Assembly: GCA_965205845.1 (NCBI GenBank)
Contig: CBDBIG010000003.1
Coordinates: 670,305-734,304, forward strand
Source of the DNA: a bacterium
GTDB taxonomy: Bacteria; SAR324; JACQKK01
DNA: 64,000 nt
Reading direction: 5' to 3'
Shown: positions 1 through 64,000 of the stretch, piece by piece
How positions within the stretch are numbered: the first letter of the stretch is position 1
Layout of the letters: the number at the start of each line of letters is the position of its first letter
Notes under the pieces: generated by a model
Told to the model about the DNA's origin: nothing
Database searches by the model: none
What the model saw: the letters and a program-made list of their open reading frames with translations, nothing else
Made by a program: the position numbers and the translations under genes

Positions 1-250
1 TGTGAGGAGGGTCTGCATCCTTCAAGTTGTAGGCTTTAGAGAACCCGGTTTTGGCGGGACGCACCCATATTTAACAACTTATCCTGAGCTTGATTGTGAG
101 GAGGGTCTGCATCCTTTCAAGTTGTAGGCTTTAGAGAACCCGGTTTTGGCGGGACGCACCCATATTTAACAACTTATCCTGAGCTTGATTGTGAGGAGGG
201 TCTGCATTCCTCAAGTTGTAGGCTTTAGAGAACCCGGTTTTGGCGGGAGG
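1..250. repeat. Tandem direct repeat, ~94-bp unit x ~2.6 copies (tgtgaggagggtctgcatcc...atcctgagcttgat), at the 3' flank of the lpoA-like gene.
   Basis: Read directly: near-identical units begin at 1, 95 and 189; copy 3 diverges near 247. Confidence 0.85.
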
Positions 251-253
251 CAC

Positions 254-2752
254 TCATAGAGGCAGGCGAAACACGCTGCCATGCTCCATCTTGAAAAAGA
301 CTCCGGGTTTTTCGACGGTGCCTTTGTGGGTAAAGCGGATGGTGGGGGTGATGGGAGTGCGAAACGTTTTCTGCCTGAGCAAGCGCGCCACGCCGCTGCG
401 CGTATTACCTCCTTTGCTTTGCAAAATATCCCTTAAAATGTACATCGTTTCGTAGCCAAGGGCGGTGTAGGGCGAGGGTGAAAGGTAGGGTGTGCGCCAC
501 CCGTATATGTGTTGATGCTGTGCCATAAAAGCTGCCGTGCTGGCGTGTAGGCCACGTGAGTCGAAAGTGTCGTGAAACACGCCTCCAATGAGTTTATTGG
601 CACTATTAAGCAGCACGCTGGGTTGATTCCAATAGCGATTCCCAATGAACAAAGCATTTTCAGCGTCTATGGTGGTGGGATAAGAGATAATGTGTTGAAA
701 GTTTCTGCCACCATTTGGGCCAATGGCTATCAGCAAACCCTCAAAATCGACCAGAGGGTCAGGCTTTTCTTTGAGGTCTTCCATTAAATTTTTCTCTTTT
801 GTGCTCAATGGGCGTCCCAGTGCGGCAATGTGTGCAAAGGCGTTGCGCAACGCTTGGCCTAGTTTGCGCGGAATTCTGTTACCCGCAGGGGCAAAAGCCA
901 CCGATGCATTCACTTTTCCACCTTCTGCGCGGATTTGTTCCCAAAATTCCTCCACAAAACCTTGCCCATAATGGGTGGCAGGGTGCAGCAAGGCAAAGCG
1001 TTTCACGCTGCGATAGTGCACGGCATAACGCACCAAATCCTCCACCTCTTGCTTGATAGACTGGTTATGGCGAAACACCCACCATGCACCCACAGGAATT
1101 TGCATGCCCACCGAAAAAGATAGCAAGGGCACGTGTAGACTCTCTGCACGCTCTGCTGCCTTCTCCGATTCCAGCTTTGCAATGGGTCCAATAATGGCCA
1201 CGACTTGATGCTTATTTACCAAGGTTTCGACCCCCTGGGCTGCTTGGGTGGCACTGCCATCGGTATAATGAATCACCAGTTCTGGCATAACCTGAGTGGG
1301 TGTTTGGCTGAGGGCTTTATTTTGTGTGCCTTCACCTTGGCGTAAATCCTCTGCCCCCCTGGCATCAAGGCGTTTGTCATTGGGTGTTTGGCTGAGGGCT
1401 TTATTTTGTGTGCCTTCACCTTGGCGTAAATCCTCTGCCCCCCTGGCATCAAGGCGTTTGTCATTGGGTGTTTGGCTGAGGGCTTTATTTTGTGTGCCTT
1501 CACCTTGGCGTAAATCCTCTGCCCCCCTGGCATCAAGGCGTTTGTCATTGGGTGTTTGGCTGAGGGCTTTATTTTGTGTGCCTTCACCTTGGCGTAAATC
1601 CTCTGCCCCCCTGGCATCAAGGCGTTTGGCGACCGACTGTGTCTGCCCCCCTGCCCTGGGAGTGTTTTCCGCAATGCTGGGGTTTTGGGCGATAGATTGA
1701 ATCACCATGCGGATCCCATCTAAGGTTTGATGCGCCAAACTGCGCAACAAACGGCTTTTGCTATGCAAGGGCAACAGCACTCCAATGCGCCATGGACGCG
1801 TCCTTTGGCGCTCGCCTTGCTCTTCTTTCAAGCGATGAAGTATGTGTTCATCCTCTTCATCGTTCACCAAACCTTGGGCTTCAATGTGCGCTATTTTTTG
1901 GTCAGCCTCCTCGGTTTCACCCGCATTCAACAACGCCCAAGGGAGAAGTAACGGTTGCTTCTCGTGTAGCCAACTTCCCTGTGAGGGCAAGCTTGCCAAG
2001 GTGTGATCAAGTTTCTTGGGGCTGGGCAGGGTTTCTAAAAGCCGTACAATGTATGCACGCTGGGCGCGTTGCTCTTCTGGATTGCTTGAAAGCGCGGCAC
2101 GCTGTACCAAAAACCCCAAGGCCTTTAAAATTTTTTGCTGCCTTAAAGCATCTTGCGCTTGTATCTTGAGCCACGCAAGCCGTGTCCTCTCCCCAAGGGC
2201 CGCTTGTTGGTCGGCGCTAATCAATGCCGATTGATCAAGGGGTTTTCCGCGCAAAAAGCGGGATTGGGCTAACGCAAACAGCGCATGTCCTACAAAAGGG
2301 TGCTCTAAAAAATGGGTTACAAACTCGCGTGCAAGCAGCTCTTGCTCCCACAAAGGGAGCTTGTTTGCCTGCAACAACAGCCAAACAAGGCAGTGCCCTG
2401 CCAATTGGCGCTGAAGGGATTGTGGTTTTAAAAGGCTTAGGGCGGGGTGCTGGGTGGGCACACTTTTTTGGCGACGCAAAATGGCGCGTTCGCGGCAGGC
2501 AGCAAAGTTTACCCAACGACCCAGCTTTGCAGGGGGTGGTGTCCCCAGTAATTCGGTCAAGGCATCGCTTTTTAATGCATTGCTGGTCAACCCAGGGCGC
2601 CCAGGGGGAAAAGCATCTGTGGCATCACTTAACAAGCTCTGTGCCCTTGCCCGTGACCCCGACAGCCCAAAACCCAACATAAAACCCAGCGCAAGGGCGA
2701 ATACAAGGACGGGCATGGGGTTTGGCAAGGTCTTTTTCCATTCAAGCCGCAT
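254..2752 (-). CDS. lpoA: Penicillin-binding-protein activator LpoA-like lipoprotein: N-terminal helical/TPR-like region plus C-terminal periplasmic-binding-protein (LivK-like) fold. Contains 4 in-frame 28-aa repeats.
   Basis: 832-aa ORF with a signal/lipobox-like N-terminus and a C-terminal type-1 PBP fold (VVAIIGP...). Overall architecture matches the LpoA family. Confidence 0.6.
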   Translation of the reverse strand: MRLEWKKTLPNPMPVLVFALALGFMLGFGLSGSRARAQSLLSDATDAFPPGRPGLTSNALKSDALTELLGTPPPAKLGRWVNFAACRERAILRRQKSVPTQHPALSLLKPQSLQRQLAGHCLVWLLLQANKLPLWEQELLAREFVTHFLEHPFVGHALFALAQSRFLRGKPLDQSALISADQQAALGERTRLAWLKIQAQDALRQQKILKALGFLVQRAALSSNPEEQRAQRAYIVRLLETLPSPKKLDHTLASLPSQGSWLHEKQPLLLPWALLNAGETEEADQKIAHIEAQGLVNDEEDEHILHRLKEEQGERQRTRPWRIGVLLPLHSKSRLLRSLAHQTLDGIRMVIQSIAQNPSIAENTPRAGGQTQSVAKRLDARGAEDLRQGEGTQNKALSQTPNDKRLDARGAEDLRQGEGTQNKALSQTPNDKRLDARGAEDLRQGEGTQNKALSQTPNDKRLDARGAEDLRQGEGTQNKALSQTPTQVMPELVIHYTDGSATQAAQGVETLVNKHQVVAIIGPIAKLESEKAAERAESLHVPLLSFSVGMQIPVGAWWVFRHNQSIKQEVEDLVRYAVHYRSVKRFALLHPATHYGQGFVEEFWEQIRAEGGKVNASVAFAPAGNRIPRKLGQALRNAFAHIAALGRPLSTKEKNLMEDLKEKPDPLVDFEGLLIAIGPNGGRNFQHIISYPTTIDAENALFIGNRYWNQPSVLLNSANKLIGGVFHDTFDSRGLHASTAAFMAQHQHIYGWRTPYLSPSPYTALGYETMYILRDILQSKGGNTRSGVARLLRQKTFRTPITPTIRFTHKGTVEKPGVFFKMEHGSVFRLPL
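1297..1632. repeat. Perfect 84-bp tandem repeat x4 inside the lpoA-like CDS, in frame (28-aa unit KRLDARGAEDLRQGEGTQNKALSQTPND).
   Basis: Units start at 1297, 1381, 1465 and 1549 and are identical. Both strands give repeat-derived ORFs. Confidence 0.9.
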
Positions 2753-2802
2753 GGTGTGTGCTTTCTTGTTTGAGTGGCTTTTGGTTTTAAATATGACACG
2801 CC

Positions 2803-3768
2803 CTAAAAGATCACAATATCAGCGTGCTTTTTTAAGCGTTTAAGCAGGGCGTCAAGGCGCTGCTGATGTTGCTGTTGATATACCTGGGTGTAAAAACGCT
2901 GGTATTGGGGTTGGGTTAACTGCTTGCAGTTTGTCCTTTGACCATGGCGCACGGCAAATACCTTAATTAAGTGCCAGCCAAACTGGGTTTTCACAGCATC
3001 ACTCACCTGCCCAACCTCCATGTCAAAAGCCACTTTTTCAAAGGCATCGACCAACTCACCACGGGCAACAAACCCAAGCCTACCACGGTTTGCCGCGGCA
3101 CTTGGATCTTGCGAAAACGCGCTCGCCAGTGCCTCAAAATTCTCCCCTGAGAGCACGCGCTTGCGTAATTGAACCAGGCGTTCTTTAGCTTCTTTGGCGG
3201 AGATGTTGCGCAGCAAAATATGTCCTATATCCAATTCCTTTCCACCACCGCTTTGTTTTGTACAGGCATGGTCAACATCCGCTTGTGAGACCAAAATGCG
3301 ATAATCGACCTGCTGGGTAATGACTTGGCGTCTTAGAAGGTCACGATAAATAATGGTCTTAAGGTCGGTCTCACTCATTTCATTTTCTATTTGGGGGTTG
3401 CTGCGGTAGATGCGGTCGACTTGTTCATCCAATTTGGATTCCTCCACGCGCAGTTGCAGTTGTTCTGCATGGCTCTCCAGTAACAAATTTTCCACCACTT
3501 GTTGAAGCACTTGTTGGGATAAATTTGTAGGCAAAGGGTCTTTTTGTTGTTTATCTGCCTGGGCACGTTGGTGTTGTACTTTACGCAAGCGCAGCAGTTG
3601 GATAAATTCGCGTTGGGTGATTACCTTGCTGTTTACCACCACTTTTATCCCATCCACCTTCACCCGCCGTGCGCCTTGGGCGCTTGGCAAAAAAAGGCCT
3701 GCGCCCAGTGCCCCCAGCACAATCCACTGTACAAAACGCCATTTCAATGGCACCATAAAACGCCGCAT
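2803..3768 (-). CDS. SurA/PpiD-like periplasmic chaperone with a single parvulin-type peptidyl-prolyl isomerase domain.
   Basis: Signal/TM segment, SurA-N-like helical region and parvulin motif (GFVARGELVDAFEKVAF...GWHLIKV). The ORF extends to 3867; the likely start is Met at ~3768. Confidence 0.7.
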   Translation of the reverse strand: MRRFMVPLKWRFVQWIVLGALGAGLFLPSAQGARRVKVDGIKVVVNSKVITQREFIQLLRLRKVQHQRAQADKQQKDPLPTNLSQQVLQQVVENLLLESHAEQLQLRVEESKLDEQVDRIYRSNPQIENEMSETDLKTIIYRDLLRRQVITQQVDYRILVSQADVDHACTKQSGGGKELDIGHILLRNISAKEAKERLVQLRKRVLSGENFEALASAFSQDPSAAANRGRLGFVARGELVDAFEKVAFDMEVGQVSDAVKTQFGWHLIKVFAVRHGQRTNCKQLTQPQYQRFYTQVYQQQHQQRLDALLKRLKKHADIVIF

Positions 3769-3962
3769 CGGTGGGCGATTCAGCCACCCTTTTTGATAGG
3801 GTGGGCGATGGGGTGGGCAAGGGCAACAACCCTTTAATGTATGCGCTGCTCGCAAAACTATCTTCATGGTAAAATGGGTAGTGCTGCCTTCCTATTATGA
3901 AGGGTGATAAAAATAGGGTGTGGGGATGGCTCCAAGAATGCATCTTCCTTGCAATGGTTTTT

Positions 3963-4817
3963 TTAAGGCAAATACTCCGTGTGTAAACGCTGCACACGGA
4001 GCGCATCCACCCGCTTTAGCTGGTCACGCACCCGCTTAATAAGTGCTTTGTTCTGTCTGGCTGCAGGCACAAAATTGAGCACCCGGGTGCGCCGAAACAA
4101 GCGTTGTTCAATCAAAAAATCCATTTGAAACGGGTAGTGTACATTCAAGGAATCGGAATTGGCCATCACAAAGGGGCCAAATTGAATGGCCAAGCGCCAC
4201 GGCTCTTTGCCATTGCCTTGTATTTGGGTTTCTAGGCGAATGGGGTACAAGGATGCTTCGTCGAGCCACAGCGATTTTTCCTCGTTTTGCCATAATTTAA
4301 GCACATGGGTCGACTTAAGGTGGGGGACAAGGCGGACCACGGTGGGAAACACCCCCCATTCGTTGAGCTCGGTCTGCCATGCCCGTGCAGAACCTTGCAT
4401 AAAGCCCAAAAAGGGCGGGCGTACTTCTTGCACCGAAAAAACACGCTGGCTAAGCGAGGCTGCTTGAATGCTATTTTTTTGTTGAAGATAGACATGCAAC
4501 ACCCTCTTATCCTGAACAGACAAGGTTTCAATAACCAACTGCCTGCCTGCCCGCCAGTAGATACGTTGGATAAAGTTTTTAGCACTGGTGGGCGTTGACT
4601 GAAAAAGCGCAGGCGTTGCATAGTTGGGGGTAAACACCTCGCTGTGGGTTTCCATGTAAGCGCTTCTAAGACCGCCTTTGCGAAGCGCAATCCACTCAAA
4701 CAATTCGTCTAACGAAGGAAGATACGCCAAAGCCAAGGGCGGGACCATCCCAAACCACAACAAGCAAAAAGCCAGCAAGGCCCGTTTACAAAGGCTTGGA
4801 TTGAATCTCGGTTTCAC
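3963..4817 (-). CDS. Hypothetical exported protein (signal peptide), possibly LolA-like or DUF.
   Basis: 284-aa ORF with a hydrophobic N-terminus, co-directional with the upstream gene. No motif recognised. Confidence 0.4.
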   Translation of the reverse strand: MKPRFNPSLCKRALLAFCLLWFGMVPPLALAYLPSLDELFEWIALRKGGLRSAYMETHSEVFTPNYATPALFQSTPTSAKNFIQRIYWRAGRQLVIETLSVQDKRVLHVYLQQKNSIQAASLSQRVFSVQEVRPPFLGFMQGSARAWQTELNEWGVFPTVVRLVPHLKSTHVLKLWQNEEKSLWLDEASLYPIRLETQIQGNGKEPWRLAIQFGPFVMANSDSLNVHYPFQMDFLIEQRLFRRTRVLNFVPAARQNKALIKRVRDQLKRVDALRVQRLHTEYLP

Positions 4818-5285
4818 CTTGTTGCTTCCTTATAGGCTAATACTTGCTAGCAATGGGCTGCCGCAAGACGAGCCCACAAACACGCAAAGTCTTCAAAACG
4901 AAGGCTTGCAGGGTCTTTCGCAGTCACATCGTTAATTTCTCGGTCAAAATGATCCGCAGCGTTTTCCAATAAGGTGCGAGCAGGCTGCCCTCATTTTAGG
5001 CTTCCACGTACCGGTTTTTTGGGTTTTGGGGTGTGCCCTTTTTTTTAAAAAAGCCTTTAAGTAAGCAGGCCACAGTCCCATGGCATTAAGCGAGACGCTT
5101 GCAGCACACGCCCGTTCACCCTATCAGCGTTTTTGGAAAAAAGGTAGATAGCAAAAAGCCCTGCAATCGATTAACAATGGCTAAGAAGTGGGCTTCAACA
5201 TGGCAGCATGGCCCGCCCAGCCTTGAGCCCACTCCTAGGCATCTCGTATTTTAGCAGCCACCAAAGCGTCACCATTTTAAACCCT

Positions 5286-6248
5286 ATGAACAAGCAGCAT
5301 CAAAGAATTTTGCGTATTGGGAGCCGCACCAGTGATTTAGCACTCCGCCAAACCCACGCCATTATGGCAGAACTTAAGGTACATTGGCCGCATTTACCCA
5401 TGCAAGTTTGCCCTTTAGATACCTTGGGTGATGCCGTGCAAAACCAATCAATCGCCGCGTTAGGGAAAAGCCATGGCGAAGGGGTGTTTAACAAAGCCCT
5501 TGAACAAGCCTTGCTAAATGACCAGATAGACCTTGCCACGGCATCGCTCAAGGACGTTGAGGGGCAACTGGCAAATGGGGTCAAAGTGGTGTGCGTGGGT
5601 AAACGCGAAGACCCAAGGGATGCGCTGGTTAGCGTACAAGGATACACCCTTGCAAACCTGCCCGCAAAAGCACGCTTGGGTTGCAGTAGCCCAAGGCGCA
5701 TTGGTCAACTTAAGGCATTGCGTCAGGACATTGAAGCCATGCCCTTGCGTGGGAATGTGCCTACCCGCATCGGGCAAGGTTTGCAGCACTACGATGGCAT
5801 TGTGCTGGCGGCTGCAGGGCTGATTAGATTAGGGTTGCAAGGGCGAGTTAGCCAGTTTTTCTCGCCAGATGCCATATTGCCAGCCCCCGGGCAAGGGGCC
5901 TTGGCAGTGGAGTTTATGAGTAAGCGCAGCGATGTTGCCACTTGGATTACCCCCCTTGAGCACCTACCCACCCAATGCTGTACCTATGCAGAACGCGCTT
6001 TGTTGCGCACGCTAAGTGGTGGCTGTTTTGCGCCTGTTGGTGCCTTGGCCAATGTGGAAAAAGATGGCAGCATGCGCTTAGAAGGGCGTGTGGTCTCCTT
6101 GGATGGTCGCAAAAAAATAGAAGGTGTGGCCCAAGGCCGTTTGCTTGATTGGAAAAGGACAGCCCGACGTTTGGGTGAGCAGCTGCTTGCGCAAGGTGCG
6201 AGACGCTTAATTGAAGACCTGCGCCAGCACCTTGCGCGCCAGGCATAA
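5286..6248 (+). CDS. hemC: Hydroxymethylbilane synthase (porphobilinogen deaminase).
   Basis: Conserved blocks: REDPRDALVS, SSPRR...LRGNVPTRI, GIVLAAAGLIRLGL, PAPGQGALAVE, LSGGCFAPVGALA. The ORF opens at 5208; the likely start is ATG at 5286. Confidence 0.92.
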   Translation: MNKQHQRILRIGSRTSDLALRQTHAIMAELKVHWPHLPMQVCPLDTLGDAVQNQSIAALGKSHGEGVFNKALEQALLNDQIDLATASLKDVEGQLANGVKVVCVGKREDPRDALVSVQGYTLANLPAKARLGCSSPRRIGQLKALRQDIEAMPLRGNVPTRIGQGLQHYDGIVLAAAGLIRLGLQGRVSQFFSPDAILPAPGQGALAVEFMSKRSDVATWITPLEHLPTQCCTYAERALLRTLSGGCFAPVGALANVEKDGSMRLEGRVVSLDGRKKIEGVAQGRLLDWKRTARRLGEQLLAQGARRLIEDLRQHLARQA

Positions 6249-6491
6249 AACCGGTGTCGACCTTAAAGGCCTTTGTTTCCTGGGGTTTTGCCATCAAACC
6301 GCTCGGGCAGGTTTCTGTTGTATGGCAGGTGGTAATAAAGGGGGCGGCTTGCTGAGGGAACGGCATGCTAAAGGGGTTAGAGGCTGGGGGCTTTGGGTGT
6401 GCAAGGTGTTGTGTTACTCGCCAAAACCTTGGGAACTACAAAGAAAAATGACCTAAGTAGAAATACCGGGCTCTACAAGAGTTATCTTAAC

Positions 6492-7014
6492 AGGATAGGT
6501 CTTATTTTCAACTCTCCTGCAAATGCTTTTTTGATGCGATTTTTTGCTATTTGAACATATTCGGTTTTTATTTCGACTCCTATAAACCTTCTATTATGTA
6601 TTAAGGAAGCTATTCCGCTTGAACCTGCTCCCATAATAAGGGTCTAACACAGCATTATTCTCATACCTACCAGATAATCTTTTTTGGCAATGCAATCCAT
6701 GCCCAAAATGCCATATGATTCTATTCCTTAATTTTAATCCTAAATCCTTAAAAACACCATACATTAGGATGTCCAAAGGTGTAATCTCCCCATTTTCAAC
6801 GTAATTTCCTACCTGCCAACAAATGCTACCTTTATAACTTAGCACCCTAACACATTCGGTTATTACATCTTTTTGCCATTTTACGTATTGATCAATATTT
6901 TTTTTCTTTTCGTATTCTTTGCCGACGTTGTAGGGAGGAGAAGTGACCACTAAATCTATAGATTTATCAGGTATATCAACAATTCTTTTTAAAATATCGG
7001 AGTTAAACAGTAGA
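6492..7014 (-). pseudogene. Frameshifted beta-class DNA methyltransferase (motif IV SPPY, probably an N4-cytosine/N6-adenine MTase) in an AT-rich islet. It has no canonical start codon and a +1 frameshift before motif I.
   Basis: Frame A gives ...LLFNSDILKRIVDIPDKSIDLVVTSPPYNVGKEYEKK...VLDPYYGS then stop. Shifting one base after 'tatggg' (near 6648-6650) gives GAGSSGIASLIHNRRFIGVEIKTEYVQIAKNRI (motif I plus following helix). An in-frame TAG lies upstream of the N-terminal region with no ATG/GTG/TTG before it. Confidence 0.75.
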
Positions 7015-7150
7015 TAATCCTCGATATTGAGTTGTTCAATTAATGCGGCTGCCTTATCTATGGTACTAACTCCTTGTAAGACAGATGCTTGTTGCGCTCG
7101 ATTCCTCTACAAATTTTTAGTAGGTTTTAGGGAGGGGTGGGGGGGAGGCA

Positions 7151-7345
7151 CCTTTCTCCTTATCTGGCAAAGGCAGACGCCCAACCGCTCAAGCCTACCT
7201 TTCTCCTTATCTGGCAAAGGCAGATGCCCAACTGCTCAAACCTACCTTTCTCCTTATCTGGCAGAGGCAGACGCCCAACCGCTCAAGCCTACCTTTCTCC
7301 TTTCTGGTGAAAGCAGACGCCCAACCGCTCAAACCTACCTTTTCT
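7151..7345. repeat. 48-bp tandem repeat x4 (cctttctccttatctggcaaaggcagacgcccaaccgctcaagcctac), 3' of ppsA.
   Basis: Read directly. Copies are slightly diverged (gatgcc/gacgcc, aaacc/aagcc). Confidence 0.85.
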
Positions 7346-9713
7346 CCGCTTGCAGCAGTTCTTCGCGTGCTTTGCTCAAAAGGTCCGGACGCACAACAAT
7401 GCCTGCGCTGTCTTTGGTTTTAGGCCAGTTGCAAAAAAAGCTTAAATTGGCTGGCGAGATGTGAGATAGCAGCAAAGGCTTGCCAATTGCTTTGGCAGAT
7501 TCAAGCGCTTGTTCCAGCAACCACAGCACCGCGGGGTGTTTTTCGTCTAAAAGGGGCTTGGCGAGCACGTTAGAGGCATCGATCCCCATAGCCAATTGGG
7601 CCACATCGGCCACATGTACAATCAAACCGTCGCAGGCCGTGCCAAACGCGTTCACGGCGAGCATTTGCGCAGGGGTGCGACACAGTAAATGGATTTCTAC
7701 TTGAGAGGCATCGAAGCCATTTTGTTTGAGCAATGCCTTGAGGGCATCCATCTCTTTCAGGGTGTGCACGGCGGGCAGCACCAGCTGAATGTTGTCCATG
7801 CCAATCTCGCCATAAGCCTTGGCCAACGCTTGTACTTCTAAGGCAAAGGCTTCTTCGTAGTCAAAGTCCTCGTAGCGCGCAAGGGAGCGCGCACCCATAA
7901 AGGGGTTGGCTTCGTCGCGTGCATTTTCACGCCCACCAATCAATTGACTTAAAGTATTGGCAGGGGCATCGGGCAACAAGACCCGCACGGGCTTGGGATA
8001 TACGGCCGCCGCAATGTGGGCAATCGATTGAGAAAGCTTGTCGACAAAGGCTTTTTTCTTATCATCCCAACCCTTGGTGGCCTCTGCAAACGCTTTTGCA
8101 TCTTGGCTGGGTGCTTGGATGCAAGCCATGGGATGCACTTTAACCACATCGCGAATTATCTCATCCATGCGCAACAAACCCACACCATCGTTGGGATAAC
8201 GCGCATCTGCAAAAACCGCATCGGGATTGCTGGCCTGCATCCATACCTTCACCTGTGGGCGTTCAAGTTCTGCCAAGCGAATGACGGCTTTTTTATAGGG
8301 TAAAATGCCCTCATACACAACACCACGACTCCCCTGGGCGCACGAAACGGTGACCTCCTGACCATTTTGAATGGCCTTGGTGGCCCCTGTGGCACCCACA
8401 AGGCAAGGCAAACCCAATTCGCGCGAAATAATGGCCGCATGACTGGTACGCCCGCCCGTTTCGGTTACGATGGCAGAAGCAATTTTCATGATAGGGACCC
8501 AATCGGGGTCGGTGCTTTCTGTGACAAGCACCATCCCTTTTTGAAACTCTTTAATGCTCTCTGGCGTTAAAATCACCGAAGCCAAACCGCTGCCAATATT
8601 TTCTCCCACCGCCATCCCGTCGATGAGTACGCTCGACGTTTTTTCAAGGGTCATTTGTTCAATCACCCCTTGTTCACGGCGCGACACCACGGTTTCAGGG
8701 CGTGCTTGCACGATAAACAAATCTCCACTCTCTCCATCTTTGGCCCATTCCATGTCCATGGGTTTGAAGCCGCCCGCCTCTTGCGAGTAATGATCTTCAA
8801 TCAAGGTAGCCCAGTTGGCAAGTTGCACCACCTCGTCTTCACCCAGGCAAAAGCGATCGCTTTCTTCCCCAGGCACGGGGGTGTTCTCAATGCCCCCTCC
8901 ATCGGTTTTGTACACCATGCGTTGCTGTTTGGCGCCCAGCAAAGCGTGGATAATCGATTTTTTGCCTTGCTTTAAGGTGGGCTTGTGCACATACCATTCA
9001 TCGGGGTTAATCGCCCCTTGCACCACATTTTCTCCCAGCCCATAACCGCCAGTAATGTAAATGGCATCATGAAAACCGCTTTCGGTATCGATCGAAAACA
9101 TCACCCCAGCAGAAGATTTATCGCTGCGCACCATTTTTTGGACGGCGATCGAAAGCGCGACCGAGAAGTGGTCAAAGTGGCGTTCTTGGCGATAGGCAAT
9201 GGCTCTGTCGGTAAACAAAGAGGCAAAGCAAGCACGGCAGCTTTCCAGCAAATGCTCATAGCCGCTCACATTCAAGTAGGTATCTTGCTGACCCGCAAAC
9301 GATGCATCGGGCAGGTCTTCAGCCGTGGCCGAAGAACGCACCGCAACGTCAACCAAATCGACCTTGTAGCGTTCGCACAAAACGTTATAGGCATCCACAA
9401 TGGCCTTCACAATTTCATCAGGCATCATGGTGCTCGTTATCAGGTCGCGCACCTGCTTGCCACGGCTCGACAAATTGGTAAGGTCATTCACATCCAAATC
9501 CGAAAGAATTTGCCCAATGCGTGACCTCACCCCCATGCTTTCGACAAAGTGGTTGTATGCATAGGCAGAGACTGCAAAACCATCGGGCACGCGGACCCCT
9601 TTACCGGTTAAATTGGCAAACATTTCGCCCAGAGAAGCGTTTTTGCCCCCCACCATGGGAACATCTTGAATTCCTAGGTCAGAGAACCAATAGATAAATT
9701 TTTCTTCAGCCAC
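7335..9713 (-). CDS. ppsA: Phosphoenolpyruvate synthase (pyruvate, water dikinase).
   Basis: 792 aa with N-terminal MAEEKF..VGGKNASLGEM, a central phosphohistidine region (GGRTSHAAIISRELGLPCLVG) and a C-terminal PEP-utilising domain. Confidence 0.95.
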   Translation of the reverse strand: MAEEKFIYWFSDLGIQDVPMVGGKNASLGEMFANLTGKGVRVPDGFAVSAYAYNHFVESMGVRSRIGQILSDLDVNDLTNLSSRGKQVRDLITSTMMPDEIVKAIVDAYNVLCERYKVDLVDVAVRSSATAEDLPDASFAGQQDTYLNVSGYEHLLESCRACFASLFTDRAIAYRQERHFDHFSVALSIAVQKMVRSDKSSAGVMFSIDTESGFHDAIYITGGYGLGENVVQGAINPDEWYVHKPTLKQGKKSIIHALLGAKQQRMVYKTDGGGIENTPVPGEESDRFCLGEDEVVQLANWATLIEDHYSQEAGGFKPMDMEWAKDGESGDLFIVQARPETVVSRREQGVIEQMTLEKTSSVLIDGMAVGENIGSGLASVILTPESIKEFQKGMVLVTESTDPDWVPIMKIASAIVTETGGRTSHAAIISRELGLPCLVGATGATKAIQNGQEVTVSCAQGSRGVVYEGILPYKKAVIRLAELERPQVKVWMQASNPDAVFADARYPNDGVGLLRMDEIIRDVVKVHPMACIQAPSQDAKAFAEATKGWDDKKKAFVDKLSQSIAHIAAAVYPKPVRVLLPDAPANTLSQLIGGRENARDEANPFMGARSLARYEDFDYEEAFALEVQALAKAYGEIGMDNIQLVLPAVHTLKEMDALKALLKQNGFDASQVEIHLLCRTPAQMLAVNAFGTACDGLIVHVADVAQLAMGIDASNVLAKPLLDEKHPAVLWLLEQALESAKAIGKPLLLSHISPANLSFFCNWPKTKDSAGIVVRPDLLSKAREELLQAEKR

Positions 9714-9829
9714 GCGTTTCTCTCCAGCCTTTCAAAAAAATAGAAAACAACTTACGCATCACAAATGATGCCTCAATAACAGACACTGGAAATGGTGTGT
9801 TTACGCTTGCATGCAAAATACAACACCGG

Positions 9830-10216
9830 TTACGAAATTTTACCCTCTTCTGCCATTTTGGCAATGGCAGCTTCCATGTCATCCACATCCTCGAGGTAGG
9901 GAATGTCATAGGTGTCGCAGATCTTTTTATGCACAGCCCACAACTGAGAGTGGACCGATTCGGGTTTGGTTGAAATCAAAACATCCTCAGCTTTTGTCTG
10001 TTGATACTGGTTTAAGCCACCGATGATTTTGCTAAAATGTTCTTTAAAGGGTGAATCGGCAATGCCTTCAAGGTTGGTCGCCGTTTTAATTGCCATATTA
10101 AAATAATTGGTGGCAGAATCTTGATCTTTGTTCTGCAAATCGGTAATGCCTTGCTTAATGCATTTGTTAAGGCGATTGAACATTCTCAAATTCCGCACAT
10201 TTTTTAAATCAGCCAT
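9830..10216 (-). CDS. Hypothetical protein in a low-GC island.
   Basis: 128-aa ORF in an AT-rich ~950-bp island between ppsA and guaA. No recognisable motif. Confidence 0.4.
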   Translation of the reverse strand: MADLKNVRNLRMFNRLNKCIKQGITDLQNKDQDSATNYFNMAIKTATNLEGIADSPFKEHFSKIIGGLNQYQQTKAEDVLISTKPESVHSQLWAVHKKICDTYDIPYLEDVDDMEAAIAKMAEEGKIS

Positions 10217-10676
10217 AAGCCCGCAATTACTTCCTTAATTTCTATTTTTGTGGATGGATTGTTAGGTTTCGATAAAACTATCGTGCCATTGGGGTAAAGT
10301 ATAACGATACTACCCATTGCACTCAACAGGCATTTTGCCATCTTTCACGGATGCCGATAAAGTACTCGAACGCACACGAAACAATAGTAGGCAAGCAACA
10401 TAGACTGCGTAAAGCCAAACGAGGCCACCCTAGCACAAGTGCATTCCCACGCACCATGCGCGATTATAGCAGGTTAACCCAATGAGGCACGTTTTATTTT
10501 TTTTGCATACGGTGTAATAAAAACCTTATGGGGTGTAACCCTTAGTGTGAGACACATGAACAAGTGTTCTTAATCGCTCAAAAAGCGGGTGTGCATGATG
10601 CCCATGACGCGATGGGGGTCGTTTGGCGGGTGTTTCGCAAAAAAAATGGCCCCTCCATGGTTTATGACACGAAGGA

Positions 10677-12569
10677 TTGATGAACATGCCTGCTTCCCCA
10701 ATACCTTTAGACCAGACCCGTGAGGCCATTGCTCAAAGCCCTTTTGGCGATGAAGACTGGATTGCTGTCCTCAATTTTGGAGGCCAGTACGCGCATCTCA
10801 TCGCCAAAAAATTGCGCCACTTAGGTTGGAATAGTTTGGCGCTTTCGCCCAATGCCCAACCTCATTTGCTAACAGGTGCCAAGGGTCTCGTTTTGTCGGG
10901 TGGTCCTGCCTCAGTCAACGCGCCAAACCTCCCCTTGTTTAACGCGGTCCTCTTGCAAAAAGTGCCTGCTGTGTTGGGGTTGTGTTACGGGCACCAACTG
11001 TTAGCACGAATCCATCAAGGTCATATCGAGCATCTGGCCATGGGGGAATACGGCGCCACCCCCCTTACCCTTACGCCACAAGGGAGCGTTCACCCAATTT
11101 TTAAAAACCTGCCAAGCACTTTAAGTACATGGATGAGCCATGATGACACGGTAACCCAAGCACCCGCACAATTCAACGTGCTGGCCCGGACCGCTTTTTG
11201 CCCAGTGGCAGCAATGGCGCATAAAACCCAGCAGGTGTACGGCATGCAGTTTCATCCTGAGGTGCAAGACAGCGAAGGGGGCACCCAAATTTTGAAAAAT
11301 TTTGCCATCCTTTGCGAGGCAAAACCCAGCCAGCGTTTACAAAACCCGCTTGACTCATTGCTCGCCGATTGCAAAGCCCAAACGGGGGGCAAAAATGTGC
11401 TCATGTTTTTAAGCGGTGGGGTCGACAGTACCGTGGCTTTTGCGTTGTTAACCCGTGCTTTGGGAAGCCAGCGCGTGCAAGGTCTGCTTTTGGACACGGG
11501 CTTTATGCGCCACCAAGAAGCACAGCAAGCCCATCGCATGCTCCATAATTTAGGTTGGAATGTGTGCCTCAAGGATGCGTCTGCCCTGTTTTATCAAGCG
11601 GTAGAGGGCTTGGTTGACCCTCAAGCCAAACGTCAAGCCGTGGGGGAGGCTTTTTTAAAAGTCCGTGAGCAAGCCATGGTAGACATGGCCTTAAACCCCG
11701 CTGAATGGCTCCTAGGTCAAGGCACGTTGTATTCTGATGTGATTGAATCGGGGGGTGAAGAAAATGCCCATGTGATTAAGCATCATCACAATCGCGTTCC
11801 CAAATTGCAAGAATGGCTTAAGGCAGGTCTAGTGGTCGAGCCCTTGCGTACACTTTACAAAGATGAAGTGCGCAAGCTAGGGCATTTGCTTGGCCTCCCA
11901 ACCGAGATGATTACGCGCCACCCTTTTCCTGGGCCAGGGCTAAGCATGAACGTATTGTGTGCCAATGCAGCCACGCCGCCCGCCGAATGGCCGGCAGCCC
12001 AGCGGGCGGTAAGCCAGTGGCTCAACAAAAAAAATCTAGTCGGTGGTGCTTTACCCGTACGTTCGGTGGGGGTGCAAGGCGATATGCGGAGCTACGCCCC
12101 CCCCGCTTTTTTATGGAGTCAAAGCCAAGACTGGGCCTATTTAGAAAGCCTTTCCGGTGAGATTACCAACCGCTTGCGCGAAGTAAATCGCGTGGTGTTA
12201 CAGCTACGCCCGCGCCAGGCCCCGTTGCAATTGCAAGCATTCAAGGCTTACTGTACGCCAAAGCGGGTGGCGTTGTTGCGTCAAGCAGACCATTTGGCCA
12301 CAAAAGCGCTTCAGCGCTGCGGCTGGTTCGAACGCATTTTTCAATTGCTGGTTATTTTGCTTCCTGTTGCGCCTAAATCCCATGCCACCCAAGGCGAATG
12401 CTTGGTGTTGCGCCCCATCATGTCAGAAGATGTGATGACGGGACGTTTTGCACCCATTCCGTGGCCAACACTCCATGCCTTAAGTGAACAACTCATGCAA
12501 CTGCCCAATGTGCAAGGGGTTTTTTACGACATCACCCATAAACCCCCCGCCACTTTTGGCTGGGAGTAA
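10677..12569 (+). CDS. guaA: GMP synthase (glutamine-hydrolysing), extended form.
   Basis: GATase-1 (GLCYGHQLL, FHPEV), PP-loop (FLSGGVDSTVAF), and C-terminal VIKHHHN...EPLRTLYKDEVRKLG...HPFPGPGL, LPVRSVGVQGD, FYDITHKPPATFGWE. At 630 aa it is ~100 aa longer than typical GuaA. Confidence 0.9.
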   Translation: MMNMPASPIPLDQTREAIAQSPFGDEDWIAVLNFGGQYAHLIAKKLRHLGWNSLALSPNAQPHLLTGAKGLVLSGGPASVNAPNLPLFNAVLLQKVPAVLGLCYGHQLLARIHQGHIEHLAMGEYGATPLTLTPQGSVHPIFKNLPSTLSTWMSHDDTVTQAPAQFNVLARTAFCPVAAMAHKTQQVYGMQFHPEVQDSEGGTQILKNFAILCEAKPSQRLQNPLDSLLADCKAQTGGKNVLMFLSGGVDSTVAFALLTRALGSQRVQGLLLDTGFMRHQEAQQAHRMLHNLGWNVCLKDASALFYQAVEGLVDPQAKRQAVGEAFLKVREQAMVDMALNPAEWLLGQGTLYSDVIESGGEENAHVIKHHHNRVPKLQEWLKAGLVVEPLRTLYKDEVRKLGHLLGLPTEMITRHPFPGPGLSMNVLCANAATPPAEWPAAQRAVSQWLNKKNLVGGALPVRSVGVQGDMRSYAPPAFLWSQSQDWAYLESLSGEITNRLREVNRVVLQLRPRQAPLQLQAFKAYCTPKRVALLRQADHLATKALQRCGWFERIFQLLVILLPVAPKSHATQGECLVLRPIMSEDVMTGRFAPIPWPTLHALSEQLMQLPNVQGVFYDITHKPPATFGWE

Positions 12570-12866
12570 CCGTCCTTATATTTTTGGTGGAAGATTGCGG
12601 AATATCGCGAAAGGCACTGTGCCCGCCAATGTGCAAGGGGTTTTTGGTGGGTGATAGTGGGCGTGCCAAGACCCATGCTTTGCGACTGGAAATAACGATG
12701 GGTTTTTATGGTTAATTGCGGTTTCCACGCGGGTTTGTGGTCACTTTATCAGCCTGCAAAAAGAGGGTCCTAATCCCCTTTGGTTACGCTCGCCATGAAC
12801 AAAAGCGCGGGCATGGATACCCTTTGCGGTAGCCGTGCCTTTGATGAGGGCAGCGAGACACGCCAC

Positions 12867-13496
12867 TTAGCCAATGAGTGCCCTCATGGGATCAACTAAC
12901 AACACCAAACCAGCCCCCGTAACGGCAATTCCAGCAACGCGTGGGAACAAGGCAATGGGGGATGCAAGGCGCAAGATGCGCGTGGTAACGGTTGCCGTTC
13001 CAAAAACAAGCAGCATTTGAACGCTGCCCAAGCCAAGCAAATAGCTTGCAATCGGCCCCGTTTGGGCGCCAATTACGGCCTCGCCATAAGCCATGCCGTG
13101 AAACACGCCTGCCAGGGCACCCAAACCGATGCAAACCAAAAGGGGGTAACCACGCCCCAAAGCGAGGACAATGCCAACGCCAACCAGTGACAAAGCCACC
13201 CAGACCTCACCCCATGGAAGGCCTACGCCAAGCACGCTAAAACCCGTGCCAAGGATGGTGCCACCAATAAAAAAAACGGGGAGCAAGATGCGCGAGGCGT
13301 AAACCGCCGCCAGCAAACCAACCGCCAACACAAAGGCAAAATGGTCTATCTCAATCACAGGATGGGCAAAACCCGAAAAAAGACCTTCAAGCAAGGTGCT
13401 GGGGGGGTTGCCTGCCAAGGGGTGGTGCCCAAAAGCAAGAGGGCTAAACAGAAGGTCCAGCCCTAAAAAAAGCCCCACCAACAACCGTAAAGCCAT
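12867..13496 (-). CDS. HupE/UreJ-family membrane protein (putative Ni/Co transporter).
   Basis: Signal peptide followed by FGHHPLAG, FAHPVIEIDH and FHGMAYGE motifs; polytopic membrane protein. The ORF opens at 13577; the likely start is MALRLL. Confidence 0.6.
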   Translation of the reverse strand: MALRLLVGLFLGLDLLFSPLAFGHHPLAGNPPSTLLEGLFSGFAHPVIEIDHFAFVLAVGLLAAVYASRILLPVFFIGGTILGTGFSVLGVGLPWGEVWVALSLVGVGIVLALGRGYPLLVCIGLGALAGVFHGMAYGEAVIGAQTGPIASYLLGLGSVQMLLVFGTATVTTRILRLASPIALFPRVAGIAVTGAGLVLLVDPMRALIG

Positions 13497-14060
13497 GCCC
13501 TTTTTGGAATGTCTTGGATGCACCTGGTGTGGTGTGGGGCCTTTACCCTTTAAAATTGGGTTTAACATGGGGAGCATAAGCCAGCCTTTTTTGATTGGGT
13601 TTGTGGGTTTAAAACATGGATACAGCTTATGGGCTGCTCAATTGAGGATGGGTAACAAAACCGGGCGGGCGGGTCTCTATAAGATCTTTGCTAAAGCATC
13701 AGGTGCAATCTCACGCGCCACAGCGTGTGTAACCAGCGTGTGTAACCATGTGCGTGGTCCGCCAGCCCGCCCCTTGGCGAAACGGACTTAAGTGGCCATC
13801 TAGATAGTGTGATCCATAGCCATGCTTTGTCAATTTTTGGTGAAGCATGGTGTTTAACATAGGGGGGCTTGCCTGTAAGGCAGGGTGAATGTTAGGGTGC
13901 GTGGTGGTTAACCGGGGGCACGTTGGCTGCAAGGTGCTGCAAAGGCAATCCATGGCCATGGGTGGGTGAGATTTTAAGGATGTGTTGGAAAAACAATCTG
14001 ATGGCTTTGATTGGGTTTGTGGGTTTTAGTGTTGACAGATGGGTTTGAGGAGCGCGTTTT

Positions 14061-14951
14061 ATGATGTTGAAAGTGATTTTTTTTGGTTTAGGTAAAATGG
14101 GGTTTCCAATGGCAGAAAACCTGCTTAAAGCAGGCCATGTGGTATACGGGCATGACATTGTAGCGCAAGCGTGCAAGGCTTTTGCAGCGTGCGGAGGAAA
14201 AGTGATTGACGATCTCGACGCTGTATTGGGCGAGGCTGAGGTGGTGGTGAGCATGCTACCCGCAGGTGAGCATGTTAAGGCACTTTACACCGGTGGCCTC
14301 TTTAAAAAGGTGAAGCAGGGGTGTTCCATCATCGACTGCTCCACCATTGAGGTGAGCGTTGCCCGTGAGGTTGCTGCCTTGGCTGCCAAGCAAGGGCTAT
14401 CGTTGCTCGATGCCCCCGTTTCGGGCGGTGTGGGTGGCGCTACGGCGGGGAGCCTAACCTTTATGGTGGGGGGGGATGAAGCGGCGTTTAAAGCGCTTGA
14501 ACCCCTGTTTAAAGCGATGGGGAAGAACATTATTTTGGCAGGCCCAAGCGGGGCGGGGCAAGCTGCCAAAATGTGCAATAACCTCATGTTGGGGATCCAA
14601 ATGCTTGCGGTGTGCGAAGGGTTTAATTTGGCCGATGCCGTGGGTTTGGATCGCGCGAAACTTTTTGCCGTTGCTTCGACCGCTTCAGGGCAGTGTTGGT
14701 CCCTCACCAATTACTGTCCCATACCTGGCCCTGTGCCCACGGCCCCGTCTAATCGCGACTATGCCGCGGGGTTTACGGCAGCCTTGATGCTCAAAGATAT
14801 GAAACTGGGGGATGTGGCTGCGGATGAAACCCAAACGGCGATCCCCCTTGCCCGGATGGCACTGGCACAATACGCAAAATTCTGCGAAAGTGGCGGCGCT
14901 GAAAAGGATTTTTCTGGAGTAATTACCATGCTGCGCAACGCACATTCGTAA
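14061..14951 (+). CDS. mmsB: 3-hydroxyisobutyrate dehydrogenase.
   Basis: N-terminal GxGxxG Rossmann (FFGLGKMGFPMAENL) and 6PGDH/HIBADH family blocks. Sits upstream of a HIBCH-like gene. Confidence 0.8.
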   Translation: MMLKVIFFGLGKMGFPMAENLLKAGHVVYGHDIVAQACKAFAACGGKVIDDLDAVLGEAEVVVSMLPAGEHVKALYTGGLFKKVKQGCSIIDCSTIEVSVAREVAALAAKQGLSLLDAPVSGGVGGATAGSLTFMVGGDEAAFKALEPLFKAMGKNIILAGPSGAGQAAKMCNNLMLGIQMLAVCEGFNLADAVGLDRAKLFAVASTASGQCWSLTNYCPIPGPVPTAPSNRDYAAGFTAALMLKDMKLGDVAADETQTAIPLARMALAQYAKFCESGGAEKDFSGVITMLRNAHS

Positions 14952-14968
14952 AACGGCTCGAACAAAGC

Positions 14969-16060
14969 ATGAAAACCACGCAAGCCGACCTATTAATTAC
15001 GCAACGCGGTTGTCTGGGGGTTATTGTGCTCAATAAGCCCGCCACCTTGAATGCCTTGAATATGAACATGGTGCAGGGCATTACCAAACAATTGCAGGCA
15101 TGGCTGCATGATAATAGCGTTGCGCGGGTGGTGCTTACTGGCGCGGGGGAGCGGGCCTTTTGTGCGGGCGGGGACATTCGTCATTTGTATGAAACGGGCG
15201 TGGGTAACCCCGCCGCAGGTCCCAGCCTTGAAGCGCAGCGTTTTTTTTCCCGTGAATACCAATTAAACTACCGCATTCATCGCTATCCTAAGCCGATTAT
15301 TGCCCTGATTAACGGCATTACCATGGGGGGCGGTGCGGGCCTTGCCATGCATGCGCACCTGCGTATTGCGGGGTCTTTGTCCAGGTTTGCCATGCCCGAA
15401 AACGCGTTGGGGTTTTTCCCGGATGTGGGAGCCACACGCTTTCTCAATCAATGTGGGGGGGGGATTGGCCTCTGGCTAGGATTGACGGGTAGTGCCGTAA
15501 AAGGGAGTGCGATGGTAAGTGCAGGCCTCGCGCAAATGGCTGTGCCCAATGAAGCCTTTGAAGATGTGGTGCAGGTGCTGCAGCGGCCTTTGCCTGAGCC
15601 TTTGGATGTGCTTGGATTGCAGCACTTGTTAACACCCTATGCCTTGCCTGAGACGACCCTCGAACACCAGGCGCAAGTGGATGCCGTCTTTGCCAGCCCA
15701 AGGGATTTGGCGGCCGTGTTTGCAGCGTTGAAACGCTTCGACAACGGCCCGTCTGCGTCATGGGCTGGGCAGATTCTAAAAGCGTTGGCCAAGGCTTCTC
15801 CGACCTCACTTGCCTTGTGCTTTCAACAACTAAACCAAGGCAAGGAGTTGGATGCAAAAGCAGCCCTTGTGCGTGAGTTTCGCATGGCGATGCATGCGCT
15901 ACGGCGGCCCGATTTTTATCAGGGGGTGAAGCGTGCCATCCTCGAGCGGAGCTACAAGCCCCAATGGCAGCCCGCCACCTTGGATGCGGTTACACCCGCT
16001 GTCGTCGCTGCGTTTTTTGAACCCCCTGCATGTGGTGATTTAACATTGCCTTCATCTTAA
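14969..16060 (+). CDS. 3-hydroxyisobutyryl-CoA hydrolase (crotonase superfamily).
   Basis: LNKPATLNALN...VLTGAGERAFCAGGDI crotonase fold with a long C-terminal domain typical of HIBCH. Confidence 0.75.
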   Translation: MKTTQADLLITQRGCLGVIVLNKPATLNALNMNMVQGITKQLQAWLHDNSVARVVLTGAGERAFCAGGDIRHLYETGVGNPAAGPSLEAQRFFSREYQLNYRIHRYPKPIIALINGITMGGGAGLAMHAHLRIAGSLSRFAMPENALGFFPDVGATRFLNQCGGGIGLWLGLTGSAVKGSAMVSAGLAQMAVPNEAFEDVVQVLQRPLPEPLDVLGLQHLLTPYALPETTLEHQAQVDAVFASPRDLAAVFAALKRFDNGPSASWAGQILKALAKASPTSLALCFQQLNQGKELDAKAALVREFRMAMHALRRPDFYQGVKRAILERSYKPQWQPATLDAVTPAVVAAFFEPPACGDLTLPSS

Positions 16061-16071
16061 ATCTCAACCCT

Positions 16072-16563
16072 TTGAGGACTGTTTTTAACATGGCGCAAAA
16101 AACGCAGAAAGTATGCTACGAGGCCCGTTATTTTCAGGATTTTTCTGTGGGGGATCTGTTTCAAACGGGTACCCATCGGGTGACCAAAGAGGAAATTATA
16201 GCCTTTGCACGCCAGTACGACCCCCAGCCTTACCATTTAGACGAAAGTGCAGCGGAAAAAAGCATGTTCAAAGGCCTGATTGCCAGCGGGTTTATGACCC
16301 TTGGGATTGGTTTTGCCCTTTCTTACCGAACCGGTGTGCTCGACCACATGATGGGGGGGCGGGGCCTTGATGAATTGCGCTGGTTGGTGCCTGTGCGCCC
16401 GGGGGATGTTTTAATGGCAAAAGCACGTGTCGTTTCCACGCGCCCTTCTTCGCGTGATGTGTCTCGGGGGACGGTGGTGTTTGATTACAGCATCATCAAT
16501 CAGCGCAATGAGGCCGTGTTGACGATGAAAGCACACCAAATGATTGCAACGCGTCCCCAATGA
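16072..16563 (+). CDS. MaoC-like (R)-specific enoyl-CoA hydratase / hot-dog dehydratase.
   Basis: 163 aa; MaoC dehydratase motif region (FKGLIASGFMTLGIGFAL). Confidence 0.7.
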   Translation: MRTVFNMAQKTQKVCYEARYFQDFSVGDLFQTGTHRVTKEEIIAFARQYDPQPYHLDESAAEKSMFKGLIASGFMTLGIGFALSYRTGVLDHMMGGRGLDELRWLVPVRPGDVLMAKARVVSTRPSSRDVSRGTVVFDYSIINQRNEAVLTMKAHQMIATRPQ

Positions 16564-16800
16564 TGCTGCCTTTCTGCAAGGGGTTGTTCAAGGCGATTGT
16601 CTTTGAGAATTTCGTTCACATCCAAAAAGGGGGGGTCGTGTGCTGCTGCCTTTCTGCAAGGGGTTGTTCAAGGCGATTGTCTTTGAGAATTTCGTTCGCA
16701 TCCAAAAAGGAGGGGTCGTGTGCTGCTGCCTTTCTGCAAGGGGTTGTTCAAGGCGATTGTCTTTGAGAATTTCGTTCGCATCCAAAAAGGAGGGACCTTT
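16561..16800. repeat. 80-bp tandem repeat x3, between the MaoC-like gene and the methyltransferase.
   Basis: The unit gctgcctttctgcaaggggttgttcaaggcgattgtctttgagaatttcgttc(a/g)catccaaaaag... recurs at 16563, 16643 and 16723. Confidence 0.85.
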
Positions 16801-16905
16801 GCCTGAATGCTTTGACGGACACCCTACAGGATTATGGGGTTTTTTGGAAACAATCAAGAAAGTAGGGCAAAAAGGAGGCGCAAACCTCCTTTATAATATT
16901 GAAGC

Positions 16906-17724
16906 GTGATACGAGAGACAAGATGCGCACCGCTGACAAATCGAATTATTTCGGCAGATTGCATTGACGCCACAGCCAAAATGCCAGCAGATCTGGTGGA
17001 TTTAACCGTTTTTTCCCCGCCCTACGATACCATTCGGGACTATCAAAAGGGTTGGCAGATCGATTTTCCCGTACTGGGAAAAAATGTGTATCGCGTTACC
17101 AAAACAGGGGGCCTTTGCGCGGTTGTTATCAACGATGGCACGCGGCGCTTTGCCAAGTCGCTTACCAGTTTTAGGTTGGTGGTCGATTGGTGTGATAAAG
17201 CGGGTTGGCGTCTGTTTGAAACGTGTATTTATCACCGTGATGGCAACCCAGGGGCGTGGTGGAAAAACCGCTTTAGGGTCGATCATGAGTATATCTTCTT
17301 GTTTTTAAAAGGCGAACGTCCCAAAACCTTTCACAAAGAACCCCTCATGATTCCTAGCAAGCATGCAGGCAGGCGCTACTCGGGGACAGATCGGCTGACC
17401 AACGGTCAATTCAAAAAAATTGTTCCAAAAACGGTCAACCCATTTAAATGCAGAGGGACGGTTTGGCGCTATGCCACGAGCAATACAGAAGGTAACAAAC
17501 TAAAACGTCAACATCCCGCCACCTACCCCGATCAACTGGCAGAAGATTTAATTTTGTGTTTTTCAAATGCGGGTGAAGTGGTCCTTGACCCCATGTGTGG
17601 GAGTGGGACCACGTGTGTGATGGCCTTAAAAAATGAGCGTCAATTTATTGGCCTTGAAATCAATGAAGCATACTGTAAGGTGGCCCAAATGCGCCTTCAA
17701 CAAGAATGTGCACAGCCGATCTAA
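16906..17724 (+). CDS. Solitary beta-class DNA methyltransferase (SPPY motif IV then DPMCGSGTT motif I; N4C/N6A type).
   Basis: VDLTVFSPPY...HPATYPDQLAEDLI...VVLDPMCGSGTTCVMALKNERQFIGLEINEAYCKVA. No adjacent nuclease gene; embedded among acyl-CoA catabolic genes. Confidence 0.85.
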   Translation: MIRETRCAPLTNRIISADCIDATAKMPADLVDLTVFSPPYDTIRDYQKGWQIDFPVLGKNVYRVTKTGGLCAVVINDGTRRFAKSLTSFRLVVDWCDKAGWRLFETCIYHRDGNPGAWWKNRFRVDHEYIFLFLKGERPKTFHKEPLMIPSKHAGRRYSGTDRLTNGQFKKIVPKTVNPFKCRGTVWRYATSNTEGNKLKRQHPATYPDQLAEDLILCFSNAGEVVLDPMCGSGTTCVMALKNERQFIGLEINEAYCKVAQMRLQQECAQPI

Positions 17725-18004
17725 AGCCGCGGCATCTTACTAAACTTGCTTTCAAAAAGGCGGGTGCATGGGGTGTGGGTGCGCAAAATGGATTGCGCGC
17801 ATCTCCCCCCCTCCCCATCTCACCTTCGCACCTTTTGATGCGCTGCGCTGCGAAGCCAAAAGCGTCGTTTGATACGCGGCGGGGCGGATCATGTTGATGA
17901 AGGCCTGATCTGAAAAGATCACAAAAGCCTTGCATTTATCGCTTCATTTGGGTAGTAAGGCGTAGGTCTCCTATTCCGGATGCACGGTTTTCTAATATCA
18001 ACAA

Positions 18005-19171
18005 TTGCTAAGGAATCCCATGATGAACACAACCCAAAACGTTGAAAATATGCTCAGTGAGGAAGAGCGCCTGTTTGTGCATACGGCCAGAAATTTTGCC
18101 GATGGGCATCTGCGCCCCCATGCAGACGCGTGGGATACGAGCGGAGAATATGACAAAAGCACCCTCGGCGCACTGGGTGATCTGGGTTTTTTGGGGGTGT
18201 TGGTGGGCGAAGAATGGGGTGGAATTGGTGCTGAGCAGGTACCCTATGCGCTTTCGCTCATGGAAATAGCAGCAGGCGATGCCTCGACTTCGGCGATAGT
18301 GGGCGTGCATAACACCGTGTGTAGCGTGTTTGAACGTTATGGAAATGCTGAGCAAAAACACCGCTTGCTAAAACCCCTTGCCAGTGGTGAGCATATTGGT
18401 GCGTTTGCCCTCACCGAACCCCAGGCGGGTTCAGATGCCTCTAATTTGCTCACCAAAGCGGAGAAAAATGGGAGCGGATGGCGCTTAAACGGCTCTAAGC
18501 AGTTTATTACCAATGCGGGTTTTGCTGAAACGGTGGTGGTCTTTGCCGTAACCGACCCTCAAGCGGGAAAAAAGGGAATTTCGGCTTTTGCAGTCCGAAC
18601 GGGGCAGGCGGGCTTTAAGGCCATGCCGGCGGAGAAAAAGCTGGGCATTCGTGCATCTGATACCCGTGCCTTGGTGTTTGAAGATGTTAAAATTGCAGAA
18701 CATAATTTAATTGGGCAATTGGGCGAGGGCTATAAAATTGCCCTGTCTACCTTAGAAGCAGGGCGCATAACCATTGCCGCCCAAGCGACGGGCATTGCCA
18801 GTGAGGCTTTGAATCGTGCATTGGCGTACGCACGTGTGCGCAAAGCCTTTGGCAAACCCATTTACGAACTCCAGGCTGTGCAGTTTCGCCTGGCAGACTG
18901 TATGGCCAAACTTGAAATGATTCGCCAAGTGACCCTACATGCTGCGCGCTTAAAAGATGCAGGCCAGCCATGTATCAGGGAGGCTTGTATCGCCAAATTG
19001 CAGGCGAGTGAACTGGCTGAAACGATTGTATCGGACTGCCTGCAAACCTACGGGGGGTATGGTTTTTTGAAAGAATACGGACTTGAACGCATGTATCGCG
19101 ATGTGCGGATATGTAAAATTTATGAGGGCACCTCGGACATTCAAAAATTGATCATTGCACGCAACATGTAA
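18005..19171 (+). CDS. Acyl-CoA dehydrogenase. From context, probably isobutyryl-/short-branched-chain acyl-CoA dehydrogenase.
   Basis: ACAD N/M/C domains (GAFALTEPQAGSDAS, YEGTSDIQKLIIAR). Confidence 0.85.
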   Translation: MLRNPMMNTTQNVENMLSEEERLFVHTARNFADGHLRPHADAWDTSGEYDKSTLGALGDLGFLGVLVGEEWGGIGAEQVPYALSLMEIAAGDASTSAIVGVHNTVCSVFERYGNAEQKHRLLKPLASGEHIGAFALTEPQAGSDASNLLTKAEKNGSGWRLNGSKQFITNAGFAETVVVFAVTDPQAGKKGISAFAVRTGQAGFKAMPAEKKLGIRASDTRALVFEDVKIAEHNLIGQLGEGYKIALSTLEAGRITIAAQATGIASEALNRALAYARVRKAFGKPIYELQAVQFRLADCMAKLEMIRQVTLHAARLKDAGQPCIREACIAKLQASELAETIVSDCLQTYGGYGFLKEYGLERMYRDVRICKIYEGTSDIQKLIIARNM

Positions 19172-19237
19172 GAAAAAAGGGTATTTGAGATTTTAAAAAA
19201 GTTGCCATAAGCCTTATCAACCCGCTTTAAGGGAGAA

Positions 19238-19660
19238 ATGCCTTTGAGTATCGAAAAATTCGCAGCCCAGTTAACCCGAGCCGTACCTTTTGCTGAGCAG
19301 TTTGGCATCCAAATCACCTCTGCCCGAGCGGGGGTGGTGACGGTAGAAATGGCCATCAGCGCACAGCATTTAAGGCCAGGGGGGAGCGTGAGCGGGCCGG
19401 TGATGATGACTATGGTCGATCTGCTTGCCTATGCGTGCATTTTAAACCAACACCCCGAGGCCGTAGAGGCCGTAACGGTGAGCCAAAATAATCAGTTTTT
19501 ATCGCGCCCAACCGTAGCGCCGCTTAAAGGAAAAGGCACGCTTGTAAAAGTTGGAAAAAAGCTTGCTTTTATCGAAATTGTGTTATACCAGTTGTCCATT
19601 GCGAATCCGGTGTGTATGGCTTCGAGTATCTACGCGATGCCCCCAGGTTTGCATGCGTGA
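19238..19660 (+). CDS. PaaI/YbgC-type hot-dog acyl-CoA thioesterase.
   Basis: 140 aa; PaaI-like pattern (GVVTVEM...GGSVSGPVMMTMVDL). Confidence 0.6.
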   Translation: MPLSIEKFAAQLTRAVPFAEQFGIQITSARAGVVTVEMAISAQHLRPGGSVSGPVMMTMVDLLAYACILNQHPEAVEAVTVSQNNQFLSRPTVAPLKGKGTLVKVGKKLAFIEIVLYQLSIANPVCMASSIYAMPPGLHA

Positions 19661-19741
19661 CTGCTTGCGGTGAATGGTACGTTATTAAAAGGGTTCATTT
19701 GAGTGCAATCTCGCGCAATCCTCTCGTTGAAGAAAGTAAAA

Positions 19742-20518
19742 ATGGCTCAAGCGATCGTTCTCGAATCAATTGCCCAAGGGGTGGCAACGCTTACCCTCAA
19801 TCGTCCGCAGGTACTAAACGCCCTTTCCACCCAACTTATTGCCGATTTATGCCAGGCCGTCGAACGGGCAGATGCCAATCCCGAGGTGCGGGTGTTGATT
19901 ATTGGTGGGCAAGGCAAGGCTTTTGCGGCGGGGGCTGACATTAGTGAAATGGCCGACAAATCTTTTGCCCAGGTTTTTCAAGAAGATTTGTTTTCGCATT
20001 TAAACCGAAGCTTTGCTGCTTGTCGCAAACCCGTGATTGCGGCGGTGAACGGCTATGCACTGGGAGGGGGGTGCGAACTGGCGATGCTCTGTGATTTGGT
20101 AATTGCAGCCGAGCACGCCAAGTTTGGCCAGCCCGAAATTAAGCTGGGGACCATTCCTGGGGTGGGAGGTAGCCAAAGGCTTGTTCATGCAGTGGGCAAG
20201 GCCAAGGCCATGGACATGATGCTCAGCGGGCGCATGATGGATGCCCGAGAGGCAGAGAGATGTGGCCTTGTGGCGAGGGTGGTTGCTGCAGAAAGGTTGC
20301 AGATAGAAGCGCAAACCCTAGCGCAAGAAATTGCCGGATATTCGTTGCCGTCTGTGAAAATGGCAAAAGAAGCCGTCAATCAAGCCTTTGAGACTTCCTT
20401 GTCTCAAGGGCTTTTGTTCGAAAAACGCTTGTTTCATTCCACGTTTGCGTTGGAAGACAGGCGCGAAGGGATGCGCGCTTTTGTGGAAAAGCGTCCGCCC
20501 GTGTTTAAAGATTGCTAA
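19742..20518 (+). CDS. Enoyl-CoA hydratase (crotonase).
   Basis: [10 protein letters not shown]...[17 protein letters not shown]...[13 protein letters not shown]. The ORF opens at 19703; the likely start is MAQAIV at 19742. Confidence 0.85.
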
Positions 20519-20553
20519 CGTCTGAAAGCCACAACACCCAAAGGAGCAGCAAA

Positions 20554-22500
20554 ATGGCTTACTCTTATCCAAGCCCCGAAACCTTCGACACCCTGCCCAA
20601 AATGCTGCGAATGCGTGCTAAGTCTACCCCGAAAGGCGTTGCGCTCCGCAAGAAAGACTTTGGGATTTGGGAGCCCACGACATGGATGGAATACCATACC
20701 CAAGTCGCGTATCTCGCGTTGTTTTTATCTTCTCGTGGGTTTGGTAAGGGGGATGTGTTTGCGATGATTGGCGAGAACAACCCGTGGTGGGTAAGTAGCG
20801 AGCTGGCAGCACAATCGGTGGGGTGCATGACCCTGGGCTTTTATCGCGATGGCTTGGACAAAGAGGTGGGCTATTTATTGGGGTATTCCGGGGCAAAAGG
20901 CGTATTTGCTGAAGACCAAGAGCAGGTGGACAAATTGCTGAATGTGGCCGAGCAAATTAACAAGTTAGAACTGATTATTTATGAGGACCCACGCGGTTTA
21001 AGAAACTATGATGACCCAAGGCTTGTAAGCCTAGAGGATGCATTGGCTGAGGGCAAGGTACTTTATGCAAAAGATGAGGGGCGCTATGATCAACTGGTTG
21101 ATGCCGTTGACGGGAGTGAGGTGGCCATTTTGTCTCCCACCTCGGGGACCACTTCCAATCCTAAATTGGCAATGCTCCCCGCCAAGGGTTTTATTCGCCA
21201 TCTTATGGCCTACCTTGAGGTCGAACCCAAAGATGCCAAAGATGAATATGTTTCCATTTTACCCCTGGCGTGGATTATGGGGCAGGTGTACGACGTGGGG
21301 TTCAATTTGGTTTCTGGGATGAAGGTCAATTTTCCTGAAAGCCCAGCCACCGTCATGCAAGACCTGTGTGAAATCGGTCCAACCTTTATGTTGGGTTCAC
21401 CGCGCTTGCTCGAGGAAATGGTTGCCAATATGCGTGCGCGCATCATGGACGCCTCGCGCTTGAATCAATGGGTTTTTAATACCTTTGTAAAGCGCGGTAT
21501 GAAAAAGGTTGCGCTTTCTAAGAGGGATAAATTGGCAGATGTTTGTTTGTTTTCAGCGTTGCGTGATCGCTACGGGTTATCGCGCGTGCGTTCCATGGCG
21601 ACGGGAGGTGCTGCCATGGGCCCCGATACTTTTAAACTGTTTTTGGCTATGGGGCTGCCGCTGCGCCAACTTTACGGTCAAACCGAGCTGATGGGGGGGT
21701 ATACCTCTCAAGTTGGTGATCGAGAAGAACTGGATTTTGTGAGCGTGGGCCCGCCATTTCGCGGGGTAGAGGTGAGGGTGGATGATCCTGATTCGAACGG
21801 GGTGGGGGAGATTGTTTCCAAGCATCAAAATATGTTTGTGGGCTACTACAAAAACGAGGCGGCCTACAAAGCAGATGTGCGCGATGGTTGGATGTACACC
21901 GGGGATGTGGGCTATTTCGATGACAAAAAACGCCTGGTTGTTTTGGATCGCCTCCAGGATATGGTTACCATGGAAGACGGTTCAAGGTTTTCTCCACAAT
22001 ACATTGAAAATAGATTGAAATTTTCACCCCATGTGGGCGAAGCCGTGGTGTTTGGTGAAAAAGAAAGCTACCTGAGTGCCCTGGTTTGTATTCGATTTTC
22101 TGTTGTGGCGAAGTGGGCTGAGAAAAACCAAATCCCTTTTACCTCCTACACCGGCCTTGCTGCCAGTGAGAAAGTGGGTCAGCTGCTCGAAAAAGAGGTG
22201 GAAAAGGTGAATGCCTATTTGCCCACGGCCCATCGCATTGCCAAGTTTATCTTGTTGTTTAAGGAATTGGATGTGGACGATGGCGAAATAACCCATACCC
22301 GCAAGATAAGAAGGGCGGTGGTGAACGAACGTTACAAGGAAATTATTCGAACCTTGTATAGCGATGATTCCGTTGCCAAAATCGATACTGAGGTAACCTA
22401 TGAAGATGGGCGCAAAGGGCGCATTCAAGCTGACTTGAAGGTTCGCTTTCTCGAAGGTGTCAGGACCGAGTCGGGGAAAAAACTCTCCAAAGCGAGTTAA
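20554..22500 (+). CDS. AMP-dependent acyl-CoA synthetase (long/medium-chain fatty-acid--CoA ligase type).
   Basis: AMP-binding motif LSPTSGTTSNPKLAML and GYYKNE...GDVGYFD. The ORF opens at 20512; the likely start is MAYSYP at 20554. Confidence 0.85.
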   Translation: MAYSYPSPETFDTLPKMLRMRAKSTPKGVALRKKDFGIWEPTTWMEYHTQVAYLALFLSSRGFGKGDVFAMIGENNPWWVSSELAAQSVGCMTLGFYRDGLDKEVGYLLGYSGAKGVFAEDQEQVDKLLNVAEQINKLELIIYEDPRGLRNYDDPRLVSLEDALAEGKVLYAKDEGRYDQLVDAVDGSEVAILSPTSGTTSNPKLAMLPAKGFIRHLMAYLEVEPKDAKDEYVSILPLAWIMGQVYDVGFNLVSGMKVNFPESPATVMQDLCEIGPTFMLGSPRLLEEMVANMRARIMDASRLNQWVFNTFVKRGMKKVALSKRDKLADVCLFSALRDRYGLSRVRSMATGGAAMGPDTFKLFLAMGLPLRQLYGQTELMGGYTSQVGDREELDFVSVGPPFRGVEVRVDDPDSNGVGEIVSKHQNMFVGYYKNEAAYKADVRDGWMYTGDVGYFDDKKRLVVLDRLQDMVTMEDGSRFSPQYIENRLKFSPHVGEAVVFGEKESYLSALVCIRFSVVAKWAEKNQIPFTSYTGLAASEKVGQLLEKEVEKVNAYLPTAHRIAKFILLFKELDVDDGEITHTRKIRRAVVNERYKEIIRTLYSDDSVAKIDTEVTYEDGRKGRIQADLKVRFLEGVRTESGKKLSKAS

Positions 22501-22567
22501 CATGCCTTATGCGCGTTTTATGGCGTGATTGTGGGGCGGGTTTTTTAAAAACGGTTTTTAAAAGCGG

Positions 22568-23395
22568 ATGCGGTGTCGTTCAAGTCTTGTTGACCATGAA
22601 AAAGGATTAAAAAAAAGCGTGAGTTCTAAAGAATCTGTAATTGTGCTGGAGAATATTAACCTGCGTTTTGGCGGGGTGAATGCCCTGACTGATGTTTCAT
22701 TTGAGGTACGTAAAGGCGAGGTTTTGGGCATTATTGGTCCTAATGGTGCCGGTAAATCCTCCATGCTTAACATCATCAACGGGTTTTACAAACCCACCAG
22801 TGGTGTCATTACGTATGCAGGAAAAAAACGCAAGGCCATGTCACCCACGTTTGCGGCCAAAAGTGGGATTGCGCGCACGTTTCAGAATATTGCGCTGTTT
22901 CATGGCATGAGTACGCTAGACAACCTCATGACGGGGCGCATTTTGAAAATGAAACAAAGCCTGTTTATGCAAGCCCTCTACATAGGGGCTGCCAAGCGTG
23001 AAGAAATGGAACACCGCAAGGCCGTCGAAAAGGTGATTGACTTTATGGAAATTGAGGCTATTCGCCGCACCCCTGTGGGAAGTTTGCCTTATGGTTTGCA
23101 AAAGCGTGTTGAATTAGGGCGTGCTTTGGCCATGGAACCGCAAATATTATTACTGGATGAGCCTATGGCAGGGATGAGTGTCGAAGAAAAGCAAGACATG
23201 AGTCGCTTTGTTTTGAATGTGAATGACGAGTTTGGCATCACCGTGGTGTTGATTGAGCATGACATGGGCGTTGTGATGGATATTTGCGACCGGGTGGTGG
23301 TCTTGGATTATGGCCGGAAAATTGGTGACGGGAAGCCAGAAGAGGTGAGGCGCAATCAAGAGGTAATCAATGCCTATTTGGGTGTAAGTGCGTAA
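22568..23395 (+). CDS. livG: ABC transporter ATP-binding protein, LivG-like.
   Basis: Walker A GPNGAGKSS, signature LSYGLQKRVEL, Walker B LLLDEP. The real start may be an internal GTG near 22619. Confidence 0.85.
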   Translation: MRCRSSLVDHEKGLKKSVSSKESVIVLENINLRFGGVNALTDVSFEVRKGEVLGIIGPNGAGKSSMLNIINGFYKPTSGVITYAGKKRKAMSPTFAAKSGIARTFQNIALFHGMSTLDNLMTGRILKMKQSLFMQALYIGAAKREEMEHRKAVEKVIDFMEIEAIRRTPVGSLPYGLQKRVELGRALAMEPQILLLDEPMAGMSVEEKQDMSRFVLNVNDEFGITVVLIEHDMGVVMDICDRVVVLDYGRKIGDGKPEEVRRNQEVINAYLGVSA

Positions 23396-23452
23396 CGTGC
23401 GTTTGCAAAGAAGTGGGTCCTATTTTATTCGTTGAGGGAATGGTAAAAACCG

Positions 23453-24451
23453 ATGAGCGTTGTGTTGTTGAACTTTTTGGAAACCGTTTTAAATGGCCTT
23501 GCAGTGGGTATTTTGTACTCATTGGTGGGGCTTGGGTTCGTGCTGATATTTAAGGCTTCTGGGGTGTTTAATTTTGCCCAAGGGGTTTTATCGCTGTTTG
23601 CAGGGCTCACGCTGGTGGGAATGCTTGCAGGGCAGGTACCTTTTGAGCATTTAATACATGAGATTTTTGGCGCAAGGGTGGGGAAATGGGGGGGTGCCCC
23701 CCCATTTATTGCCATTATTTTCACCATGGTGGTGATGGTAGGTTTGGCATGGCTGATTGAAAAATTGGTTTTGCGACATTTAATTAACCAAGCCCCCATC
23801 ATTTTATTTATGGCCACCATTGGGCTGGCTTTTGTGTTAGAGGGCGTTGGGGATTTGATGTGGGGTTCTAATGTGAAACCATTGGATATTGGCTTGCCTA
23901 CAGGAGGATTGTTGGCATTGGAAAACCTCACGCGCGGCTGGGCAGTGGCAGGCAGCGACTATGCTGGGATGTATATGGATGCCCTGGATATTAGTGCTGC
24001 ACTGGTGGCGTTTGCCTTGGTGCTCGTTTTGATGGTTTTTTCGCAATACACCCGTGTAGGACGTGCTTTGAGAGCAGTGGCCGATGACCATCAAGCGGCG
24101 CTTTCTGTGGGGATTTCGCTGCGTTATATTTGGGTGGTGGTGTGGTCTATTTCGGGTTTTGTAGCGCTCGTTGCAGGCATTATGTGGGGATCAAAATCGG
24201 GGGTGCAATTCTCCTTGTCGTTAATCGCCTTAAAAGCATTGCCAGTGCTGATACTGGGTGGTTTTACCTCTATTCCAGGGGCTATTATCGGGGGGTTAAT
24301 CATTGGGGTTGGTGAAAAAGTGGCTGAAATTTACGCAGGCCCGTTCATTGGCGGGGCGATCGAAACCTGGTTTGCATATATGTTAGCGTTGCTTTTTTTA
24401 CTTGTGCGCCCACAAGGGCTGTTTGGCGAGAAAATTATTGAAAGGGTGTGA
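23453..24451 (+). CDS. livH: Branched-chain/hydrophobic acid ABC permease, LivH-like.
   Basis: Polytopic membrane protein of the LivH/BPD_transp_2 family; overlaps the next permease gene. Confidence 0.8.
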   Translation: MSVVLLNFLETVLNGLAVGILYSLVGLGFVLIFKASGVFNFAQGVLSLFAGLTLVGMLAGQVPFEHLIHEIFGARVGKWGGAPPFIAIIFTMVVMVGLAWLIEKLVLRHLINQAPIILFMATIGLAFVLEGVGDLMWGSNVKPLDIGLPTGGLLALENLTRGWAVAGSDYAGMYMDALDISAALVAFALVLVLMVFSQYTRVGRALRAVADDHQAALSVGISLRYIWVVVWSISGFVALVAGIMWGSKSGVQFSLSLIALKALPVLILGGFTSIPGAIIGGLIIGVGEKVAEIYAGPFIGGAIETWFAYMLALLFLLVRPQGLFGEKIIERV

Positions 24452-25535
24452 TGTTGTCATGCTGTATCGTGATACTGGTGAATTTAAGCAGAGTTATATG
24501 AGCGATCAAGCTATCTTTCCCTTGCGGTTGGATCGCATGCTTATCGTGTTCGTTCTGCTGTTTGCCTATTTGGTGGTTCCTTTTGTGATTAACGATTACT
24601 GGGAGAAAAATATTTTTATTCCCTTTATGGTGTTCTCAATGGCAGCCATCGGCTTAAACGTTTTAACGGGTTATTGTGGGCAAGTGTCGCTGGGCACAGG
24701 CGGCTTTATGGCTGTGGGAGCGTATTCGGCTTATAAGTTGGTCACTCTTTTTCCCAACATGAACATTGTGCCCGCCATTTTATTGGCGGGTGCGATCACG
24801 GCCATGGTGGGTATGGTATTTGGTTTGCCTTCGTTACGGATCAAGGGGTTTTACTTGGCCGTGGCTACGCTTGCCTCGCAGTTTTTTATCATATGGCTCG
24901 TTAACAAAGTGCCGTGGTTTTATAATCATTCTGCTACGGGTCAAATCACCATGCCAGAGCGGTTATTGTTCGGGGTTCCTGTTACAGGGCCTGATGCGCC
25001 GCCTTGGGCAACTTACCTGTTTTGCTTGGTGTTTTTAACCGTTTTTGCATTTGCCGCCAAAAATATGGTGCGTTCGCGCGTGGGCCGCAGTTGGATGGCC
25101 GTGCGCGATATGGACATTGCAGCACAGATTATCGGTGTACCATTACTAAAGACCAAAATTTCTGCTTTTGCTGTGAATTCTTTTTATATAGGAATTGCAG
25201 GGGCACTGTATTTTACCGTTTGGTTTGGTGCTGTTGAGCCCACCGAAGCTTTTGGCATTGAGCAGAGCTTTTTTGTGCTGTTTATCATCATCATTGGCGG
25301 GTTGGGTTCCATGTTGGGGTCCTTTTTGGGTGCTGCTTTCATGGTGCTTTTGCCAATTTTTCTCAAAAATTTCATGATTGATGCCCTAAGTTTTACCCCT
25401 GTGACGGCGCGTCACGTTGAGGTGACCATTTTAGGTGCACTCATCATCTTTTTTCTGATTGTCGAACCCAATGGCTTGGCGCGGCTGTGGGCAATTGTCA
25501 AACAAAAATTGAGGAAGTGGCCTTTTCCTTATTAG
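24402..25535 (+). CDS. livM: ABC permease, LivM-like.
   Basis: Polytopic membrane protein of the LivM family. The start may be an internal Met (~24492). Confidence 0.8.
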   Translation: MCAHKGCLARKLLKGCDVVMLYRDTGEFKQSYMSDQAIFPLRLDRMLIVFVLLFAYLVVPFVINDYWEKNIFIPFMVFSMAAIGLNVLTGYCGQVSLGTGGFMAVGAYSAYKLVTLFPNMNIVPAILLAGAITAMVGMVFGLPSLRIKGFYLAVATLASQFFIIWLVNKVPWFYNHSATGQITMPERLLFGVPVTGPDAPPWATYLFCLVFLTVFAFAAKNMVRSRVGRSWMAVRDMDIAAQIIGVPLLKTKISAFAVNSFYIGIAGALYFTVWFGAVEPTEAFGIEQSFFVLFIIIIGGLGSMLGSFLGAAFMVLLPIFLKNFMIDALSFTPVTARHVEVTILGALIIFFLIVEPNGLARLWAIVKQKLRKWPFPY

Positions 25536-25570
25536 GTTTGATGAGGGTCTATAAAAAATAAAACGCAGCA

Positions 25571-25700
25571 AAGTGCTGCAATACCAAGTACATTGGTGCT
25601 GACCCGTGTCGTTGTCGACAAACTGATTGCAGAAGATTGTGCTGCTTATGCAGCAAGAAAACGAAACCAGGGCAAGCCGTTAGTCCTCAGAGTACAAATT
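25571..25700 (+). pseudogene. Degenerate relic of the 3' end of a third substrate-binding-protein gene copy.
   Basis: aagtacattggtgctgacccgtgtcgttgtcgacaaactgattgcagaagattgtgctgcttatgcagcaag... is clearly homologous to the last ~120 bp of the SBP genes (27080-27190 and 28590-28700), but is not in an intact ORF. Confidence 0.6.
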
Positions 25701-25845
25701 TGAGCATGTACATGGGGAGGGCATAAACAAATATTTTTAAAATATGTGTTGCTTGGTGTCTGACTATGTGTTTTTGTAGTGGTGGTCGTTGGTCTTGTGC
25801 TTTTAGAACAGCCTGCCATAACCATTTGAAATAACCGAAAAATTT

Positions 25846-25868
25846 GATATCTCTTCGCCGGAGATATC
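25846..25868. promoter_or_regulatory. Perfect palindrome GATATCTC-N7-GAGATATC, ~20 bp upstream of SBP gene 1: candidate operator or RNA hairpin.
   Basis: Read directly. Repeated (7/8 left arm) at 27349-27371 upstream of SBP gene 2, within a conserved ~190-bp leader. Confidence 0.5.
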
Positions 25869-25889
25869 ACACAAATAAAAGGGGAAAAA

Positions 25890-27197
25890 ATGCTTTTAAA
25901 AACTCTGCGACGTAGCCTTGTGCTTGCCCTCGTCATCTTGCCCATCACGGGCAGCTTGGCCTTGGCGCAGCTCACGTTTCCGTCTTTTTCGTATCGTACA
26001 GGTCCCTATGCACCCAATGGAATTCCAGTTGCGGATGGTTACAGCGACTACTTTACCTTGATAAACGCCCGTGACGGTGGAATTAATGGTCAAAAAGCGG
26101 ATGTTGTTGAGTGTGAAACGGGGTACAATACCCAGCGTGGGGTCGAGTGCTACGAAAAAGTGAAAGGGAAGAATCCCTTGATAATTCACCCTTTGTCAAC
26201 GGGTATAACATACCAACTCATTCCAAAAGCGACGGCGGATAATATTCCCATCCACTCTATGGGCTATGGGCGCACTTCTGCCGCCAACGGCAAGGTGTTC
26301 AAATATGTATTCAGCTACCCAGGCACCTACTGGGATGCAGCCTCGATCATCGTCAAGCACATTGGCAAAGAAGAAGGCGGAATGAGGAAACTCAAGGGTA
26401 AGAAAATTACGCTGATTTATCATAACTCTGCCTATGGCAAAGAACCCATACGCACCTTGCAAGTGTTGAGCAAAAAACATGGTTTCAAGCTGGATTTATT
26501 GCCCGTTGATCACCCTGGTCAAGAGCAAAGGTCTACATGGCTTAAAATACGCCGTTCGCGCCCTCGCTATTTGGTAATGTGGGGTTGGGGTGTCATGAAC
26601 CAGGTTGCCATCAAGGAAGCCGCTTCGATTCGCTTCCCCATGAAGCGTTTTATTGGCGTTTGGTGGTCTGGGTCTGAAAATGATGTGATCCCAGCGGGTA
26701 AGGGTGCCCATGGCTATAAAGCGATCACCTTCCACGATGTGGGTAAGAACTACCCCGTCTACGACGACCTCAAAAAGCATGTTTATGACAAGGGCAAAGC
26801 AGCAGGCGGTGGTGATAACACGGGTACTGTGCTCTATAATCGTGGGATGCTGGCAGCCGTGTGGGCGGTTGAAGCGGCGCGCAATGCCATGAAAATTCAC
26901 AAAACCAAAAAAATCACCCCAGCGATGATGCGTGATGGGATGGAAACATTGCACGTAGGTGAGAAGCGCCTAAAGGAATTGGGGATGGCTGGATTTACCG
27001 TAACCGTGAAAAACAGTTGCGCTAGTCATGGTGGGCCTGGCCTTGGGGCGATCCAGCAATGGAATGCAAACACCAAGCAATGGAAGCTCATTACCGGGTA
27101 TGTTGGTGCTGACCGTAGCGTTGTCGACAAGCTAATCGCAGAAGATTCTGCGGCGTATGCAAAAGAAAACAAAATCAAGGTACGCAGTTGTTCTTAA
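25890..27197 (+). CDS. ABC transporter periplasmic substrate-binding protein (LivK-like family, ~435-aa class often paired with aryl-/acyl-CoA ligases), copy 1.
   Basis: Signal peptide and type-1 PBP fold; part of the LivGHM...F operon. Confidence 0.85.
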   Translation: MLLKTLRRSLVLALVILPITGSLALAQLTFPSFSYRTGPYAPNGIPVADGYSDYFTLINARDGGINGQKADVVECETGYNTQRGVECYEKVKGKNPLIIHPLSTGITYQLIPKATADNIPIHSMGYGRTSAANGKVFKYVFSYPGTYWDAASIIVKHIGKEEGGMRKLKGKKITLIYHNSAYGKEPIRTLQVLSKKHGFKLDLLPVDHPGQEQRSTWLKIRRSRPRYLVMWGWGVMNQVAIKEAASIRFPMKRFIGVWWSGSENDVIPAGKGAHGYKAITFHDVGKNYPVYDDLKKHVYDKGKAAGGGDNTGTVLYNRGMLAAVWAVEAARNAMKIHKTKKITPAMMRDGMETLHVGEKRLKELGMAGFTVTVKNSCASHGGPGLGAIQQWNANTKQWKLITGYVGADRSVVDKLIAEDSAAYAKENKIKVRSCS

Positions 27198-27348
27198 GCG
27201 ATAGGAACAAAGGTATGCCTACAAGGGTCAATGCGAAAAGTTTCGGAATGTTGCTTGACGCTTGGCCTTTGTGTTTTTGTGGTGGGGTTTGCAGGTTTGT
27301 GCTTTTCGAACAGCCCTGCCATAACCATTTCAAATAATTGAGAAATGT

Positions 27349-27371
27349 GGTATCTCTTCGCCGGAGATATC
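27349..27371. promoter_or_regulatory. Second copy of the palindromic element (GGTATCTC-N7-GAGATATC) upstream of SBP gene 2.
   Basis: Read directly; same position relative to the start codon as at 25846. Confidence 0.45.
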
Positions 27372-27393
27372 ACACAGATAAAAGAAGACAGAA

Positions 27394-28701
27394 ATGCCCT
27401 TAAAGACTCTTCAGCGTGGCCTTGTGCTTGCCCTCGTCATCTTGCCCATCACGGGCAGCTTGGCCTTGGCGCAGCTCGTGTTTCCGTCTTTCGCGTATCG
27501 TACAGGCCCTTATGCGCCTAATGGAATTCCAGCTGCGGATGGTTTTCTCGACTACTTCGCCCTGATAAATGCCCGTGACGGTGGGATTAATGGCCAAAAA
27601 GCCGAAGTCATCAGCTGTGAAACGGGCTACAATTCCCAGCGTGGAGTCGAGTGCTACGAAAAAGTCAAAGCAAAGAATCCCTTGGTAATTCACCCTTTGT
27701 CAACGGGTCTTACTTACCAACTCATTCCAAAAGCGACGGCGGATAAGATTCCCATCCATTCTATGGGTTATGGGCGTACTTCTGCCGCCAACGGCAAGGT
27801 ATTCAAATATGTATTCAGCTTCCCGGGTACCTACTGGGATGCAGCCTCGATCATCGTCAAGTATATTGGCAGAGAAGAAGGCGGGATGAAGAAACTCAAG
27901 GGCAAGAAAATTTCGCTAATTTATCATAACTCTGCCTATGGCAAAGAGCCCATACGCACCTTACAAGTGCTGAGCAAAAAGCATGGCTTCAAGCTGGATT
28001 TATTGCCCGTTGATCACCCTGGTCAAGAGCAGAGGTCTACATGGCTTAAGATACGCCGTTCGAACCCTCGCTATTTGGTAATATGGGGATGGGGTGTTAT
28101 GAATCAGGTAGCCCTCAGGGAAGCCGCTTCGATTCGCTTCCCCATGAAGCGTTTTATTGGCGTTTGGTGGTCTGGATCTGAAAATGATGTGATCCCAGCG
28201 GGTAAAGGCGCCCATGGCTATAAAGCGATTACCTTCCACGGTGTGGGTAAGAACTACCCTGTCTACGACGATCTCGAAAAGTATGTTTATGACAAGGGCA
28301 AAGCAGCAGGCGATGGTGACAACATGGGTACTGTGCTCTATAATCGTGGAATGCTGTCGGCTATGTGGTCTGTTGAGGGGGCACGCAGCGCCATGAAAAT
28401 TCACAAAACTAAAAAAATCACCCCAGCGATGATGCGTGATGGGATGGAAGCATTGCATGTAGGTGAGAAGCGCCTAAAGGAATTGGGGATGGCTGGATTT
28501 ACCGTAACCGTGAAAAACAGTTGCGCTAGACATGGTGGGCCTGGTCTTGGGGCGATCCAGCAATGGAATGCAAACACCAAGCAATGGAAGCTCATTACCG
28601 AGTACATCGGTGCTGACCGTGTTGTTGTCGACAAACTGGTCGCAGAAGATTCTGCGGCTTATGCAAAAGAAAACAAAATCGAGGTACGCAGTTGTTCTTA
28701 A
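27394..28701 (+). CDS. ABC transporter substrate-binding protein, tandem paralog (copy 2, ~88% identical to copy 1).
   Basis: Near-colinear translation with copy 1 (MPLKTLQRGLVLALVILPITGSLALAQL...). Confidence 0.85.
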   Translation: MPLKTLQRGLVLALVILPITGSLALAQLVFPSFAYRTGPYAPNGIPAADGFLDYFALINARDGGINGQKAEVISCETGYNSQRGVECYEKVKAKNPLVIHPLSTGLTYQLIPKATADKIPIHSMGYGRTSAANGKVFKYVFSFPGTYWDAASIIVKYIGREEGGMKKLKGKKISLIYHNSAYGKEPIRTLQVLSKKHGFKLDLLPVDHPGQEQRSTWLKIRRSNPRYLVIWGWGVMNQVALREAASIRFPMKRFIGVWWSGSENDVIPAGKGAHGYKAITFHGVGKNYPVYDDLEKYVYDKGKAAGDGDNMGTVLYNRGMLSAMWSVEGARSAMKIHKTKKITPAMMRDGMEALHVGEKRLKELGMAGFTVTVKNSCARHGGPGLGAIQQWNANTKQWKLITEYIGADRVVVDKLVAEDSAAYAKENKIEVRSCS

Positions 28702-28964
28702 GCGATAGGGATAAAGGTACGCCTACAAGGGCCAATGCGAGAAGTTTCGGAATGTTGCTTGACGCTTGGCCTTTGTGTTTTTGTGGTGGGGTTTGCAGGG
28801 CTGTGTTTTCCGGAAAATTTGTTACAGTTTCGCTTTTGTTGCGCTGATACATGGCATTGAAACCATCCCCTCCTCTTTATAATTTTAAAAACCACCGTTT
28901 AACCTATATCACTACTGATTAACATCAACCAGGAGCAACAATTTTGGTTTCTCAAGCTTCAAAT

Positions 28965-29783
28965 ATGGCAACAGGGAAAAATAACCAACAGACGCTTGCA
29001 GTAAACAATATCGAGGTGGTGTACAACCATGTCATCCTTGTACTAAAGGGGGTAAGTTTATCTGTTGAAAAAGGAAGCATTACCGCATTGTTGGGAGGCA
29101 ATGGTGCGGGTAAAACCACCACCTTAAAAGCCATTTCAAATTTGCTGGGTACAGAGCGAGGCGAAGTTACCAAGGGAAGCATTTTATATGCTGGGGAGGA
29201 TGTACACCATCGGAGTCCCGAAGATTTGGTGAAACGTGGTCTGATTCAAATTATGGAAGGTAGGCATTGTTTTGAGCACCTTAGTGTGGAAGAAAACCTG
29301 TTAACGGGATGCTACACCCGCACCCAAAATCGCGGTGAAATTAAAAGCGATTTGGAACGCATTTATACATACTTCCCCTTGCTTAAAAGTCGGCGTAAAT
29401 CCCAGGCAGGTTATACCTCTGGTGGTGAACAGCAAATGACTGCCATTGCCCGTGCCTTAATGAGCAGACCCACGGTTGTTTTGCTCGATGAACCCTCCAT
29501 GGGCTTGGCGCCACAGCTGGTGGAACAAATTTTTGAGATTGTGGCAGAAATTAACCAACGCGAAGGCGTGACAGTGTTGGTTGCAGAACAAAACACCAAT
29601 GTGGCATTGCGCTATGCCAGTTATGGGTACATCCTCGAAAGTGGTCGCGTGGTGATGGATGGCAATGCCACGGATCTCAGCAATAATGAAGATGTTAAAG
29701 AATTTTATCTCGGTATTTCGGGTGAAGGCAGACGTTCTTACCGTGATGTGAAACAATACCGCCGCCGCAAGCGCTGGTTGTGA
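28965..29783 (+). CDS. livF: ABC transporter ATP-binding protein, LivF-like.
   Basis: Walker A GGNGAGKTT, signature TSGGEQQMTAIARAL, Walker B VLLDEP. The ORF opens at TTG 28944; the likely start is ATG 28965 (MATGKN). Confidence 0.85.
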   Translation: MATGKNNQQTLAVNNIEVVYNHVILVLKGVSLSVEKGSITALLGGNGAGKTTTLKAISNLLGTERGEVTKGSILYAGEDVHHRSPEDLVKRGLIQIMEGRHCFEHLSVEENLLTGCYTRTQNRGEIKSDLERIYTYFPLLKSRRKSQAGYTSGGEQQMTAIARALMSRPTVVLLDEPSMGLAPQLVEQIFEIVAEINQREGVTVLVAEQNTNVALRYASYGYILESGRVVMDGNATDLSNNEDVKEFYLGISGEGRRSYRDVKQYRRRKRWL

Positions 29784-29829
29784 GAGTTGACAAATTTTAA
29801 AACCTTATTTGTGAAAGGAGTCCCTATCT

Positions 29830-31071
29830 ATGGCTTTTTTTGATTCAAAAGAAACGCGCTCGATGGACCAAAGAACATCGGAGCAATTACAGCAGCTTAA
29901 AGAAATTATTACCCACGCAAAGAAAAACTCTCTCCAGCAAGCAAAACGTTTGCGTGGCTTCCATCCCAGCACATTGAAGGGCGTGGAGGATTTGCAGTCC
30001 TTCCCGGTGTTGTACAAGGCCGATCTTGCCAAAGTCCAAGCAGAAAATCCCCCTTTTGGCGATTTAAACGCCGCAGCTGCTGAAGAATTGGGGCGTATTT
30101 ATCGTTCTCCTAACGGAGTGGTGGACGTAGAGGGTCCAAATGCGGGTGACTGGTGGCGTACTGCCCGTGCTTTGTACGCGGCGGGATTGCGCAAAGGCGA
30201 TTTGGTGCACAACAGTTTTTCTTACCACATTACCCCTGCAGGGATGATGTTGGACAGTGGAGCACGGGCATTAGGGTGCACGGTATTTCCGGCGGGTCCG
30301 AGCCATACGAGCGTACAGGCCGAAATGTTGAGTTATTTGCGTGCAAGTGCCTTTGTTGGTGTGCCTGAAACTTTGAATATAGTGCTTACAAAAGCGGATG
30401 AGTTGGGGTATGATGTGAGCTCTCTTACCAGAGCCCTTGTGTCAGGTGGCCCTTTGTTTCCGTCTGTGCGCCGGATGTTGGACGCCCGTGTCATTCAGGT
30501 GCGCGAGGCCTATGCTACGGCTGATGTGGGGCTGATATCTTATGAGAGCGGCGTCGAGGATGGCATGATGGTCGATGAGGATGTGCTGGTTGAAATTGTG
30601 CGTCCGGGCACGGGTGATCTTGTGCCGGTAGGAGAGGTGGGTGAGGTTGTGGTAACCACGCTTACCTCGTGGCAAAAGCCGATGATCCGTTTTGCTACTG
30701 GGGACCTTTCTGCCGTGCTACCGGGGCAAAGTGCTTGTGGTCGCACCAATATCCGCCTTAAAGGCTGGCTTGGACGCGCCGACCAAACCACCAAAGTGCG
30801 CGGTATGTTTGTCTATCCAGCGCATGTAGATGTCGTGCTGAAGAGATTGAAATTGACTGGCCGTGCTCGCCTCGAAATCGATCGCAAAGGAGAACGTGAT
30901 ACGATGGTGCTCAAGGTGGAACATACCCAGCCTGATTCGAGTTTGGCACAAGCACTGGCTGATTCGCTGCAAGCGGTGACGGGCTTGCGTACCGTCGCCC
31001 AAGTTGTGACACAAGGCAGTTTAGCCAACGATGGCAAAATTATTGACGACTTACGCGATTATGAGAATTAA
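29830..31071 (+). CDS. Phenylacetate-CoA ligase (PaaK)/F390-synthetase-family adenylate-forming enzyme, copy 1.
   Basis: 413 aa; PaaK-family architecture (N-terminal ANL domain, YATADVG, C-terminal ACT-like lid region). Confidence 0.75.
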   Translation: MAFFDSKETRSMDQRTSEQLQQLKEIITHAKKNSLQQAKRLRGFHPSTLKGVEDLQSFPVLYKADLAKVQAENPPFGDLNAAAAEELGRIYRSPNGVVDVEGPNAGDWWRTARALYAAGLRKGDLVHNSFSYHITPAGMMLDSGARALGCTVFPAGPSHTSVQAEMLSYLRASAFVGVPETLNIVLTKADELGYDVSSLTRALVSGGPLFPSVRRMLDARVIQVREAYATADVGLISYESGVEDGMMVDEDVLVEIVRPGTGDLVPVGEVGEVVVTTLTSWQKPMIRFATGDLSAVLPGQSACGRTNIRLKGWLGRADQTTKVRGMFVYPAHVDVVLKRLKLTGRARLEIDRKGERDTMVLKVEHTQPDSSLAQALADSLQAVTGLRTVAQVVTQGSLANDGKIIDDLRDYEN

Positions 31072-31078
31072 GCCAGCA

Positions 31079-31277
31079 TGGAATTGAGCGGTCTTCGAGT
31101 CCTGATTACAGGTGCTGGTTCGGGGCTGGGCGAAGCCAGTGCTGGACACCTTGCTTTTTCAAGGCGCAAAACCTTGTTTGCTCGACATGGATGCCGTGCG
31201 TGTTCAAAAGGTGGCCAGTCGGTTAAACGCCCCCCACGCTGTGGCAGATGTCTGTGATGAGGGTGCCGTTCAACAAG
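31079..31277 (+). pseudogene. Truncated duplicate of the 5' end of the SDR gene (about the first 62 codons), fused at the duplication junction to the 3' end of livF sequence.
   Basis: atggaattgagcggtcttcgagtcctgattacaggtgct...ggtgccgttcaacaag is ~95% identical to 32592-32790, then switches to taccgcaagcgctggttgtgagag (= 29760-29783). Confidence 0.8.
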
Positions 31278-31343
31278 TACCGCAAGCGCTGGTTGTGAGA
31301 GTTGACAAATTTTAAAACCTTATTTGTGAAAGGAGTCCCTACT

Positions 31344-32585
31344 GTGGCCTTTTTTGATTCAAAAGAAACGCGCTCGATGGACCAAAGAACATCGGAGCAA
31401 TTACAGCAGCTTAAAGAAATTATTACCCACGCAAAGAAAAACTCTCTCCAGCAAGCAAAACGTTTGCGTGGCTTCCATCCCAGCACATTGAAGGGCGTGG
31501 AGGATTTGCAGTCCTTCCCAGTGTTGTACAAGGCCGATCTTGCCAAAGTCCAAGCAGAAAATCCCCCTTTTGGCGATTTAAACGCCGCAGCTGCTGGAGA
31601 ATTGGGGCGTATTTATCGTTCTCCTAACGGAGTGGTGGACGTAGAGGGTCCAAATGCGGGTGACTGGTGGCATTATGCCCGTGCTTTGTACGCAGCGGGA
31701 TTGCGCAAAGGTGATTTGGTGCACAACAGTTTTTCTTACCACCTGACTCCCGGAGGGATGATGTTGGACAGTGGAGCACGGGCATTAGGGTGCACGGTAT
31801 TTCCGGCGGGTCCGGGCAATACGAGCGTACAGGCCGAAATGTTGAGTTATTTGCGTGCAAGTGCCTTTGTTGGTGTGCCTGAAACTTTGAACGTCGTGCT
31901 CAAAAAAGCGGATGAGTTGGGGTATGATGTGAGCTCTCTTACCAGAGCCCTTGTGTCAGGTGGCCCTTTGTTTCCGTCTGTGCGCCGGATGTTGGACGCC
32001 CGTGTCATTCAGGTGCGCCAGGCCTATGCTACGGCTGATGTGGGGGTGATCTCTTATGAGAGCGGCGTCGAGGATGGCATGGTGGTCGATGAGGATGTAC
32101 TGGTTGAAATTGTGCGTCCGGGCACGGGTGATCCTATGCCGGTAGGAGAGGTGGGTGAGGTTGTGGTAACCACGCTTACCTCGTGGCAAAAGCCGATGAT
32201 CCGTTTTGCTACTGGGGACCTTTCTGCCGTGCTACCGGGGCAAAGTGCTTGTGGTCGCACCAATATCCGCCTTAAAGGCTGGCTTGGACGCGCCGACCAA
32301 ACCACCAAAGTGCGCGGTATGTTTGTCTATCCAGCGCATGTAGATGTCGTGCTGAAGAGATTGAAATTGACTGGCCGTGCTCGCCTCGAAATCGATCGCA
32401 AAGGAGAACGTGATACGATGGTGCTCAAGGTGGAACATACCCAGCCTGATTCGAGTTTGGCACAAGCACTGGCTGATTCGCTGCAAGCGGTGACGGGCTT
32501 GCGTACCGTCGCCCAAGTTGTGACACAAGGCAGTTTAGCCAACGATGGCAAAATTATTGACGACTTACGCGATTATGAGAATTAA
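31344..32585 (+). CDS. PaaK-like CoA ligase, copy 2 (recent duplicate; probable GTG start).
   Basis: ~97% identical to copy 1. The ATG of copy 1 is replaced by 'actgtggcc'. The ORF is open upstream to 31302 through the junction. Confidence 0.7.
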   Translation: MAFFDSKETRSMDQRTSEQLQQLKEIITHAKKNSLQQAKRLRGFHPSTLKGVEDLQSFPVLYKADLAKVQAENPPFGDLNAAAAGELGRIYRSPNGVVDVEGPNAGDWWHYARALYAAGLRKGDLVHNSFSYHLTPGGMMLDSGARALGCTVFPAGPGNTSVQAEMLSYLRASAFVGVPETLNVVLKKADELGYDVSSLTRALVSGGPLFPSVRRMLDARVIQVRQAYATADVGVISYESGVEDGMVVDEDVLVEIVRPGTGDPMPVGEVGEVVVTTLTSWQKPMIRFATGDLSAVLPGQSACGRTNIRLKGWLGRADQTTKVRGMFVYPAHVDVVLKRLKLTGRARLEIDRKGERDTMVLKVEHTQPDSSLAQALADSLQAVTGLRTVAQVVTQGSLANDGKIIDDLRDYEN

Positions 32586-32591
32586 GCCAGC

Positions 32592-33341
32592 ATGGAATTG
32601 AGCTGCCTCCGAGTCCTGATTACAGGTGCTGGTTCGGGGCTGGGCGAAGCCAGTGCTGGACACCTTGCTTCCCAAGGCGCAAAACCTTGTTTGCTCGACA
32701 TGGATGCCGTGCGTGTTCAAAAGGTGGCCAGTCGGTTAAACGCCCCCCACGCTGTGGCAGATGTCTGTGATGAGGGTGCCGTTCAACAAGCACTACAGAC
32801 ATTTGGTCGTGTTGATGCACTGGTTAATTGTGCGGGCATTGCCCCCGCGCGTAAGGTGTTGGGCTCGCGTGGAACCCACCCGCTGGAGGATTTTCAGAAA
32901 GCGATTGCCATCAACTTGGTGGGGAGCTTTAATGTGGCAAGGCTTGCCGCACAGATGATGGCGCAAAACACCCCCAATGCGCATGGAGAAAGGGGAGTTA
33001 TCATTCACACCGCCTCGATTGCTGCTTTTGATGGGCAAATTGGCCAAGCAGCCTATGCGGCCTCGAAAGGGGGTATTGTGAGTATGACTTTGCCCATGGC
33101 AAGGGAATTGGCCAAGCAAGGCATACGGGTATTAAGCATTGCCCCAGGTCTCTTTAAAACGGCCATGATCGAAGTTTTTTCCAAAGAAATCCAGCAAACC
33201 CTTGTACAAACAGCATTGTTTCCAGCACGCTTGGGTGCCCCGGGGGAGTACGCCATGTTGGTGCAAAGCATTCTTACCAACCCCATGCTTAATGGCACCA
33301 CCATTCGTCTTGATGGCGCGGTGCGCCTGCCTCCCCAATAG
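32592..33341 (+). CDS. Short-chain dehydrogenase/reductase, 3-hydroxyacyl-CoA dehydrogenase type-2-like.
   Basis: TGAGSGLG Rossmann motif, catalytic YAASK, 249 aa. Confidence 0.8.
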   Translation: MELSCLRVLITGAGSGLGEASAGHLASQGAKPCLLDMDAVRVQKVASRLNAPHAVADVCDEGAVQQALQTFGRVDALVNCAGIAPARKVLGSRGTHPLEDFQKAIAINLVGSFNVARLAAQMMAQNTPNAHGERGVIIHTASIAAFDGQIGQAAYAASKGGIVSMTLPMARELAKQGIRVLSIAPGLFKTAMIEVFSKEIQQTLVQTALFPARLGAPGEYAMLVQSILTNPMLNGTTIRLDGAVRLPPQ

Positions 33342-33355
33342 CCTATCATACCTTT

Positions 33356-34534
33356 ATGCGCGTTGTATATTATGTGGTTGCAGGATCCTGCGCTTGCTTT
33401 GTGGGGGTAGGGCTTTCGCGCTTTGCATATGCACCGTTAATCCCAGAAATTATTCGCCAGCAATGGTTTAACGAAAGCCAAGCAGCCTATTTAGGTGCTA
33501 GCAATTTGGGGGGGTATTTGATTGGAGCGTTTTTCTCTTTTCAACTGGCTTCAAAAATGGGTGGGCGAAATGCGTTGCGCGTGATGATGCTCATGGCGAG
33601 TGCGACATTTTTGGCTTCGGCATTTCCACTCTCCTTTGGTTGGTATTTTTTCTGGCGCCTTGTTTCTGGCATTGCAGGAGGTGTTTTGTTGGTGGTATCT
33701 GCAACGAATGTGGTGGCAGTGGTGCCTGCTGCAAGGCGTGGGGTGGCAAGTGGGGTGGTGTTGACTGGGGTAGGTATGGGGGTATTGGTTTCGGCTATAT
33801 TGGTGCCAGCGTTGGTTTCTTACGGGTTAAAAATAACGTGGCTTCTGTTTGGCGGTATTTCGGGCTTGCTAACGCTCCTTACCTGGTGGGGTTGGCCCCC
33901 AGAGCATGTTCTGGATGCACAAAAAAGCGGGGGAAACGCCCTAAACGCCAAACAAACCCTGCCGCCTTGTTTAACAGCATTGTATAAATTGTGTCTCGTC
34001 TATGCTCTGGCGGCAGCCGGTTTGGTGCCTCATATGGTGTTTTTGGTGGATTTTATTGATCGCGATTTAGGGCGTGGTTTGGTGGAGGGCGCGTTCTATT
34101 GGGGGTTGTTTGGTTTGGGGGCACTGATTGGCCCTGTTGGTGTGGGGCGTATTGCAGACTGGATTGGCTTTCAACGTGCGCTCCTCGTTGGTGTCGCGAC
34201 AATCTGTGTGAGCGTGGGTTTGATTGTACTCTCCTCTCATTTTTTTATTTTAGGGGCTTCATCATTCAGTGTGGGTGCCTTGGTGCCTGGGATTGTAACC
34301 TTGGCTGTGGGCAGAACACAAGAACTGGCGGGTTCCCACATGCCAACACAGCGCAAATGGTGGGGGCGGGTGACCACCGCTTTTGCCATTCTCCAAGCGG
34401 TTGCTGCATATGGCTATTCTTTTTGGCTATCTCAGGGGGGGAGCTATACTTCTATATTTATCAGTGGGCTCATCATTTTACTGTGCGCGCTGGCGGTAGA
34501 ATTTATTCCTGTGAAGAAAAATGCAACGACTTAA
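33356..34534 (+). CDS. MFS-type transporter (YbfB/YjiJ-like).
   Basis: ~12 predicted hydrophobic helices, 392 aa. Confidence 0.65.
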   Translation: MRVVYYVVAGSCACFVGVGLSRFAYAPLIPEIIRQQWFNESQAAYLGASNLGGYLIGAFFSFQLASKMGGRNALRVMMLMASATFLASAFPLSFGWYFFWRLVSGIAGGVLLVVSATNVVAVVPAARRGVASGVVLTGVGMGVLVSAILVPALVSYGLKITWLLFGGISGLLTLLTWWGWPPEHVLDAQKSGGNALNAKQTLPPCLTALYKLCLVYALAAAGLVPHMVFLVDFIDRDLGRGLVEGAFYWGLFGLGALIGPVGVGRIADWIGFQRALLVGVATICVSVGLIVLSSHFFILGASSFSVGALVPGIVTLAVGRTQELAGSHMPTQRKWWGRVTTAFAILQAVAAYGYSFWLSQGGSYTSIFISGLIILLCALAVEFIPVKKNATT

Positions 34535-34925
34535 AATTTCCTATGCATATCTCTGTGTCAGAGCGGTCGATAGCGGTGCGACAAAAATCAAGAAATGATG
34601 GCGTCCCTTAAAGGAAGGTGCACCATTTTGAAAGTATTTGAGTGTGCCCTAACGTACACAGATTTTGTGCTATCGGAGATGGTTGGGCAACCATGACGCC
34701 AGTGCACTGTGACTGTGCCACCACCCCTTGTGTATACATTGGTGGTCGATTCTACAAAGCGCATCCCGCACTTTTTGACACCTTTGACGAGGGGGTTGCT
34801 GTGTGGCATGGCAGCAGGTGGGTGCACGCCCTTTGGGGCTGTTGCTTTCTCGGAAGGCAAAAAATCCAAGGGGCAATCAAGGCAGATGTAAATACTGGGG
34901 CCAGGCTACTCCACCCATGGTGCAA

Positions 34926-35456
34926 CTAAAAAATACTGTTCCGCTCGGGTACACGGCCCAGCCATCTCTCCACCTTGCTTACTCCCAAAATCCAAAAAGG
35001 AGCGATGAGAATATTGTAAACTGCGCTCAAAGGGACCTCAACCAATGCCATTTGAAGCCAATTGTCGGGGCTGGCAATGGCCCAATACAACACGCCCATG
35101 CTCAGCCAACCATAAAGGATGCTTGAGATGAAAACCAAAGCACTTGGCATGATCATGCCGTCATAATCTGCCCGCGCACACAATGCACCCATCAACAAAC
35201 ACACGCCCAACAGGCTCATGCCATACACACCCAGCAAGCTGTGCGACAATACATCCAACACCAAACCCGCCAAGCATGCATAGACAAAGATAAACCGAGG
35301 ATTCCAGCGCGTAATGATGACAATAAGGGCAAGCAGCAAAAAATTCGGCTTAGCCATAGCCATAAAAACCCACGTGCCCGCCACAATTTGGATGATCAAC
35401 GCTATCACCATTTCACCAGCCAGCATTATGAACATCCGTCTATTCTCACCTTCCAA
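34926..35456 (-). CDS. mreD: Rod shape-determining protein MreD.
   Basis: 176-aa polytopic membrane protein immediately downstream of mreC. Confidence 0.7.
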   Translation of the reverse strand: MEGENRRMFIMLAGEMVIALIIQIVAGTWVFMAMAKPNFLLLALIVIITRWNPRFIFVYACLAGLVLDVLSHSLLGVYGMSLLGVCLLMGALCARADYDGMIMPSALVFISSILYGWLSMGVLYWAIASPDNWLQMALVEVPLSAVYNILIAPFWILGVSKVERWLGRVPERNSIF

Positions 35457-35477
35457 GGCGGCCCATGCCCTAAGTGC

Positions 35478-36443
35478 TTAGCGTTTTTGTAAGCCATCAT
35501 ACCTCTCTTGAGGCTGGCTAAAATAGGGCAGACTATTGGGCTCTGCACCACGCAACACCACAAACACTCCCTCTATTTGCTTAAAATTGACCGCAGGTGC
35601 AATCAAGGCGGTTTGAAACAATTCATGCTTGAGCCGCTTTACGGACATTACATACCCCACCAACAACCCTTTGGGAAACACCCCTGCAAGGCCGCTTGAT
35701 ACGACCCGATCGCCTTGCTGCATGGGAACCAAAATGGGAACACGCTTGAGGTTTAATGTGTTGCCATGGCCCTCGACAATGCCACGATAAGAAACCACGA
35801 GCTTGCGTTGTAAAGGGTTTAATTTTGGCGTGGCACCCGAGGCTTGGTTTTGATGGCGACTGCGTCCTTTTTTTCTTGCGGGCGTGTTGGCTCTCAGCAG
35901 TACGGGAAAGCGATGGCGACGGTCTAAAATAAGCTGCACAATCGCCTGGTTGCCCGACACGGTTTGAATGCGTCCCACCACCCCTTCGCGCAATACCACG
36001 GGAAAATTTCGACGAACGCCCTGGTTTAGCCCCTTATCAATCAGCAACGTTTGGTGGCCGTCTAAAGATTGCCCAATGATTTGGGCAAAAATTTTGGGGT
36101 TCAACGGGCTTTGCAAAAATACCAACTGCTCTTTAAGCAACTGGTATTGGATGCTGCTTTCCAAATGGTGGTGTACCTCCTCTTCGAGCACGCCAATGCG
36201 GGCACGCAGGCGCTTATTTTCTTCTTCCACCCCAACCAGCAAAATATAACGCCCCAACCAGTTTTCAACTCCACTGCCCACCGCATGGGTCGTATTGGTA
36301 ATGGGGCGTAGCACCCCCAATACCAGGCGGTCGATCCAGGCAAATTGCCCTAGATTTTGGGCTCGCAAATGGAGCAACACCGCCATTAAAATAAGCAGCG
36401 CCGCGGCGATGGCAAGGCGATAGCGAATAAAGAGGTTTTTCAT
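35478..36443 (-). CDS. mreC: Rod shape-determining protein MreC.
   Basis: N-terminal TM, coiled-coil (ENKRLRARIGVLEEE) and C-terminal beta domain. Operon position between mreB-like and mreD. Confidence 0.8.
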   Translation of the reverse strand: MKNLFIRYRLAIAAALLILMAVLLHLRAQNLGQFAWIDRLVLGVLRPITNTTHAVGSGVENWLGRYILLVGVEEENKRLRARIGVLEEEVHHHLESSIQYQLLKEQLVFLQSPLNPKIFAQIIGQSLDGHQTLLIDKGLNQGVRRNFPVVLREGVVGRIQTVSGNQAIVQLILDRRHRFPVLLRANTPARKKGRSRHQNQASGATPKLNPLQRKLVVSYRGIVEGHGNTLNLKRVPILVPMQQGDRVVSSGLAGVFPKGLLVGYVMSVKRLKHELFQTALIAPAVNFKQIEGVFVVLRGAEPNSLPYFSQPQERYDGLQKR

Positions 36444-36482
36444 CGTTCCACACCCTAAAAATGGGACTACCGCCTGCCTTGG

Positions 36483-37493
36483 CTAGGGGTTTTTGCGGAT
36501 CGCAAGTGCGATTCCACCTTGCAACATTCGCCATTCTGGCTGCTTTTGAACCTGAAAAGGCAACCGAAAGTGCTCGTTTAAAAACAAAGACAAGCCTGCC
36601 AGCCTACCCCCCCCACCCACCACACAGATACCCAATTCTTCCACATCTTGCAACAATGCCACAGGCAGTTTTCCTAAGGTATGGCGAATTGCAAGCACTA
36701 GGGGTTCACAGGCATCAATGAGCACATCACGCACCTCATTGTCTTCAAGGTAAACCGTCTTTTCAATGCCATCGTTTACCCTCACACCCCCTACCTCGAG
36801 GCTACGTGGTGTTTTAAGTGGGTGCACCGACCCAATACGCCACTTAATTTTTTCGGCTTCAATAGGGCTAATGCTCAACAAATGCACCTCGGCCAGCTCA
36901 CGCATCAAGGCTTGATCGAGTTGCTGACTGCCCCACGCAATGGGATGCCATAAGGCAACCTCATTTAGCATATATGCAAAAATGCGCGTGGTATTTGCGC
37001 CTATATCGAGGCACAATTGGCACACGCTAGCATCGCAATCTTTGCCCAACCCATGATAGATGGCGCGCCCCGCATCGATCCAGCGCAAGTTCCCAAAACC
37101 CAGTTTGTTGAATAAGGGCCGTTGCTGGTTACTGACGTGAGTACTTTCATCCTGGTAACGCAAGGCATACAAGGTGGACCAGCTGCGTAATGGCAAGTAG
37201 GTTTTGCGAACCCTCCGAACGCTTTCTTTTAAGGTGGCCTGCATAATGGCGCGTTGGGTTTTGTCGCCTTGCAAGTGCCCTTGCAGGGGCAAAAAATGTT
37301 TCATACTTTTTGCCTGCAACAGCGTGTTCATGGCTTTCTCACCCGTTATTACGCGCATCCCACCTCGAGAGACAGCTCCCCAGCAAGCCGTGCTGGCATA
37401 AGCGGCACTGGGAGTGGCAGCACGGATGTTACATTGTCCCATTTTGACACACACAGCCCAATGCTTAAAACGGTTTTTAACCAGTGACCACAT
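36483..37493 (-). CDS. mreB: MreB-like actin homolog, highly divergent, apparently lacking the canonical phosphate-1 (DLGTANT) motif.
   Basis: The C-terminal half aligns with MreB (LDIGANTTRIFAY ~ VDIGGGTTEVAV; IKWRIGSVHPL ~ IKHEIGSAYP; VVGGGGRLAGL ~ VLTGGGALLRNL). At the N-terminus, MWSLVKNRFKHWAVCVKMGQ has no DxGTANT and an in-frame TAG lies 12 nt upstream. Canonical mreBCD position. Confidence 0.6.
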   Translation of the reverse strand: MWSLVKNRFKHWAVCVKMGQCNIRAATPSAAYASTACWGAVSRGGMRVITGEKAMNTLLQAKSMKHFLPLQGHLQGDKTQRAIMQATLKESVRRVRKTYLPLRSWSTLYALRYQDESTHVSNQQRPLFNKLGFGNLRWIDAGRAIYHGLGKDCDASVCQLCLDIGANTTRIFAYMLNEVALWHPIAWGSQQLDQALMRELAEVHLLSISPIEAEKIKWRIGSVHPLKTPRSLEVGGVRVNDGIEKTVYLEDNEVRDVLIDACEPLVLAIRHTLGKLPVALLQDVEELGICVVGGGGRLAGLSLFLNEHFRLPFQVQKQPEWRMLQGGIALAIRKNP

Positions 37494-37661
37494 GTTTATG
37501 CCTTGCTACGATCGACCAACGGGCTCCATAAAGCAGGAGGTTTTTTTTAAAAAAAAAGCCACCCCAACTTCCGTAATATATAGCAGATTCAAGCAAAAAG
37601 GCATAGAAGAGGCACGGCGCACTTAAAGAGCCAACATTCCCCCGTCAGCATTTTTAAAGGC

Positions 37662-37692
37662 TTGACACAAGCGTATAAACAATGGTTCTAAT
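37662..37692 (+). promoter_or_regulatory. Putative sigma70 promoter for tRNA-Phe (-35 TTGACA, -10 TCTAAT, GC-rich discriminator).
   Basis: TTGACA at 37662-37667, TTCTAAT at ~37686-37692, ~30 nt before the tRNA 5' end. Confidence 0.4.
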
Positions 37693-37723
37693 GGAGGGGG
37701 TTGCGCGATGATATCGGCATGAC

Positions 37724-37796
<73 letters not shown>

Positions 37797-37991
37797 CCTT
37801 TTTTTGGTGCGCTTCGCACCCGTTAGGCTTACATGGTCATTTGCTTGCAGCGCGCACTGGTAACACCTTGGTTGGGTTTTCAAAAGGCTTGTTAAGCATC
37901 GCCCAATGGCGGTCCAAACCCATTGACCTGCTAAAGTAGACCCTCGTTGTCAAGCAAGGGTTTTTTTGCACCTTGGCGGCGATAGGTATTT

Positions 37992-38909
37992 ATGGCTGCT
38001 TTATTTATTAGAGGCTTTAAAAAAAAAACCGTGGTAACCATTGGGATTATTGGTGGCAGTGGGCTTTATGAAATAGAAAGCCTTGAAAATATTGAAGAAA
38101 TACAGATTGAAACACCTTTTGGGAGCACCTCATCCCCCTTGGTAAAAGGCACCTTGCACGGCAAGCCTGTGATTTTTTTGGGACGCCATGGCAAAGGCCA
38201 TCGCCTGTTACCCGCTGAGGTGCCCTACAAAGCCAACATATGGGCTTTCAAAAAATTGGGGGTCAGCCATGTACTCTCGGTTTCTGCAGTGGGTAGTTTG
38301 CGCCAAGAGATTGCCCCTGGGCATTTTGTGTTTCCCGATCAATTTATTGACAAAACCCTGCACCGTCCCTCGACTTTTTTTGGAAAAGGGGTGGTCGCCC
38401 ACGTGCAGTTTGGCCGCCCCGTATGCAAAGATTTGCTCAGTGCGCTAAGCAGCGCGGCCAGAACTTTGGGGATTCAAGCCCATAATGGCGGGGTGTATGT
38501 GTGCATGGAAGGCCCTGCTTTTTCAAGCCGTGCCGAATCGCTGATGCACCAAGGCTGGGGCGGTAGCGTGATTGGGATGACCAATGTGCAAGAAGCGCGC
38601 TTGGCAAGAGAAGCCCAAATGTGCTTTGCCACCATTGCGTTGGTTACCGACTACGACTCCTGGCACGAGGCAGAAAGCGAGGAGGTGAGCGTGGAGGCCA
38701 TTATGGCCCTTATGGCGCAAAATATTCAGTCATCCAAAATACTGCTCGCACGAGTCATTCAAGACCTTCCCGCAGACCAGCATTGCAGATACGCCAATGC
38801 CTTGCAGCATGCCATTATTACCCCACCTGCCGATATTCCAACCCAGATCAAGAAAGATCTAGCACCTATTTTAGCCGAATACCTGCAATCTAACCCATCC
38901 TCAAATTAA
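37992..38909 (+). CDS. mtnP: S-methyl-5'-thioadenosine phosphorylase (PNP/MTAP family).
   Basis: IGIIGGSGLY...ETPFG...GRHG...H..P..V.Y.ANIWA...GV..V..VSAVGSL; MTAP-type PNP fold, 305 aa. Confidence 0.8.
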   Translation: MAALFIRGFKKKTVVTIGIIGGSGLYEIESLENIEEIQIETPFGSTSSPLVKGTLHGKPVIFLGRHGKGHRLLPAEVPYKANIWAFKKLGVSHVLSVSAVGSLRQEIAPGHFVFPDQFIDKTLHRPSTFFGKGVVAHVQFGRPVCKDLLSALSSAARTLGIQAHNGGVYVCMEGPAFSSRAESLMHQGWGGSVIGMTNVQEARLAREAQMCFATIALVTDYDSWHEAESEEVSVEAIMALMAQNIQSSKILLARVIQDLPADQHCRYANALQHAIITPPADIPTQIKKDLAPILAEYLQSNPSSN

Positions 38910-38983
38910 GCACTTTATTTGGCCTTCGTTTTCAATCAGGTCTGCGTGACCCGTGCTTTTTTTAAAAATCCCTGATAGACCCT

Positions 38984-39943
38984 ATGTCCAAAACGCCCAA
39001 AATACCCGCCACGCCGCCCCCTGAAGAAACCACGGATGAAACTCAATCTGCCAGTGGTTCTGCTGCGGAAGACATGAGCGATTCTGTGTATGTGCCACCG
39101 CCATACGGCCCTCAAGAAGCCCTTGTCGTGATTGGCAAAAAACTGCGCCAGGTACGCGAAGCACGGAGCATGAGCCTTGAAGACTTGGCAGCAATGACCC
39201 GCATTAGCCGTCGTTCTTTACAACGCATTGAAGAAGGGTTGCTCGACAAACTGCCCAACCTCACCTTTGTGCGCGGCTTTATCCGCAATTGCTTAGAGGT
39301 GTATGGCATGGAAGAATCCAGCCTAGCCGAGGAATTGCGTATCTTGGGTGGCGCGAGAAATGGCTACCAGCCACAGAAATTGCATAAAAATGACTATGCG
39401 TGGACCACCACCCTTTTAAAAAAAGAAACATCCCAAATACCACTGCTTAAAATAGTTTCTTATGTGGGGATTGCGGTGGGCCTGTTGTGGGCCGTTTACT
39501 TGTTGTATCCCTTTCATACCCAACTTAAAGAACCCACACCCACAACGGTTGAAGCGGAAAAGGTTGAGCAAAATGCTGGTTTTTCCGCGGGAGGAAGCCT
39601 TGGTTCGACAGTGCCAACCCAACCCACATCTGCCAACCAAGGCTCTAACTCTCAAACACAGACCCCACCTTTGGTGGTGGAAAGTTTGTTGTTGGAGGTC
39701 CACAGTACGGAACGCACGTGGTTACGTCTGTCCATCGATAAGGCACCGCCCGTGGATGTCTTGATTCAAAAAAATCATCGGGCTGTGTGGCGCGCCGAGA
39801 GCGGGTTTCGCCTAATTATTGGCAATACTGCCAACGTGCGTCTGGCTTTAAATGGGGAGAGTATCCCTTTAAAAACCCAGGATGGTCAGCTAAATGCCAA
39901 CCTTATCTTAGACCGTACCATGTTAAGGCAGCTCGAAAACTAA
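38984..39943 (+). CDS. rodZ: Cytoskeleton protein RodZ (HTH-XRE, TM, C-terminal DUF4115).
   Basis: HTH (LRQVREARSMSLEDLAAMTRISRRSLQRIEEG), PNLTFVRGFIRN motif, single TM (IVSYVGIAVGLLWAVYLL) and C-terminal beta domain. Confidence 0.8.
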   Translation: MSKTPKIPATPPPEETTDETQSASGSAAEDMSDSVYVPPPYGPQEALVVIGKKLRQVREARSMSLEDLAAMTRISRRSLQRIEEGLLDKLPNLTFVRGFIRNCLEVYGMEESSLAEELRILGGARNGYQPQKLHKNDYAWTTTLLKKETSQIPLLKIVSYVGIAVGLLWAVYLLYPFHTQLKEPTPTTVEAEKVEQNAGFSAGGSLGSTVPTQPTSANQGSNSQTQTPPLVVESLLLEVHSTERTWLRLSIDKAPPVDVLIQKNHRAVWRAESGFRLIIGNTANVRLALNGESIPLKTQDGQLNANLILDRTMLRQLEN

Positions 39944-39944
39944 C

Positions 39945-40480
39945 TGCCCTTGTGCTCAAAACTGCGGGTCATCAGAGCGTACCATGTTAAGGCACCGCCA
40001 ACTTGTGCTCAAAGCCGCGGGTCATCAGAGCGTACCATGTTAAGGCACCGCCAACTTGTGCTCAAAACTGCGGGTCATCAGAGCGTACCATGTTAAGGCA
40101 CCGCCAACTTGTGCTCAAAACTGCGGGTCATCAGAGCGTACCATGTTAAGGCACCGCCAACTTGTGCTCAAAACTGCGGGTCATCAGAGCGTACCATGTT
40201 AAGGCACCGCCAACTTGTGCTCAAAACTGCGGGTCATCAGAGTGTACCATGTTAAGGCACCGCCAACTTGTGCTCAAAACTGCGGGTCATCAGAGCGTAC
40301 CATGTTAAGGCACCGCCAACTTGTGCTCAAAGCCGCGGGTCATCAGAGTGTACCATGTTAAGGCACCGCCAACTTGTGCTCAAAACTGCGGGTCATCAGA
40401 GTGTACCATGTTAAGGCACCGCCAACTTGTGCTCAAAACTGCGGGTCATCAGAGCGTACCATGTTAAGGCACCGCAAAAA
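39945..40480. repeat. 53-bp tandem repeat x ~10, immediately after the rodZ stop codon; the unit is derived from the rodZ 3' end.
   Basis: 'accatgttaagg' recurs at 39980, 40033, 40086 ... 40457 (period 53). The first unit overlaps the last rodZ codons (cgtaccatgttaaggcagctcgaaaactaa). Variants are aaaactgc/aaagccgc and agagcgt/agagtgt. Confidence 0.9.
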
Positions 40481-40915
40481 CGCATCCTTGTGGTATTTAA
40501 GCACGCGAAACGGGGTCACCAATTTGCCGTTGATGTCGCTTATAAGCACTTCACATTTTGCTGGTTTTTGTCGGGCAAAAAACATCTGGGCTGCCCCCAT
40601 AAAGGACTCAGCAATAACATGTGTGTCGCACGCCATCTAATGATGGCGCCCAACCTTTTTGCAAAGCCTATGCGCTTAACATGGCTTTATCTCCGCCTTG
40701 CCTGCCCAACGCCCGCTCATGGGGAGGCTTTTTTGGTTGGTAAAGGGGATGGATGAAGAGGCAGCATCAAGTTTTGCGTGTATGCTTCGGGGTCGCCCTG
40801 CAGGCACATGGAGATCCCTGCGCCGCCAAATGAGGACACCGATGATGCTCCTTTGAAGAGGTGAGTGCTTTTGGGCGCACAAAAGCAGCTGTAAGAGGGC
40901 TTAGAGCGGGTGCGA

Positions 40916-41743
40916 TTAGCGTGAAGCGCAAGCCTTTTTAGGGGGTTTTTGCACGGTGGATTTTTCTTTGCTAAATTTTACATTGGCCACCCAGCTGGTA
41001 AAACTGCCGAGGGTGTTATCTGCATCGGCTGCAATGGCAAGCATGACACGGGATGGTAGGGGTTGGTGGTAGGCCTTTTTGTAGTCGCGGGCAAGGTTTT
41101 GTTGATGCATGCGCCATTTGCCTACATGGTGTTTGCCGCGGTCTAAAGCAATCAAGCGCACGCGCTCTGCATAAGGGCTAACCATCACTTTATGCAAGGG
41201 GATCTGCCGACTCCAAACGTAGGTTAGCACGGCGTGAGGGATCGCTTCGCCAGGAAAATGGCGCCCTTCCGACTTTAAGCGCTGAAAAGCAAGCCTGTCG
41301 AGCCACGTGGCGTTTTTTTGGCTTTGCGGAAAAAGGATCATCATGCGAATGGGTGTGTCGTCCCCCTCTTTTGTGCGCAAATCGCTTTTCGGTAACATGT
41401 TACTCACCTTCCATTCCCAGCGCAACCAAGGGGTACGCTGTGGATTGAATGCGTGAAGCCACACAAGGCCGCTTCCGCCGCTTTTTGAGGTGATCTGCAA
41501 GCTGTTTTTGCCATCCACACACACCTCGGCAAACTGGTTTGGGTGCTTTGTTGGGGTAAAAACAACATGTTGCCAACGGTTTGTAAGGGCAGGTTGGGGG
41601 AAATGGACACGAAATTTTTCCAAGACCCTTGGTGCATCACGCAAGGGTCGGGCAGCCCACACCACAAAATGTGGCGCGCAACCAAGCAAAGTTGCAATTA
41701 CCACCCACCCAACCCGTAAAAAGGTTTTTTGAATCGTCAGCAT
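40916..41743 (-). CDS. DUF3047-like secreted protein of unknown function.
   Basis: 275 aa with N-terminal signal/TM. The family assignment is by eye (signal peptide plus conserved W/DD..P.R blocks), low certainty. Confidence 0.5.
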   Translation of the reverse strand: MLTIQKTFLRVGWVVIATLLGCAPHFVVWAARPLRDAPRVLEKFRVHFPQPALTNRWQHVVFTPTKHPNQFAEVCVDGKNSLQITSKSGGSGLVWLHAFNPQRTPWLRWEWKVSNMLPKSDLRTKEGDDTPIRMMILFPQSQKNATWLDRLAFQRLKSEGRHFPGEAIPHAVLTYVWSRQIPLHKVMVSPYAERVRLIALDRGKHHVGKWRMHQQNLARDYKKAYHQPLPSRVMLAIAADADNTLGSFTSWVANVKFSKEKSTVQKPPKKACASR

Positions 41744-41763
41744 GGGTCTACAATTTTTTTGGG

Positions 41764-42663
41764 TTAGGTAAGGCCGCGTTTGGCGATGGTATCTGCCAGT
41801 TCAAGGAGTATTTTTGCGCGTTCCCACACGGGAACATCGACCATTTTTCCGTTGACCGTAATCGCGCCCACCCCTTTGGCAAGGGCTTCTTCGTAGGCCT
41901 GTACAATCTGTTGGGCCTGTTCAACCTCTTGGGTAGTGGGCCCAAAGCAGGCGTTGCACACTTTAACCTGGTTGGGGTGAATGCAAGAAGCACCTTGAAA
42001 TCCAAAATTTCTTGAACGCTGCATGATCCGTGTCAAGGCTTTTGTATCGTTAAAACGGGCAATCGAACCAATAAAACCCATGGGACGCACATCTGCTGCG
42101 CGTGCTGCAATCACGGCCAGTTGTTTGGGCATTTGCAGTATTTCTGCCTGGGGTTCGATGCGTAAATCGGTGGCAAAGTCCTCCGAACCCAAACCTATGG
42201 CAGCCACCCTTGGGTGGGCCGCCGCAATCGCGTTGATGCGGGTAAAGCCCTTGGCTGTTTCAACTTGCAAAAAAAAGCGGATTTTACCTGTGGGTATACC
42301 GCGTTCTCGTTCTAATTCGTCTACCACCTTGGCGACCTCTTGCACGTGTTCGGGGCTGTCGACCATGGGCAAGGTAAGGGCTGTAATGTGTGGGTTTATG
42401 GTGGCTTCAAGGTCGGCAACGGCCAAACGCCAAGGGCGGTTAATGCGCACAAAGACATCGTGCCCTGCCGCGGCGTAATCCTTGGCGATATCGCCCGCCA
42501 CTGCCCGTGCAGCACTTTTTTGGTTTGGGGCAATGCTGTCTTCAAGATCAAGCATTAACGCATCGGCACCAACCATGGGGGCTTTTTGCACAAAGCGGTC
42601 AACCAAAACGGGTACAAACAAAATGGAGCGCCAAAAGGGTTGGCTAGAAACGTTGTTTGGCAT
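41764..42663 (-). CDS. HpcH/HpaI aldolase / citrate lyase beta-subunit (CitE)-like acyl-CoA lyase.
   Basis: SILFVP...GADALMLDLEDSIAP..K..A pattern typical of CitE/malyl-CoA lyase. The ORF opens at 42705; the likely start is MPNNVS. Confidence 0.7.
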   Translation of the reverse strand: MPNNVSSQPFWRSILFVPVLVDRFVQKAPMVGADALMLDLEDSIAPNQKSAARAVAGDIAKDYAAAGHDVFVRINRPWRLAVADLEATINPHITALTLPMVDSPEHVQEVAKVVDELERERGIPTGKIRFFLQVETAKGFTRINAIAAAHPRVAAIGLGSEDFATDLRIEPQAEILQMPKQLAVIAARAADVRPMGFIGSIARFNDTKALTRIMQRSRNFGFQGASCIHPNQVKVCNACFGPTTQEVEQAQQIVQAYEEALAKGVGAITVNGKMVDVPVWERAKILLELADTIAKRGLT

Positions 42664-42824
42664 GGCTTTTTTGAATCGGGCTTTTTGATGCCAGCACCTT
42701 TGCAAAAGGTTTAAAGCGGAAAGGGTTTATCCTTTCAAAAATGGCGATATTGGGGAATGATCTGGCTTTTGTCTATGACAATACGCGCTCTTTTTTTTGA
42801 GCCCTCTTTGCCCAAGGTGCTTCC

Positions 42825-44012
42825 TCAAGGTAAGCCAAGCACGCGCTTGGCGACAATGTTACGCTGTACCTCGCTGGTACCCCCGCGCAGGGTGGCTGCA
42901 CGAATGTTACAAGCATGGCGTGCGGTTTCTCCACGTCTACTCGTTTGCCAATCGACGTCCCACACACACCCCTCCATGCCTTCAATTTCTTGTTGCAATT
43001 CAATAATGCGTTGGTTTAGTTCTGCACCAAACTGTTTAAAAATCATCGTTTCAGGGCCTGGAGCCTCGCCTTTATTGACTTTGCTTAACGCGCGTAACCT
43101 TGTGTAGTAAAGGCAGGACGCGTCCATTTCTAACTGGGTGATACGATGCAAAATGCGCTTGTCGTCCCACATTACGCCATGACCATAGGGTGTTTTACGT
43201 GCACTGCTTTTGAGTTCTGCCAAGGCATTGGTCATAACCAGTGGGTTGGCAGTGGGGTGGGTAAAGCGTTCATGCCCAAGCAAGGCTTTGGCCACCTCCC
43301 AGCCTTTGTGTAACTCACCCACCAAATTTTTGCGGGGAACCTTTACATTTTCGTAAAAGGTCTCATTAAAGTGATGAAAACCATCAAGGGTTCGAATGGG
43401 GCGCACCTCAATCCCTGGGCTATTGCGCTCCACCAGCAAAAAACTAATCCCTTCTTGCTTTCTTTTGGCTTGGGAATCGCTGCGGGCAAGCAAAAAAATC
43501 CAGTGGGCTTCGTGGGCTTTAGACGTCCATATTTTTTGCCCATTGAGCAAAAAATGGTCCTCATATATTTCTGCACGTAACTGCAAGCTCGCCAAATCCG
43601 AACCCGCATCAGGTTCTGAATAGCCTTGAGACCACAGCTCTTCGTGGTACATAATGGGCTTCAAGAAGCGTTTTTTTTGTGCCTCGGTGCCGTAGCGAAT
43701 CAAAACAGGCCCCAGCATGATCATGCCCGTTGTCCGAAAATCCGGCACACCTCCACGGTCGCACTCATCATAAAAAACCACCAACTGCTGAAAACTAAAC
43801 CCAGCACCACCGTATTTTTTAGGCCATGCGGGGGCGAGCCAGTGCTTTTTCTCAAGTGCACGCATGAGCAAGCGTGTGTCCTCATGGGAAATTCCAGGCC
43901 CTTGTACAATACCTTGGCGTCGCTTTTTTAGGTGTGCGGGGACATCGTTGGCGATCCAAACTTGTACTTCTTCACGAAATGCAGCCATTTCGGGGGTATC
44001 TTGTAGATTCAT
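42825..44012 (-). CDS. Acyl-CoA dehydrogenase.
   Basis: 395 aa, ACAD N/M/C domains (SEPDAGSDLASLQ, TSEVQRNIVAKRVLGLP). Confidence 0.85.
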   Translation of the reverse strand: MNLQDTPEMAAFREEVQVWIANDVPAHLKKRRQGIVQGPGISHEDTRLLMRALEKKHWLAPAWPKKYGGAGFSFQQLVVFYDECDRGGVPDFRTTGMIMLGPVLIRYGTEAQKKRFLKPIMYHEELWSQGYSEPDAGSDLASLQLRAEIYEDHFLLNGQKIWTSKAHEAHWIFLLARSDSQAKRKQEGISFLLVERNSPGIEVRPIRTLDGFHHFNETFYENVKVPRKNLVGELHKGWEVAKALLGHERFTHPTANPLVMTNALAELKSSARKTPYGHGVMWDDKRILHRITQLEMDASCLYYTRLRALSKVNKGEAPGPETMIFKQFGAELNQRIIELQQEIEGMEGCVWDVDWQTSRRGETARHACNIRAATLRGGTSEVQRNIVAKRVLGLP

Positions 44013-44391
44013 AGATCAACGGTCGGCTATTTTTAGCGATTTATGGTGAATACGGCGTATTTTAGCCCACGGTTGGAAAACAAAAGGCAAATAATATCCG
44101 CAGAGTCATGGCTAGAAATGTTCAAAAAGCCCTTTTAGTAAAAAATTGCGCCTCTTACATCTTGTATTTTGGAAACCCTGCTTTGGAGCGCAGGACCTCG
44201 CGGCCTTGGGGTTTGCGCATAAAGGGTTTATTCCATTCGAACTTATGAGTATACTACACCGCAAGGAAGTCGCGCAATAAAGCGTACGCGAGGTATTGTA
44301 TAAAGCCTCGTTTAAAAGCACGCGAGTAAAGTGGCAAAGGAGGCGCACAGCCCATGAACGCTGAGCAGTTCTCTTGGCTGTGCCCTTTGTT

Positions 44392-44889
44392 TTAAAGGTG
44401 CGCCTTGTTTTGCGGTGCTTGTTTAAAACTTTGCTCCCAGCGCCCCAGTACTTTTTTTAAGCGTTCCGGAGCAAAGCCGAGCTGTGTCAGGGCGCAACCC
44501 CCAGGAAAGGATTCGGTGTAATGGGCAATTTGCCCCTGAGATAGCACAAAGCGGCTCATTCCCTCCACCACCACCCTTTTGCCCTGGCAACCTGCCAACA
44601 AAGAGGTGTAGCTAAAGGTCCAGCGCGCATAGCCAAACTTGCCATTTGTTGCGGGTTCGCGCATGCTCCAGCGAAAGTCCTTTGCATCTTGATGAAACCT
44701 CTCGAGCATGTTTGCAATGGCAGCGGGGCTGGTGAAATCACCGTAAAAAGTGTCGTGATACACTCCGTCTGGGGTAAACAATGCCCCCAAAGCGGTGCCA
44801 TCGGCTTGCTCAACGGCAGCTGTAAAGCGCTTGAGCAGGGCTTCAAATGCAGCGTGTTCCATGGGTTTTTCCAACTCCTTATCAGTCAC
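44392..44889 (-). CDS. SnoaL/NTF2-like small protein (ketosteroid-isomerase-like fold).
   Basis: 165 aa; pattern FTPDGVYHD...W.F typical of the SnoaL-like/DUF4440 fold; low certainty. Confidence 0.45.
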   Translation of the reverse strand: MTDKELEKPMEHAAFEALLKRFTAAVEQADGTALGALFTPDGVYHDTFYGDFTSPAAIANMLERFHQDAKDFRWSMREPATNGKFGYARWTFSYTSLLAGCQGKRVVVEGMSRFVLSQGQIAHYTESFPGGCALTQLGFAPERLKKVLGRWEQSFKQAPQNKAHL

Positions 44890-45154
44890 CTTGTGTGGTA
44901 CTTTATATTGTGTGGTACTTCCACCTGTATTTTTTTACAGTGGGTTGCCCTGATGGCATGCTAGGGCGATCTCTCACCCCAAACCCCAGCCTATCTCGAA
45001 GGGCGGGACGGTATCTTTGCCTCCATGTCTTTGCCTCCACGAAAAACAAGCCCCCCACCAAGGGCAGTCATAAAAGCAACGCAGCGGCCAAGGCAAGAAG
45101 CAATTTGATACGGCAGACGGCAGTCAAACACCCCCACGTTGACACTGTTTTTAC

Positions 45155-46186
45155 CTAGGCCAGGGGTTTGGGCTCTAAAAGCAGTTCCCCAATTTGGACG
45201 GCATTCAAGGCCGCTCCTTTCAGCAGTTGATCGGACACCACCCATAAATCCAAGGTATTGGGTTGGCTGATATCTTGGCGAATGCGCCCCACAAATACAG
45301 GGTCTTTACCTGAGGCAAACAGCGGGGTTGCCCATTGATTATTGGCGCGGTCTTCGTACACTTCCACACCTTGTGCTTCTTTCAGCACCGCATAGGCCTG
45401 CTCGGGGATTACCTGGGCGTTAAATTCGATGTTTAGTGCCTCTGCGTGTGCACGCAGCACGGGTACGCGCACGCAGGTGGCGTGGACCTTAAAGGCGTTG
45501 TCGCCTATCATTTTGCGTGTTTCGCGAACCATTTTGAGCTCTTCCTCACAAAAGCCGTTGTCGTCCAAGGGGCTATTGTGAGGAAACAGGTTAAAGCCGT
45601 AGTCGTAAGGGAACTCTTTGGGGGCGAACTTTGTGCCCTCCAAACGTGCCTTGGTGGCCTGTTGCAATTCCTCCATTGCAGCAGCACCTGCACCGCTGGC
45701 CGCTTGATAGGTGGTAGCCACCACGCGCTTTACCCCAAAGGCACGGTGCAAAGGGGCTAATGGGGTCAGCATCGCAATGGTTGAGCAATTAGGAACCGCC
45801 AAAATACCTTGATGCTGTTTCACGCATTCGGGATTGACCTCGGGAATTACCAATGGCGTCGTAGCATCCATGCGAAAAGCACTCGAATTGTCAATCACCA
45901 CCGCCCCCGCCTTGACGGCATGGGGAGCAAAGGCTAGGCTGCGTGCGCCTCCCGCGCTAAAAAAAGCAATTTCCACACCCTTAAACGCGTCCTCTTGCAA
46001 GGTTTCAACCCCATGAGGTCTGCCTTGAAAAACGAGTTCCTTTCCCTGGCTTCGCGCAGAAGCCAGTAAGGTCATCTTTCGCACGGGAAAGTCGCGCCTC
46101 TCCAAAACCCGTAACAGTTCCTGCCCAACTGCCCCCGTCGCCCCAACAACGGCAACGTGATTTCCACGTGTACTTACCATGCGCAC
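45155..46186 (-). CDS. asd: Aspartate-semialdehyde dehydrogenase.
   Basis: VAVVGATGAVGQELL N-terminus, active-site region NCSTIAM, 343 aa. Confidence 0.9.
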   Translation of the reverse strand: MRMVSTRGNHVAVVGATGAVGQELLRVLERRDFPVRKMTLLASARSQGKELVFQGRPHGVETLQEDAFKGVEIAFFSAGGARSLAFAPHAVKAGAVVIDNSSAFRMDATTPLVIPEVNPECVKQHQGILAVPNCSTIAMLTPLAPLHRAFGVKRVVATTYQAASGAGAAAMEELQQATKARLEGTKFAPKEFPYDYGFNLFPHNSPLDDNGFCEEELKMVRETRKMIGDNAFKVHATCVRVPVLRAHAEALNIEFNAQVIPEQAYAVLKEAQGVEVYEDRANNQWATPLFASGKDPVFVGRIRQDISQPNTLDLWVVSDQLLKGAALNAVQIGELLLEPKPLA

Positions 46187-46210
46187 TTCTTCAGCCGTTC
46201 CCGATAAAAC

Positions 46211-46864
46211 TTAGTGTTCAAAAACATCAACCCGCCAGGCGTCGTCGTCGCAATGGTAACCATTCATCAGCAACTCGACCAAAGTAGGCAGGTGTTCTTG
46301 GCATTTTCGGTTGATCTCCTCGACACTTATCCCGCTGGGCAGTTGCCCGCGCGCCTTAACCATCTCGCTCAATTTGTCGTAAATAGTCAACAAATCCAGG
46401 ACATCGTTGGCTGCATATTGCAACTGCTCGGGGCTTAGATCTTTGCTCGTCCAATCCGAGCTTCCCGCCCCTTTGGGCAGTTCACGCCCCATGATTTCGA
46501 GGGTAAGCGCGGCAAGGCTGTGCTTGCCGGTATAGGTACGGATCAGCTTGCTCATCACCTTGGTGCAACGCACATTGTTCACTTCAATCTCGAAGCAGGT
46601 GCGTAAAAACGCAACATCGGCCAGCGCGTAATGAAACACTTTACGAATTTTTCCATTTTCGAACAGTGTTTTTAAATTGGGTGGGCAAGACCTTTTGTGG
46701 GCAGTGTGAACCATGTTCACCAAACCTTCTCTATCGCACACCTGAACCAAACACACAGCATCCCGATACAAATGTAGGCCCTGCAATTCTGTATCTACAG
46801 CAACACACCCTCCCCTTTCGTATTGCTCCAAGTCTTCGGGGGAAATATCACATTGAATCTTCAC
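46211..46864 (-). CDS. 3'-5' exonuclease domain protein (RNase D/DEDDy family).
   Basis: VAVDTE...(Exo I) and H/YALADV (Exo III-like) blocks; 217 aa. Confidence 0.65.
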   Translation of the reverse strand: MKIQCDISPEDLEQYERGGCVAVDTELQGLHLYRDAVCLVQVCDREGLVNMVHTAHKRSCPPNLKTLFENGKIRKVFHYALADVAFLRTCFEIEVNNVRCTKVMSKLIRTYTGKHSLAALTLEIMGRELPKGAGSSDWTSKDLSPEQLQYAANDVLDLLTIYDKLSEMVKARGQLPSGISVEEINRKCQEHLPTLVELLMNGYHCDDDAWRVDVFEH

Positions 46865-47277
46865 TTAAAATTATCTATCGCTCCGCATAAATTTGACGTA
46901 GATTCACGAATGAGGACCATTATGCTAGCGTTGACCAAGTGATGTATTGTTGTGCCCGTAACAACAGCATATGGAATCGCTCCCCATATTCAACGCACAA
47001 CAAAAAATAAAATACCAACGTGGGCATTGCAATCTGTAAACCAAAAAACGGTGACCGTGCCCCATTCTAACTGATCGGGGCATCTTACGTCTAACTTAAA
47101 CCCGTTACCACCCAACATTATTTATTTTTAATTCATTTATGGTTTGGTTTAGGCGCGCGCTGCGGTGGTTTTCGTAAAACCGCTTGAGCCACCACGGCAT
47201 CGTCGCGACTGGCTTGGATCTCCCTTTTGGTGTATTCTTTTACTATGGAACGCGTAAAGTACGCCAGCGAGCCGTGT

Positions 47278-47781
47278 TTATGTGCCCTCTTGTATGTCAT
47301 TAAATTCCGCATAAATCACCTTGGTAATTTCGACCTCAATGGTGCCCTTAGGAATTTGTATGTTGACAACATCGCCTTCTTCTTTGCCAATGAGTGCCTT
47401 GCCAATGGGTGTTTGAAAGGAAATGCGCCCGAGTTTAAGGTTGGCTTCTTCGGGGCCCACAATTTGATAGGTAATCTCTTCTTCTGTATCCGTGTTAATC
47501 ATGGTTACAGTGGCTCCAAAAGCAACATGACTGCTGGCGGTTTTGTCAATTTCAACCACTTGCAAATGGGGAAGTTTCGCGTTAATTTCTTGGATGCGGC
47601 CCTCAATAAAGCCCTGTCGCTCTTTGGCGGCGTGGTATTCTGCATTTTCGCGCAGGTCGCCATGCTCGCGTGCTTCAGAAATTTGGCGCTGAATAGCGGG
47701 GCGTTCGATCGACAAAAGGGTGGTGAGTTCCTTTTTAAGGCGCTCTGCGCCTTGTTTTGTAATGGGAATACGGTCAACCAT
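47278..47781 (-). CDS. greA: Transcription elongation factor GreA.
   Basis: MVDRIPITKQGAERLKKEL...EAREHGDLRENAEYHAAKERQGFIEGRI...; ~60% identical by eye to E. coli GreA. The ORF opens further upstream (47985) but the GreA start is at 47781. Confidence 0.9.
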   Translation of the reverse strand: MVDRIPITKQGAERLKKELTTLLSIERPAIQRQISEAREHGDLRENAEYHAAKERQGFIEGRIQEINAKLPHLQVVEIDKTASSHVAFGATVTMINTDTEEEITYQIVGPEEANLKLGRISFQTPIGKALIGKEEGDVVNIQIPKGTIEVEITKVIYAEFNDIQEGT

Positions 47782-48509
47782 GGGCAGCTTACAAATCCAT
47801 AAAAACGAACGGTTTTTAAAATGACAGGTGCGGCATCGCCTCTCAAGCAAGCCACGCTCTAGCATGGCGGTAAAACGACGGGACCACCCGCTCGTGTAAA
47901 CAGAAAATCTTCCACCAAAGCATGCCGATTGGACGACTAAAAAAAGCCATCTGATTAATGATACTCTAGAGTATGTACCACACACTCACCAAGCAATCAA
48001 AAAGTACTACTTAAGGGAGGCGTGTCATGGAACCACCAGGGATTGTTCTGCCCGGAGCACTGCAAGGGGCTTATGCGCATCTTATCACCCACCCCAGTTA
48101 TTATTTTTTTTATGGTCTCTATGCCGATTATGTACGTAACAATGCCTGGTTTTCGCTCCGTGAGCGTGCCCAACGCATTGGGCGGATGCTCCATACAGTT
48201 CGCCCCTTAATGGCCTTAGAACCCGCTTTTCGCAAGAGCTTGCCCATGCGCTTGTTCAGCCGTAGAGAGCGTCTTAAGCTGGGGCATCCGCGCGATGTAA
48301 GCGTGGCGTGGCGTGGCTTGCAGCAATTGGTTGCCACCTTAGGCACACCTGAGTTCGCGCAGCCGATACGTGAACGAACAAACAACCCGCACCCAGCAAG
48401 GCAAGGGTTAATCGCCCCCAGGGTTCATGTCTTGCATTGCGCCTTGCCGTTACACACACACCAGCCCTTACGCAAGGCACACGCTTTGAGCCCTTTTTGC
48501 TACAGGCTG

Positions 48510-51500
48510 TTAGCTTAGGTTTTGCGATTTGTGTGTTTTGCTATGGCCAAGCACCCGTTGGCAGGCGAGCACAAAAGTGCCATTTTGCAATGCGTGGTGG
48601 CTTTGTGCATCCATGTAAAAATGGTCGCTAATTTCGCGGCCCACATTGGCCAAGGTAGCCTGGGGAACCTCCACTTGAAATGCATCAAACAACTGACTTA
48701 ATTGATAAAAAACAAAAGGCGCATCATGGAGCTGGATATGTATATAAGGCAGCCTTGTGGGTTTACGTTGATATCCTTCGGGGGTTTCTTGGACAGCGTA
48801 GCTTTTATCGTCTGCGGTATAAAAATGAATCCGAGGTTTTGCCCCAGTTGGCGCTGCACGATGAGAAGGAAACGCGTCGACACCTGGTGTACTCGAACCC
48901 TGATCGACGTCAGGGCTGGGAGACAATGTGGGTGGGGTAAGCAGCGGGGGCGGCACATTGCGAATGCTCCATTCCATGTCACGGTTCCACGATTGGGGCA
49001 AAGAATCGATCGCTGCGGTTTGAAAGGCATAACAATACCCTGTCGCACCCCCTTTAAACCGAACAGGATTAAACTTGCCATTTACAATGTTAATCGCATG
49101 CACGCTGCGGCGGCTGAGTGCATAGGCCACCCGCGTATGCGATTGTTTTAAATTGCGCGTAAAAATTAAAATTTCCGTAAGACCCGTGGCGCTATTGGGC
49201 ATCGAATCAACCAGGACATCATGGCTACGAAACCCCTCAAAACGCATGCTTTGCTTGGCCAATATGGCAGGTGGACAGCGCATAAGGTGGCGATTTGGAA
49301 ATGCATGAAAAAACCAATCTAACAATGCCCCTTCTTTTTGGCTTAACAACAACAAGGTGGGCTGGGGGAGCAAGGCTTGCATGCGCTCTGCAAAGCGTTT
49401 TTCCAAGTACTGGACTTTTTGGTCGTTTGAATCGCCCATGGTTACCTGCAATTGCAAAGCTTCTAGGTTGGCCACATGCCCTTGCAATTGCTGCCATACA
49501 TCGGGGGCGTGTTGGCGCAAAGGGGCATAAAGGGCAGGTCCCATCCCCTGTTCGATGCATTTTTGCACCATCAGCTGAAAGCGGGTTTCGTATTGTTGTT
49601 CATTTTTTTGCACATCCAAACGCTGGTTAATCAGCTCCAAGGCCTCGTTCTCATTGGGAAAACCACGCATCTCTTCGAGCATCATGCAGGTGCGGGCAAA
49701 ACGGTCGCGCAAGGCTTGCTGCTGCGGATAGTGTAAAGGGCCACACGCCCCCAAAGCGGCCAAGTTCATCATAAACAAAAGCAGCAGCGTTTCTAAGCGT
49801 TGTTCAACCAAGGCAAAGCAATGGGCAAGGGCTTCGTCGGTATAGCCCTTGTTGCCAAGCAATACCAAACTGCGGTGATGCAACACCAACAACGTGGCTT
49901 TTTCGCGCATTCCTTGCTGGGTAAACCCCATTTGTGCCATGCCGTGTTGCAAGCATTCGACCCCTGCTTGATGCTGCTTGGCCAGGTCTTCCATCGCTGC
50001 AATGCCACGCGTTCCTTCCAAGTTAGGATGGCTTTCAGGGGCCCCAAAATAGCAGCACACATGCAACAAGGCAGCGCATTTTAAGGCCAAAATATCCTCA
50101 TCACGCAACATCTCATGCCACTGGGGGTATTCTTCTGCCAGGGAATTGAGTTCAATTTGGATTTGGGCTAGGGCTAAAAAAGCGGTCTGATGCAAGGCTG
50201 TATGGCTTTGGTAAGGACCTTGTGGGTATTTGCGCGCAGAATCGATGACGGGCAAAAAGCAACCCAGCAAGCTGCTGGTATGCCAATCAAAAGGATTGGA
50301 GATGGCGCAGGTTTGCTCCAAAATATTCATGGCATGGGGTGCCAGCAAAATCTGCTGCCACCACGTATTTTCCTCGGCTGTAAGCGCAGGCAAAAGGGTT
50401 TTAGCGAGAGGCAGATGGGGAAGAATTTGGCACAAAGCATCTTGCAATGCTGGCGAGAAACACAAACCCGCTTGCGCTGCATGGGCTAGGGTTTCAAGCA
50501 AGGCCATGCGCGTTATGGTAGGTGGCACCAGCACCTTGGGTGTGGCTTTTATCCCTTGGAGTAAAGAGGCTTGCATGGCAGGGGTGGCAACGCCGTGTGT
50601 GGTGGTGGCCTCAATGGCCAAAATATGGCGTTGGGCGGGGTAAATATGGAGGGTTACATGGCTTAGCTGGGTGAGGGTGGTGGGTTCTAACGCGCGTTGA
50701 ATCAGGGTTTTGGCGGTATTGTGTGCCTGTTGCAATAGTTGATGCAACAAGCACCACCCTGCTCCAGGGTTGGTGGTGTGCGGGTGCTGTGTAAAGGGAG
50801 GCGGCATGGCCACGCGATTGCGCTTTGCTGCTGCCAAATCAAACAACTGCTGGGAACGTTTGCTACTTTCGTGCTGGGTAAAGTCCGTATGATGGGCACT
50901 ATTGGCGGCACGCATCACCCAGGCCAATTCAAGGGTACGCCCTAAATGTGCGCATTCCCATACCGAGAGCAACCCTTTTTTGTGGGCTGTTTGCAGCAAG
51001 CTGGCGGGGTGAAAATTGCCCTGGGAGGATCCCCAGGTGGCACCTGCCAACCACAGGGCGTTTTGAATGGCCCGCAAGCCCCCTTGCCCATTTTTTAAGC
51101 GCAAACCCCCTCCGCCACTGGGCTGCAGAGCAAGAGCGCTGAATTCTTGCATTTTTTTTTCAATGTACGCATTGCTGGGGAAAATATCCCAGACTTGTTG
51201 GCGTAATGCGCTCAAAATACCCACATCCCCCCCAAGGTTACGCCCTTCTAAAATGGAGGTTAAAGTGTGCAAGGTTTTAGGTTTGGTAAAGCGCGAAAGA
51301 TCCTCGCCCAGTTCAAAGTACTGGTGGGCAGGGTTAAGGCCTACCGCGCGCAAAATTTCTTGCATCCGCACCACCACCTCACGCAGCAGCAGCGTTTTTG
51401 CAGAGGAATACGCGCGATCGCTCCCCGTGGCACCATGCTCCGCCATGCCATCTTCTTCGAGAACGATACAAGAACCGAGATCAAGGTCGGAATCAAAGCA

Positions 51501-52292
51501 CAGTTCGCCGCGTCCATAGCCTCCACGGGCAAACATGCATAGCTGTGCATGAGCCCAGTGTGGTGTGGGTTCCCAATCATTGAGAGCTGCCACGGTATTT
51601 TCAAGGGCGTGTCGTCGTGCTGCCTCTTGTTTGGCTGCGTTGTTTTTGCGGGCACTTTGCGGTGTTTTTAGGGGCATCGCTTGGCGATTGATGTTGCTGC
51701 GTAAGCGGGCTATGGATACCTCGCGTGAACGGTTGAGGCTCGAGTGACTGCGTATTTTTTTTTGGCGCACGGTCGCCAACCCTTGCTGAGCTTGGGCAAG
51801 CATCACAAAACGCATGGCCTCAAGTTCATTTAGGGCCTGGGTATGTACAAATTGAAGCAGCCCGTCCAATGCCAAGGCCATATCATGAATGGGCGCCATG
51901 GCAATGGGGTGGCTTCGCAGAAAATTTTGGCGTAACGAGGCTTGAATTTTCTTCCAAGCAGCACCGCCTTCACGGGTTAGCAAAGTGGTTCGCGCCTCGA
52001 GCCATTGACACCAGTCGCTTTCGCTGTGGCAGGCCTTTGGCAAGGCTGCTAACTGCTCATCCAAGGTTTGCAGCAATTTTTGGGTGAACGAGACAACGGG
52101 AGTGCTGGCTGTCGCTTGATAACGTAAACCTTGCAGCAGTTCTGTGAGTGCTTGTTGGGGTTCCATAGAGAGCCATGGGAGTTGGGATGGAGGGGCATTT
52201 TTAAGAAGCAACACTCTAGCATAAAGTGTACTGTGTTTAAGCATGCTTGGCATTTGCGCCCGTTGTACCCGTGCCCAAACAGGTGCTGACAT
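48510..52292 (-). CDS. glnD: GlnD-like [protein-PII] uridylyltransferase family protein (nucleotidyltransferase, HD and C-terminal ACT-like domains), unusually long at 1260 aa.
   Basis: NTase motif FARGGYGRGELCFDSDLDLG, HD-like region (LKCAALLHVCCY), C-terminal ACT-like (HIQLHDAPFVFYQLSQLF). A ~250-aa N-terminal extension has no recognised motif. Confidence 0.6.
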   Translation of the reverse strand: MSAPVWARVQRAQMPSMLKHSTLYARVLLLKNAPPSQLPWLSMEPQQALTELLQGLRYQATASTPVVSFTQKLLQTLDEQLAALPKACHSESDWCQWLEARTTLLTREGGAAWKKIQASLRQNFLRSHPIAMAPIHDMALALDGLLQFVHTQALNELEAMRFVMLAQAQQGLATVRQKKIRSHSSLNRSREVSIARLRSNINRQAMPLKTPQSARKNNAAKQEAARRHALENTVAALNDWEPTPHWAHAQLCMFARGGYGRGELCFDSDLDLGSCIVLEEDGMAEHGATGSDRAYSSAKTLLLREVVVRMQEILRAVGLNPAHQYFELGEDLSRFTKPKTLHTLTSILEGRNLGGDVGILSALRQQVWDIFPSNAYIEKKMQEFSALALQPSGGGGLRLKNGQGGLRAIQNALWLAGATWGSSQGNFHPASLLQTAHKKGLLSVWECAHLGRTLELAWVMRAANSAHHTDFTQHESSKRSQQLFDLAAAKRNRVAMPPPFTQHPHTTNPGAGWCLLHQLLQQAHNTAKTLIQRALEPTTLTQLSHVTLHIYPAQRHILAIEATTTHGVATPAMQASLLQGIKATPKVLVPPTITRMALLETLAHAAQAGLCFSPALQDALCQILPHLPLAKTLLPALTAEENTWWQQILLAPHAMNILEQTCAISNPFDWHTSSLLGCFLPVIDSARKYPQGPYQSHTALHQTAFLALAQIQIELNSLAEEYPQWHEMLRDEDILALKCAALLHVCCYFGAPESHPNLEGTRGIAAMEDLAKQHQAGVECLQHGMAQMGFTQQGMREKATLLVLHHRSLVLLGNKGYTDEALAHCFALVEQRLETLLLLFMMNLAALGACGPLHYPQQQALRDRFARTCMMLEEMRGFPNENEALELINQRLDVQKNEQQYETRFQLMVQKCIEQGMGPALYAPLRQHAPDVWQQLQGHVANLEALQLQVTMGDSNDQKVQYLEKRFAERMQALLPQPTLLLLSQKEGALLDWFFHAFPNRHLMRCPPAILAKQSMRFEGFRSHDVLVDSMPNSATGLTEILIFTRNLKQSHTRVAYALSRRSVHAINIVNGKFNPVRFKGGATGYCYAFQTAAIDSLPQSWNRDMEWSIRNVPPPLLTPPTLSPSPDVDQGSSTPGVDAFPSHRAAPTGAKPRIHFYTADDKSYAVQETPEGYQRKPTRLPYIHIQLHDAPFVFYQLSQLFDAFQVEVPQATLANVGREISDHFYMDAQSHHALQNGTFVLACQRVLGHSKTHKSQNLS

Positions 52293-52756
52293 GCTCTAAG
52301 CATCAACCATAGGGTAATCTACGCTTCTTTATGCTAAAATCATGCTACGGCGGCGTTTTAGCAAGGCCGGAATATCCCAAAAAATGCAGTTTTTGTTGGC
52401 TACGTAAAACCACATTTGTGTTACCCTAGATCCTATTAAGGTGTGCTGTGTACGCGGGATTTGATATCGACCCACTTTCTGCCCGTACTAATGTGGACGC
52501 ACCTTGTTTTGCAACCCTCCCAATTGCAACCCTCCCAATTGCATGGCGTGCCAAGGGAATTGGGGATACGACCCTGGCCAAGGCAGCAGGTTGTTGAGGG
52601 TGCTAGGGATTGTGCTTGGGTTGGCGGGGGATGCCTAAATTTTGAACCATTTTTGTGGACTGCCATCCTTTCCGCACCATGGCACGACATAAAAAACAAC
52701 GGGGTTTTGCTATTTTTACACCATTGTCGCTTGTCACTACCCCCCATGCCCTTAGC

Positions 52757-52917
52757 CCTTAGATTGACCTTTTTAGAATAAATGCCTTTACAAAGTACTT
52801 GGCTATGCATAAATACCAAAGCCTTTGTGAGCCTTTTAAAAAAAGCATGAGCAAGCCCTTTGACCCCCGTTAAAAAAACCATCACTCCCCCTCAAATTGT
52901 TAAAAACTCAGAGAAAA
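52757..52917. repeat. Left copy of a ~160-bp direct repeat (rnr leader / 5' coding sequence) bracketing the MTase cassette.
   Basis: ctaccccccatgcccttagcccttagattgacctttttagaataaatgcctttacaaagtacttggctatgcataaataccaaagcctttgtgagcc... is ~93% identical to 54719-54900. Confidence 0.9.
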
Positions 52918-53840
52918 AATGGATTAACAAAATCCATACTGGTGATGCGCAAAAAATATTAAGGGACATGCCATCAGATTTTATTGATCTAAGTTTTTGG
53001 TCCCCGCCATATTTTGTAGGTAAGGAGTATGAGAAGTACCTATCTTTTGATGATTGGAAGAGACTGCTTGAAGGGGTTGTTTGTGGGCATGCCCGTGTTA
53101 TGAGGGACGGTGCTTTTATGGTGATAAACATCAACGATATTTTATGCTTTCCTGATCCGAGCATGCCTAGGTATATGTCTAACAATATTGGTAATAAGAG
53201 GGTACCCGTCACCAGGCAAGATGCATTAGATGCCAAACGTAAAAACCCTGATGCAAACCGTTATGAACTAGCAAAAATTCTTGGGTGTAGCGAACAAACT
53301 GTACAGCGCAGACTTGAGCATAACAATATACGTGGTGGGAAGCAGGCTACCGCCACAAAAGTTTTGTCAGTAGCTGGAATGCTACAAGCGTGGAGTGAAG
53401 CAGCGGGGCTCTATCTGTATGACCGCCGCATTTGGCATAAAGACCCATGCTGGGCAAATAGCCGATGGCATAGCAATTCATATAGATCGATTGATGAGTT
53501 TGAATATCTTTTCATATTCTGGAAACCAGGCATTGTTGACATTGACCGGTCTCGCCTTAAAAAAAACGAATGGGCTGAATGGGGGTCACGGGGGGTTTGG
53601 AATATAAAATCAATTCGCCACAATAACCGCCATGAGAGTGAATTTCCTGAAATGCTGGCGGAACGAGTTATACGCCTTTTGTCTAATCCTGAAGGTGTTG
53701 TGCTAGACCCGTTTGTTGGTTCCGGCACCACAACTGCCGTTGCCCGCCGCCTCAAACGCAGATATGTTGGCATAGACAGGCTTGATAAATATGCCGTAAT
53801 TGCCAGGGATAGAACGAATGCAATCGATAAAACGGATTGA
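52860..53840 (+). CDS. Beta-class DNA methyltransferase (SPPY...DPFVGSGTT) with an inserted HTH-like segment, in a lower-GC cassette.
   Basis: IDLSFWSPPYFVGKEYEK (motif IV region resembling the 6.5-kb pseudogene) ... EFPEMLAERVIRLL...VVLDPFVGSGTTTAVARRLKRRYVGID. The ORF opens at TTG inside the duplicated rnr leader; the first codons (TPVKKTITPPQIVKNSE) mirror the RNase R N-terminus. Confidence 0.85.
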   Translation: MTPVKKTITPPQIVKNSEKKWINKIHTGDAQKILRDMPSDFIDLSFWSPPYFVGKEYEKYLSFDDWKRLLEGVVCGHARVMRDGAFMVININDILCFPDPSMPRYMSNNIGNKRVPVTRQDALDAKRKNPDANRYELAKILGCSEQTVQRRLEHNNIRGGKQATATKVLSVAGMLQAWSEAAGLYLYDRRIWHKDPCWANSRWHSNSYRSIDEFEYLFIFWKPGIVDIDRSRLKKNEWAEWGSRGVWNIKSIRHNNRHESEFPEMLAERVIRLLSNPEGVVLDPFVGSGTTTAVARRLKRRYVGIDRLDKYAVIARDRTNAIDKTD

Positions 53841-54459
53841 GGATGCCGAGAGATCTTGCATCAGATTAGTGTCTCGCGCCCTACGAGATTATAGGGATAA
53901 GGCGGTTGAAATCTTCAGAGAAGAATCCGATAAACCTGGTAATATAGCAGAAGATGTAACAAGGGAAGCTATGGATGCTCTTGGTACGTCACGGGTTCCG
54001 ATACGGCTGTATGGTAAAGTTGATGATAAACGTGCCGCGATAGTCTTTTTGTCGGATAGAGAAGTTGAAGTCGCCATGATGGTTGACCCCAAAGCTGAGA
54101 AGGATGGAAATACCGCGACCATTCAAATGTCTCAGACATCAATGCAAATTAGGCAATATAGGCAGGGGGAGGAAATTTGTGTTAATGGTACGCTACCGCC
54201 GTTTATTGAAAGAGAAGGCAAAAAACTTCAAACCATAACCATAATTGTAAAATATATTTACACCGAAATAACGACGCAGAAGTTTATCTTGGAAAAGATT
54301 AAAGTCGCCTGCATACCTAACGGTCTACTTCAGGAAAGTTACAACCCCAATGCACAAGATGGTTTTTGGAGGGTAGGCCGTAATGCACCTTCATTGGGGG
54401 AGGATTTTCGGGTGCGCCTCTCATTTAGTGATCTTCAAAAAAAGCAGAATGGCGAGTAG
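53818..54459 (+). CDS. Unknown protein translationally coupled to the MTase; candidate cognate restriction endonuclease or other partner (unclassified).
   Basis: ATG at 53818 overlaps the MTase stop (53840) by 23 bp; 214 aa, lower GC, no recognised family. A possible PD-(D/E)xK-like stretch (VDDK...SDREVEVAMMVDPK) is speculative. Confidence 0.45.
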   Translation: MQSIKRIEDAERSCIRLVSRALRDYRDKAVEIFREESDKPGNIAEDVTREAMDALGTSRVPIRLYGKVDDKRAAIVFLSDREVEVAMMVDPKAEKDGNTATIQMSQTSMQIRQYRQGEEICVNGTLPPFIEREGKKLQTITIIVKYIYTEITTQKFILEKIKVACIPNGLLQESYNPNAQDGFWRVGRNAPSLGEDFRVRLSFSDLQKKQNGE

Positions 54460-54718
54460 TTGAGGTTTAAACAACTTCCAAATGGCAAATTTGAGGGGGA
54501 TATCAGACCATAAGCAAGAACAACTCACCTCAAAACCAATGATAGAGGCAAAACCTCACAGGTATTAACCGTTAAAAGCAAAACGTCGGGCAGGCGTGCG
54601 CATGCAAGCCTGCGCCCGAAAATTTGGCAACATGAATCTTGGATTAGGTCGCGGTGAGAAAAATTAGCGGCGCTTAATAACACAGAAAAAAATGTGACTT
54701 TGGTATATAATTCCCTCT

Positions 54719-54900
54719 TAACTACCCCCCATGCCCTTAGCCCTTAGATTGACCTTTTTAGAATAAATGCCTTTACAAAGTACTTGGCTATGCATAAATA
54801 CCAAAGCCTTTGTGAGCCTTTTAAAAACAGCATGAGCAGCCCTTTGACCCCCGTTAAAAAAACCGTCCCCCCCCTCGAAATTGTCAAAAATTCAGAGAAT
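54719..54900. repeat. Right copy of the ~160-bp direct repeat (authentic rnr leader and start).
   Basis: See the left copy. The right copy has intact atgagcagccctttgacccccgttaaaaaaacc (MSSPLTPVKK); the left copy has a 1-bp insertion (agcaagccc) that breaks that frame. Confidence 0.9.
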
Positions 54901-56973
54901 AACACATCTGCCCAAGAACAAACATGGGAGGGCCCTTTGTTTGTGCACCCTGGCGGCTTTGGTTTTTTGGAATGCGAGGAACGCCAGGAATCCTTGTTTA
55001 TTCCCGCACGTTTTATGAAGGGAGCCCTCGATGGCGACTGGGTGTTGGCGGGGCTCCTTCCGCCCGAAGCTAGGCGCGAGCGTGAGGCTGGGCAAGTGCT
55101 TGAAGTGCTGCGCCGCCGTTGCACCCGATTGGCTGCCCGCTTAGAGTGGGATCAAGGCGAATTATGGGCCCTGCCTTTTAATGCCAAACTCCCCGATGTA
55201 TGGGTAGAACCCGCCAGCATGCCCAAGGCCAAAGATGGCGATGTGGTCGAGGTGGAAATTCACTATTATCCGCAAGATTCGAAAGAGTCCCCCGAAGGGC
55301 GAGTAGCCAAAGCATTACCAAACAAGGACAACCCTTATGCATGGGCGCAGCGGGTTACCCTCGATCTTAATCCACCACTAGAATTTCCTAAAACGTGCTT
55401 GAAAGAGGCCTCCCAAGCCAGCGAGGGCATCACCTATAAAGGGCGTGAAGATTTATGCCATTTGCCTTTTGTTACCATTGATGGCGAGGATGCACGCGAT
55501 TTTGACGATGCCATTGCTTGGATAGCCAACAAAGAAGGCAGCCACGCAGGCGGCGTGTTGTATGTGGCCATTGCTGATGTGGCAGAATTGGTGGCACCCC
55601 GAAGTGCTATGGATGAGGAGGCCTGTACACGCGGATTTAGTTATTATTATCCGACCCACATGGTGCCCATGTTACCCGAGCGTCTGTGCACCGATTTATG
55701 CAGCCTACGCCCCCAGGTAGCACGCCACACCCTTACTTGCGAAATGCATTTGGATGCCCTGGGCAACACCCTGCAAAGCCGCGTGTTTGAAAGCGTGATT
55801 GAAAGCCGTGCAAGGCTAACCTATGCCCAAGTGATGCAATTATTTGAGACACAGCGCGCCAGCGGCCCCATTACCCAAGAAATCGCCAAGATGCTGTTCC
55901 GCTTGCGCCCTATGGCAAAAATCATGGAGCACATGCGTCAAAACCGTGGTGGGCTTCGCTTTACTTTTCCTGAAAGGCGCTTTGAAATCAACGACCAAGG
56001 GATGCCCGTCAACATTCACTTGGCATGGCCCAGCGAGAGCACCAAACTCATTGAACAGTGCATGCTTCAGGCGAACGAGGCGGTGGCAGAATACGCAGCC
56101 CAGCAAAAACTCCCGTTTTTACGTCGTGTACACGAAGCCCCTGCGGCCGATGCCTTGGCCACCTTGCAAGAAAATTTGGGCGCTTTTGGGATTCCTATCT
56201 CCCCCAAAGGGCTCGCCACCCCCGGGGTTTTGGGGCAGGTGCTTAAAGCCATTGCAAAGCACGATGCCCAAGAACGCCTCGAAATCATGGTGCTGCGCGC
56301 GTTGAAGCAAGCGCGCTATGCCGCGACATCTTTAGGGCATTTTGCCTTGGGCGCCCAGCATTACGCACATTTTACCTCGCCCATTCGACGCTACCCCGAC
56401 CTGTTGCTTCACCGCGTGCTTAAAGCCCATTTGCGCAAAGCCCCCAAAATCCCCCAGCTCCCTTCCCATGCGGGTTCGTTACTTTCCCAAGCGGAACGCG
56501 TGGCCGATGAAGCGAGTGGGCGCGTGAACAAGCTGTTTCAGGTGTTGTATATGGAAGGCTACCTTGGTAAAAGTTTTATGGCGACTGTGGCCAATATTTC
56601 CGACCAAGGGGCATGGCTGCGCTTACAAGACCCACCCGTTGAAGGCTTGCTCCCCTTGGTGCTTTTTCCCAAACAAACGCGCTACCAACAAGATGGCAAG
56701 TGTATTCTTGTGCCCAAGCAGCCAGCCATCGAAATTGGAACCTTGCTCGAATGCCAGCTGGTGCATGCCGAGCGCCAAAGCTATAGCCTTGAATTTTTGT
56801 ACGTTAAGCAGGTACCGTCCGCCGATCCCCCCAAAAAGCGAGCACTAAAACCGCCCAGCCCCGTGCTAAAAAAAAGAGCAAAAAGAGCCATCCCCAAAAG
56901 AATGCAGGCCTATAAGGGGAAGGGCACCCCCCATCCATCCCTAGCCTTATTTCGTTCTGGGGATACGCCATAA
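54832..56973 (+). CDS. rnr: Ribonuclease R (RNB-family 3'-5' exoribonuclease).
   Basis: N-terminal OB region (HPGGFGFLE), RNB catalytic domain (HFALGAQHYAHFTSPIRRYPDLLLHR), C-terminal S1 and basic tail. The ORF opens at 54784; the likely start is MSSPL at 54832. Confidence 0.9.
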   Translation: MSSPLTPVKKTVPPLEIVKNSENNTSAQEQTWEGPLFVHPGGFGFLECEERQESLFIPARFMKGALDGDWVLAGLLPPEARREREAGQVLEVLRRRCTRLAARLEWDQGELWALPFNAKLPDVWVEPASMPKAKDGDVVEVEIHYYPQDSKESPEGRVAKALPNKDNPYAWAQRVTLDLNPPLEFPKTCLKEASQASEGITYKGREDLCHLPFVTIDGEDARDFDDAIAWIANKEGSHAGGVLYVAIADVAELVAPRSAMDEEACTRGFSYYYPTHMVPMLPERLCTDLCSLRPQVARHTLTCEMHLDALGNTLQSRVFESVIESRARLTYAQVMQLFETQRASGPITQEIAKMLFRLRPMAKIMEHMRQNRGGLRFTFPERRFEINDQGMPVNIHLAWPSESTKLIEQCMLQANEAVAEYAAQQKLPFLRRVHEAPAADALATLQENLGAFGIPISPKGLATPGVLGQVLKAIAKHDAQERLEIMVLRALKQARYAATSLGHFALGAQHYAHFTSPIRRYPDLLLHRVLKAHLRKAPKIPQLPSHAGSLLSQAERVADEASGRVNKLFQVLYMEGYLGKSFMATVANISDQGAWLRLQDPPVEGLLPLVLFPKQTRYQQDGKCILVPKQPAIEIGTLLECQLVHAERQSYSLEFLYVKQVPSADPPKKRALKPPSPVLKKRAKRAIPKRMQAYKGKGTPHPSLALFRSGDTP

Positions 56974-57082
56974 GCGGTTCTTTTCAGCCTTGCCCGCAAA
57001 GGCTGGCCCAGCCACCACAACCATGGCAGTAGATCCTATTTAGAACGCAAACAAGAAGGCAATCTGCCACCAACCACTAGGG

Positions 57083-59007
57083 TTGTGCCCATTCACATGC
57101 TTTGCCACCACTAAGGACAATGGCGCAAAAAAGCGGGTGTGCCCATTCACATGGTTTTACACTGGTCAAAATTTAATGGTTGTGCCCATTCACATGCTTT
57201 GCCACGGGTCAAAATTTAATGGTTTTTTGTGGTTTTTCAACGGTTTACGGGCAGTGTGTTTACGCTAAAAAGGTGGTGGCACGTGTCCCGCCCAAAAAAC
57301 GGTGGTATGCGGGTTTGCGCGTTTTTCGTTCACATGGCGTAAGACTTTTTCGAGGGCCCTGTAGAGGGAATTCTAAAGGGTTGGAAAATGTTCGAAAGGG
57401 ATTTACAATGCCGCGTCCCGTGGCGATCACCGCAAAGTCTTCTGCGGGGCTCATGTCGGCAGGGCAGGTGGTTTTTACGCTTAAGGGCTTTTTTTGCTGC
57501 CAGCCCGCCAACGCGCATCGGGCCTTCGCCAATGGCTAACCATTGGATAGAAATATTGGCTTTTTGTGCAATAAGCACACATTTTTCGATGCCGGGTTTA
57601 ATAGCGCCGCTCACATACTGCCCTATTAAGTTCCCATCAATACCTACTTTTGGGACAGCGCACGCTTGGCTACAGGCGTTTGCAACAGGCCGCTACTCTG
57701 CATCGCTGGCACATACCCAGCCTCCCCACCTTAAAGCGCCGTGTTTTGGCCGAGCTCCCCCACCTGAGTGCGCACCCTTGCCCGCCGCGGCGCAACACCT
57801 CTTAATGCCACATTTCCCTCGCAAAAGCGTTTGCTTAAAAGACCTTTTCGCCTTGGCCCTCGTTTGTGGCGATGGCCACCGCTTTGATGTTTTTACCCAA
57901 TGGCCAAAGGTCAAAAAGCCCTGCAGTCCATGCTCAAAGGCCATTGCAAGATATTTACGAGGGGCAAATTCCTCAGTTGGCGCCTCGGGCGGAGCGAGAA
58001 CAGCGACCTGGTGCGCGTTGCCTTTTCAAGCATTTTGCGCGACTTTGGCGTGCCTTTAGGCATGCTGCGCGATAACAGCCCGCGCTCGGGCGGAGCAAAG
58101 CCACACGCCCCCCAGCGCTTTCGCTTTAAAATCAAAGCAAGAAGACCCCCTATGGTTTGCTCACGGCTTTGGGCTGCACCATCCACTGGGCACAGCCTTA
58201 TCACGGCCAGGCAAAATCGATTGAGCGCGCCTTTTTAGACCTGTGCGAAAGCATCGCCAAACATCCCGCCTGCCCAGGCGCATACACGGGCAACAGCCCC
58301 ACGCAACAATTCCCTCATCAAGCCCGGGAATTACACGCAAAAAGCGATTCCCATTGCCACCTTTCGCGCTCTGGTCGAGCAGCAAATAGGTTACCACAAT
58401 GCCCATCCAAGGGCGCACCGGGGGGCTTATGTAACGGGCGTTCTTTTGATGCGGTGTTTGCACAAAGTTACGCAGCCAGCCCCATCACCCAGGCCACCGC
58501 CCAGCCAGCAGCGTAGTTTTTTACGCGCCAGCCGAGCAAATCAAGGCCCACAAATACGATGCCAGGGTGCGCATCTTGAGTGCAAACCTTGGTCAAGACG
58601 TGCTCAACCGCTACGATGCAAAAAACACCCCCTTCTACCTCGACTTAGCCCTACCACGGGCACGAAAAGCGACTACGGCAAGGTTTTTTTGTTGAGCGAA
58701 GACTTTGAAAGTCTCGCAACGGTTAAAGGGCAAGGCAAGTTTCTACTGAGCATCACTAACAAAGGGGGCAAGCGATTGATGGTAAAATCGATAGGTAAAA
58801 AAGGTGCCATCTGAAATTAAACGGCGAAACCGACGGTGGCAAACCATGGGAAAGAAGATGCAAAACCATGTGAACGTTTACACTAAGCATTCATTGCCAT
58901 AAAGGGATTGAATTTTATACGCAACAAAACATGCCAATATAAATAGGCTCCAGAATGACCAGTGGCAAAGCATGTGAAAGGTGACAAGGGGTAAACCATG
59001 GGAATGG
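57083..59007. mobile_element. Decayed DDE transposon remnant (~1.9 kb) with inverted termini and three subterminal 15-bp repeats at each end. The interior carries frameshifted rve-type integrase fragments.
   Basis: Left end: gtgcccattcacatg at 57085, ~57136 and ~57183. Right end inverted: gtggcaaagcatgtgaa (58963-58979) is the exact reverse complement of ttcacatgctttgccac (57093-57109), with further catgtgaa / catgggaa copies at ~58857 and ~58996. Interior frames carry DNSPRSGG (cf. DNGxEF) and AQPYHGQAKSIERAF (cf. PY.PQ.KG.IER) in different frames. Confidence 0.6.
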
Positions 59008-59119
59008 TTATAGCGATTGTGGTCGTGGAGACGCTTTTGCGTGAACTCTCAATCTGAGGAGCAGACAAAAGGCAGCATGAATACCGTACAAAGGATGCTA
59101 TCTGGCGTCGTTCCCTTTT

Positions 59120-60928
59120 TTATGCTGGTTTTTCATTTAATCTAGGGCGCGTTCTGGGCCGAATAGGCGATTTTCTCCCGCCAAGGCGGAGCATAGCCAA
59201 ACACAAAAACCAAAGGCCGAGCAGTGCCCAGTGCATGTACAAAGCGATGCGCGTGTACACCGAGGCCCCATGCAAAGGGATGGTTAAGGTGCTTGCCCAA
59301 TATGCGGGGGCAAAATGGGGGGTGAGCGGCAGGTTGCGCTCGCCCAGTGCGTTAAACCCTTGGCTTTGCCCATTTTGGGAGAGCAACGCCATGGGCATGC
59401 GGTGCTCCACAGCGCGCACCCGTGCATACCAGGCAAACTGCCTGCTAACGGGGCTTTTGCCAAACCAAGCCAGGTTGGCTTGTACCAGCCCTAGGTTGGC
59501 ACCGTTTTGGGCCATTCCCAGGGTTATCCGCTGGTCTAAAAGGTCAAAGCAAATCAAAGGTGCTGCCCTTATGGTATTCGAAAGCGCAAAGACGCTGTGC
59601 CGCGTGCCTTGAGTAAACAAACCAATATTGGGTATTTGACGCTTCAACCAGTGCTCCCAGGCGGGCAACCAGCGGCCTAAGGGAATGGTTTCGCCAAAGG
59701 GAATAAGTGCTATTTTGTGGTAGAGGCCTTTTATTTGTCCTTGGGTTCCAAGGTGTACCGAAACCCCGTAAATATCTTTTGCCTTTGCTCGCCACGTCGG
59801 AAAAATGATCTGGGTATTGTGTTGGAGCGCAAATCGTCGCACGCGCAGCAGTGAAACAGGATCGTGCAGGGGGGCTAAATACACCGACTCAGGCCACAGC
59901 AGCACGCGTGGAATAGGGTGCTTGGCAGCAGGCAACTGGCTTAAAACCCCCTGGGATTGCGCCAACAAACGGCCCAGGCTTTGCCGACGGGTGGAATAAA
60001 CCAAGGCTGGGTTTGAGGCCAGATGCCCAAGGGAAAAATTGGGTTGAACGGCAGCCAAATGCAATGTCGAGGTCGCTTGGCGGGGTTTTTTGTGAGGGCC
60101 CTTTAGCTGTTGGGTGCGTCGCACCCCATACCCCAAGGTAAGGGCAAAGGTGCCCACCGCCACCACCACCAGCCAAGGAAGCCCTTTGTAAGGGTGGGTA
60201 TTGGGCCACAACCAGCAACAGAGCAGCTCAAACAAAAGCAGGTGCCACAGCAAAAGCAACCACGTTAAACCCGAGCTGCCAATGAGGTCCGCACTTTGCA
60301 GCAGCAAGGGAAAAGCACTGAGGGTTTGTCCAAAGGTATAGCCCAACAAACGGGGTAAAAACCATTGTCCAAGCAAGCAGGTGAGTGGCAGAGCAAAGGC
60401 ACGGAGCATGCGCTGTTTGCGAAAAATCCAAAAGCCTCCCCCAAGCAAAATCCCCCATTCAACACCCTGCAGCAAGCCATAACCAAGATTGATCCCCCAG
60501 GCGGCACTGCGGGGTAAACGCCCGTATACGTGGGCGGTATTTACCACCCATTCACCACCGAGCATGGCTGCAATGCACCCTGCAACACTGGCCAACGCCA
60601 AGGCCGTGCCAAGGCCGTTCAAACGGTTGGCAAACAACCCGCGTGCACGGCTGCGCTTCCCTTGCGTGCGGTGGTTTGCAGATTGTTGATACCATGTCCA
60701 TTCAATGGACACAAACAAGGGTACACTAAAACAGAGCACGGCCAATGCATAAGGCTGGGGGGCAATTGCCAAGTGCCCTAACCAACCCGCCAAAGCGGCA
60801 AGTAGCCACGCGAGCCCCCGTTTAACACCCCGCTGCCGCACCATGGTATGGGCAAGCGATTGGGTTATTTTGAAGGTTTTTGTGTGTGCTCTCCTTGGGT
60901 CCATACTCAAAAACGCGCTTTGCATCAA
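59120..60928 (-). CDS. lnt: Apolipoprotein N-acyltransferase.
   Basis: N-terminal multi-TM region plus C-terminal CN-hydrolase domain (AAVQPN...WPE), 602 aa. Confidence 0.8.
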   Translation of the reverse strand: MMQSAFLSMDPRRAHTKTFKITQSLAHTMVRQRGVKRGLAWLLAALAGWLGHLAIAPQPYALAVLCFSVPLFVSIEWTWYQQSANHRTQGKRSRARGLFANRLNGLGTALALASVAGCIAAMLGGEWVVNTAHVYGRLPRSAAWGINLGYGLLQGVEWGILLGGGFWIFRKQRMLRAFALPLTCLLGQWFLPRLLGYTFGQTLSAFPLLLQSADLIGSSGLTWLLLLWHLLLFELLCCWLWPNTHPYKGLPWLVVVAVGTFALTLGYGVRRTQQLKGPHKKPRQATSTLHLAAVQPNFSLGHLASNPALVYSTRRQSLGRLLAQSQGVLSQLPAAKHPIPRVLLWPESVYLAPLHDPVSLLRVRRFALQHNTQIIFPTWRAKAKDIYGVSVHLGTQGQIKGLYHKIALIPFGETIPLGRWLPAWEHWLKRQIPNIGLFTQGTRHSVFALSNTIRAAPLICFDLLDQRITLGMAQNGANLGLVQANLAWFGKSPVSRQFAWYARVRAVEHRMPMALLSQNGQSQGFNALGERNLPLTPHFAPAYWASTLTIPLHGASVYTRIALYMHWALLGLWFLCLAMLRLGGRKSPIRPRTRPRLNEKPA

Positions 60929-60942
60929 ATAGCGATGGTTGG

Positions 60943-61965
60943 CTAGAAGAGAGAGGAGGCCACCTGTACAACTTGCTTGCCAAGGTTTTTGCCTTGCATC
61001 ATTTCAATAAAGGCTGTGGGGGCGTTTTCAAGCCCCTCACTCACCGTTTCGCGATACTTTAACCTGCCCTCTTTCACCCAGGTCGAGAGCTTGGTATGGC
61101 CTTCTTTGTAGCGGTTAAAAAAATCAAATACCACAAATCCTTCAATGCGGGCGCGCTTGGCAATTAAGGGCCAGTAAAGGCGCGGCCCCATGTCAGCTTT
61201 CTCAAGGTTGTATTGAGAAATTTGCCCACACACAACCACACGGGCGCGCTCGTTAAGCATGGGAATGAGCGCATCGGTGATGGGACCACCCACATTGTCA
61301 AAGTAGCAGTCAACGCCGTTGGGGGCTTGCACGGCCAAGTCTTGCGCAATGTTGGCACTGGATTTGTAATCGACGGCACCATCAAAACCGAGGTCTTGGG
61401 TAATCCAAGCGGTTTTTGCCGCACCCCCTGCAATGCCAATGGCGCGGCAGCCGCGAATTTTGGCAATTTGTCCCACCAATGATCCGACGGCACCGGCCGC
61501 ACCCGAGACCACCACGGTATCGCCCGGATTGGCCTTGCCGATTTCAAGGAGACCAAAATAGGCCGTAAGCCCTGGCATGCCCAACACCCCCAGCGCCGTC
61601 GAGATAGGACCGAGTTTGGGGTCGACCTTGTGTAAATCATCCCCTTTCGACAGCCCATGAGACTGCCAGCCAATGCGTCCTTCGACCACCTCGCCCACCT
61701 GGTAGTCAGGGTGTTTCGTTTCGAGCACCTCCCCCACAATGCCACCCACCATCGTCTCGCCAATTTGCACAGGAGGAGCGTAACTTTTCACATCGCGCAA
61801 ACGCCCGCGCATGTATGGGTCGACGGAAAGGTATAAGGTGCGCACCAAGACTTCGCCCTGGTTGGGGTGGGGAATGTCGCCTGTTTCAAGGCGAAAGGTG
61901 TCTTGGTCGGGCCAACCGTCGGGACGCTTGGCCAAAACCCAAAAGCGATGTTGTTCTTTGTTCAT
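60943..61965 (-). CDS. NADP-dependent medium-chain dehydrogenase/reductase (CurA / prostaglandin-reductase-like).
   Basis: LYLSVDPYMRGR N-terminus, GAAGAVGSLVGQIAK Rossmann region, 340 aa. Confidence 0.8.
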   Translation of the reverse strand: MNKEQHRFWVLAKRPDGWPDQDTFRLETGDIPHPNQGEVLVRTLYLSVDPYMRGRLRDVKSYAPPVQIGETMVGGIVGEVLETKHPDYQVGEVVEGRIGWQSHGLSKGDDLHKVDPKLGPISTALGVLGMPGLTAYFGLLEIGKANPGDTVVVSGAAGAVGSLVGQIAKIRGCRAIGIAGGAAKTAWITQDLGFDGAVDYKSSANIAQDLAVQAPNGVDCYFDNVGGPITDALIPMLNERARVVVCGQISQYNLEKADMGPRLYWPLIAKRARIEGFVVFDFFNRYKEGHTKLSTWVKEGRLKYRETVSEGLENAPTAFIEMMQGKNLGKQVVQVASSLF

Positions 61966-62088
61966 GGTTTTTTAAAAAGAAGTCCTCTTTCGATGGGGTG
62001 ATGGATGAAGGTTTTTGCTAAGGGCATGGTTGCCATGGCCGTGTGCTTTTCATCTGTAAAGGGTGTCAACGTGATAAAGGGGGGGGGG

Positions 62089-63849
62089 TTAGTTGTGTGC
62101 ATGCTGTGGAATATAAGGGGAGACGAGTTCTGGGATAATAACACGCAAAGCGAGCACCTCCTCTGCGCCTTCAAAAATACTGAGCACACGTGAATCGACA
62201 AACAAGCGTGAGGCAGCGCATTCTTGGGCATAGCCTAACCCGCCGTGTAATTGTTGGGTGTTGCGACAGATAATTTCCGCATTGCGGCAGCAAAGCAGTT
62301 TAACCATGGAAGCTTCCATGCGTCCCCCTCCCTCGTTTAGCAACCGCGCAGCACTATAGGCAGCTTGGCGGTTGGCATGGAGTGCTGCGCGCATGCCAAG
62401 CAAGGCATGGCGGGTGAGGCCAAGCGCGTTTAGGGCCGTGCCAAATACCTTACGCTGAACGCTATGCGCATTTGCCATATTGACCGCTGCTTGCATAATG
62501 CCAAGGGCGCGCCCTGCGGTTTGGAGGCGCCCGTGTACAAAGCCTTCCATTTGCAAGGCAAAGCCTTGGCCTTGGCCGTTGGCACCGCCAATCAAGTTGT
62601 TTTCAGGAACGAAAAAATGGTCAAACTCGAGCTCGTAAGAATGCATTCCACGGTAGCCAATGGTGGCGATGGCCCGCCCACGCATGCTCCCACCTTGAGG
62701 GTTTTGGTAGCAAAAATTCTCGGTGTAAAAGGCGGGTTTTTCGGCCACAAACAGCGAAAGTCCACGATGCTTTAACGCAGCACCTTCTTGTGTGCGTGCG
62801 AGCACACCCACCAATTCAGCACGCCCTGCAAAGGTGGTCCACAGCTTGGTACCGGTTATCTCCCAGCCTTGGTCGACGGCTTTTGCCATCAGGCGAATGC
62901 TCCCCACATCTGAACCCGCATCGGGTTCTGTTACAGCGATGGCTGCCATGGTTTTTCCCGAAGCCAATCCGGGTAAAAAGCGCGCCATTTGGCTTTGATC
63001 GCCGCCTTTTATAATGGCTTTGGCCAAAATTTCGGGGCGGGTAATGAGCGACCCAAAAATAAGGGATGCACGCGAAAGTTCTTCTGTTACCAGCAGCATA
63101 CCCAGGCTATCGGGCTTTTTTTGAATGCCACCATACGCAGCGGGAATCGACAGCCCAAAGCAGCCTAACGCGGCAGCTTCTTTGATTAAGGCATCGGGAA
63201 TTAAGGCGTCTTCGCAGTGGGTTTTTTCGGCTATGGGGGCAATTTTTTGTTCTGCAAATTGGCGAAACGTGCCCCGCACGAGTTCTTGTTCAAGGTCTAG
63301 TCCACCATTGCTCAAATCATCTTCAAGGGCTGCTTGGCTAAGATCCCACGCGCTCCCCAAAAATTGGGGCGAGTGGAGGTAGCACAACATTTTGCTCACG
63401 TGGTTATCGGAATAATAAGCCTCGCAAGCAGCAGAAGCCCCATGGAGCTGCGCTTGCACCACTTGTAGGTCGGCCATAAGGCGCGCAAGCACAGTTCTTG
63501 CGTAAAAGGCTCCCAAGGCAATCGCGGCCTCACTCGCTTTGGGTTGCATCAGCGTAATCCGGGTGGCTTGTAGTTCCGCGTACAACCATGCCAGCGTGTA
63601 AGCGGGTGCTTGAAACGGGTTCAGTTTGCTCTGGGAGAAATTCCCATGATGGTCGTTTGCACGCAAGGCAACAATATGAAGCAATCCCTCGACGGCAGAA
63701 TCACCCACCCTTAGACATTCGAGGATCCCCTCGCGTATTTCGGCAAGTGTTGGGGCGGGGTGGGGAACATCGAGCAGGTTCCAAACGCTGGTATTCAGTG
63801 TGTGCTGTGCCATGGTGTGCATCACACTACAGTTTGCTGTAAAGGTCAA
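62089..63849 (-). CDS. Acyl-CoA dehydrogenase with an N-terminal extension (586 aa).
   Basis: ACAD core (AIAVTEPDAGSDVGS, FEGAEEVLALRVI) preceded by a ~150-aa extra domain. Confidence 0.8.
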   Translation of the reverse strand: MTFTANCSVMHTMAQHTLNTSVWNLLDVPHPAPTLAEIREGILECLRVGDSAVEGLLHIVALRANDHHGNFSQSKLNPFQAPAYTLAWLYAELQATRITLMQPKASEAAIALGAFYARTVLARLMADLQVVQAQLHGASAACEAYYSDNHVSKMLCYLHSPQFLGSAWDLSQAALEDDLSNGGLDLEQELVRGTFRQFAEQKIAPIAEKTHCEDALIPDALIKEAAALGCFGLSIPAAYGGIQKKPDSLGMLLVTEELSRASLIFGSLITRPEILAKAIIKGGDQSQMARFLPGLASGKTMAAIAVTEPDAGSDVGSIRLMAKAVDQGWEITGTKLWTTFAGRAELVGVLARTQEGAALKHRGLSLFVAEKPAFYTENFCYQNPQGGSMRGRAIATIGYRGMHSYELEFDHFFVPENNLIGGANGQGQGFALQMEGFVHGRLQTAGRALGIMQAAVNMANAHSVQRKVFGTALNALGLTRHALLGMRAALHANRQAAYSAARLLNEGGGRMEASMVKLLCCRNAEIICRNTQQLHGGLGYAQECAASRLFVDSRVLSIFEGAEEVLALRVIIPELVSPYIPQHAHN

Positions 63850-64000
63850 CTCTCATCGTGCCATGGCAATCCCATTTTTGGGGGAATTGTCCCTTGGCTG
63901 TTTATAATCCTCGACGGGCTTGGGCTAAATGGGAATTTTTCCCCCCGAGGCGCACCGCTCTCACCTGATTGTTGTGGCTTGGTTTAGCCCCCAGCTCAGA

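What the first reader, a model, noticed from the sequence alone, without database searches (positions are those of the whole stretch)
6450..17724. Three beta-class SPPY DNA methyltransferases within 64 kb: one frameshifted pseudogene, one orphan, one cassette-borne
Three MTase genes sit at 6492-7014 (minus strand, AT-rich islet), 16906-17724 (orphan, inside the valine/acyl-CoA operon) and 52860-53840 (with partner). All have motif IV as S-P-P-Y followed later by motif I (DPxxGSGTT), the arrangement typical of N4-cytosine/N6-adenine beta-class enzymes. The pseudogene and the cassette MTase share the extended block SPPYxVGKEYEK, suggesting they are paralogs. This density suggests repeated acquisition and decay of R-M systems, and the orphan may have an epigenetic regulatory role.
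Basis: partly seen in the sequence, partly recalled or inferred. Interest (0 to 1): 0.55.

Follow-up and report, generated by a model that had tools for sequence, protein, structure and literature searches.

The report
Three unrelated restriction-modification methylase relics
The window holds three DNA methyltransferase genes from three different, separately acquired restriction-modification systems (one dead remnant, one intact gene without a partner, one near-complete two-gene cassette inserted beside the RNase R gene); this is ordinary bacterial genome biology.

Summary
All three loci are real beta-class (PF01555) methyltransferase genes with an N-terminal SPPY motif and a C-terminal AdoMet motif. 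A six-frame HMM scan finds no fourth. They are not paralogs of one another, because each is 60-86% identical to genes in other phyla but only about 22-39% (motif blocks only) to the others.

1. 7061-6482 (minus strand) is the wreck of a BglII-family R-M system. It is an AT-rich islet (34% GC) with no canonical start codon, a deletion of about 97 codons, a +1 frameshift, a truncated 3' end and no endonuclease gene.
2. 16906-17724 is intact and solitary. It sits in a 1.4-kb gap in an otherwise tight valine-catabolism operon. Its family occurs with a 225-234 aa partner of unknown family in Roseiflexus, and alone in other bacteria and on viral contigs.
3. 52860-54459 is an M-R operon whose endonuclease belongs to the SfiI family. 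It is flanked by 183-bp direct repeats (95% identical) that duplicate the upstream region and 5' end of the RNase R gene. This fits "insertion with long target duplication". The methylase's only usable start codon and first 20 codons lie in the duplicated copy. The endonuclease has a -1 frameshift in an A7 tract, nine codons before its ancestral stop.

Acquisition and decay are supported. A regulatory role for the solitary methylase is untested.

The parts
6482..7061 (-). Pseudogene of a BglII-family-associated beta-class (SPPY) DNA methyltransferase. It has ATA where a start codon is expected (7061-7059, 8 nt after AAGGAG). An internal deletion of about 97 codons has its junction at about 6650-6661. 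A +1 frameshift in motif I lies at about 6634-6640. The 3' end is truncated, and the cognate endonuclease gene is absent.
   Evidence: Pfam profile positions 5-86 and 190-220 are matched in two frames. There is 82% and 79% nucleotide identity to L012 on either side of a gap of about 265 nt. Relatives carry an overlapping PF09195 Endonuc-BglII gene, and tblastn finds no trace of it in the window.
6440..7100 (.). AT-rich islet (GC 0.30-0.41 per 100 nt, against at least 0.52 on both sides) that contains the pseudogene. It marks foreign DNA.
   Evidence: The closest DNA relative, L012, comes from a contig of 30% GC.
16906..17724 (+). Intact solitary (orphan) beta-class SPPY DNA methyltransferase of 272 aa with a GTG start. 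It lies in the same orientation as the flanking valine-catabolism genes.
   Evidence: PF01555 E 1.5e-34. It is 64-74% identical to a large family and keeps every family-invariant residue, including N-terminal residues upstream of the first ATG. Neither the 225-234 aa partner seen in L003 and L004 nor any other endonuclease homologue is present. The flanking genes are identified.
16564..18004 (.). A 1.44-kb gap in an otherwise tightly packed operon (other junctions there are 12-18 nt). It holds a 3 x 80-nt tandem repeat (16564-16794), the orphan methylase gene and 280 nt of non-coding DNA. This is the probable extent of the inserted or rearranged DNA.
   Evidence: No flanking direct repeats were found.
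52736..52918 (+). Left copy of the 183-bp direct repeat. It is a duplicate of the upstream region and first codons of the RNase R gene. It carries a +1 A that puts the rnr ATGs out of frame, leaving a 22-codon upstream ORF, and it contains the methylase's TTG start at 52860.
   Evidence: 175 of 184 positions identical; the first 107 nt are identical. A 47-mer from the repeat occurs exactly twice in the window and never in shuffles.
52860..53840 (+). Methyltransferase of the cassette (326 aa, SPPY, with an internal helix-turn-helix-like insert). Codons 1-20 come from the duplicated rnr 5' end. Similarity to family members begins at W21, at the repeat boundary.
   Evidence: PF01555 E 1.6e-37. 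Relatives are 60-74% identical and all invariant residues are kept. N23, G28 and D29 are invariant, so the annotated ATG at codon 37 (P0250, 290 aa) would cut off conserved sequence.
53818..54459 (+). SfiI-family restriction endonuclease gene (213 aa as it reads now). It overlaps the methylase gene by 23 nt. A -1 frameshift in the A7 tract at 54437-54443 replaces the ancestral tail AEWRVVEV with QNGE. The ancestral stop is at 54468-54470.
   Evidence: PF11487 E 1.4e-44. PDB 2ezv (SfiI) E 1e-17, with SfiI D79, D100 and K102 aligned to D, D and K. The same M-R arrangement with 214-216 aa endonucleases occurs in L013, L014 and L015. Full-length relatives are 218-245 aa. The frameshift is seen against L013, which has A8.
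54721..54902 (+). Right copy of the direct repeat. This is the functional upstream region and 5' end of the RNase R gene (54784-56973), so it represents the target site.

Best explanation
The three genes are footprints of three independent horizontal acquisitions of Type II restriction-modification (R-M) modules. They are caught at different stages of the usual R-M life cycle, sit among housekeeping genes, and have no integrase or transposase nearby.

(a) 52.7-54.9 kb. An M-then-R operon with an SfiI-family endonuclease inserted into the 5' end of the RNase R gene (rnr). The insertion duplicated 183 bp of the target. rnr keeps an intact copy downstream. The methylase acquired the duplicated rnr upstream region and its first 20 codons from that duplicate. 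The methylase is predicted to methylate its recognition site, probably at cytosine N4 given the SPPY motif, and so to protect the chromosome from the endonuclease. The endonuclease now carries a frameshift nine codons before its ancestral stop, in an A7 tract that is A8 in the closest relative. This is either the first step of decay, a tolerated change, or a homopolymer sequencing error.

(b) 16.9 kb. This is a solitary but fully intact methylase. Its family is paired elsewhere with a 225-234 aa protein that is probably an endonuclease. Here the gene either arrived alone or outlived its partner, inside a valine-catabolism operon. It probably still methylates DNA.

(c) 6.5-7.1 kb. This is a dead remnant of a BglII-family R-M system, recently taken up from a low-GC donor. 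The endonuclease gene is gone and the methylase gene is broken in four ways.

Shown: family memberships, gene order in relatives, the lesions, the repeats and the GC contrast. Inferred: the direction of the events (insertion, not deletion), current enzyme activity, and base and sequence specificity.
For: The three are not close to one another.

Pseudogene: relatives are 60-86% identical and 305-320 aa long. They are always followed by an overlapping PF09195 BglII-type endonuclease gene. The lesions are mapped. There is no endonuclease remnant. GC is 0.34 against 0.506 for the window.

Orphan: all invariant residues are retained. A partner is present in L003 and L004 (53% identical to each other). 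The equivalent downstream ORF is shorter in L005 (185 aa, lacking about the first 50 residues) and only 67 aa in L006. The gene is solitary in the closest relative, L021, and on 12 viral contigs. The operon around it is tight except at this gene.

Cassette: the endonuclease is in the SfiI family with catalytic D, D and K aligned. The same M-R architecture occurs in an unrelated 2-Mb contig and in Methylomirabilis. The direct repeats are 183 bp, 95% identical and unique to these two places. Similarity to relatives starts exactly at the repeat boundary. Insert GC is 0.437. Pfam scans of 43 of the 58 listed ORFs of at least 150 aa, including nearly all that do not lie inside a longer ORF (42825-44012 and 62089-63849 were not scanned), found no integrase or transposase. 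This mode of insertion is documented for R-M systems (PMC2853133).
Against: No empty-site comparator exists. Neither the species-representative genomes nor the metagenome collection held a close relative of the host. The direction of every event is therefore inferred.

The methylase of the cassette has only a TTG start with no obvious Shine-Dalgarno sequence, behind a short upstream ORF, so its expression is uncertain. The endonuclease frameshift may be an assembly error. SfiI sites (GGCCN5GGCC) are not depleted in the window (5 found, 1.2 expected). That says nothing either way about activity, and the recognition site of this short SfiI-family enzyme is unknown. The partner protein of the orphan's family has no Pfam, NCBIfam or PDB match, so calling it an endonuclease is an inference from gene order.
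Confidence: 0.8

Rival explanations
1. One reading: the pseudogene and the cassette methylase are paralogs produced by duplication within this genome.
For: They share the 12-residue block SPPY(N/F)VGKEYEK, and both are beta-class SPPY enzymes.
Against: Similarity is confined to two motif blocks (39% over 57 aa and 34% over 38 aa) and is 26% overall. Each has relatives of 60-86% identity in other phyla. Those relatives are linked to different endonuclease families, PF09195 against PF11487. GC contents differ (0.34 against 0.44). The shared block is close to the consensus of both families.
Confidence: 0.03
2. The 16906 methylase is a domesticated orphan, similar in role to Dam or CcrM. It would be co-transcribed with the valine-catabolism operon and its methylation would regulate gene expression or replication.
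For: The gene is intact, keeps every invariant residue and has no endonuclease partner. It has the same orientation as the operon. The family is unusually conserved, at 64-74% identity across phyla. Solitary members exist elsewhere.
Against: The closest relative sits in a different neighbourhood. Family members occur in R-M pairs and on viral contigs, which is the pattern of a mobile gene and not of a core regulator. The gene sits in an anomalous 1.44-kb gap next to tandem repeats, and its GC (0.477) is below the 0.52-0.57 of 1-kb stretches covering neighbouring genes. Conservation at this locus in relatives could not be tested.
Confidence: 0.1
3. The 183-bp direct repeats did not arise from insertion with target duplication. 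They would come instead from a pre-existing local duplication of the rnr 5' region into which the cassette later landed, or from integration of a circular intermediate carrying a copy of rnr sequence by homologous recombination.
For: The two copies are only 95% identical, with differences clustered in the 3' 75 nt. This allows for an older duplication or for a copy imported from a related strain. This genome is rich in local tandem duplications.
Against: The cassette's own sequence starts exactly where the repeat ends, and nothing except M, R and 260 nt lies between the copies. That is the signature described for long-target-duplication insertions (PMC2853133). The other tandem arrays in the window are head-to-tail with no unique spacer.
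Confidence: 0.12
4. Some of the lesions, especially the A7 frameshift in the endonuclease and the +1 A in the left repeat, are assembly or sequencing errors. In that case the cassette is fully intact, and the methylase is an rnr'-M fusion translated from the rnr ATG.
For: The frameshift lies in a homopolymer. The downstream out-of-frame sequence still encodes AEWRVVEV followed by a stop, matching the relatives. Several related contigs come from long-read metagenome assemblies, judging by their names.
Against: The +1 A in the repeat is AA against A, not a long homopolymer. The raw reads are not available, so this cannot be tested.
Confidence: 0.25

Closest known systems
SfiI restriction-modification system (R.SfiI, PDB 2ezv; Pfam PF11487) and its short-form relatives, such as the pair in Candidatus Methylomirabilis
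   Same: The endonuclease matches PF11487 (E 1.4e-44) and SfiI itself (E 1e-17), with D79, D100 and K102 aligned. The M-then-R operon with a short overlap is the same as in L013 and L014. The methylase has SPPY. From my own memory of REBASE, M.SfiI is an m4C enzyme.
   Different: The protein is 213 aa against 269 aa for SfiI, and identity to SfiI is low. The recognition sequence is unknown. The C-terminal WR residues that are nearly invariant in the short-form family are lost through a frameshift. The methylase carries a conserved internal helix-turn-helix-like insert, and its N-terminus is derived from the host gene.
BglII-type R-M systems (Pfam PF09195 Endonuc-BglII, with a beta-class N4-cytosine methylase)
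   Same: The pseudogene is 60-86% identical in its surviving parts to methylases that are immediately followed by a PF09195 endonuclease of about 180 aa.
   Different: Here the endonuclease gene is missing and the methylase gene is non-functional. The partner endonucleases of the relatives are about 180 aa, against 223 aa for BglII (from memory), so their specificity need not be AGATCT.
Insertion of R-M gene complexes with long target duplication (Nobusato et al. 2000; Furuta, Abe and Kobayashi 2010, PMC2853133)
   Same: Both R and M lie in a 1.8-kb insert flanked by direct repeats far longer than 30 bp. There are no mobility genes, and the insert GC is below the genome average (criteria).
   Different: No comparator genome with an empty site is available. 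The duplication reaches into a coding region and supplies the methylase with its start codon and first 20 codons. I did not find this described in the passages I read.
Solitary (orphan) DNA methyltransferases such as Dam and CcrM, and phage-borne orphan methylases
   Same: The 16906 gene is intact, lacks an endonuclease, and belongs to a family that is also found alone on viral contigs.
   Different: It scores far below the NCBIfam cut-offs for CcrM (67.6 bits against 830) and for the PRK11524 family (81.7 against 292). It has SPPY instead of DPPY. There is no evidence of clade-wide conservation or of a regulatory role.

Membership tests
Beta-class amino-methyltransferases (Pfam PF01555 N6_N4_Mtase) | A match to PF01555 above the gathering score | tested here: met
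   Scores are 120.3, 130.0 and 60.1 bits against a cut-off of 26.7 for the orphan, the cassette gene and the main pseudogene fragment. The C-terminal pseudogene fragment scores 21.6 bits, below the cut-off on its own.
Beta-class amino-methyltransferases (Pfam PF01555 N6_N4_Mtase) | Circularly permuted motif order: motif IV ((S/D)PP(Y/F)) N-terminal and motif I (FxGxG-like) C-terminal | tested here: met
   SPPY lies at residues 37-40 (orphan) and 48-51 (cassette). DPMCGSGTT and DPFVGSGTT lie near residues 228 and 283. In the pseudogene, SPPY precedes DPYMGAGSSG.
N4-cytosine-specific methyltransferases | Serine in motif IV (SPPY/SPPF), as opposed to D/N in N6-adenine enzymes (established motif rule, with exceptions) | tested here: met
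   All three have SPPY. The motif is only suggestive.
N4-cytosine-specific methyltransferases | Demonstrated m4C product at a defined recognition sequence | not testable with these tools
   This needs SMRT or nanopore methylome data or an enzyme assay. Source annotations of 'adenine-specific' are generic labels.
SfiI-family Type II restriction endonuclease (PF11487) | A match to PF11487 above the cut-off and similarity to R.SfiI | tested here: met
   153.1 bits against a cut-off of 25. PDB 2ezv E 1e-17.
SfiI-family Type II restriction endonuclease (PF11487) | Catalytic PD...(D/E)xK residues (SfiI D79, D100, K102; residue numbers from memory of Vanamee et al. 2005) | tested here: met
   GKVDDKR and MMVDPKA align with GFIDYKR and LLVDAKA of SfiI. 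D69 and K92 are invariant and D90 is nearly invariant among 10 family members.
SfiI-family Type II restriction endonuclease (PF11487) | An intact C-terminus with the near-invariant W-R of the short-form family | tested here: not met
   A -1 frameshift in the A7 tract at 54437-54443 replaces AEWRVVEV with QNGE. The ancestral tail is still readable out of frame.
SfiI-family Type II restriction endonuclease (PF11487) | Recognition of GGCCNNNNNGGCC and tetrameric two-site cleavage | not testable with these tools
   The site count in the window (5 against 1.2 expected) is uninformative.
BglII-type R-M system | A methylase orthologous to those paired with PF09195 endonucleases | tested here: met
   Identity is 60-86% on surviving segments. 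Nucleotide identity to L012 is 82%. The partners are shown.
BglII-type R-M system | Presence of the PF09195 endonuclease gene next to the methylase gene | tested here: not met
   tblastn with two partner proteins finds nothing in the window or in 6100-6700.
R-M insertion with long target duplication (criteria of PMC2853133) | Both R and M homologues in an insert under 20 kb, flanked by direct repeats over 30 bp, with no mobility genes | tested here: met
   The insert is about 1.8 kb (52919-54720) and holds M and R only. The repeats are 183 and 182 bp at 95% identity. The neighbouring genes are a 1260-aa protein with no Pfam hit and RNase R.
R-M insertion with long target duplication (criteria of PMC2853133) | A related genome with a single copy of the repeat and no insert (empty site) | not testable with these tools
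   No close relative of the host was found in genome contigs or metagenome contigs. Exact-protein look-ups for four window-encoded proteins, including the deposited 247-aa form of the orphan (P0001), found no record.
Orphan (solitary) DNA methyltransferase | No cognate endonuclease gene adjacent | tested here: met
   The flanking genes are a MaoC dehydratase and an acyl-CoA dehydrogenase. The family's usual partner is absent from the whole window.
Orphan (solitary) DNA methyltransferase | Conserved at the same locus across a clade, with a regulatory phenotype (the Dam/CcrM type) | not testable with these tools
   No relatives of the host are available. NCBIfam CcrM and PRK11524 scores are far below their cut-offs.

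The most novel reading that the evidence does not exclude
The intact solitary methylase at 16906-17724 has been domesticated. It would be co-transcribed with the valine-catabolism operon, and its (m4C?) methylation would act as an epigenetic signal, so that a member of a mobile R-M methylase family has become a metabolic-operon-linked regulator. Separately, the SfiI-type cassette may be driven by the duplicated rnr upstream region and switched on and off by its A7/A8 tract.
Probability: 0.1. Interest if true: 0.5.

Novelty: new member of a known kind. Interest (0 to 1): 0.25.

Why it matters
This is mainly a clean textbook illustration. Within 64 kb of housekeeping DNA and with no transposase or integrase, one can see a near-complete R-M cassette, a solitary methylase and a dead remnant, each from a different family. 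That supports the view of R-M modules as minimal selfish mobile elements that are repeatedly gained and lost.

The most instructive detail is the 183-bp target duplication at rnr, which supplies the incoming methylase with its upstream region, start codon and first 20 codons. If confirmed by an empty-site relative, it would add a well-resolved case, in an apparently poorly sampled lineage, to the known phenomenon of insertion with long target duplication. It would also show how such an insertion can rewire expression of the incoming genes.

For genome annotation, it corrects three gene models. Two deposited models start too late (247 aa and 290 aa), and one fragment is annotated as a 118-aa protein.

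Tried and rejected
- Empty-site and synteny tests failed. The GuaA-like protein against the species-representative genomes found only 27-30% matches in Firmicutes. The 3-hydroxyisobutyryl-CoA hydrolase against metagenome contigs found only 32-51% matches. Exact-protein look-ups for four window-encoded proteins, including the deposited 247-aa form of the orphan (P0001), found no record. The host could not be identified. No rRNA is present, only one tRNA-Phe.
- A search for remnants of the missing endonucleases found nothing, for both the BglII-type partner and the partner of the orphan's family.
- The partner protein of the orphan's family has no Pfam, NCBIfam or PDB match, so its family remains unnamed.
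- Promoter and terminator scans around the orphan and the cassette gave counts at or below the shuffled expectation. Whether the orphan is co-transcribed with the operon is undecided.
- A test for restriction-site avoidance was uninformative, because 64 kb is too little sequence. AGATCT occurs 6 times and SfiI sites 5 times.
- I checked whether the tandem repeats next to two of the methylase loci (47 nt x 4 and 80 nt x 3) are part of the elements. I rejected this, because similar arrays with unrelated units occur at five other places in the window and neither islet has flanking direct repeats.
- A literature search for M.SfiI base specificity returned nothing useful. That statement therefore rests on my memory.


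Full report
**1. The observation**

ORF listing and Pfam confirm three PF01555 (N6_N4_Mtase) loci:
- 16906-17724 on the plus strand: 272 aa, E 1.5e-34.
- 52860-53840 on the plus strand: 326 aa, E 1.6e-37.
- Two overlapping frames on the minus strand: 6594-6950 (E 3.8e-16) and 6482-6634 (E 2.4e-4).

I built HMMs from the relatives of each gene and ran them on every six-frame segment of at least 30 aa. They hit these three places and no others. All three have SPPY as motif IV near the N-terminus and the AdoMet-binding motif I near the C-terminus, which is the beta-class order. Motif I is DPMCGSGTT in the orphan and DPFVGSGTT in the cassette gene.

The surrounding genes are housekeeping or metabolic: hemC, ppsA, a guaA-like gene, a valine-catabolism cluster, branched-chain amino acid ABC transport, mreBCD, rodZ and RNase R. 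I scanned 43 of the 58 listed ORFs of at least 150 aa against Pfam. Most of the rest lie inside longer ORFs, and 42825-44012 and 62089-63849 were not scanned. No integrase or transposase was found.

**2. The three genes are not close relatives of each other**

- Cassette against orphan: 22% identity over 308 aligned positions with 22% gaps.
- Repaired pseudogene against cassette: 39% over 57 aa around SPPY and 34% over 38 aa around motif I, and nothing else.
- Pseudogene against orphan: similar to the previous comparison.

Each gene nevertheless has hundreds of relatives at 60-86% identity in other phyla. The shared block SPPYxVGKEYEK is real, but it is close to the consensus of both families: SPPYNIGKEYEKK and SPPYFVGKxYEAH. 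The paralogy idea is therefore rejected.

**3. The pseudogene (7061-6482, minus strand)**

Intact relatives are 305-320 aa. Relatives looked up from three different sources all carry the same arrangement: a 1.2-Mb contig, Cloacimonas-type contigs, and a 2-kb contig of 30% GC. In each, the methylase gene is followed, with a 4-nt overlap, by an endonuclease of about 180 aa matching PF09195 Endonuc-BglII.

The window copy has four lesions:
- There is no ATG, GTG or TTG between the upstream stop and the GTG inside 'DLVVTSPPY'. An ATA lies 8 nt after an AAGGAG, where a start codon would be expected. That this is a mutated ATG is my inference.
- An in-frame deletion of about 97 codons runs from just after SGRYE to NEND-VLDP. 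It removes the central part of the protein between the surviving N-terminal and C-terminal blocks. At the DNA level, L012 positions 647-977 and 1243-1397 match window 6991-6661 (82%) and 6650-6495 (79%), leaving about 265 nt unmatched.
- One extra base splits motif I between two frames (DPYY / MGAGSSG).
- The last 25 or so codons and the whole endonuclease gene are missing.

The islet has sharp GC boundaries: 0.30-0.41 between about 6440 and 7100, against at least 0.52 outside. The 82% DNA identity to a contig of 30% GC indicates fairly recent uptake from a low-GC donor, followed by rapid decay.

**4. The orphan (16906-17724)**

The gene is intact. It keeps every invariant residue of a ten-sequence family alignment, and the conserved N-terminal segment (NxIxxxDC) lies upstream of the first ATG. 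The GTG at 16906 is therefore the likely start, not the start of the deposited 247-aa model.

The family is very widespread, with 64-74% identity in Roseiflexus, Anaerolineae and Armatimonadetes. Its gene contexts vary:
- In a 3.1-Mb contig (L003) and in a Roseiflexus genome (L004), the methylase gene is followed, overlapping by 4 nt in L004 and separated by 1 nt in L003, by a 225-234 aa protein. The two partner proteins are 53% identical to each other, so this is a conserved pair. The partner is presumably an endonuclease, although it matches no Pfam, NCBIfam or PDB entry.
- In R. castenholzii DSM 13941 (L005) the equivalent ORF is 185 aa and lacks about the first 50 residues. In L006 it is reduced to 67 aa.
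- In the closest relative (74% identity, L021) and on 12 viral contigs (47-57% identity), the methylase is solitary.

In the window there is no trace of the partner. The gene occupies a 1.44-kb gap between the MaoC and acyl-CoA dehydrogenase genes, in a cluster whose upstream junctions are 12-18 nt. This looks like an insertion into a tight operon. No flanking repeats or remnants define how it arrived. Promoter and terminator scans are uninformative.

**5. The cassette (52736-54902)**

The partner gene (ATG 53818 to 54459) overlaps the methylase gene by 23 nt. It matches PF11487 RestrictionSfiI (E 1.4e-44) and SfiI itself (2ezv, E 1e-17), with SfiI D79, D100 and K102 aligned to D, D and K. The same arrangement, a methylase gene followed by an overlapping SfiI-family gene of 214-216 aa, occurs next to the two relatives examined, including Methylomirabilis. 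The endonuclease family is small, with 206 representative clusters among 1.84 billion proteins, and full-length members of 218-245 aa align end to end with this one.

The cassette is bracketed by direct repeats at 52736-52918 and 54721-54902. They share 175 of 184 positions, and the first 107 nt are identical. A 47-mer from the repeat occurs exactly twice in the window and never in shuffles. The right copy is the upstream region and first codons of the RNase R gene. Similarity of the methylase to its relatives begins at W21, exactly where the left repeat ends. N23, G28 and D29 are invariant, so the protein must start upstream of them. The only in-frame start is the TTG at 52860, which lies inside the duplicated rnr sequence and in the rnr reading frame.

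The methylase gene is therefore a chimera. Its upstream region, start codon and first 20 codons come from the duplicated target. An extra A in the left copy throws the rnr ATGs out of frame and leaves a 22-codon upstream ORF whose stop overlaps the TTG region.

The structure meets the published operational criteria for 'insertion with long target duplication': R and M are both in the insert, the insert is under 20 kb, the repeats are over 30 bp and there are no mobility genes (PMC2853133). The one criterion it lacks is the empty-site comparator, which I could not obtain.

The endonuclease is not pristine. Where the closest relative has CA8G, the window has CA7G (54437-54443). This shifts the frame nine codons before the ancestral stop, so the tail reads QNGE instead of AEWRVVEV. 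W and R are nearly invariant in the family, and the ancestral tail and stop are still perfectly readable out of frame. The change is therefore very recent decay, a slippage-prone switch, or a homopolymer sequencing error.

**6. Mechanism and comparison with known systems**

The best reading is three independent acquisitions of Type II R-M modules at different stages of the usual cycle of gain, endonuclease loss, solitary methylase and pseudogene. SPPY suggests N4-cytosine methylation for all three. This rests on the established motif rule. From memory, M.SfiI and M.BglII are m4C enzymes. Neither the base nor the recognition sequence can be determined here.

A Dam/CcrM-like regulatory role for the orphan is not excluded. 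However, the family's mobility and the different gene context of its nearest relative argue against it, and NCBIfam scores for CcrM and PRK11524 are far below their cut-offs.

**7. Verdict**

The paralogy claim is wrong, and the regulatory suggestion is untested. Everything fits known kinds of system. The one feature worth a note is the long target duplication, which donates the rnr upstream region, start codon and first 20 codons to the incoming methylase. Interest is low to moderate.

Noticed in passing
window 1-258, 1297-1628, 7150-7347, 16564-16794, 39949-40475, 57138-57224: There are many long-unit tandem repeat arrays with unrelated units: 95 nt x 2.7, 84 nt x 4.0 at 100% identity, 47 nt x 4.2, 80 nt x 2.9, 53 nt x 9.9 and 43 nt x 2. 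Most are intergenic. The 84-nt array lies inside ORF 254-2752 (a Peripla_BP_6 protein) and would encode four identical 28-aa repeats. The 80-nt array starts at the stop codon of the MaoC gene. This appears to be a genome-wide habit and is not specific to the methylase islets.
   Followed up: partly
window 53214-53325 (residues ~119-155 of the cassette methylase): The SfiI-type cassette methylase and all its relatives carry an insert of about 60 aa with a helix-turn-helix-like core (ELAKILGCSEQTxQRRxEHNNxRGG, largely invariant). Pfam gives only weak HTH_AsnC-type and HTH_23 hits (E ~0.002). It could serve recognition of a bipartite site or autoregulation in place of a separate C protein.
   Followed up: partly
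L003:6767-7444, L004:6843-7547 (also L005:6991-7548, shorter): A conserved 225-234 aa protein (53% identity between two distant hosts) lies directly downstream of the orphan's homologues. It has no Pfam, NCBIfam or PDB match. It is possibly an uncharacterised Type II restriction endonuclease family (it contains a segment reading ...INWD(L/M)K...).
   Followed up: partly
window 48510-52292 (minus strand): A 1260-aa ORF immediately upstream of the cassette has no Pfam match at E <= 1e-5.
   Followed up: no
window 10677-12569 and the whole window: The host lineage seems poorly sampled. The 630-aa GMP-synthase-like protein and the 3-hydroxyisobutyryl-CoA hydrolase found no close relative in 185,579 species-representative genomes or in the JGI metagenome contigs. 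Exact-protein look-ups failed, although a deposited 877,621-bp contig carries identical methylase fragments (P0001, P0134, P0250).
   Followed up: partly
window 25890-27197 / 27394-28701 and 29830-31071 / 31302-32585: There are two tandem gene duplications in the branched-chain amino acid transport and acyl-CoA region: two 435-aa Peripla_BP_6 binding proteins, and two AMP-binding proteins of about 420 aa.
   Followed up: no
whole window: CCGG and AGCT occur at about half the expected frequency (69 against 143 and 119 against 235). GGGNCCC (5 against 29) and GCCNGGC (9 against 32) are also depleted. This might reflect other active restriction systems elsewhere in the genome, or compositional bias.
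   Followed up: no
window 52809-52877: In the left repeat copy, the former rnr start now opens a 22-codon ORF (MHKYQSLCEPFKKSMSKPFDPR). Its stop lies 15 nt downstream of, and out of frame with, the methylase's TTG start. This arrangement could couple or restrict methylase translation.
   Followed up: no
L034 (Geoalkalibacter subterraneus plasmid pGSUB1, NZ_CP010312.1, 185417-186427): A 53%-identical relative of the cassette methylase sits on a 242-kb plasmid beside an Eco57I-type methylase-domain gene. It is followed by 1 kb with no listed gene, where an unannotated or decayed endonuclease gene might lie.
   Followed up: no

What the first reader, a model, noticed from the sequence alone, without database searches (positions are those of the whole stretch)
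6450..7030. AT-rich islet carrying a start-less, frameshifted methyltransferase pseudogene
The region drops to roughly 35-40% GC. Translating the minus strand gives a convincing MTase N-terminus (…ILKRIVDIPDKSIDLVVTSPPY) with an in-frame TAG and no ATG/GTG/TTG upstream. A +1 shift near 6648 is needed to read motif I (GAGSSGIASLIHNRRFIGVEIKTEYVQIAKNRI). No partner nuclease gene is adjacent, so this looks like an R-M remnant whose restriction gene is already gone.
Basis: seen in the sequence. Interest (0 to 1): 0.5.

Follow-up and report, generated by a model that had tools for sequence, protein, structure and literature searches.

The report
Dead restriction-modification cassette remnant
The AT-rich patch between the hemC and ppsA genes is the wreck of a foreign two-gene restriction-modification cassette (a methyltransferase plus a BstYI/BglII-type nuclease), disabled by a lost start codon, two deletions and a frameshift; this is an ordinary kind of genomic fossil.

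Summary
Window 6440-7125 (GC 0.33-0.36, against about 0.51 for the window) carries, on the minus strand, the remains of a beta-class N4/N6 DNA methyltransferase (Pfam PF01555). Compared with intact homologues of about 310 aa, it has four lesions. (1) There is no ATG, GTG or TTG between the in-frame TAG (7109-7107) and motif IV. An ATA at 7061-7059, eight bases after an AAGGAG, sits where homologues start, so it is probably a mutated ATG. (2) A 255-nt in-frame deletion at 6660|6659 removes 85 codons. (3) One extra base at 6635-6638 shifts the frame just before motif I. (4) A deletion of about 580 nt at 6495|6494 removes the last ~24 codons of the methyltransferase and nearly all of the downstream nuclease gene. 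Only the nuclease's last 13 codons and its stop remain (6494-6453). Intact relatives almost always carry a BglII/BstYI-family endonuclease immediately downstream. A related genome has hemC and ppsA 165 nt apart with no remnant, so the cassette was acquired in this lineage. This is a known phenomenon, of low interest.

The parts
6440..7125 (-). The AT-rich islet, which is the whole remnant of an M->R type II restriction-modification cassette. About 685 nt survive of an estimated ~1.5 kb.
   Evidence: GC is 0.33-0.36 here against ~0.51 for the window. blastn against the intact cassette in L001 gives three collinear HSPs. A related genome has only a 165-nt hemC-ppsA spacer.
7070..7075 (-). Shine-Dalgarno-like AAGGAG of the former methyltransferase gene, 8 nt upstream of the ex-start codon.
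   Evidence: Read directly from the sequence. The GGAGTTAGT string is also present upstream of an ATG in L001.
7059..7061 (-). ATA codon at the position of the ancestral start codon; ATG->ATA is inferred.
   Evidence: It lies 37 codons before VTSPPY. In most of the 40 homologous loci inspected the nearest ATG lies 34-38 codons before that point. One homologue (L048) starts MDK..., against IDK... in the window. No ATG/GTG/TTG occurs between TAG 7109-7107 and GTG 6950.
6660..7058 (-). N-terminal, catalytic half of the methyltransferase (motif IV TSPPY at 6941-6930, through ...SGRYE).
   Evidence: Matches PF01555 profile positions 1-85, E=8.8e-18. It is 82% nt and 86% aa identical to L001/P0001.
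6659..6660 (-). Junction of a 255-nt (85-codon) in-frame internal deletion (RYE|NNAVLDP). The deleted segment corresponds to Pfam profile positions ~86-189, including the conserved HPCQFP motif.
   Evidence: All 8 intact homologues carry the 85 residues. Pfam profile positions 86-189 are absent. L001 978-1242 has no counterpart in the window, and L001 has the direct repeat ACGAAA on both sides of the deleted segment.
6635..6638 (-). One-base insertion (CCT TATT ATG, against CCA TTT ATG in L001) that shifts the frame just before motif I.
   Evidence: The blastn alignment shows a 1-nt gap here.
6495..6634 (-). C-terminal AdoMet-binding part of the methyltransferase (motif I MGAGSSG...GELKIRP), out of frame with the N-terminal half. 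This frame runs on to TAA 6484-6482.
   Evidence: Matches PF01555 profile positions 190-220. It is 79% nt identical to L001 1243-1397. tblastn with P0001 residues 191-237 confirms it.
6494..6495 (-). Junction of a ~580-nt deletion that removed the last ~24 methyltransferase codons and codons 1-170 of the nuclease gene.
   Evidence: Adjacent window bases align to L001 1397 and L001 1977.
6453..6494 (-). Last 13 codons (PVKITLVEPGIST) plus the TAG stop of a BglII/BstYI-family restriction endonuclease gene.
   Evidence: A 48-nt HSP, 77% identical, matches the 3' end of the L001 endonuclease gene and ends at the same stop codon. PVKITLVEP matches PVKIILVEP at 8 of 9 residues. The same C-terminal strand aligns to BstYI residues 195-203.

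Best explanation
The islet is a non-functional fossil of a compact, horizontally acquired type II restriction-modification cassette. The cassette originally had a beta-class amino-methyltransferase (motif IV SPPY, so probably N4-cytosine specific) followed directly by a ~180-aa BglII/BstYI-family endonuclease. It landed in the short spacer between the convergent genes hemC and ppsA.

It no longer works as either enzyme.
- The nuclease gene is reduced to 13 codons.
- The methyltransferase has lost its start codon.
- The methyltransferase has also lost 85 internal codons, spanning Pfam profile positions ~86-189. From general knowledge of beta-class methyltransferases these are the target-recognition region and motif X; this assignment was not tested here.
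- It has lost its C-terminal ~24 codons.
- Its reading frame is broken before the AdoMet-binding motif I.

Inferred history (not shown): the nuclease was inactivated first, or at the same time as the methyltransferase, because losing the methyltransferase while the nuclease is active is lethal. The methyltransferase, no longer needed, then decayed through a microhomology-flanked deletion, a 1-nt insertion and an ATG->ATA change. The low GC content and the still gene-like substitution pattern suggest that acquisition and decay are recent relative to the divergence from the nearest known homologue.
For: Family identity:
- PF01555 matches profile positions 1-85 and 190-220 only.
- NCBIfam gives only sub-threshold partial hits to adenine/CcrM-type methyltransferase models.
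- The search returned 8000 homologues (its candidate cap); the listed ones are mostly ~300-320 aa.

Lesions:
- A protein alignment with 8 intact homologues shows the 85-residue gap and the truncated C-terminus.
- blastn against the closest intact cassette (L001) gives three collinear HSPs. They are separated by 265 nt (replaced by 10 nt in the window) and by 579 nt of L001-only sequence, with a 1-nt gap in the second HSP.
- Exact coordinates were verified.

Start codon:
- The ATA lies 37 codons before VTSPPY, behind an AAGGAG with an 8-nt spacer.
- Homologues start 34-38 codons before that point.

Partner gene:
- A PF09195 endonuclease overlaps or abuts the 3' end of the methyltransferase in L001, L003/L004, L005/L006 and L007/L008.
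- The same arrangement is found in 44 of 58 metagenome loci that have enough 3' sequence.
- Two plasmids are annotated by PGAP with a 'BglII/BstYI family type II restriction endonuclease' in that position.
- The L001 endonuclease matches BstYI (PDB 1sdo) at E=1.1e-35 and BglII at 4.7e-5.

Foreign origin:
- The islet GC is 0.354 against 0.506 for the window.
- Intact cassettes are 0.30-0.37 GC whatever the GC of their flanks.
- The relative L009 (PpsA 86% identical) has a 165-nt, 55% GC hemC-ppsA spacer with no remnant.

Timing:
- dN/dS against L001 is 0.06 with dS ~1.4.
- RGATCY sites are not depleted in the host sequence: 22 observed against 23.8 +/- 5 expected.
Against: - No reads are available, so the single-base insertion and the ATA cannot be separated from sequencing or consensus errors.
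- The closest intact homologue (L001) is only 82% identical in DNA. It has a 10-N scaffold gap in its own N-terminal region and an apparently longer N-terminus. An alternative reading, in which a ~50-nt deletion removed the start codon, cannot be excluded.
- The intergenic DNA of the relative L009 does not align with the window. The insertion boundaries and any target-site duplication are therefore undefined.
- The nuclease tail is short. It is weak at protein level alone (9 aa, E=0.01 in a 500-nt search, 4.5 against the whole window). Its credibility rests on exact collinearity at DNA level.
- The recognition sequence and the methylated base are inferred from family resemblance, not tested.
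Confidence: 0.93

Rival explanations
1. Assembly or sequencing artefact. The organism really carries an intact methyltransferase (and perhaps the nuclease), and the lesions come from consensus errors or collapsed assembly of an AT-rich region in a metagenome-derived contig.
For: The window's proteins occur in the public collection only on one 877,621-nt contig from NCBI/ENA, and they carry no source name there. No organism was identified for the window, so a metagenome-assembled origin is possible, though the data do not state it. A single-base indel and a single-base change in the start codon are typical error types. Read support cannot be checked with these tools.
Against: Two of the four lesions are clean deletions of 255 and ~580 nt with contiguous flanking homology. 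Assemblers do not normally create such deletions within unique sequence. The extra base is not in a homopolymer run (CCTTATTATG). The surrounding genes hemC and ppsA are intact.
Confidence: 0.03
2. A domesticated or split but still functional product. The 118-aa ORF (GTG 6950 to 6594, the catalytic half) and/or the 50-aa ORF (ATG 6634 to 6482, the AdoMet-binding half) would be expressed and act together, or in some new role.
For: Both ORFs have canonical start codons, and a public annotation called the 118-aa ORF as a protein (P0005). dN/dS against the nearest homologue is low, at 0.06.
Against: The segment at Pfam profile positions 86-189, including the conserved HPCQFP motif, is absent altogether. 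By general knowledge of beta-class methyltransferases this segment holds the DNA-recognition region and motif X, so no DNA-specific methyltransferase could be rebuilt. The GTG at 6950 cuts off the conserved N-terminal ~37 residues. P0005 is a singleton cluster, and the nearest relative genome lacks the region entirely, so nothing shows it is being retained. The low dN/dS is expected from the long divergence under selection before the gene was inactivated (dS ~1.4). The consensus scan found 4 promoter-like sites against 2.0 +/- 1.5 expected, which is no clear enrichment.
Confidence: 0.03
3. A solitary (orphan) methyltransferase that never had a nuclease partner in this genome and simply decayed.
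For: 9 of 58 homologous loci with enough 3' sequence show no detectable BglII-like nuclease. Orphan methyltransferases of this family therefore may exist.
Against: The window keeps 48 nt collinear with the 3' end and stop codon of the nuclease gene, directly fused to the truncated methyltransferase. All four of the closest intact contexts, and 44 of 58 metagenome loci, carry the nuclease.
Confidence: 0.01

Closest known systems
BstYI restriction-modification system (R.BstYI, PDB 1SDO/1VRR/2P0J; recognises RGATCY)
   Same: The nuclease next to the closest intact homologue (L001) matches BstYI over its whole length at E=1.1e-35, including the C-terminal ...PAVP(V/L)...strand that survives in the window. 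The gene order M->R with overlapping or abutting genes is general in this family. PMC2890505 lists M.BstYI as a possible N4mC methylase, which fits the SPPY motif here.
   Different: The window has only 13 codons of the nuclease and a four-times-broken methyltransferase. The intact relatives' nucleases are ~180 aa against 203 aa for BstYI. Their recognition sequence is not known, and RGATCY is only a guess.
BglII restriction-modification system (R.BglII, PDB 1D2I/1DFM; Pfam PF09195 Endonuc-BglII)
   Same: The relatives' nucleases belong to PF09195 (E=1.1e-17). PGAP names the plasmid-borne ones 'BglII/BstYI family'. PMC2890505 lists M.BglII among the N4mC methylases.
   Different: The sequence similarity to BglII itself is much weaker (E=4.7e-5, covering only part of the protein).
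M.RsrI and other beta-class amino-methyltransferases (PF01555: M.RsrI, M.MboIIA, CcrM, M.PvuII)
   Same: The intact homologue P0008 aligns with M.RsrI over residues 20-256 at E=2.4e-38. PMC2890505 gives the beta-class motif order as IV...VIII-TRD-X-I-II-III, and the window shows motif IV upstream of motif I, as expected for that order.
   Different: M.RsrI is an N6-adenine enzyme with DPPY, whereas the window has SPPY. The window copy lacks the segment that corresponds to M.RsrI residues ~155-245.
Decayed or orphaned restriction-modification genes in bacterial genomes (general phenomenon, from the comparative-genomics literature; my own knowledge, not checked here)
   Same: Atypical GC content, insertion between housekeeping genes without mobility genes, loss of the nuclease, and decay of the remaining methyltransferase.
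   Different: Nothing notable. This case is unusually well resolved, because one deletion joins the methyltransferase directly to the tail of the nuclease.

Membership tests
Beta-class N4/N6 DNA amino-methyltransferase (Pfam PF01555 N6_N4_Mtase) | Significant match to the family profile | tested here: met
   65.5 bits for the first frame alone and 98.1 bits for the frame-corrected reading, against a gathering cutoff of 26.7.
Beta-class N4/N6 DNA amino-methyltransferase (Pfam PF01555 N6_N4_Mtase) | Catalytic motif IV (D/S)PPY located N-terminal to AdoMet motif I (FxGxG) | tested here: met
   TSPPY at 6941-6930. (Y)MGAGSSG starts at 6634, but in a different reading frame.
Beta-class N4/N6 DNA amino-methyltransferase (Pfam PF01555 N6_N4_Mtase) | Complete domain, including the middle segment at Pfam profile positions ~86-189 (by general knowledge the target-recognition region and motif X) | tested here: not met
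   Profile positions ~86-189 of 221 are absent. The alignment to 8 intact homologues shows an 85-residue gap.
Beta-class N4/N6 DNA amino-methyltransferase (Pfam PF01555 N6_N4_Mtase) | Single uninterrupted ORF with a start codon (a functional gene) | tested here: not met
   No ATG/GTG/TTG between TAG 7109-7107 and motif IV. The frame is shifted at 6635-6638. The C-terminal ~24 residues are missing.
N4-cytosine-specific subgroup of beta-class methyltransferases | Methylates the exocyclic N4 of cytosine; SPPY/SPPF in motif IV is the usual sequence correlate | not testable with these tools
   SPPY is present. PMC2890505 states that beta-group motif IV is DPPY or SPPY and lists M.BamHI, M.BglII and possibly M.BstYI as N4mC enzymes. 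The gene is dead, so no activity is expected.
Type II R-M system of the BglII/BstYI type | An adjacent PF09195 endonuclease gene | tested here: not met
   Only 13 codons plus the stop codon remain (6494-6453). The partner is present in the closest intact relatives, in 44 of 58 metagenome loci and on 2 plasmids.
Pseudogene / gene remnant | Clear homology to a protein family together with multiple independent disabling lesions relative to intact homologues | tested here: met
   Four lesions were mapped against L001 and eight protein homologues.
Horizontally acquired islet | Atypical composition, and absence from the same site in a related genome | tested here: met
   GC is 0.354 against 0.506. 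L009 has a 165-nt hemC-ppsA spacer with no homology to the islet. Only one relative was available.

The most novel reading that the evidence does not exclude
The remnant might have been kept for a reason, for instance as an AT-rich spacer or terminator between the convergent hemC and ppsA genes. Alternatively, the 118-aa catalytic-half ORF might have been co-opted as a small SPPY-containing protein with a role outside DNA methylation. Nothing observed supports either idea, and the evidence merely does not exclude them.
Probability: 0.03. Interest if true: 0.4.

Novelty: new member of a known kind. Interest (0 to 1): 0.12.

Why it matters
This has little importance beyond annotation. The locus should be labelled as a restriction-modification pseudogene remnant, not as a 118-aa 'protein', which is how at least one public gene call treats it. 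It is a tidy example of how such cassettes die: one deletion takes the nuclease together with the methyltransferase 3' end, followed by a microhomology-flanked deletion, an indel and loss of the start codon. It also shows that this AT-rich ~1.5-kb M->R cassette spreads widely among unrelated bacteria and small plasmids without carrying any mobility genes of its own.

Tried and rejected
- **Organism identification.** A genome-contig scan with HemC found only an unrelated 42% hit. Exact-sequence look-ups of the window's 118-aa ORF and of PpsA found no contig on record. The cluster look-up returned no name or accession. PpsA homologues below 86% identity are only ~63% identical and come from unclassified MAGs labelled Deltaproteobacteria, SAR324 or Lambdaproteobacteria. 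The organism remains unidentified.
- **Closer intact homologue.** I looked for one to settle how the start codon was lost. The metagenome scan found nothing above 71% identity to P0001, and L001 has an N-gap in exactly that region.
- **Insertion boundaries and target-site duplication.** The intergenic DNA of L009 does not align with the window. Only short repeats were found, and they are probably chance matches. One is an 11/13 inverted pair at 6417-6429 / 7122-7134.
- **Structured RNA or regulatory elements.** There are no Rfam matches at E<=1 in 6000-7600. There are no terminator-like sites, and promoter-like sites are not clearly enriched.
- **Missing pieces elsewhere in the window.** tblastn found no other copy of the nuclease. 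It found only two distantly related, separate PF01555 genes.
- **Site avoidance in the host.** RGATCY is not depleted. This is uninformative, because the recognition site is only guessed.
- **Failed call.** The first protein search timed out and was repeated.

Full report
**1. What is in the sequence**

Between the stop codon of a porphobilinogen deaminase gene (hemC, 5208-6248, + strand) and the stop codon of a phosphoenolpyruvate synthase gene (ppsA, 7335-9713, - strand) there are 1086 nt of non-coding DNA. Within it, about 6440-7125 has a GC content of 0.33-0.36, against 0.50-0.56 on both sides. This is the longest and most AT-rich stretch in the 64-kb window.

- One frame is open from just after a TAG at 7109-7107. 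It reads ...IDKAAALIEQLNIEDYLLFNSDILKRIVDIPDKSIDLVVTSPPYNVGKEYE...SGRYENNAVLDPYYGSRFKRNSFLNT**.
- A second frame reads ...LIMGAGSSGIASLIHNRRFIGVEIKTEYVQIAKNRIKKAFAGELKIRPILLR*.

The first ATG/GTG/TTG in the first frame is the GTG at 6950, which is the valine directly before TSPPY.

**2. Family identity**

- Pfam PF01555 (N6_N4_Mtase) matches the first frame at E=8.8e-18 and the frame-corrected reading at 9.1e-28.
- Only profile positions 1-85 and 190-220 of 221 are covered.
- NCBIfam gives only sub-threshold partial matches to adenine/CcrM-type methyltransferase models.
- A search of the large protein collection returned 8000 homologues, which is the search's candidate cap. The listed hits are mostly ~300-320 aa and all carry PF01555.
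- One hit (P0005, 118 aa) is the window's own ORF 6594-6950 as called in a public record, on a contig of 877,621 nt. It is a singleton cluster with no name.

**3. Lesion map**

An alignment with eight intact homologues and a DNA comparison with the closest intact cassette define four lesions. That cassette is L001, an ENA metagenome scaffold, 86% identical in protein and ~80% in DNA. Coordinates were checked.

(a) *Start codon.*
- An AAGGAG at 7075-7070 is followed after 8 nt by ATA (7061-7059).
- The ATA lies 37 codons before VTSPPY.
- In most of the 40 homologous loci inspected, the nearest ATG lies 34-38 codons before that point.
- One homologue begins MDK..., where the window reads IDK....
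- I infer ATG->ATA.
- L001 has a 10-N scaffold gap in this region and an apparently longer N-terminus. A ~50-nt deletion that removed the start is a weaker alternative that I could not exclude.

(b) *Internal deletion.*
- A 255-nt, 85-codon in-frame deletion has its junction at 6660|6659 (RYE|NNAVLDP).
- It removes the block TILWFTK...HPCQFPVELIERLVLS..TN, which is present in all intact homologues.
- From general knowledge of beta-class methyltransferases, this block corresponds to the end of the catalytic region, the target-recognition region and motif X.
- In L001 the deleted segment is flanked by the direct repeat ACGAAA. That is compatible with a microhomology or slippage deletion.

(c) *Frameshift.* There is one extra base in CCT-TATT-ATG (6638-6635), where L001 has CCA-TTT-ATG. 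This puts motif I (F/Y-M-G-A-G-S-S-G) out of frame.

(d) *Terminal deletion.*
- Window base 6495 aligns to L001 1397, in methyltransferase codon ...IRP.
- The next base, 6494, aligns to L001 1977.
- The window therefore lacks ~580 nt, covering the last ~24 methyltransferase codons and codons 1-170 of the downstream gene.

**4. The lost partner gene**

In L001 the methyltransferase gene overlaps by 4 nt a 183-aa gene with Pfam PF09195 (Endonuc-BglII). The window's 6494-6453 reads PVKITLVEPGIST*, against PVKIILVEPDTNI* in L001, and both end at the same stop codon. The similarity continues 6 nt beyond the stop, to the end of the L001 contig.

On its own this tail is weak at protein level. Its exact collinearity with the preceding methyltransferase HSP is what makes the assignment convincing.

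The linkage between the two genes is general:
- The same M->R arrangement occurs in L003/L004, L005/L006 and L007/L008.
- It occurs in 44 of 58 metagenome loci that have at least 800 nt of 3' sequence. Five more have the nuclease in another arrangement, and nine have none detectable.
- It occurs on two small plasmids (Acinetobacter pANC7970.3 and Sphingobium p2). There PGAP annotates a 'site-specific DNA-methyltransferase' followed by a 'BglII/BstYI family type II restriction endonuclease'.

The L001 nuclease matches BstYI (PDB 1sdo) at E=1.1e-35 over its full length, and BglII at 4.7e-5. The closest solved methyltransferase is M.RsrI, at E=2.4e-38 for the intact homologue P0008.

Motif IV is SPPY. 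PMC2890505 states that beta-group enzymes have DPPY or SPPY, and lists M.BamHI, M.BglII and possibly M.BstYI as N4mC methylases. An RGATCY-like target and N4-cytosine methylation are therefore reasonable guesses for the ancestral system, but they are untested.

**5. Foreign origin and timing**

- The only close relative found (L009; PpsA 86% identical, ppsA DNA 80%) has the same convergent ppsA/hemC arrangement. Its spacer is 165 nt at 55% GC, with no similarity to the islet. The cassette was therefore gained in the window's lineage, or lost without trace in the relative.
- Intact cassettes are AT-rich (0.30-0.37 GC) even where their flanks are 0.54 GC. They sit between unrelated housekeeping genes in different hosts, without adjacent mobility genes.
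- The remnant still has the substitution pattern of a selected gene relative to L001 (dN/dS 0.06, dS ~1.4), and its GC content has not drifted toward that of the host. Both observations suggest that inactivation is recent relative to its divergence from known homologues. This is an inference.
- RGATCY sites are not depleted in the rest of the window (22 observed, 23.8 +/- 5 expected). That fits only a brief period of activity, but it is weak evidence because the specificity is a guess.

**6. Mechanism and history**

*Shown:*
- Neither gene can produce a functional enzyme.
- The nuclease is 93% deleted.
- The methyltransferase lacks its start codon, the segment at Pfam profile positions ~86-189, its C-terminus, and frame continuity into motif I.

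*Inferred from the established behaviour of type II R-M systems:*
- The nuclease must have been disabled before, or together with, the methyltransferase, because cells that lose methylation while the nuclease persists are killed.
- After that, the methyltransferase was under no selection and accumulated further lesions.
- The relative order of the four lesions cannot be determined.

**7. Rival explanations**

- *Assembly or sequencing artefact.* This could account for the 1-nt insertion and the ATA. It does not plausibly account for two clean deletions with contiguous homology on both sides. No reads are available to test it.
- *A functional split or domesticated product.* The missing middle segment argues against this. 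So do the singleton status of the ORF and its absence from the relative genome.
- *An orphan methyltransferase that never had a nuclease.* The nuclease tail contradicts this.

**8. Verdict**

The tools add two deletions, the probable ATG->ATA change, the 13-codon nuclease remnant, the identity of the lost partner (BglII/BstYI family) and an empty site in a related genome.

Decaying restriction-modification cassettes are a well-known phenomenon. This locus is a new but ordinary example, useful mainly for correcting the annotation. Interest is low.

Noticed in passing
window 7150-7347: A tandem array of a 47-nt unit (4.2 copies, 90% matching; consensus ACCTTTCTCCTTATCTGGCAAAGGCAGACGCCCAACCGCTCAAACCT). 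It lies between the islet and the ppsA stop codon, and its last copy runs into the final ppsA codons. It is found nowhere else in the window, has no Rfam match, and is not recognisable in the relative L009 spacer. Its origin and function are unknown.
   Followed up: partly
window 52860-54459: A second restriction-modification locus, partly overlapping two AT-rich stretches (52701-53200 and 54001-54300). It has a 326-aa PF01555 methyltransferase (52860-53840), overlapped by a 219-aa ORF (53800-54459) that matches the SfiI restriction enzyme family (PF11487, E=1.4e-44). The match covers only profile positions 87-285 of 292, so the nuclease may be truncated at its N-terminus.
   Followed up: partly
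window 16906-17724: A third PF01555 methyltransferase ORF (272 aa, full-length domain match, E=1.5e-34), 26% identical to the P0001 family. I did not check whether it has a nuclease partner.
   Followed up: no
window 6417-6429 and 7122-7134: An imperfect 13-nt inverted repeat (11/13 complementary; CTCGCCAAAACCT / AGGTTTTAGGGAG) that brackets the AT-rich islet almost exactly. It is probably a chance match, but it is the only candidate boundary feature found.
   Followed up: no
L001 575-584 (ENA scaffold NGUY21-1_SAMN17524319_METAG-scaffold_97820): The closest intact homologue has a 10-N scaffold gap inside the methyltransferase N-terminal region. Its gene was therefore called from an internal GTG (MVTSPPY...), and a separate 32-aa ORF (MAKMAENLK...) was called upstream. 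Its true N-terminus is uncertain.
   Followed up: partly
L009 11670-12636: In the related contig (named ctg117227_2x_l) hemC is called as two ORFs of 201 and 122 aa. This is probably a frameshift error in a low-coverage assembly rather than biology.
   Followed up: no
window 9951-10400: Another low-GC stretch (minimum 0.37), upstream of ppsA, overlapping a 128-aa ORF (9830-10216). Part of it (9830-9996) is conserved at 76% in the relative L009, so it is native DNA and not a foreign islet.
   Followed up: partly

What the first reader, a model, noticed from the sequence alone, without database searches (positions are those of the whole stretch)
16561..17724. Orphan MTase embedded in the valine/acyl-CoA catabolic operon, preceded by an 80-bp x3 repeat
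A complete SPPY...DPMCGSGTT methyltransferase lies between the MaoC hydratase and acyl-CoA dehydrogenase genes, co-directional, with no nuclease partner. An 80-bp x3 tandem repeat lies immediately upstream. It is either an insertion scar or a regulatory MTase coupled to catabolic gene expression.
Basis: partly seen in the sequence, partly recalled or inferred. Interest (0 to 1): 0.5.

Follow-up and report, generated by a model that had tools for sequence, protein, structure and literature searches.

The report
Solitary DNA methyltransferase left from restriction system
A DNA methyltransferase sitting between two fatty-acid/valine breakdown gene clusters is the surviving half of an old restriction-modification pair, kept intact without its nuclease, and the 80-bp repeat beside it is one of many such repeats in this bacterial lineage and has no specific link to the gene.

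Summary
An 80-bp tandem array of 2.9 copies (16561/16564-16794) lies upstream of an intact beta-class PF01555 methyltransferase (16906-17724; SPPY...DPMCGSGTT), between MaoC and an acyl-CoA dehydrogenase.

- **Age.** The nearest related genome (L047, ACAD 77% identical) carries the sister MTase at the same position. dN/dS is about 0.09, like the flanking metabolic genes. This is an old, maintained solitary MTase, not a fresh insertion scar.
- **Specificity.** Site-avoidance statistics point to AGCT as the ancestral target, and SPPY suggests m4C. No AGCT lies in the flanking intergenic regions, which argues against local control of the catabolic genes.
- **The repeat.** High-identity arrays of 43-230 bp occur at 0.9 per 10 kb in the window and 6.8 per 10 kb in L047, against about 0 in 1.9 Mb of other DNA. 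They mostly begin at stop codons.

Verdict: a new member of a known kind (an orphan MTase from a degraded R-M system). Interest is modest. The array phenomenon and the uncharacterised nuclease family are the more unusual by-products.

The parts
16090..16563 (+). MaoC-like (R)-hydratase gene, upstream neighbour. It is absent from the nearest relative L047.
   Evidence: PF01575 E=8.4e-17. The exact protein is on record as a singleton cluster. There is no MaoC hit in L047.
16561..16794 (.). 80-bp tandem array of 2.9 copies. Copy 1 starts on the MaoC stop codon, and copies 2 and 3 are identical over their shared length. It is one instance of a lineage-wide class of intergenic arrays.
   Evidence: TRF. 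Register and identities of 96% and 91% to copy 1. Unique in the window. Array density 0.94/10 kb in the window and 6.8/10 kb in L047, against 0-0.06 in 1.9 Mb of other loci.
16795..16905 (+). Unique spacer between the array and the MTase start. It contains two weak terminator-like hairpins (16821-16840; 16871-16892, AAAAGGAGG/CCUCCUUU followed by AUAAUAUU) and a TATAAT at 16892-16897.
   Evidence: Scan. RNA fold -28.1 kcal/mol, z=-1.4, not significant. Sequence. No conservation with the L047 upstream region.
16906..17724 (+). Solitary beta-class amino-DNA methyltransferase, 272 aa from GTG 16906. Motif IV SPPY is at nt 17014-17025 and motif I DPMCGSGTT at nt 17587-17613. It is predicted to be N4-cytosine-specific, with AGCT as the likely target.
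   Evidence: PF01555 at 120 bits. It retains all ~100 invariant family columns. Model pLDDT 83.6, with strand 13-16 and helix 19-25 at pLDDT 95-97. The best fold match is the SPPY N4-cytosine MTase N4CMT, E=3.8e-20. dN/dS is 0.09 against L047. AGCT inference.
17725..18004 (+). Spacer between the MTase stop and ACAD. In relatives with an intact system, the nuclease gene occupies this position. Here there is no nuclease remnant.
   Evidence: tblastn with two partner proteins gives E>=1. Profile HMM of 40 partners on six frames gives E>1, while positive controls score 7.6e-112 and 6.9e-67. RNA fold z=-2.5.
18005..19171 (+). Acyl-CoA dehydrogenase, first gene of the downstream ACAD-thioesterase-ECH-acyl-CoA ligase-ABC unit. 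The database start is probably 18020.
   Evidence: Pfam. Exact protein P0123 is 383 aa. Orthologue contexts.

Best explanation
The gene at 16906-17724 encodes an intact, functional, solitary ('orphan') beta-class DNA amino-methyltransferase. It is the surviving half of a horizontally acquired Type II restriction-modification pair.

Shown:
- It belongs to a very tightly conserved MTase subfamily.
- In that subfamily the gene is normally followed directly by a ~218-aa protein with a PD-(D/E)xK Type II restriction-endonuclease fold.
- That nuclease is absent here without trace.
- The sister MTase occupies the same position in the only close relative available.
- The protein has evolved under purifying selection as strong as that on the neighbouring metabolic genes.

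Inferred:
- The R-M pair landed at the variable boundary between the mmsB-HIBCH unit and the ACAD unit in an ancestor of the two genomes. Alternatively, an already solitary gene was acquired.
- The nuclease was lost, and the MTase kept methylating the chromosome.
- From the SPPY motif and the best structural match, it most likely makes N4-methylcytosine.
- From site-avoidance statistics, the target is most likely AGCT.

The benefit I think most likely is protection of the genome against AGCT-cutting nucleases that re-enter with related R-M systems or mobile elements (a 'vaccinating' methylase). Control of the neighbouring catabolic genes is less likely.

The 80-bp x3 array is not part of this story. 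It is one of many recent local tandem duplications that this lineage accumulates just downstream of stop codons.
For: MTase identity and integrity.

Family context: among metagenomic loci with an MTase >=62% identical and >=700 bp of downstream flank, 26 have a full partner ORF, 9 a partial one and 14 none. None of 22 more distant loci and none of 71 viral loci have it.

No partner here.

Synteny: L047 has mmsB-HIBCH-[array]-MTase-[arrays]-ACAD-4HBT-ECH-ligase.

Phylogeny: window+L047 are sisters at 95/100 and 84/100 with more taxa. Together with a third solitary copy, L208, they form a clade at 78/100, nested among partner-bearing MTases.

Selection: MTase dN 0.19, dN/dS 0.09, against 0.09-0.19 for ACAD, ECH, TE and HIBCH. 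By contrast, another SPPY MTase in the window (6482-6950) is frameshifted and truncated, so unneeded MTases do decay here.

Target: AGCT has the lowest observed/expected (O/E) contrast of all 136 tetramers between partner-bearing loci (0.35; 188 observed, 537 expected) and controls (0.74). Per-locus medians are 0.32 vs 0.58 (p=0.0076) and 0.74 (p=9e-6). AGCC is not depleted.

SPPY as the m4C signature: PMC10406627, PMC6712171, PMC5867850.

Array is unrelated.
Against: Only one close relative (L047, a 10-kb low-coverage contig) supports the synteny, so 'conserved in the lineage' rests on n=2.

dS is saturated (>1), so dN/dS values are rough.

The window is 64 kb of a larger genome, so a cognate nuclease elsewhere cannot be excluded. 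AGCT is strongly depleted in the window (119 observed vs 236 expected, z=-9.6). After a loss as old as the saturated dS implies, this would be expected to have decayed unless restriction pressure continues.

The AGCT and m4C assignments are indirect. Avoidance could be confounded by the taxonomy of the partner-bearing loci, and SPPY is a rule of thumb.

The start codon is uncertain. The ATG used in L047 is lost here, GTG 16906 has no good Shine-Dalgarno sequence, and the public gene call starts at Met26 (P0001). That start would remove a structured strand and helix.

The protective function is inferred, not shown.
Confidence: 0.62

Rival explanations
1. Not an orphan. The MTase still works with a cognate AGCT-cutting nuclease encoded elsewhere in the genome, as a split R-M system, and its role is ordinary self-protection.
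For: AGCT shows the strongest depletion z-score of all tetramers in the window (O/E 0.51, z=-9.6), whereas MTase-less relatives L048/L051 have 1.23. The six most depleted tetramers are all palindromes, so restriction pressure in this genome is real. An unrelated R-M pair lies 36 kb away.
Against: In this family the nuclease is adjacent whenever it is detected, in 35 of 35 cases. There is no family member in the 64-kb window. None of the 120 best partner-family proteins comes from an 877,621-bp contig, which is the source contig's length. The SfiI-like nuclease in the window is unrelated in sequence to the partner family (hhalign probability 0.2%) and has its own MTase. The sister copies in L047 and L208 are also solitary.
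Confidence: 0.15
2. A domesticated epigenetic regulator. The solitary MTase is kept because methylation of its sites controls gene expression. This could be global, or, specific to the adjacent valine/acyl-CoA catabolic genes.
For: Long retention at one locus under purifying selection is the pattern reported for functional orphan MTases (PMC6471742 and the work it cites). m4C orphans with regulatory or physiological roles are known (PMC5867850). The gene is co-directional with the catabolic genes.
Against: If AGCT is the target, there is no site between 15950 and 18639, so none lies in either flanking intergenic region. AGCT is most depleted in intergenic DNA (6 observed vs 28.7 expected, against 114 vs 205 in coding DNA). 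From my own knowledge, this is the opposite of the intergenic enrichment seen for regulatory sites such as CcrM's GANTC. The neighbours differ between the two genomes (MaoC only in the window), and in L047 the MTase is separated from both neighbours by 0.6-1 kb of arrays. The third clade member, L208, sits among unrelated genes.
Confidence: 0.15
3. A recent insertion, or the scar of a mobile element, with the 80-bp array as its footprint.
For: Foreign affinity of the MTase. Slightly lower GC3 (0.48 against 0.51-0.59 for flanking genes). A repeat next to it.
Against: The sister gene is at the same site in a genome diverged to dS>1. There are no flanking direct or inverted repeats beyond chance and no integrase or transposase. 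Only an 11-mer is shared between the array and the downstream flank (p~0.09). Arrays of the same kind sit at many unrelated junctions.
Confidence: 0.03
4. A decaying gene that no longer makes active enzyme, having lost its start codon.
For: The ATG start of L047 is replaced in the window. Ribosome-binding signals are weak. The public annotation starts at Met26.
Against: The frame is open from GTG 16906. All invariant residues are kept, including near-invariant D18/C19 upstream of Met26. dN/dS is 0.09. A truly decayed MTase in the same window looks quite different.
Confidence: 0.05

Closest known systems
Solitary (orphan) MTases derived from degraded Type II R-M systems (Seshasayee et al. 2012, as summarised in PMC6471742), for example the conserved beta-class m4C orphan HVO_0794 (CTAG) of Halobacteria (PMC5867850)
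   Same: A beta-class PF01555 enzyme with SPPY motif IV and no cognate nuclease at the locus. It is retained across diverged genomes with conservation like ordinary genes.
   Different: A different subfamily and a different inferred target (AGCT, not CTAG). Conservation is shown in only two syntenic genomes plus one non-syntenic clade member. Methylation is not demonstrated.
PvuII R-M system (M.PvuII, beta-class N4-cytosine MTase acting on CAGCTG; R.PvuII, blunt-cutting PD-(D/E)xK nuclease)
   Same: The architecture of the ancestral pair: a small beta-class SPPY/F-type MTase plus a small EcoRV/PvuII-branch nuclease. 1boo and PvuII both appear among the structural matches. The inferred target AGCT is the core of the PvuII site (own knowledge).
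   Different: Only remote sequence similarity (1boo E=5e-6 by sequence). There is no C-protein. The avoidance signal is for the tetramer, and CAGCTG is not further depleted. In the window the nuclease is gone.
N4CMT of the rotifer Adineta vaga (PDB 8s9n/8s9o/8s9m; PMC10406627)
   Same: The best structural match (Foldseek E=3.8e-20, 24-26% identity). It shares SPPY motif IV and is itself a horizontally acquired bacterial-type solitary N4-cytosine MTase.
   Different: It is eukaryotic and fused to a chromodomain, with a different target-recognition region. The match shows only the shared fold class.
CcrM / Dam-type cell-cycle orphan MTases
   Same: A solitary amino-MTase in an alphaproteobacterium-like host. 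CcrM is also beta-class PF01555.
   Different: It is not an orthologue: NF050803 scores 67.6 bits against a cut-off of 830. It has SPPY, not DPPY. It lacks CcrM's C-terminal domain. Its inferred sites are depleted, not enriched, in intergenic DNA.
AluI-type (AGCT) R-M systems
   Same: The inferred recognition sequence. AluI is also a blunt cutter, which fits the EcoRV-like fold branch of the partner (own knowledge).
   Different: M.AluI is a C5-cytosine MTase (own knowledge), whereas this one is an amino-MTase. The partner nuclease family has no Pfam, NCBIfam or PDB sequence match.

Membership tests
Beta-class N4/N6 amino-DNA methyltransferases (Pfam PF01555) | Significant match to PF01555 above the gathering score | tested here: met
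   120.3 bits vs 26.7, residues 31-261 on profile positions 1-220 of 221
Beta-class N4/N6 amino-DNA methyltransferases (Pfam PF01555) | Circular permutation typical of class beta: catalytic motif IV ((S/D)PPY) lies N-terminal to the SAM-binding motif I (FxGxG-like) | tested here: met
   SPPY at residues 37-40 and DPMCGSGTT at 228-236. Motif order as described in PMC10406627.
Beta-class N4/N6 amino-DNA methyltransferases (Pfam PF01555) | Fold matches solved beta-class MTases | tested here: met
   Model pLDDT 83.6. Foldseek hits: N4CMT 3.8e-20, CcrM, M.BceJIV, TTHA0409, RsrI, MboIIA, PvuII.
N4-cytosine-specific MTases | Ser, not Asp, in motif IV (SPPY/F) | tested here: met
   SPPY is invariant across the family. 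Rule as stated in PMC6712171, PMC5867850 and PMC10406627.
N4-cytosine-specific MTases | Product is N4-methylcytosine | not testable with these tools
   Needs a methylome or an enzyme assay.
Complete Type II restriction-modification system | A cognate restriction endonuclease gene next to the MTase | tested here: not met
   No partner-family sequence beside the gene or anywhere in the window. The neighbours are MaoC and ACAD.
Complete Type II restriction-modification system | Close homologues of the MTase are paired with a nuclease (ancestral state) | tested here: met
   35 of 49 subfamily loci have a full or partial partner. The partner has a Type II REase fold.
Solitary (orphan) MTase retained after R-M decay | No cognate nuclease anywhere in the genome | not testable with these tools
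   Only 64 kb are held, and the source contig could not be retrieved. Indirect evidence: none of the 120 best partner-family proteins comes from an 877,621-bp contig.
Solitary (orphan) MTase retained after R-M decay | Orthologue at the syntenic position in related genomes | tested here: met
   L047. Sister relationship at 84-95% bootstrap. Only one such relative is available.
Solitary (orphan) MTase retained after R-M decay | Purifying selection comparable to host genes | tested here: met
   dN/dS 0.092 against 0.086-0.185 for four flanking genes, with dS saturated.
CcrM family (cell-cycle regulated MTase) | Equivalog-level match to CcrM (NF050803) | tested here: not met
   67.6 bits against a cut-off of 830, and only the C-terminal 70 residues align.
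Regulatory MTase acting on the adjacent catabolic genes | Target sites in the promoter or intergenic regions of the genes it would control | tested here: not met
   Conditional on AGCT being the target: no AGCT between 15950 and 18639, and intergenic O/E is 0.21.
Mobile-element insertion scar | Flanking target-site duplication or terminal inverted repeats, a recombinase gene, and absence from relatives | tested here: not met
   Only chance-level short repeats. No recombinase among the neighbours. The gene is present in L047.

The most novel reading that the evidence does not exclude
The 80-bp array is one product of a lineage-specific, mechanistically distinct process that creates tandem duplications anchored at stop codons, not of ordinary slippage filtered by selection. 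Candidates include termination-coupled or transcription-replication-conflict-driven template switching. This process has filled up to a quarter of intergenic-rich sequence in a deep, poorly sampled alphaproteobacterial lineage. A bolder but weaker extension is that the retained solitary AGCT methylase and the strong purge of AGCT from intergenic DNA are linked to the biology of this lineage.
Probability: 0.2. Interest if true: 0.6.

Novelty: new member of a known kind. Interest (0 to 1): 0.3.

Why it matters
On its own this is a textbook outcome of R-M decay: the nuclease is lost and the methylase stays. Its value is as a clean, datable example. The same solitary gene is held at one locus across genomes diverged to saturation at synonymous sites, next to a decayed MTase pseudogene and an intact R-M pair in the same 64 kb.

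Three by-products may be of more use:
(1) A widespread MTase subfamily (at least 584 metagenomic loci) is tied here to a partner family of 330 'hypothetical proteins' with no Pfam model. Structure prediction identifies that family as a Type II restriction endonuclease, and avoidance statistics give AGCT as a testable specificity.
(2) The public gene call for the MTase probably starts 25 codons too late.
(3) The host lineage carries an unusual load of young tandem arrays that start at stop codons. This could matter for assembly, annotation and the study of duplication mechanisms.

Tried and rejected
- The exact look-up of the source contig failed, and source proteins are singleton clusters without names. 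The organism is therefore known only as a deep alphaproteobacterium-like lineage, from ACAD hits.
- The genome-contig scan with MaoC gave only distant (<=51%), non-syntenic loci, which were useless for synteny. ACAD was the better anchor.
- The viral scan with the single protein found nothing. With the alignment it found 75 viral loci, but all are distant (44-59%) and lack the partner.
- The idea that the ORF at 16640-16909, whose stop overlaps the MTase GTG, is a coupled upstream gene was rejected. Two thirds of it is repeat sequence, it has no family match, and it has no counterpart in L047.
- The idea that degenerate copies of the 80-bp unit flank the MTase was rejected. Only CAAAAAGGAGG is shared.
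- The idea that the SfiI-like nuclease at 53800 is the missing partner was rejected. It has no sequence relation to the partner family and has its own adjacent MTase, which is 22% identical to ours.
- RGCY (CviJI-like) specificity was rejected in favour of AGCT, because AGCC/GGCT is not depleted.
- Several 'no-partner' subfamily loci have other unannotated ORFs beside the MTase. The 14 of 49 'no nuclease' count is therefore an upper bound for true orphans.
- The terminator/promoter scans and RNA folds of the two spacers gave nothing beyond chance.
- A literature search for stop-codon-anchored intergenic arrays found nothing relevant.
Full report
**1. What is there**

TRF reports a single array at 16564-16794: period 80, 2.9 copies, 98% matches. 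Read in register, it begins at 16561, so the TGA stop of the upstream MaoC gene corresponds to TGC in copies 2 and 3. The unit occurs nowhere else in the window, with 0 expected by chance.

A unique 111-bp spacer follows, and then an ORF at 16906(GTG)-17724. This ORF matches PF01555 (N6_N4_Mtase) at 120 bits. It has SPPY (motif IV) before DPMCGSGTT (motif I), which is the class-beta order. The flanking genes are:
- upstream: mmsB 14061-14951, a 3-hydroxyisobutyryl-CoA-hydrolase-type ECH_2 gene 14969-16060, and MaoC 16090-16563;
- downstream: ACAD 18005-19171, a hotdog thioesterase, an enoyl-CoA hydratase, an acyl-CoA ligase and a branched-chain amino-acid ABC transporter.

All are co-directional.

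**2. The MTase is intact, and its public gene call is probably too short**

An alignment of 42 family members has about 100 invariant columns, and the window protein keeps all of them. The database entry for this exact gene (P0001, 247 aa) starts at Met26. Residues 11-25 (TNRIISADCIDATAK) align with the conserved N-terminus of the family, including near-invariant D18 and C19. In the AlphaFold model (pLDDT 83.6) they form a strand (13-16) and a helix (19-25) at pLDDT 95-97.

The only in-frame start that includes them is GTG 16906. The ATG used by the orthologue in L047 (MKTNRII) has been lost in the window. Translation signals are weak, so expression is probably low.

By sequence, the nearest solved proteins are distant: TTHA0409 at 1.7e-15, then N4CMT, MboIIA, RsrI and CcrM. 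By structure, the best match is the SPPY N4-cytosine MTase N4CMT (E=3.8e-20), ahead of the N6-adenine enzymes. SPPY is treated in the literature as the N4-cytosine form of motif IV (PMC10406627, PMC6712171, PMC5867850). I therefore predict m4C, and this is unproven.

**3. Host and synteny**

The source genome could not be retrieved. Its proteins are nameless singleton clusters from an 877,621-bp contig. ACAD homologues place the host among deep, poorly sampled Alphaproteobacteria-like MAGs. The nearest is 77% identical (L047, a 10.3-kb ENA contig), and a group of marine MAGs follows at 62%.

L047 has the same order: mmsB, HIBCH, MTase, ACAD, thioesterase, ECH, ligase. It has no MaoC, and tandem arrays fill the spacers on both sides of the MTase.

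In the 62% group, mmsB-HIBCH and ACAD are separated by oppositely oriented ECH and mmsA genes and a LysR regulator, with no MTase. The MTase therefore sits at a variable boundary between two transcription units, not inside one conserved operon. Its position is nevertheless shared by the two closest genomes.

**4. Origin: the M half of a Type II R-M pair**

The MTase subfamily is large, with at least 584 loci in JGI metagenomes. It is unusually conserved, at 62-74% identity across contigs whose named members are Chloroflexi and Armatimonadetes.

In loci with an MTase >=62% identical and enough flank, a ~218-aa ORF follows immediately:
- 26 loci have a full partner ORF;
- 9 have a partial one;
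- 14 have none.

More distant members (0 of 22) and viral members (0 of 71) lack it.

Neither tblastn nor a profile HMM finds any trace of it in the window, beside the L047 MTase, or beside a third solitary copy, L208. Positive controls score 1e-112 and 7e-67.

**5. Age and selection**

In NJ trees the window and L047 MTases are sisters, at 95/100 and at 84/100 with more taxa. With L208 they form a clade of three solitary genes at 78/100, nested among partner-bearing MTases.

Between the window and L047 the MTase has dN 0.19 and dN/dS 0.09. The values for ACAD, ECH, thioesterase and HIBCH are 0.09, 0.12, 0.15 and 0.19. dS is saturated, so these ratios are approximate. GC3 is only slightly below that of the neighbours.

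No target-site duplication, inverted repeat or recombinase flanks the gene. A second SPPY MTase in the same window (6482-6950, minus strand) is truncated and frameshifted, so MTases that are not needed do decay here. Together these results exclude a recent insertion scar and a pseudogene.

**6. Likely target and what it implies**

I compared observed/expected (O/E) counts under a maximal-order Markov model in loci that carry the nuclease and in control loci.
- AGCT has the lowest contrast of all 136 tetramers: O/E 0.35 (188 observed, 537 expected) against 0.74.
- 16 of 17 intact-pair loci of >=5 kb have O/E <=0.51, and all 6 degraded-pair loci have <=0.48.
- Per-locus medians are 0.32, against 0.58 for same-subfamily loci without the nuclease (p=0.0076) and 0.74 for distant-MTase loci (p=9e-6).
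- AGCC/GGCT is not depleted, so the signal is AGCT and not RGCY.

This is indirect evidence and could be confounded by taxonomy. It does fit a small nuclease of the blunt-cutting fold branch, and AGCT-specific methylation is known (PMC8919816).

In the window itself AGCT is strongly depleted: 119 observed against 236 expected, z=-9.6, the strongest of all tetramers. Depletion is greatest in intergenic DNA (6 against 28.7). The MTase-less relatives L048/L051 have O/E 1.23.

Two consequences follow. First, no AGCT lies between 15950 and 18639, so methylation cannot act on the spacers around the MTase or on the ACAD upstream region. This argues against the proposed coupling to catabolic expression. 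Second, persistent depletion suggests continuing exposure to AGCT-cutting nucleases. That fits a protective ('vaccinating') role for a solitary methylase. It also keeps alive the rival that a cognate nuclease is encoded elsewhere in the genome. Among the 120 best partner-family proteins, none comes from a contig of the source contig's length. This is weak evidence against that rival.

**7. The 80-bp array**

The window has six high-identity arrays with periods of 43-95 bp. L047 has seven, covering 23% of the contig. Densities are:
- 0.94 per 10 kb in the window;
- 6.8 per 10 kb in L047;
- 0-0.06 per 10 kb in 1.9 Mb of other fetched DNA, including the 62% relatives.

The units are unrelated to each other. 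In L047 they include the ends of the adjacent genes, so they are local duplications and not a dispersed element.

Nine of 13 arrays begin within -70 to +10 nt of a stop codon and run downstream. Random placement gives a mean of 0.76. Under a fairer null, which allows any position selection would tolerate, 7 of 10 arrays do so against 2.7 expected (P=0.0035). The window was chosen post hoc and the sample is small.

The array next to the MTase follows this pattern: it starts on the MaoC stop. Copies 2 and 3 are identical over their shared length, so it is young, much younger than the MTase. It is therefore not an insertion footprint and has no specific link to the MTase.

**8. Verdict**

The gene is best described as a solitary, probably m4C and probably AGCT-specific, beta-class DNA methyltransferase. 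It descended from a Type II R-M pair whose nuclease was lost. It has been retained under purifying selection at an inter-operon boundary in a deep alphaproteobacterial lineage.

This is a new member of a well-known kind (PMC6471742 and the work it cites). The interpretation as a regulator of the catabolic genes is unsupported. The main open points are whether a cognate nuclease survives elsewhere in the genome, what the methylated motif is, and whether the stop-codon-anchored arrays reflect a special mechanism.

Noticed in passing
window 1-258, 1297-1628, 7150-7347, 16561-16794, 39949-40475, 57138-57224; L047 524-944, 980-1401, 2383-2656, 3931-4692, 5971-6108, 6674-6800, 9766-9992: This is a lineage-specific load of young tandem arrays (periods 43-230 bp, 91-100% identity) with unrelated units. 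Most begin at or just inside a stop codon and run downstream. Density is 0.94/10 kb (window) and 6.8/10 kb (L047), against 0-0.06 in 1.9 Mb of other DNA. Under a tolerated-position null, 7 of 10 are at stops against 2.7 expected (P=0.0035, window chosen post hoc).
   Followed up: partly
window 52860-53840 (+) and 53800-54459 (+): This is a second, apparently complete Type II R-M pair. It consists of a 326-aa PF01555 MTase (only 22% identical to the one studied) overlapping a 219-aa SfiI-family nuclease (PF11487 E=1.4e-44; SfiI 2ezv E=1e-17). Beside it lies a 1260-aa ORF with no Pfam match (48510-52292, minus strand).
   Followed up: partly
window 6482-6950 (-): This is a decayed third PF01555 MTase. 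The ORF at 6594-6950 starts at 'TSPPY' without the N-terminal segment, and the motif I part continues in another frame (6482-6634). It lies between hemC and a PEP-utilising enzyme, next to the 47-bp array.
   Followed up: partly
window 1297-1628, inside ORF 254-2752 (-): This is an 84-bp x4.0 array at 100% identity (28 codons per unit), lying inside an 832-aa ORF. Only residues ~490-640 of that ORF match a periplasmic binding protein domain. The long ORF may be two genes fused in frame by the array, with the array covering the real gene's 5' end.
   Followed up: no
whole window; L047: The six most depleted tetramers in the window are all palindromes: CCGG 0.48, AGCT 0.51, ACGT 0.66, GATC 0.72, GGCC 0.73, CTAG 0.73. 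In L047, CCGG is at 0.12 and GATC at 0.37. This suggests heavy and varied restriction pressure in the lineage.
   Followed up: partly
window 16906-16980 (public protein P0001): The database gene call for the MTase starts at Met26 (247 aa). Family conservation and the structure model indicate that the real product starts upstream, at GTG 16906.
   Followed up: yes
window 16090-16563: The MaoC-like gene is absent from the nearest relative L047. Its best homologues are only <=51% identical, in non-syntenic loci of unrelated phyla. The HIBCH-to-MTase junction has therefore gained or lost a gene since the two genomes split.
   Followed up: partly
L001 2766-7477; L002 3202-7444: In the closest partner-bearing relatives, the R-M pair sits directly downstream of metK (SAM synthetase) and ahcY (SAH hydrolase). 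This places a SAM-consuming enzyme next to the SAM-cycle genes. Both loci are from related genomes, so this may be a single event.
   Followed up: no
L208 3677-4495: This is a third solitary member of the same MTase clade (74% identical). It lies between a TPP enzyme and a glutamate-synthase-domain gene in a 62% GC contig that has no arrays and no AGCT depletion (O/E 1.16).
   Followed up: partly
window 25890-27197 / 27394-28701 and 29830-31071 / 31302-32585: These are two pairs of adjacent genes with the same Pfam family, near-identical lengths and the same domain coordinates (periplasmic binding proteins; AMP-binding enzymes). They look like tandem gene duplications.
   Followed up: no
L047 about 3300-3360 (MTase codons between 'WC' and 'AGWRLFE'): The L047 MTase carries an in-frame insertion of about 15 residues (…QGEGLAHTKPSQPQPAGA…) that is absent from all other family members. 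It could be real or an artefact of a 2x-coverage contig.
   Followed up: no
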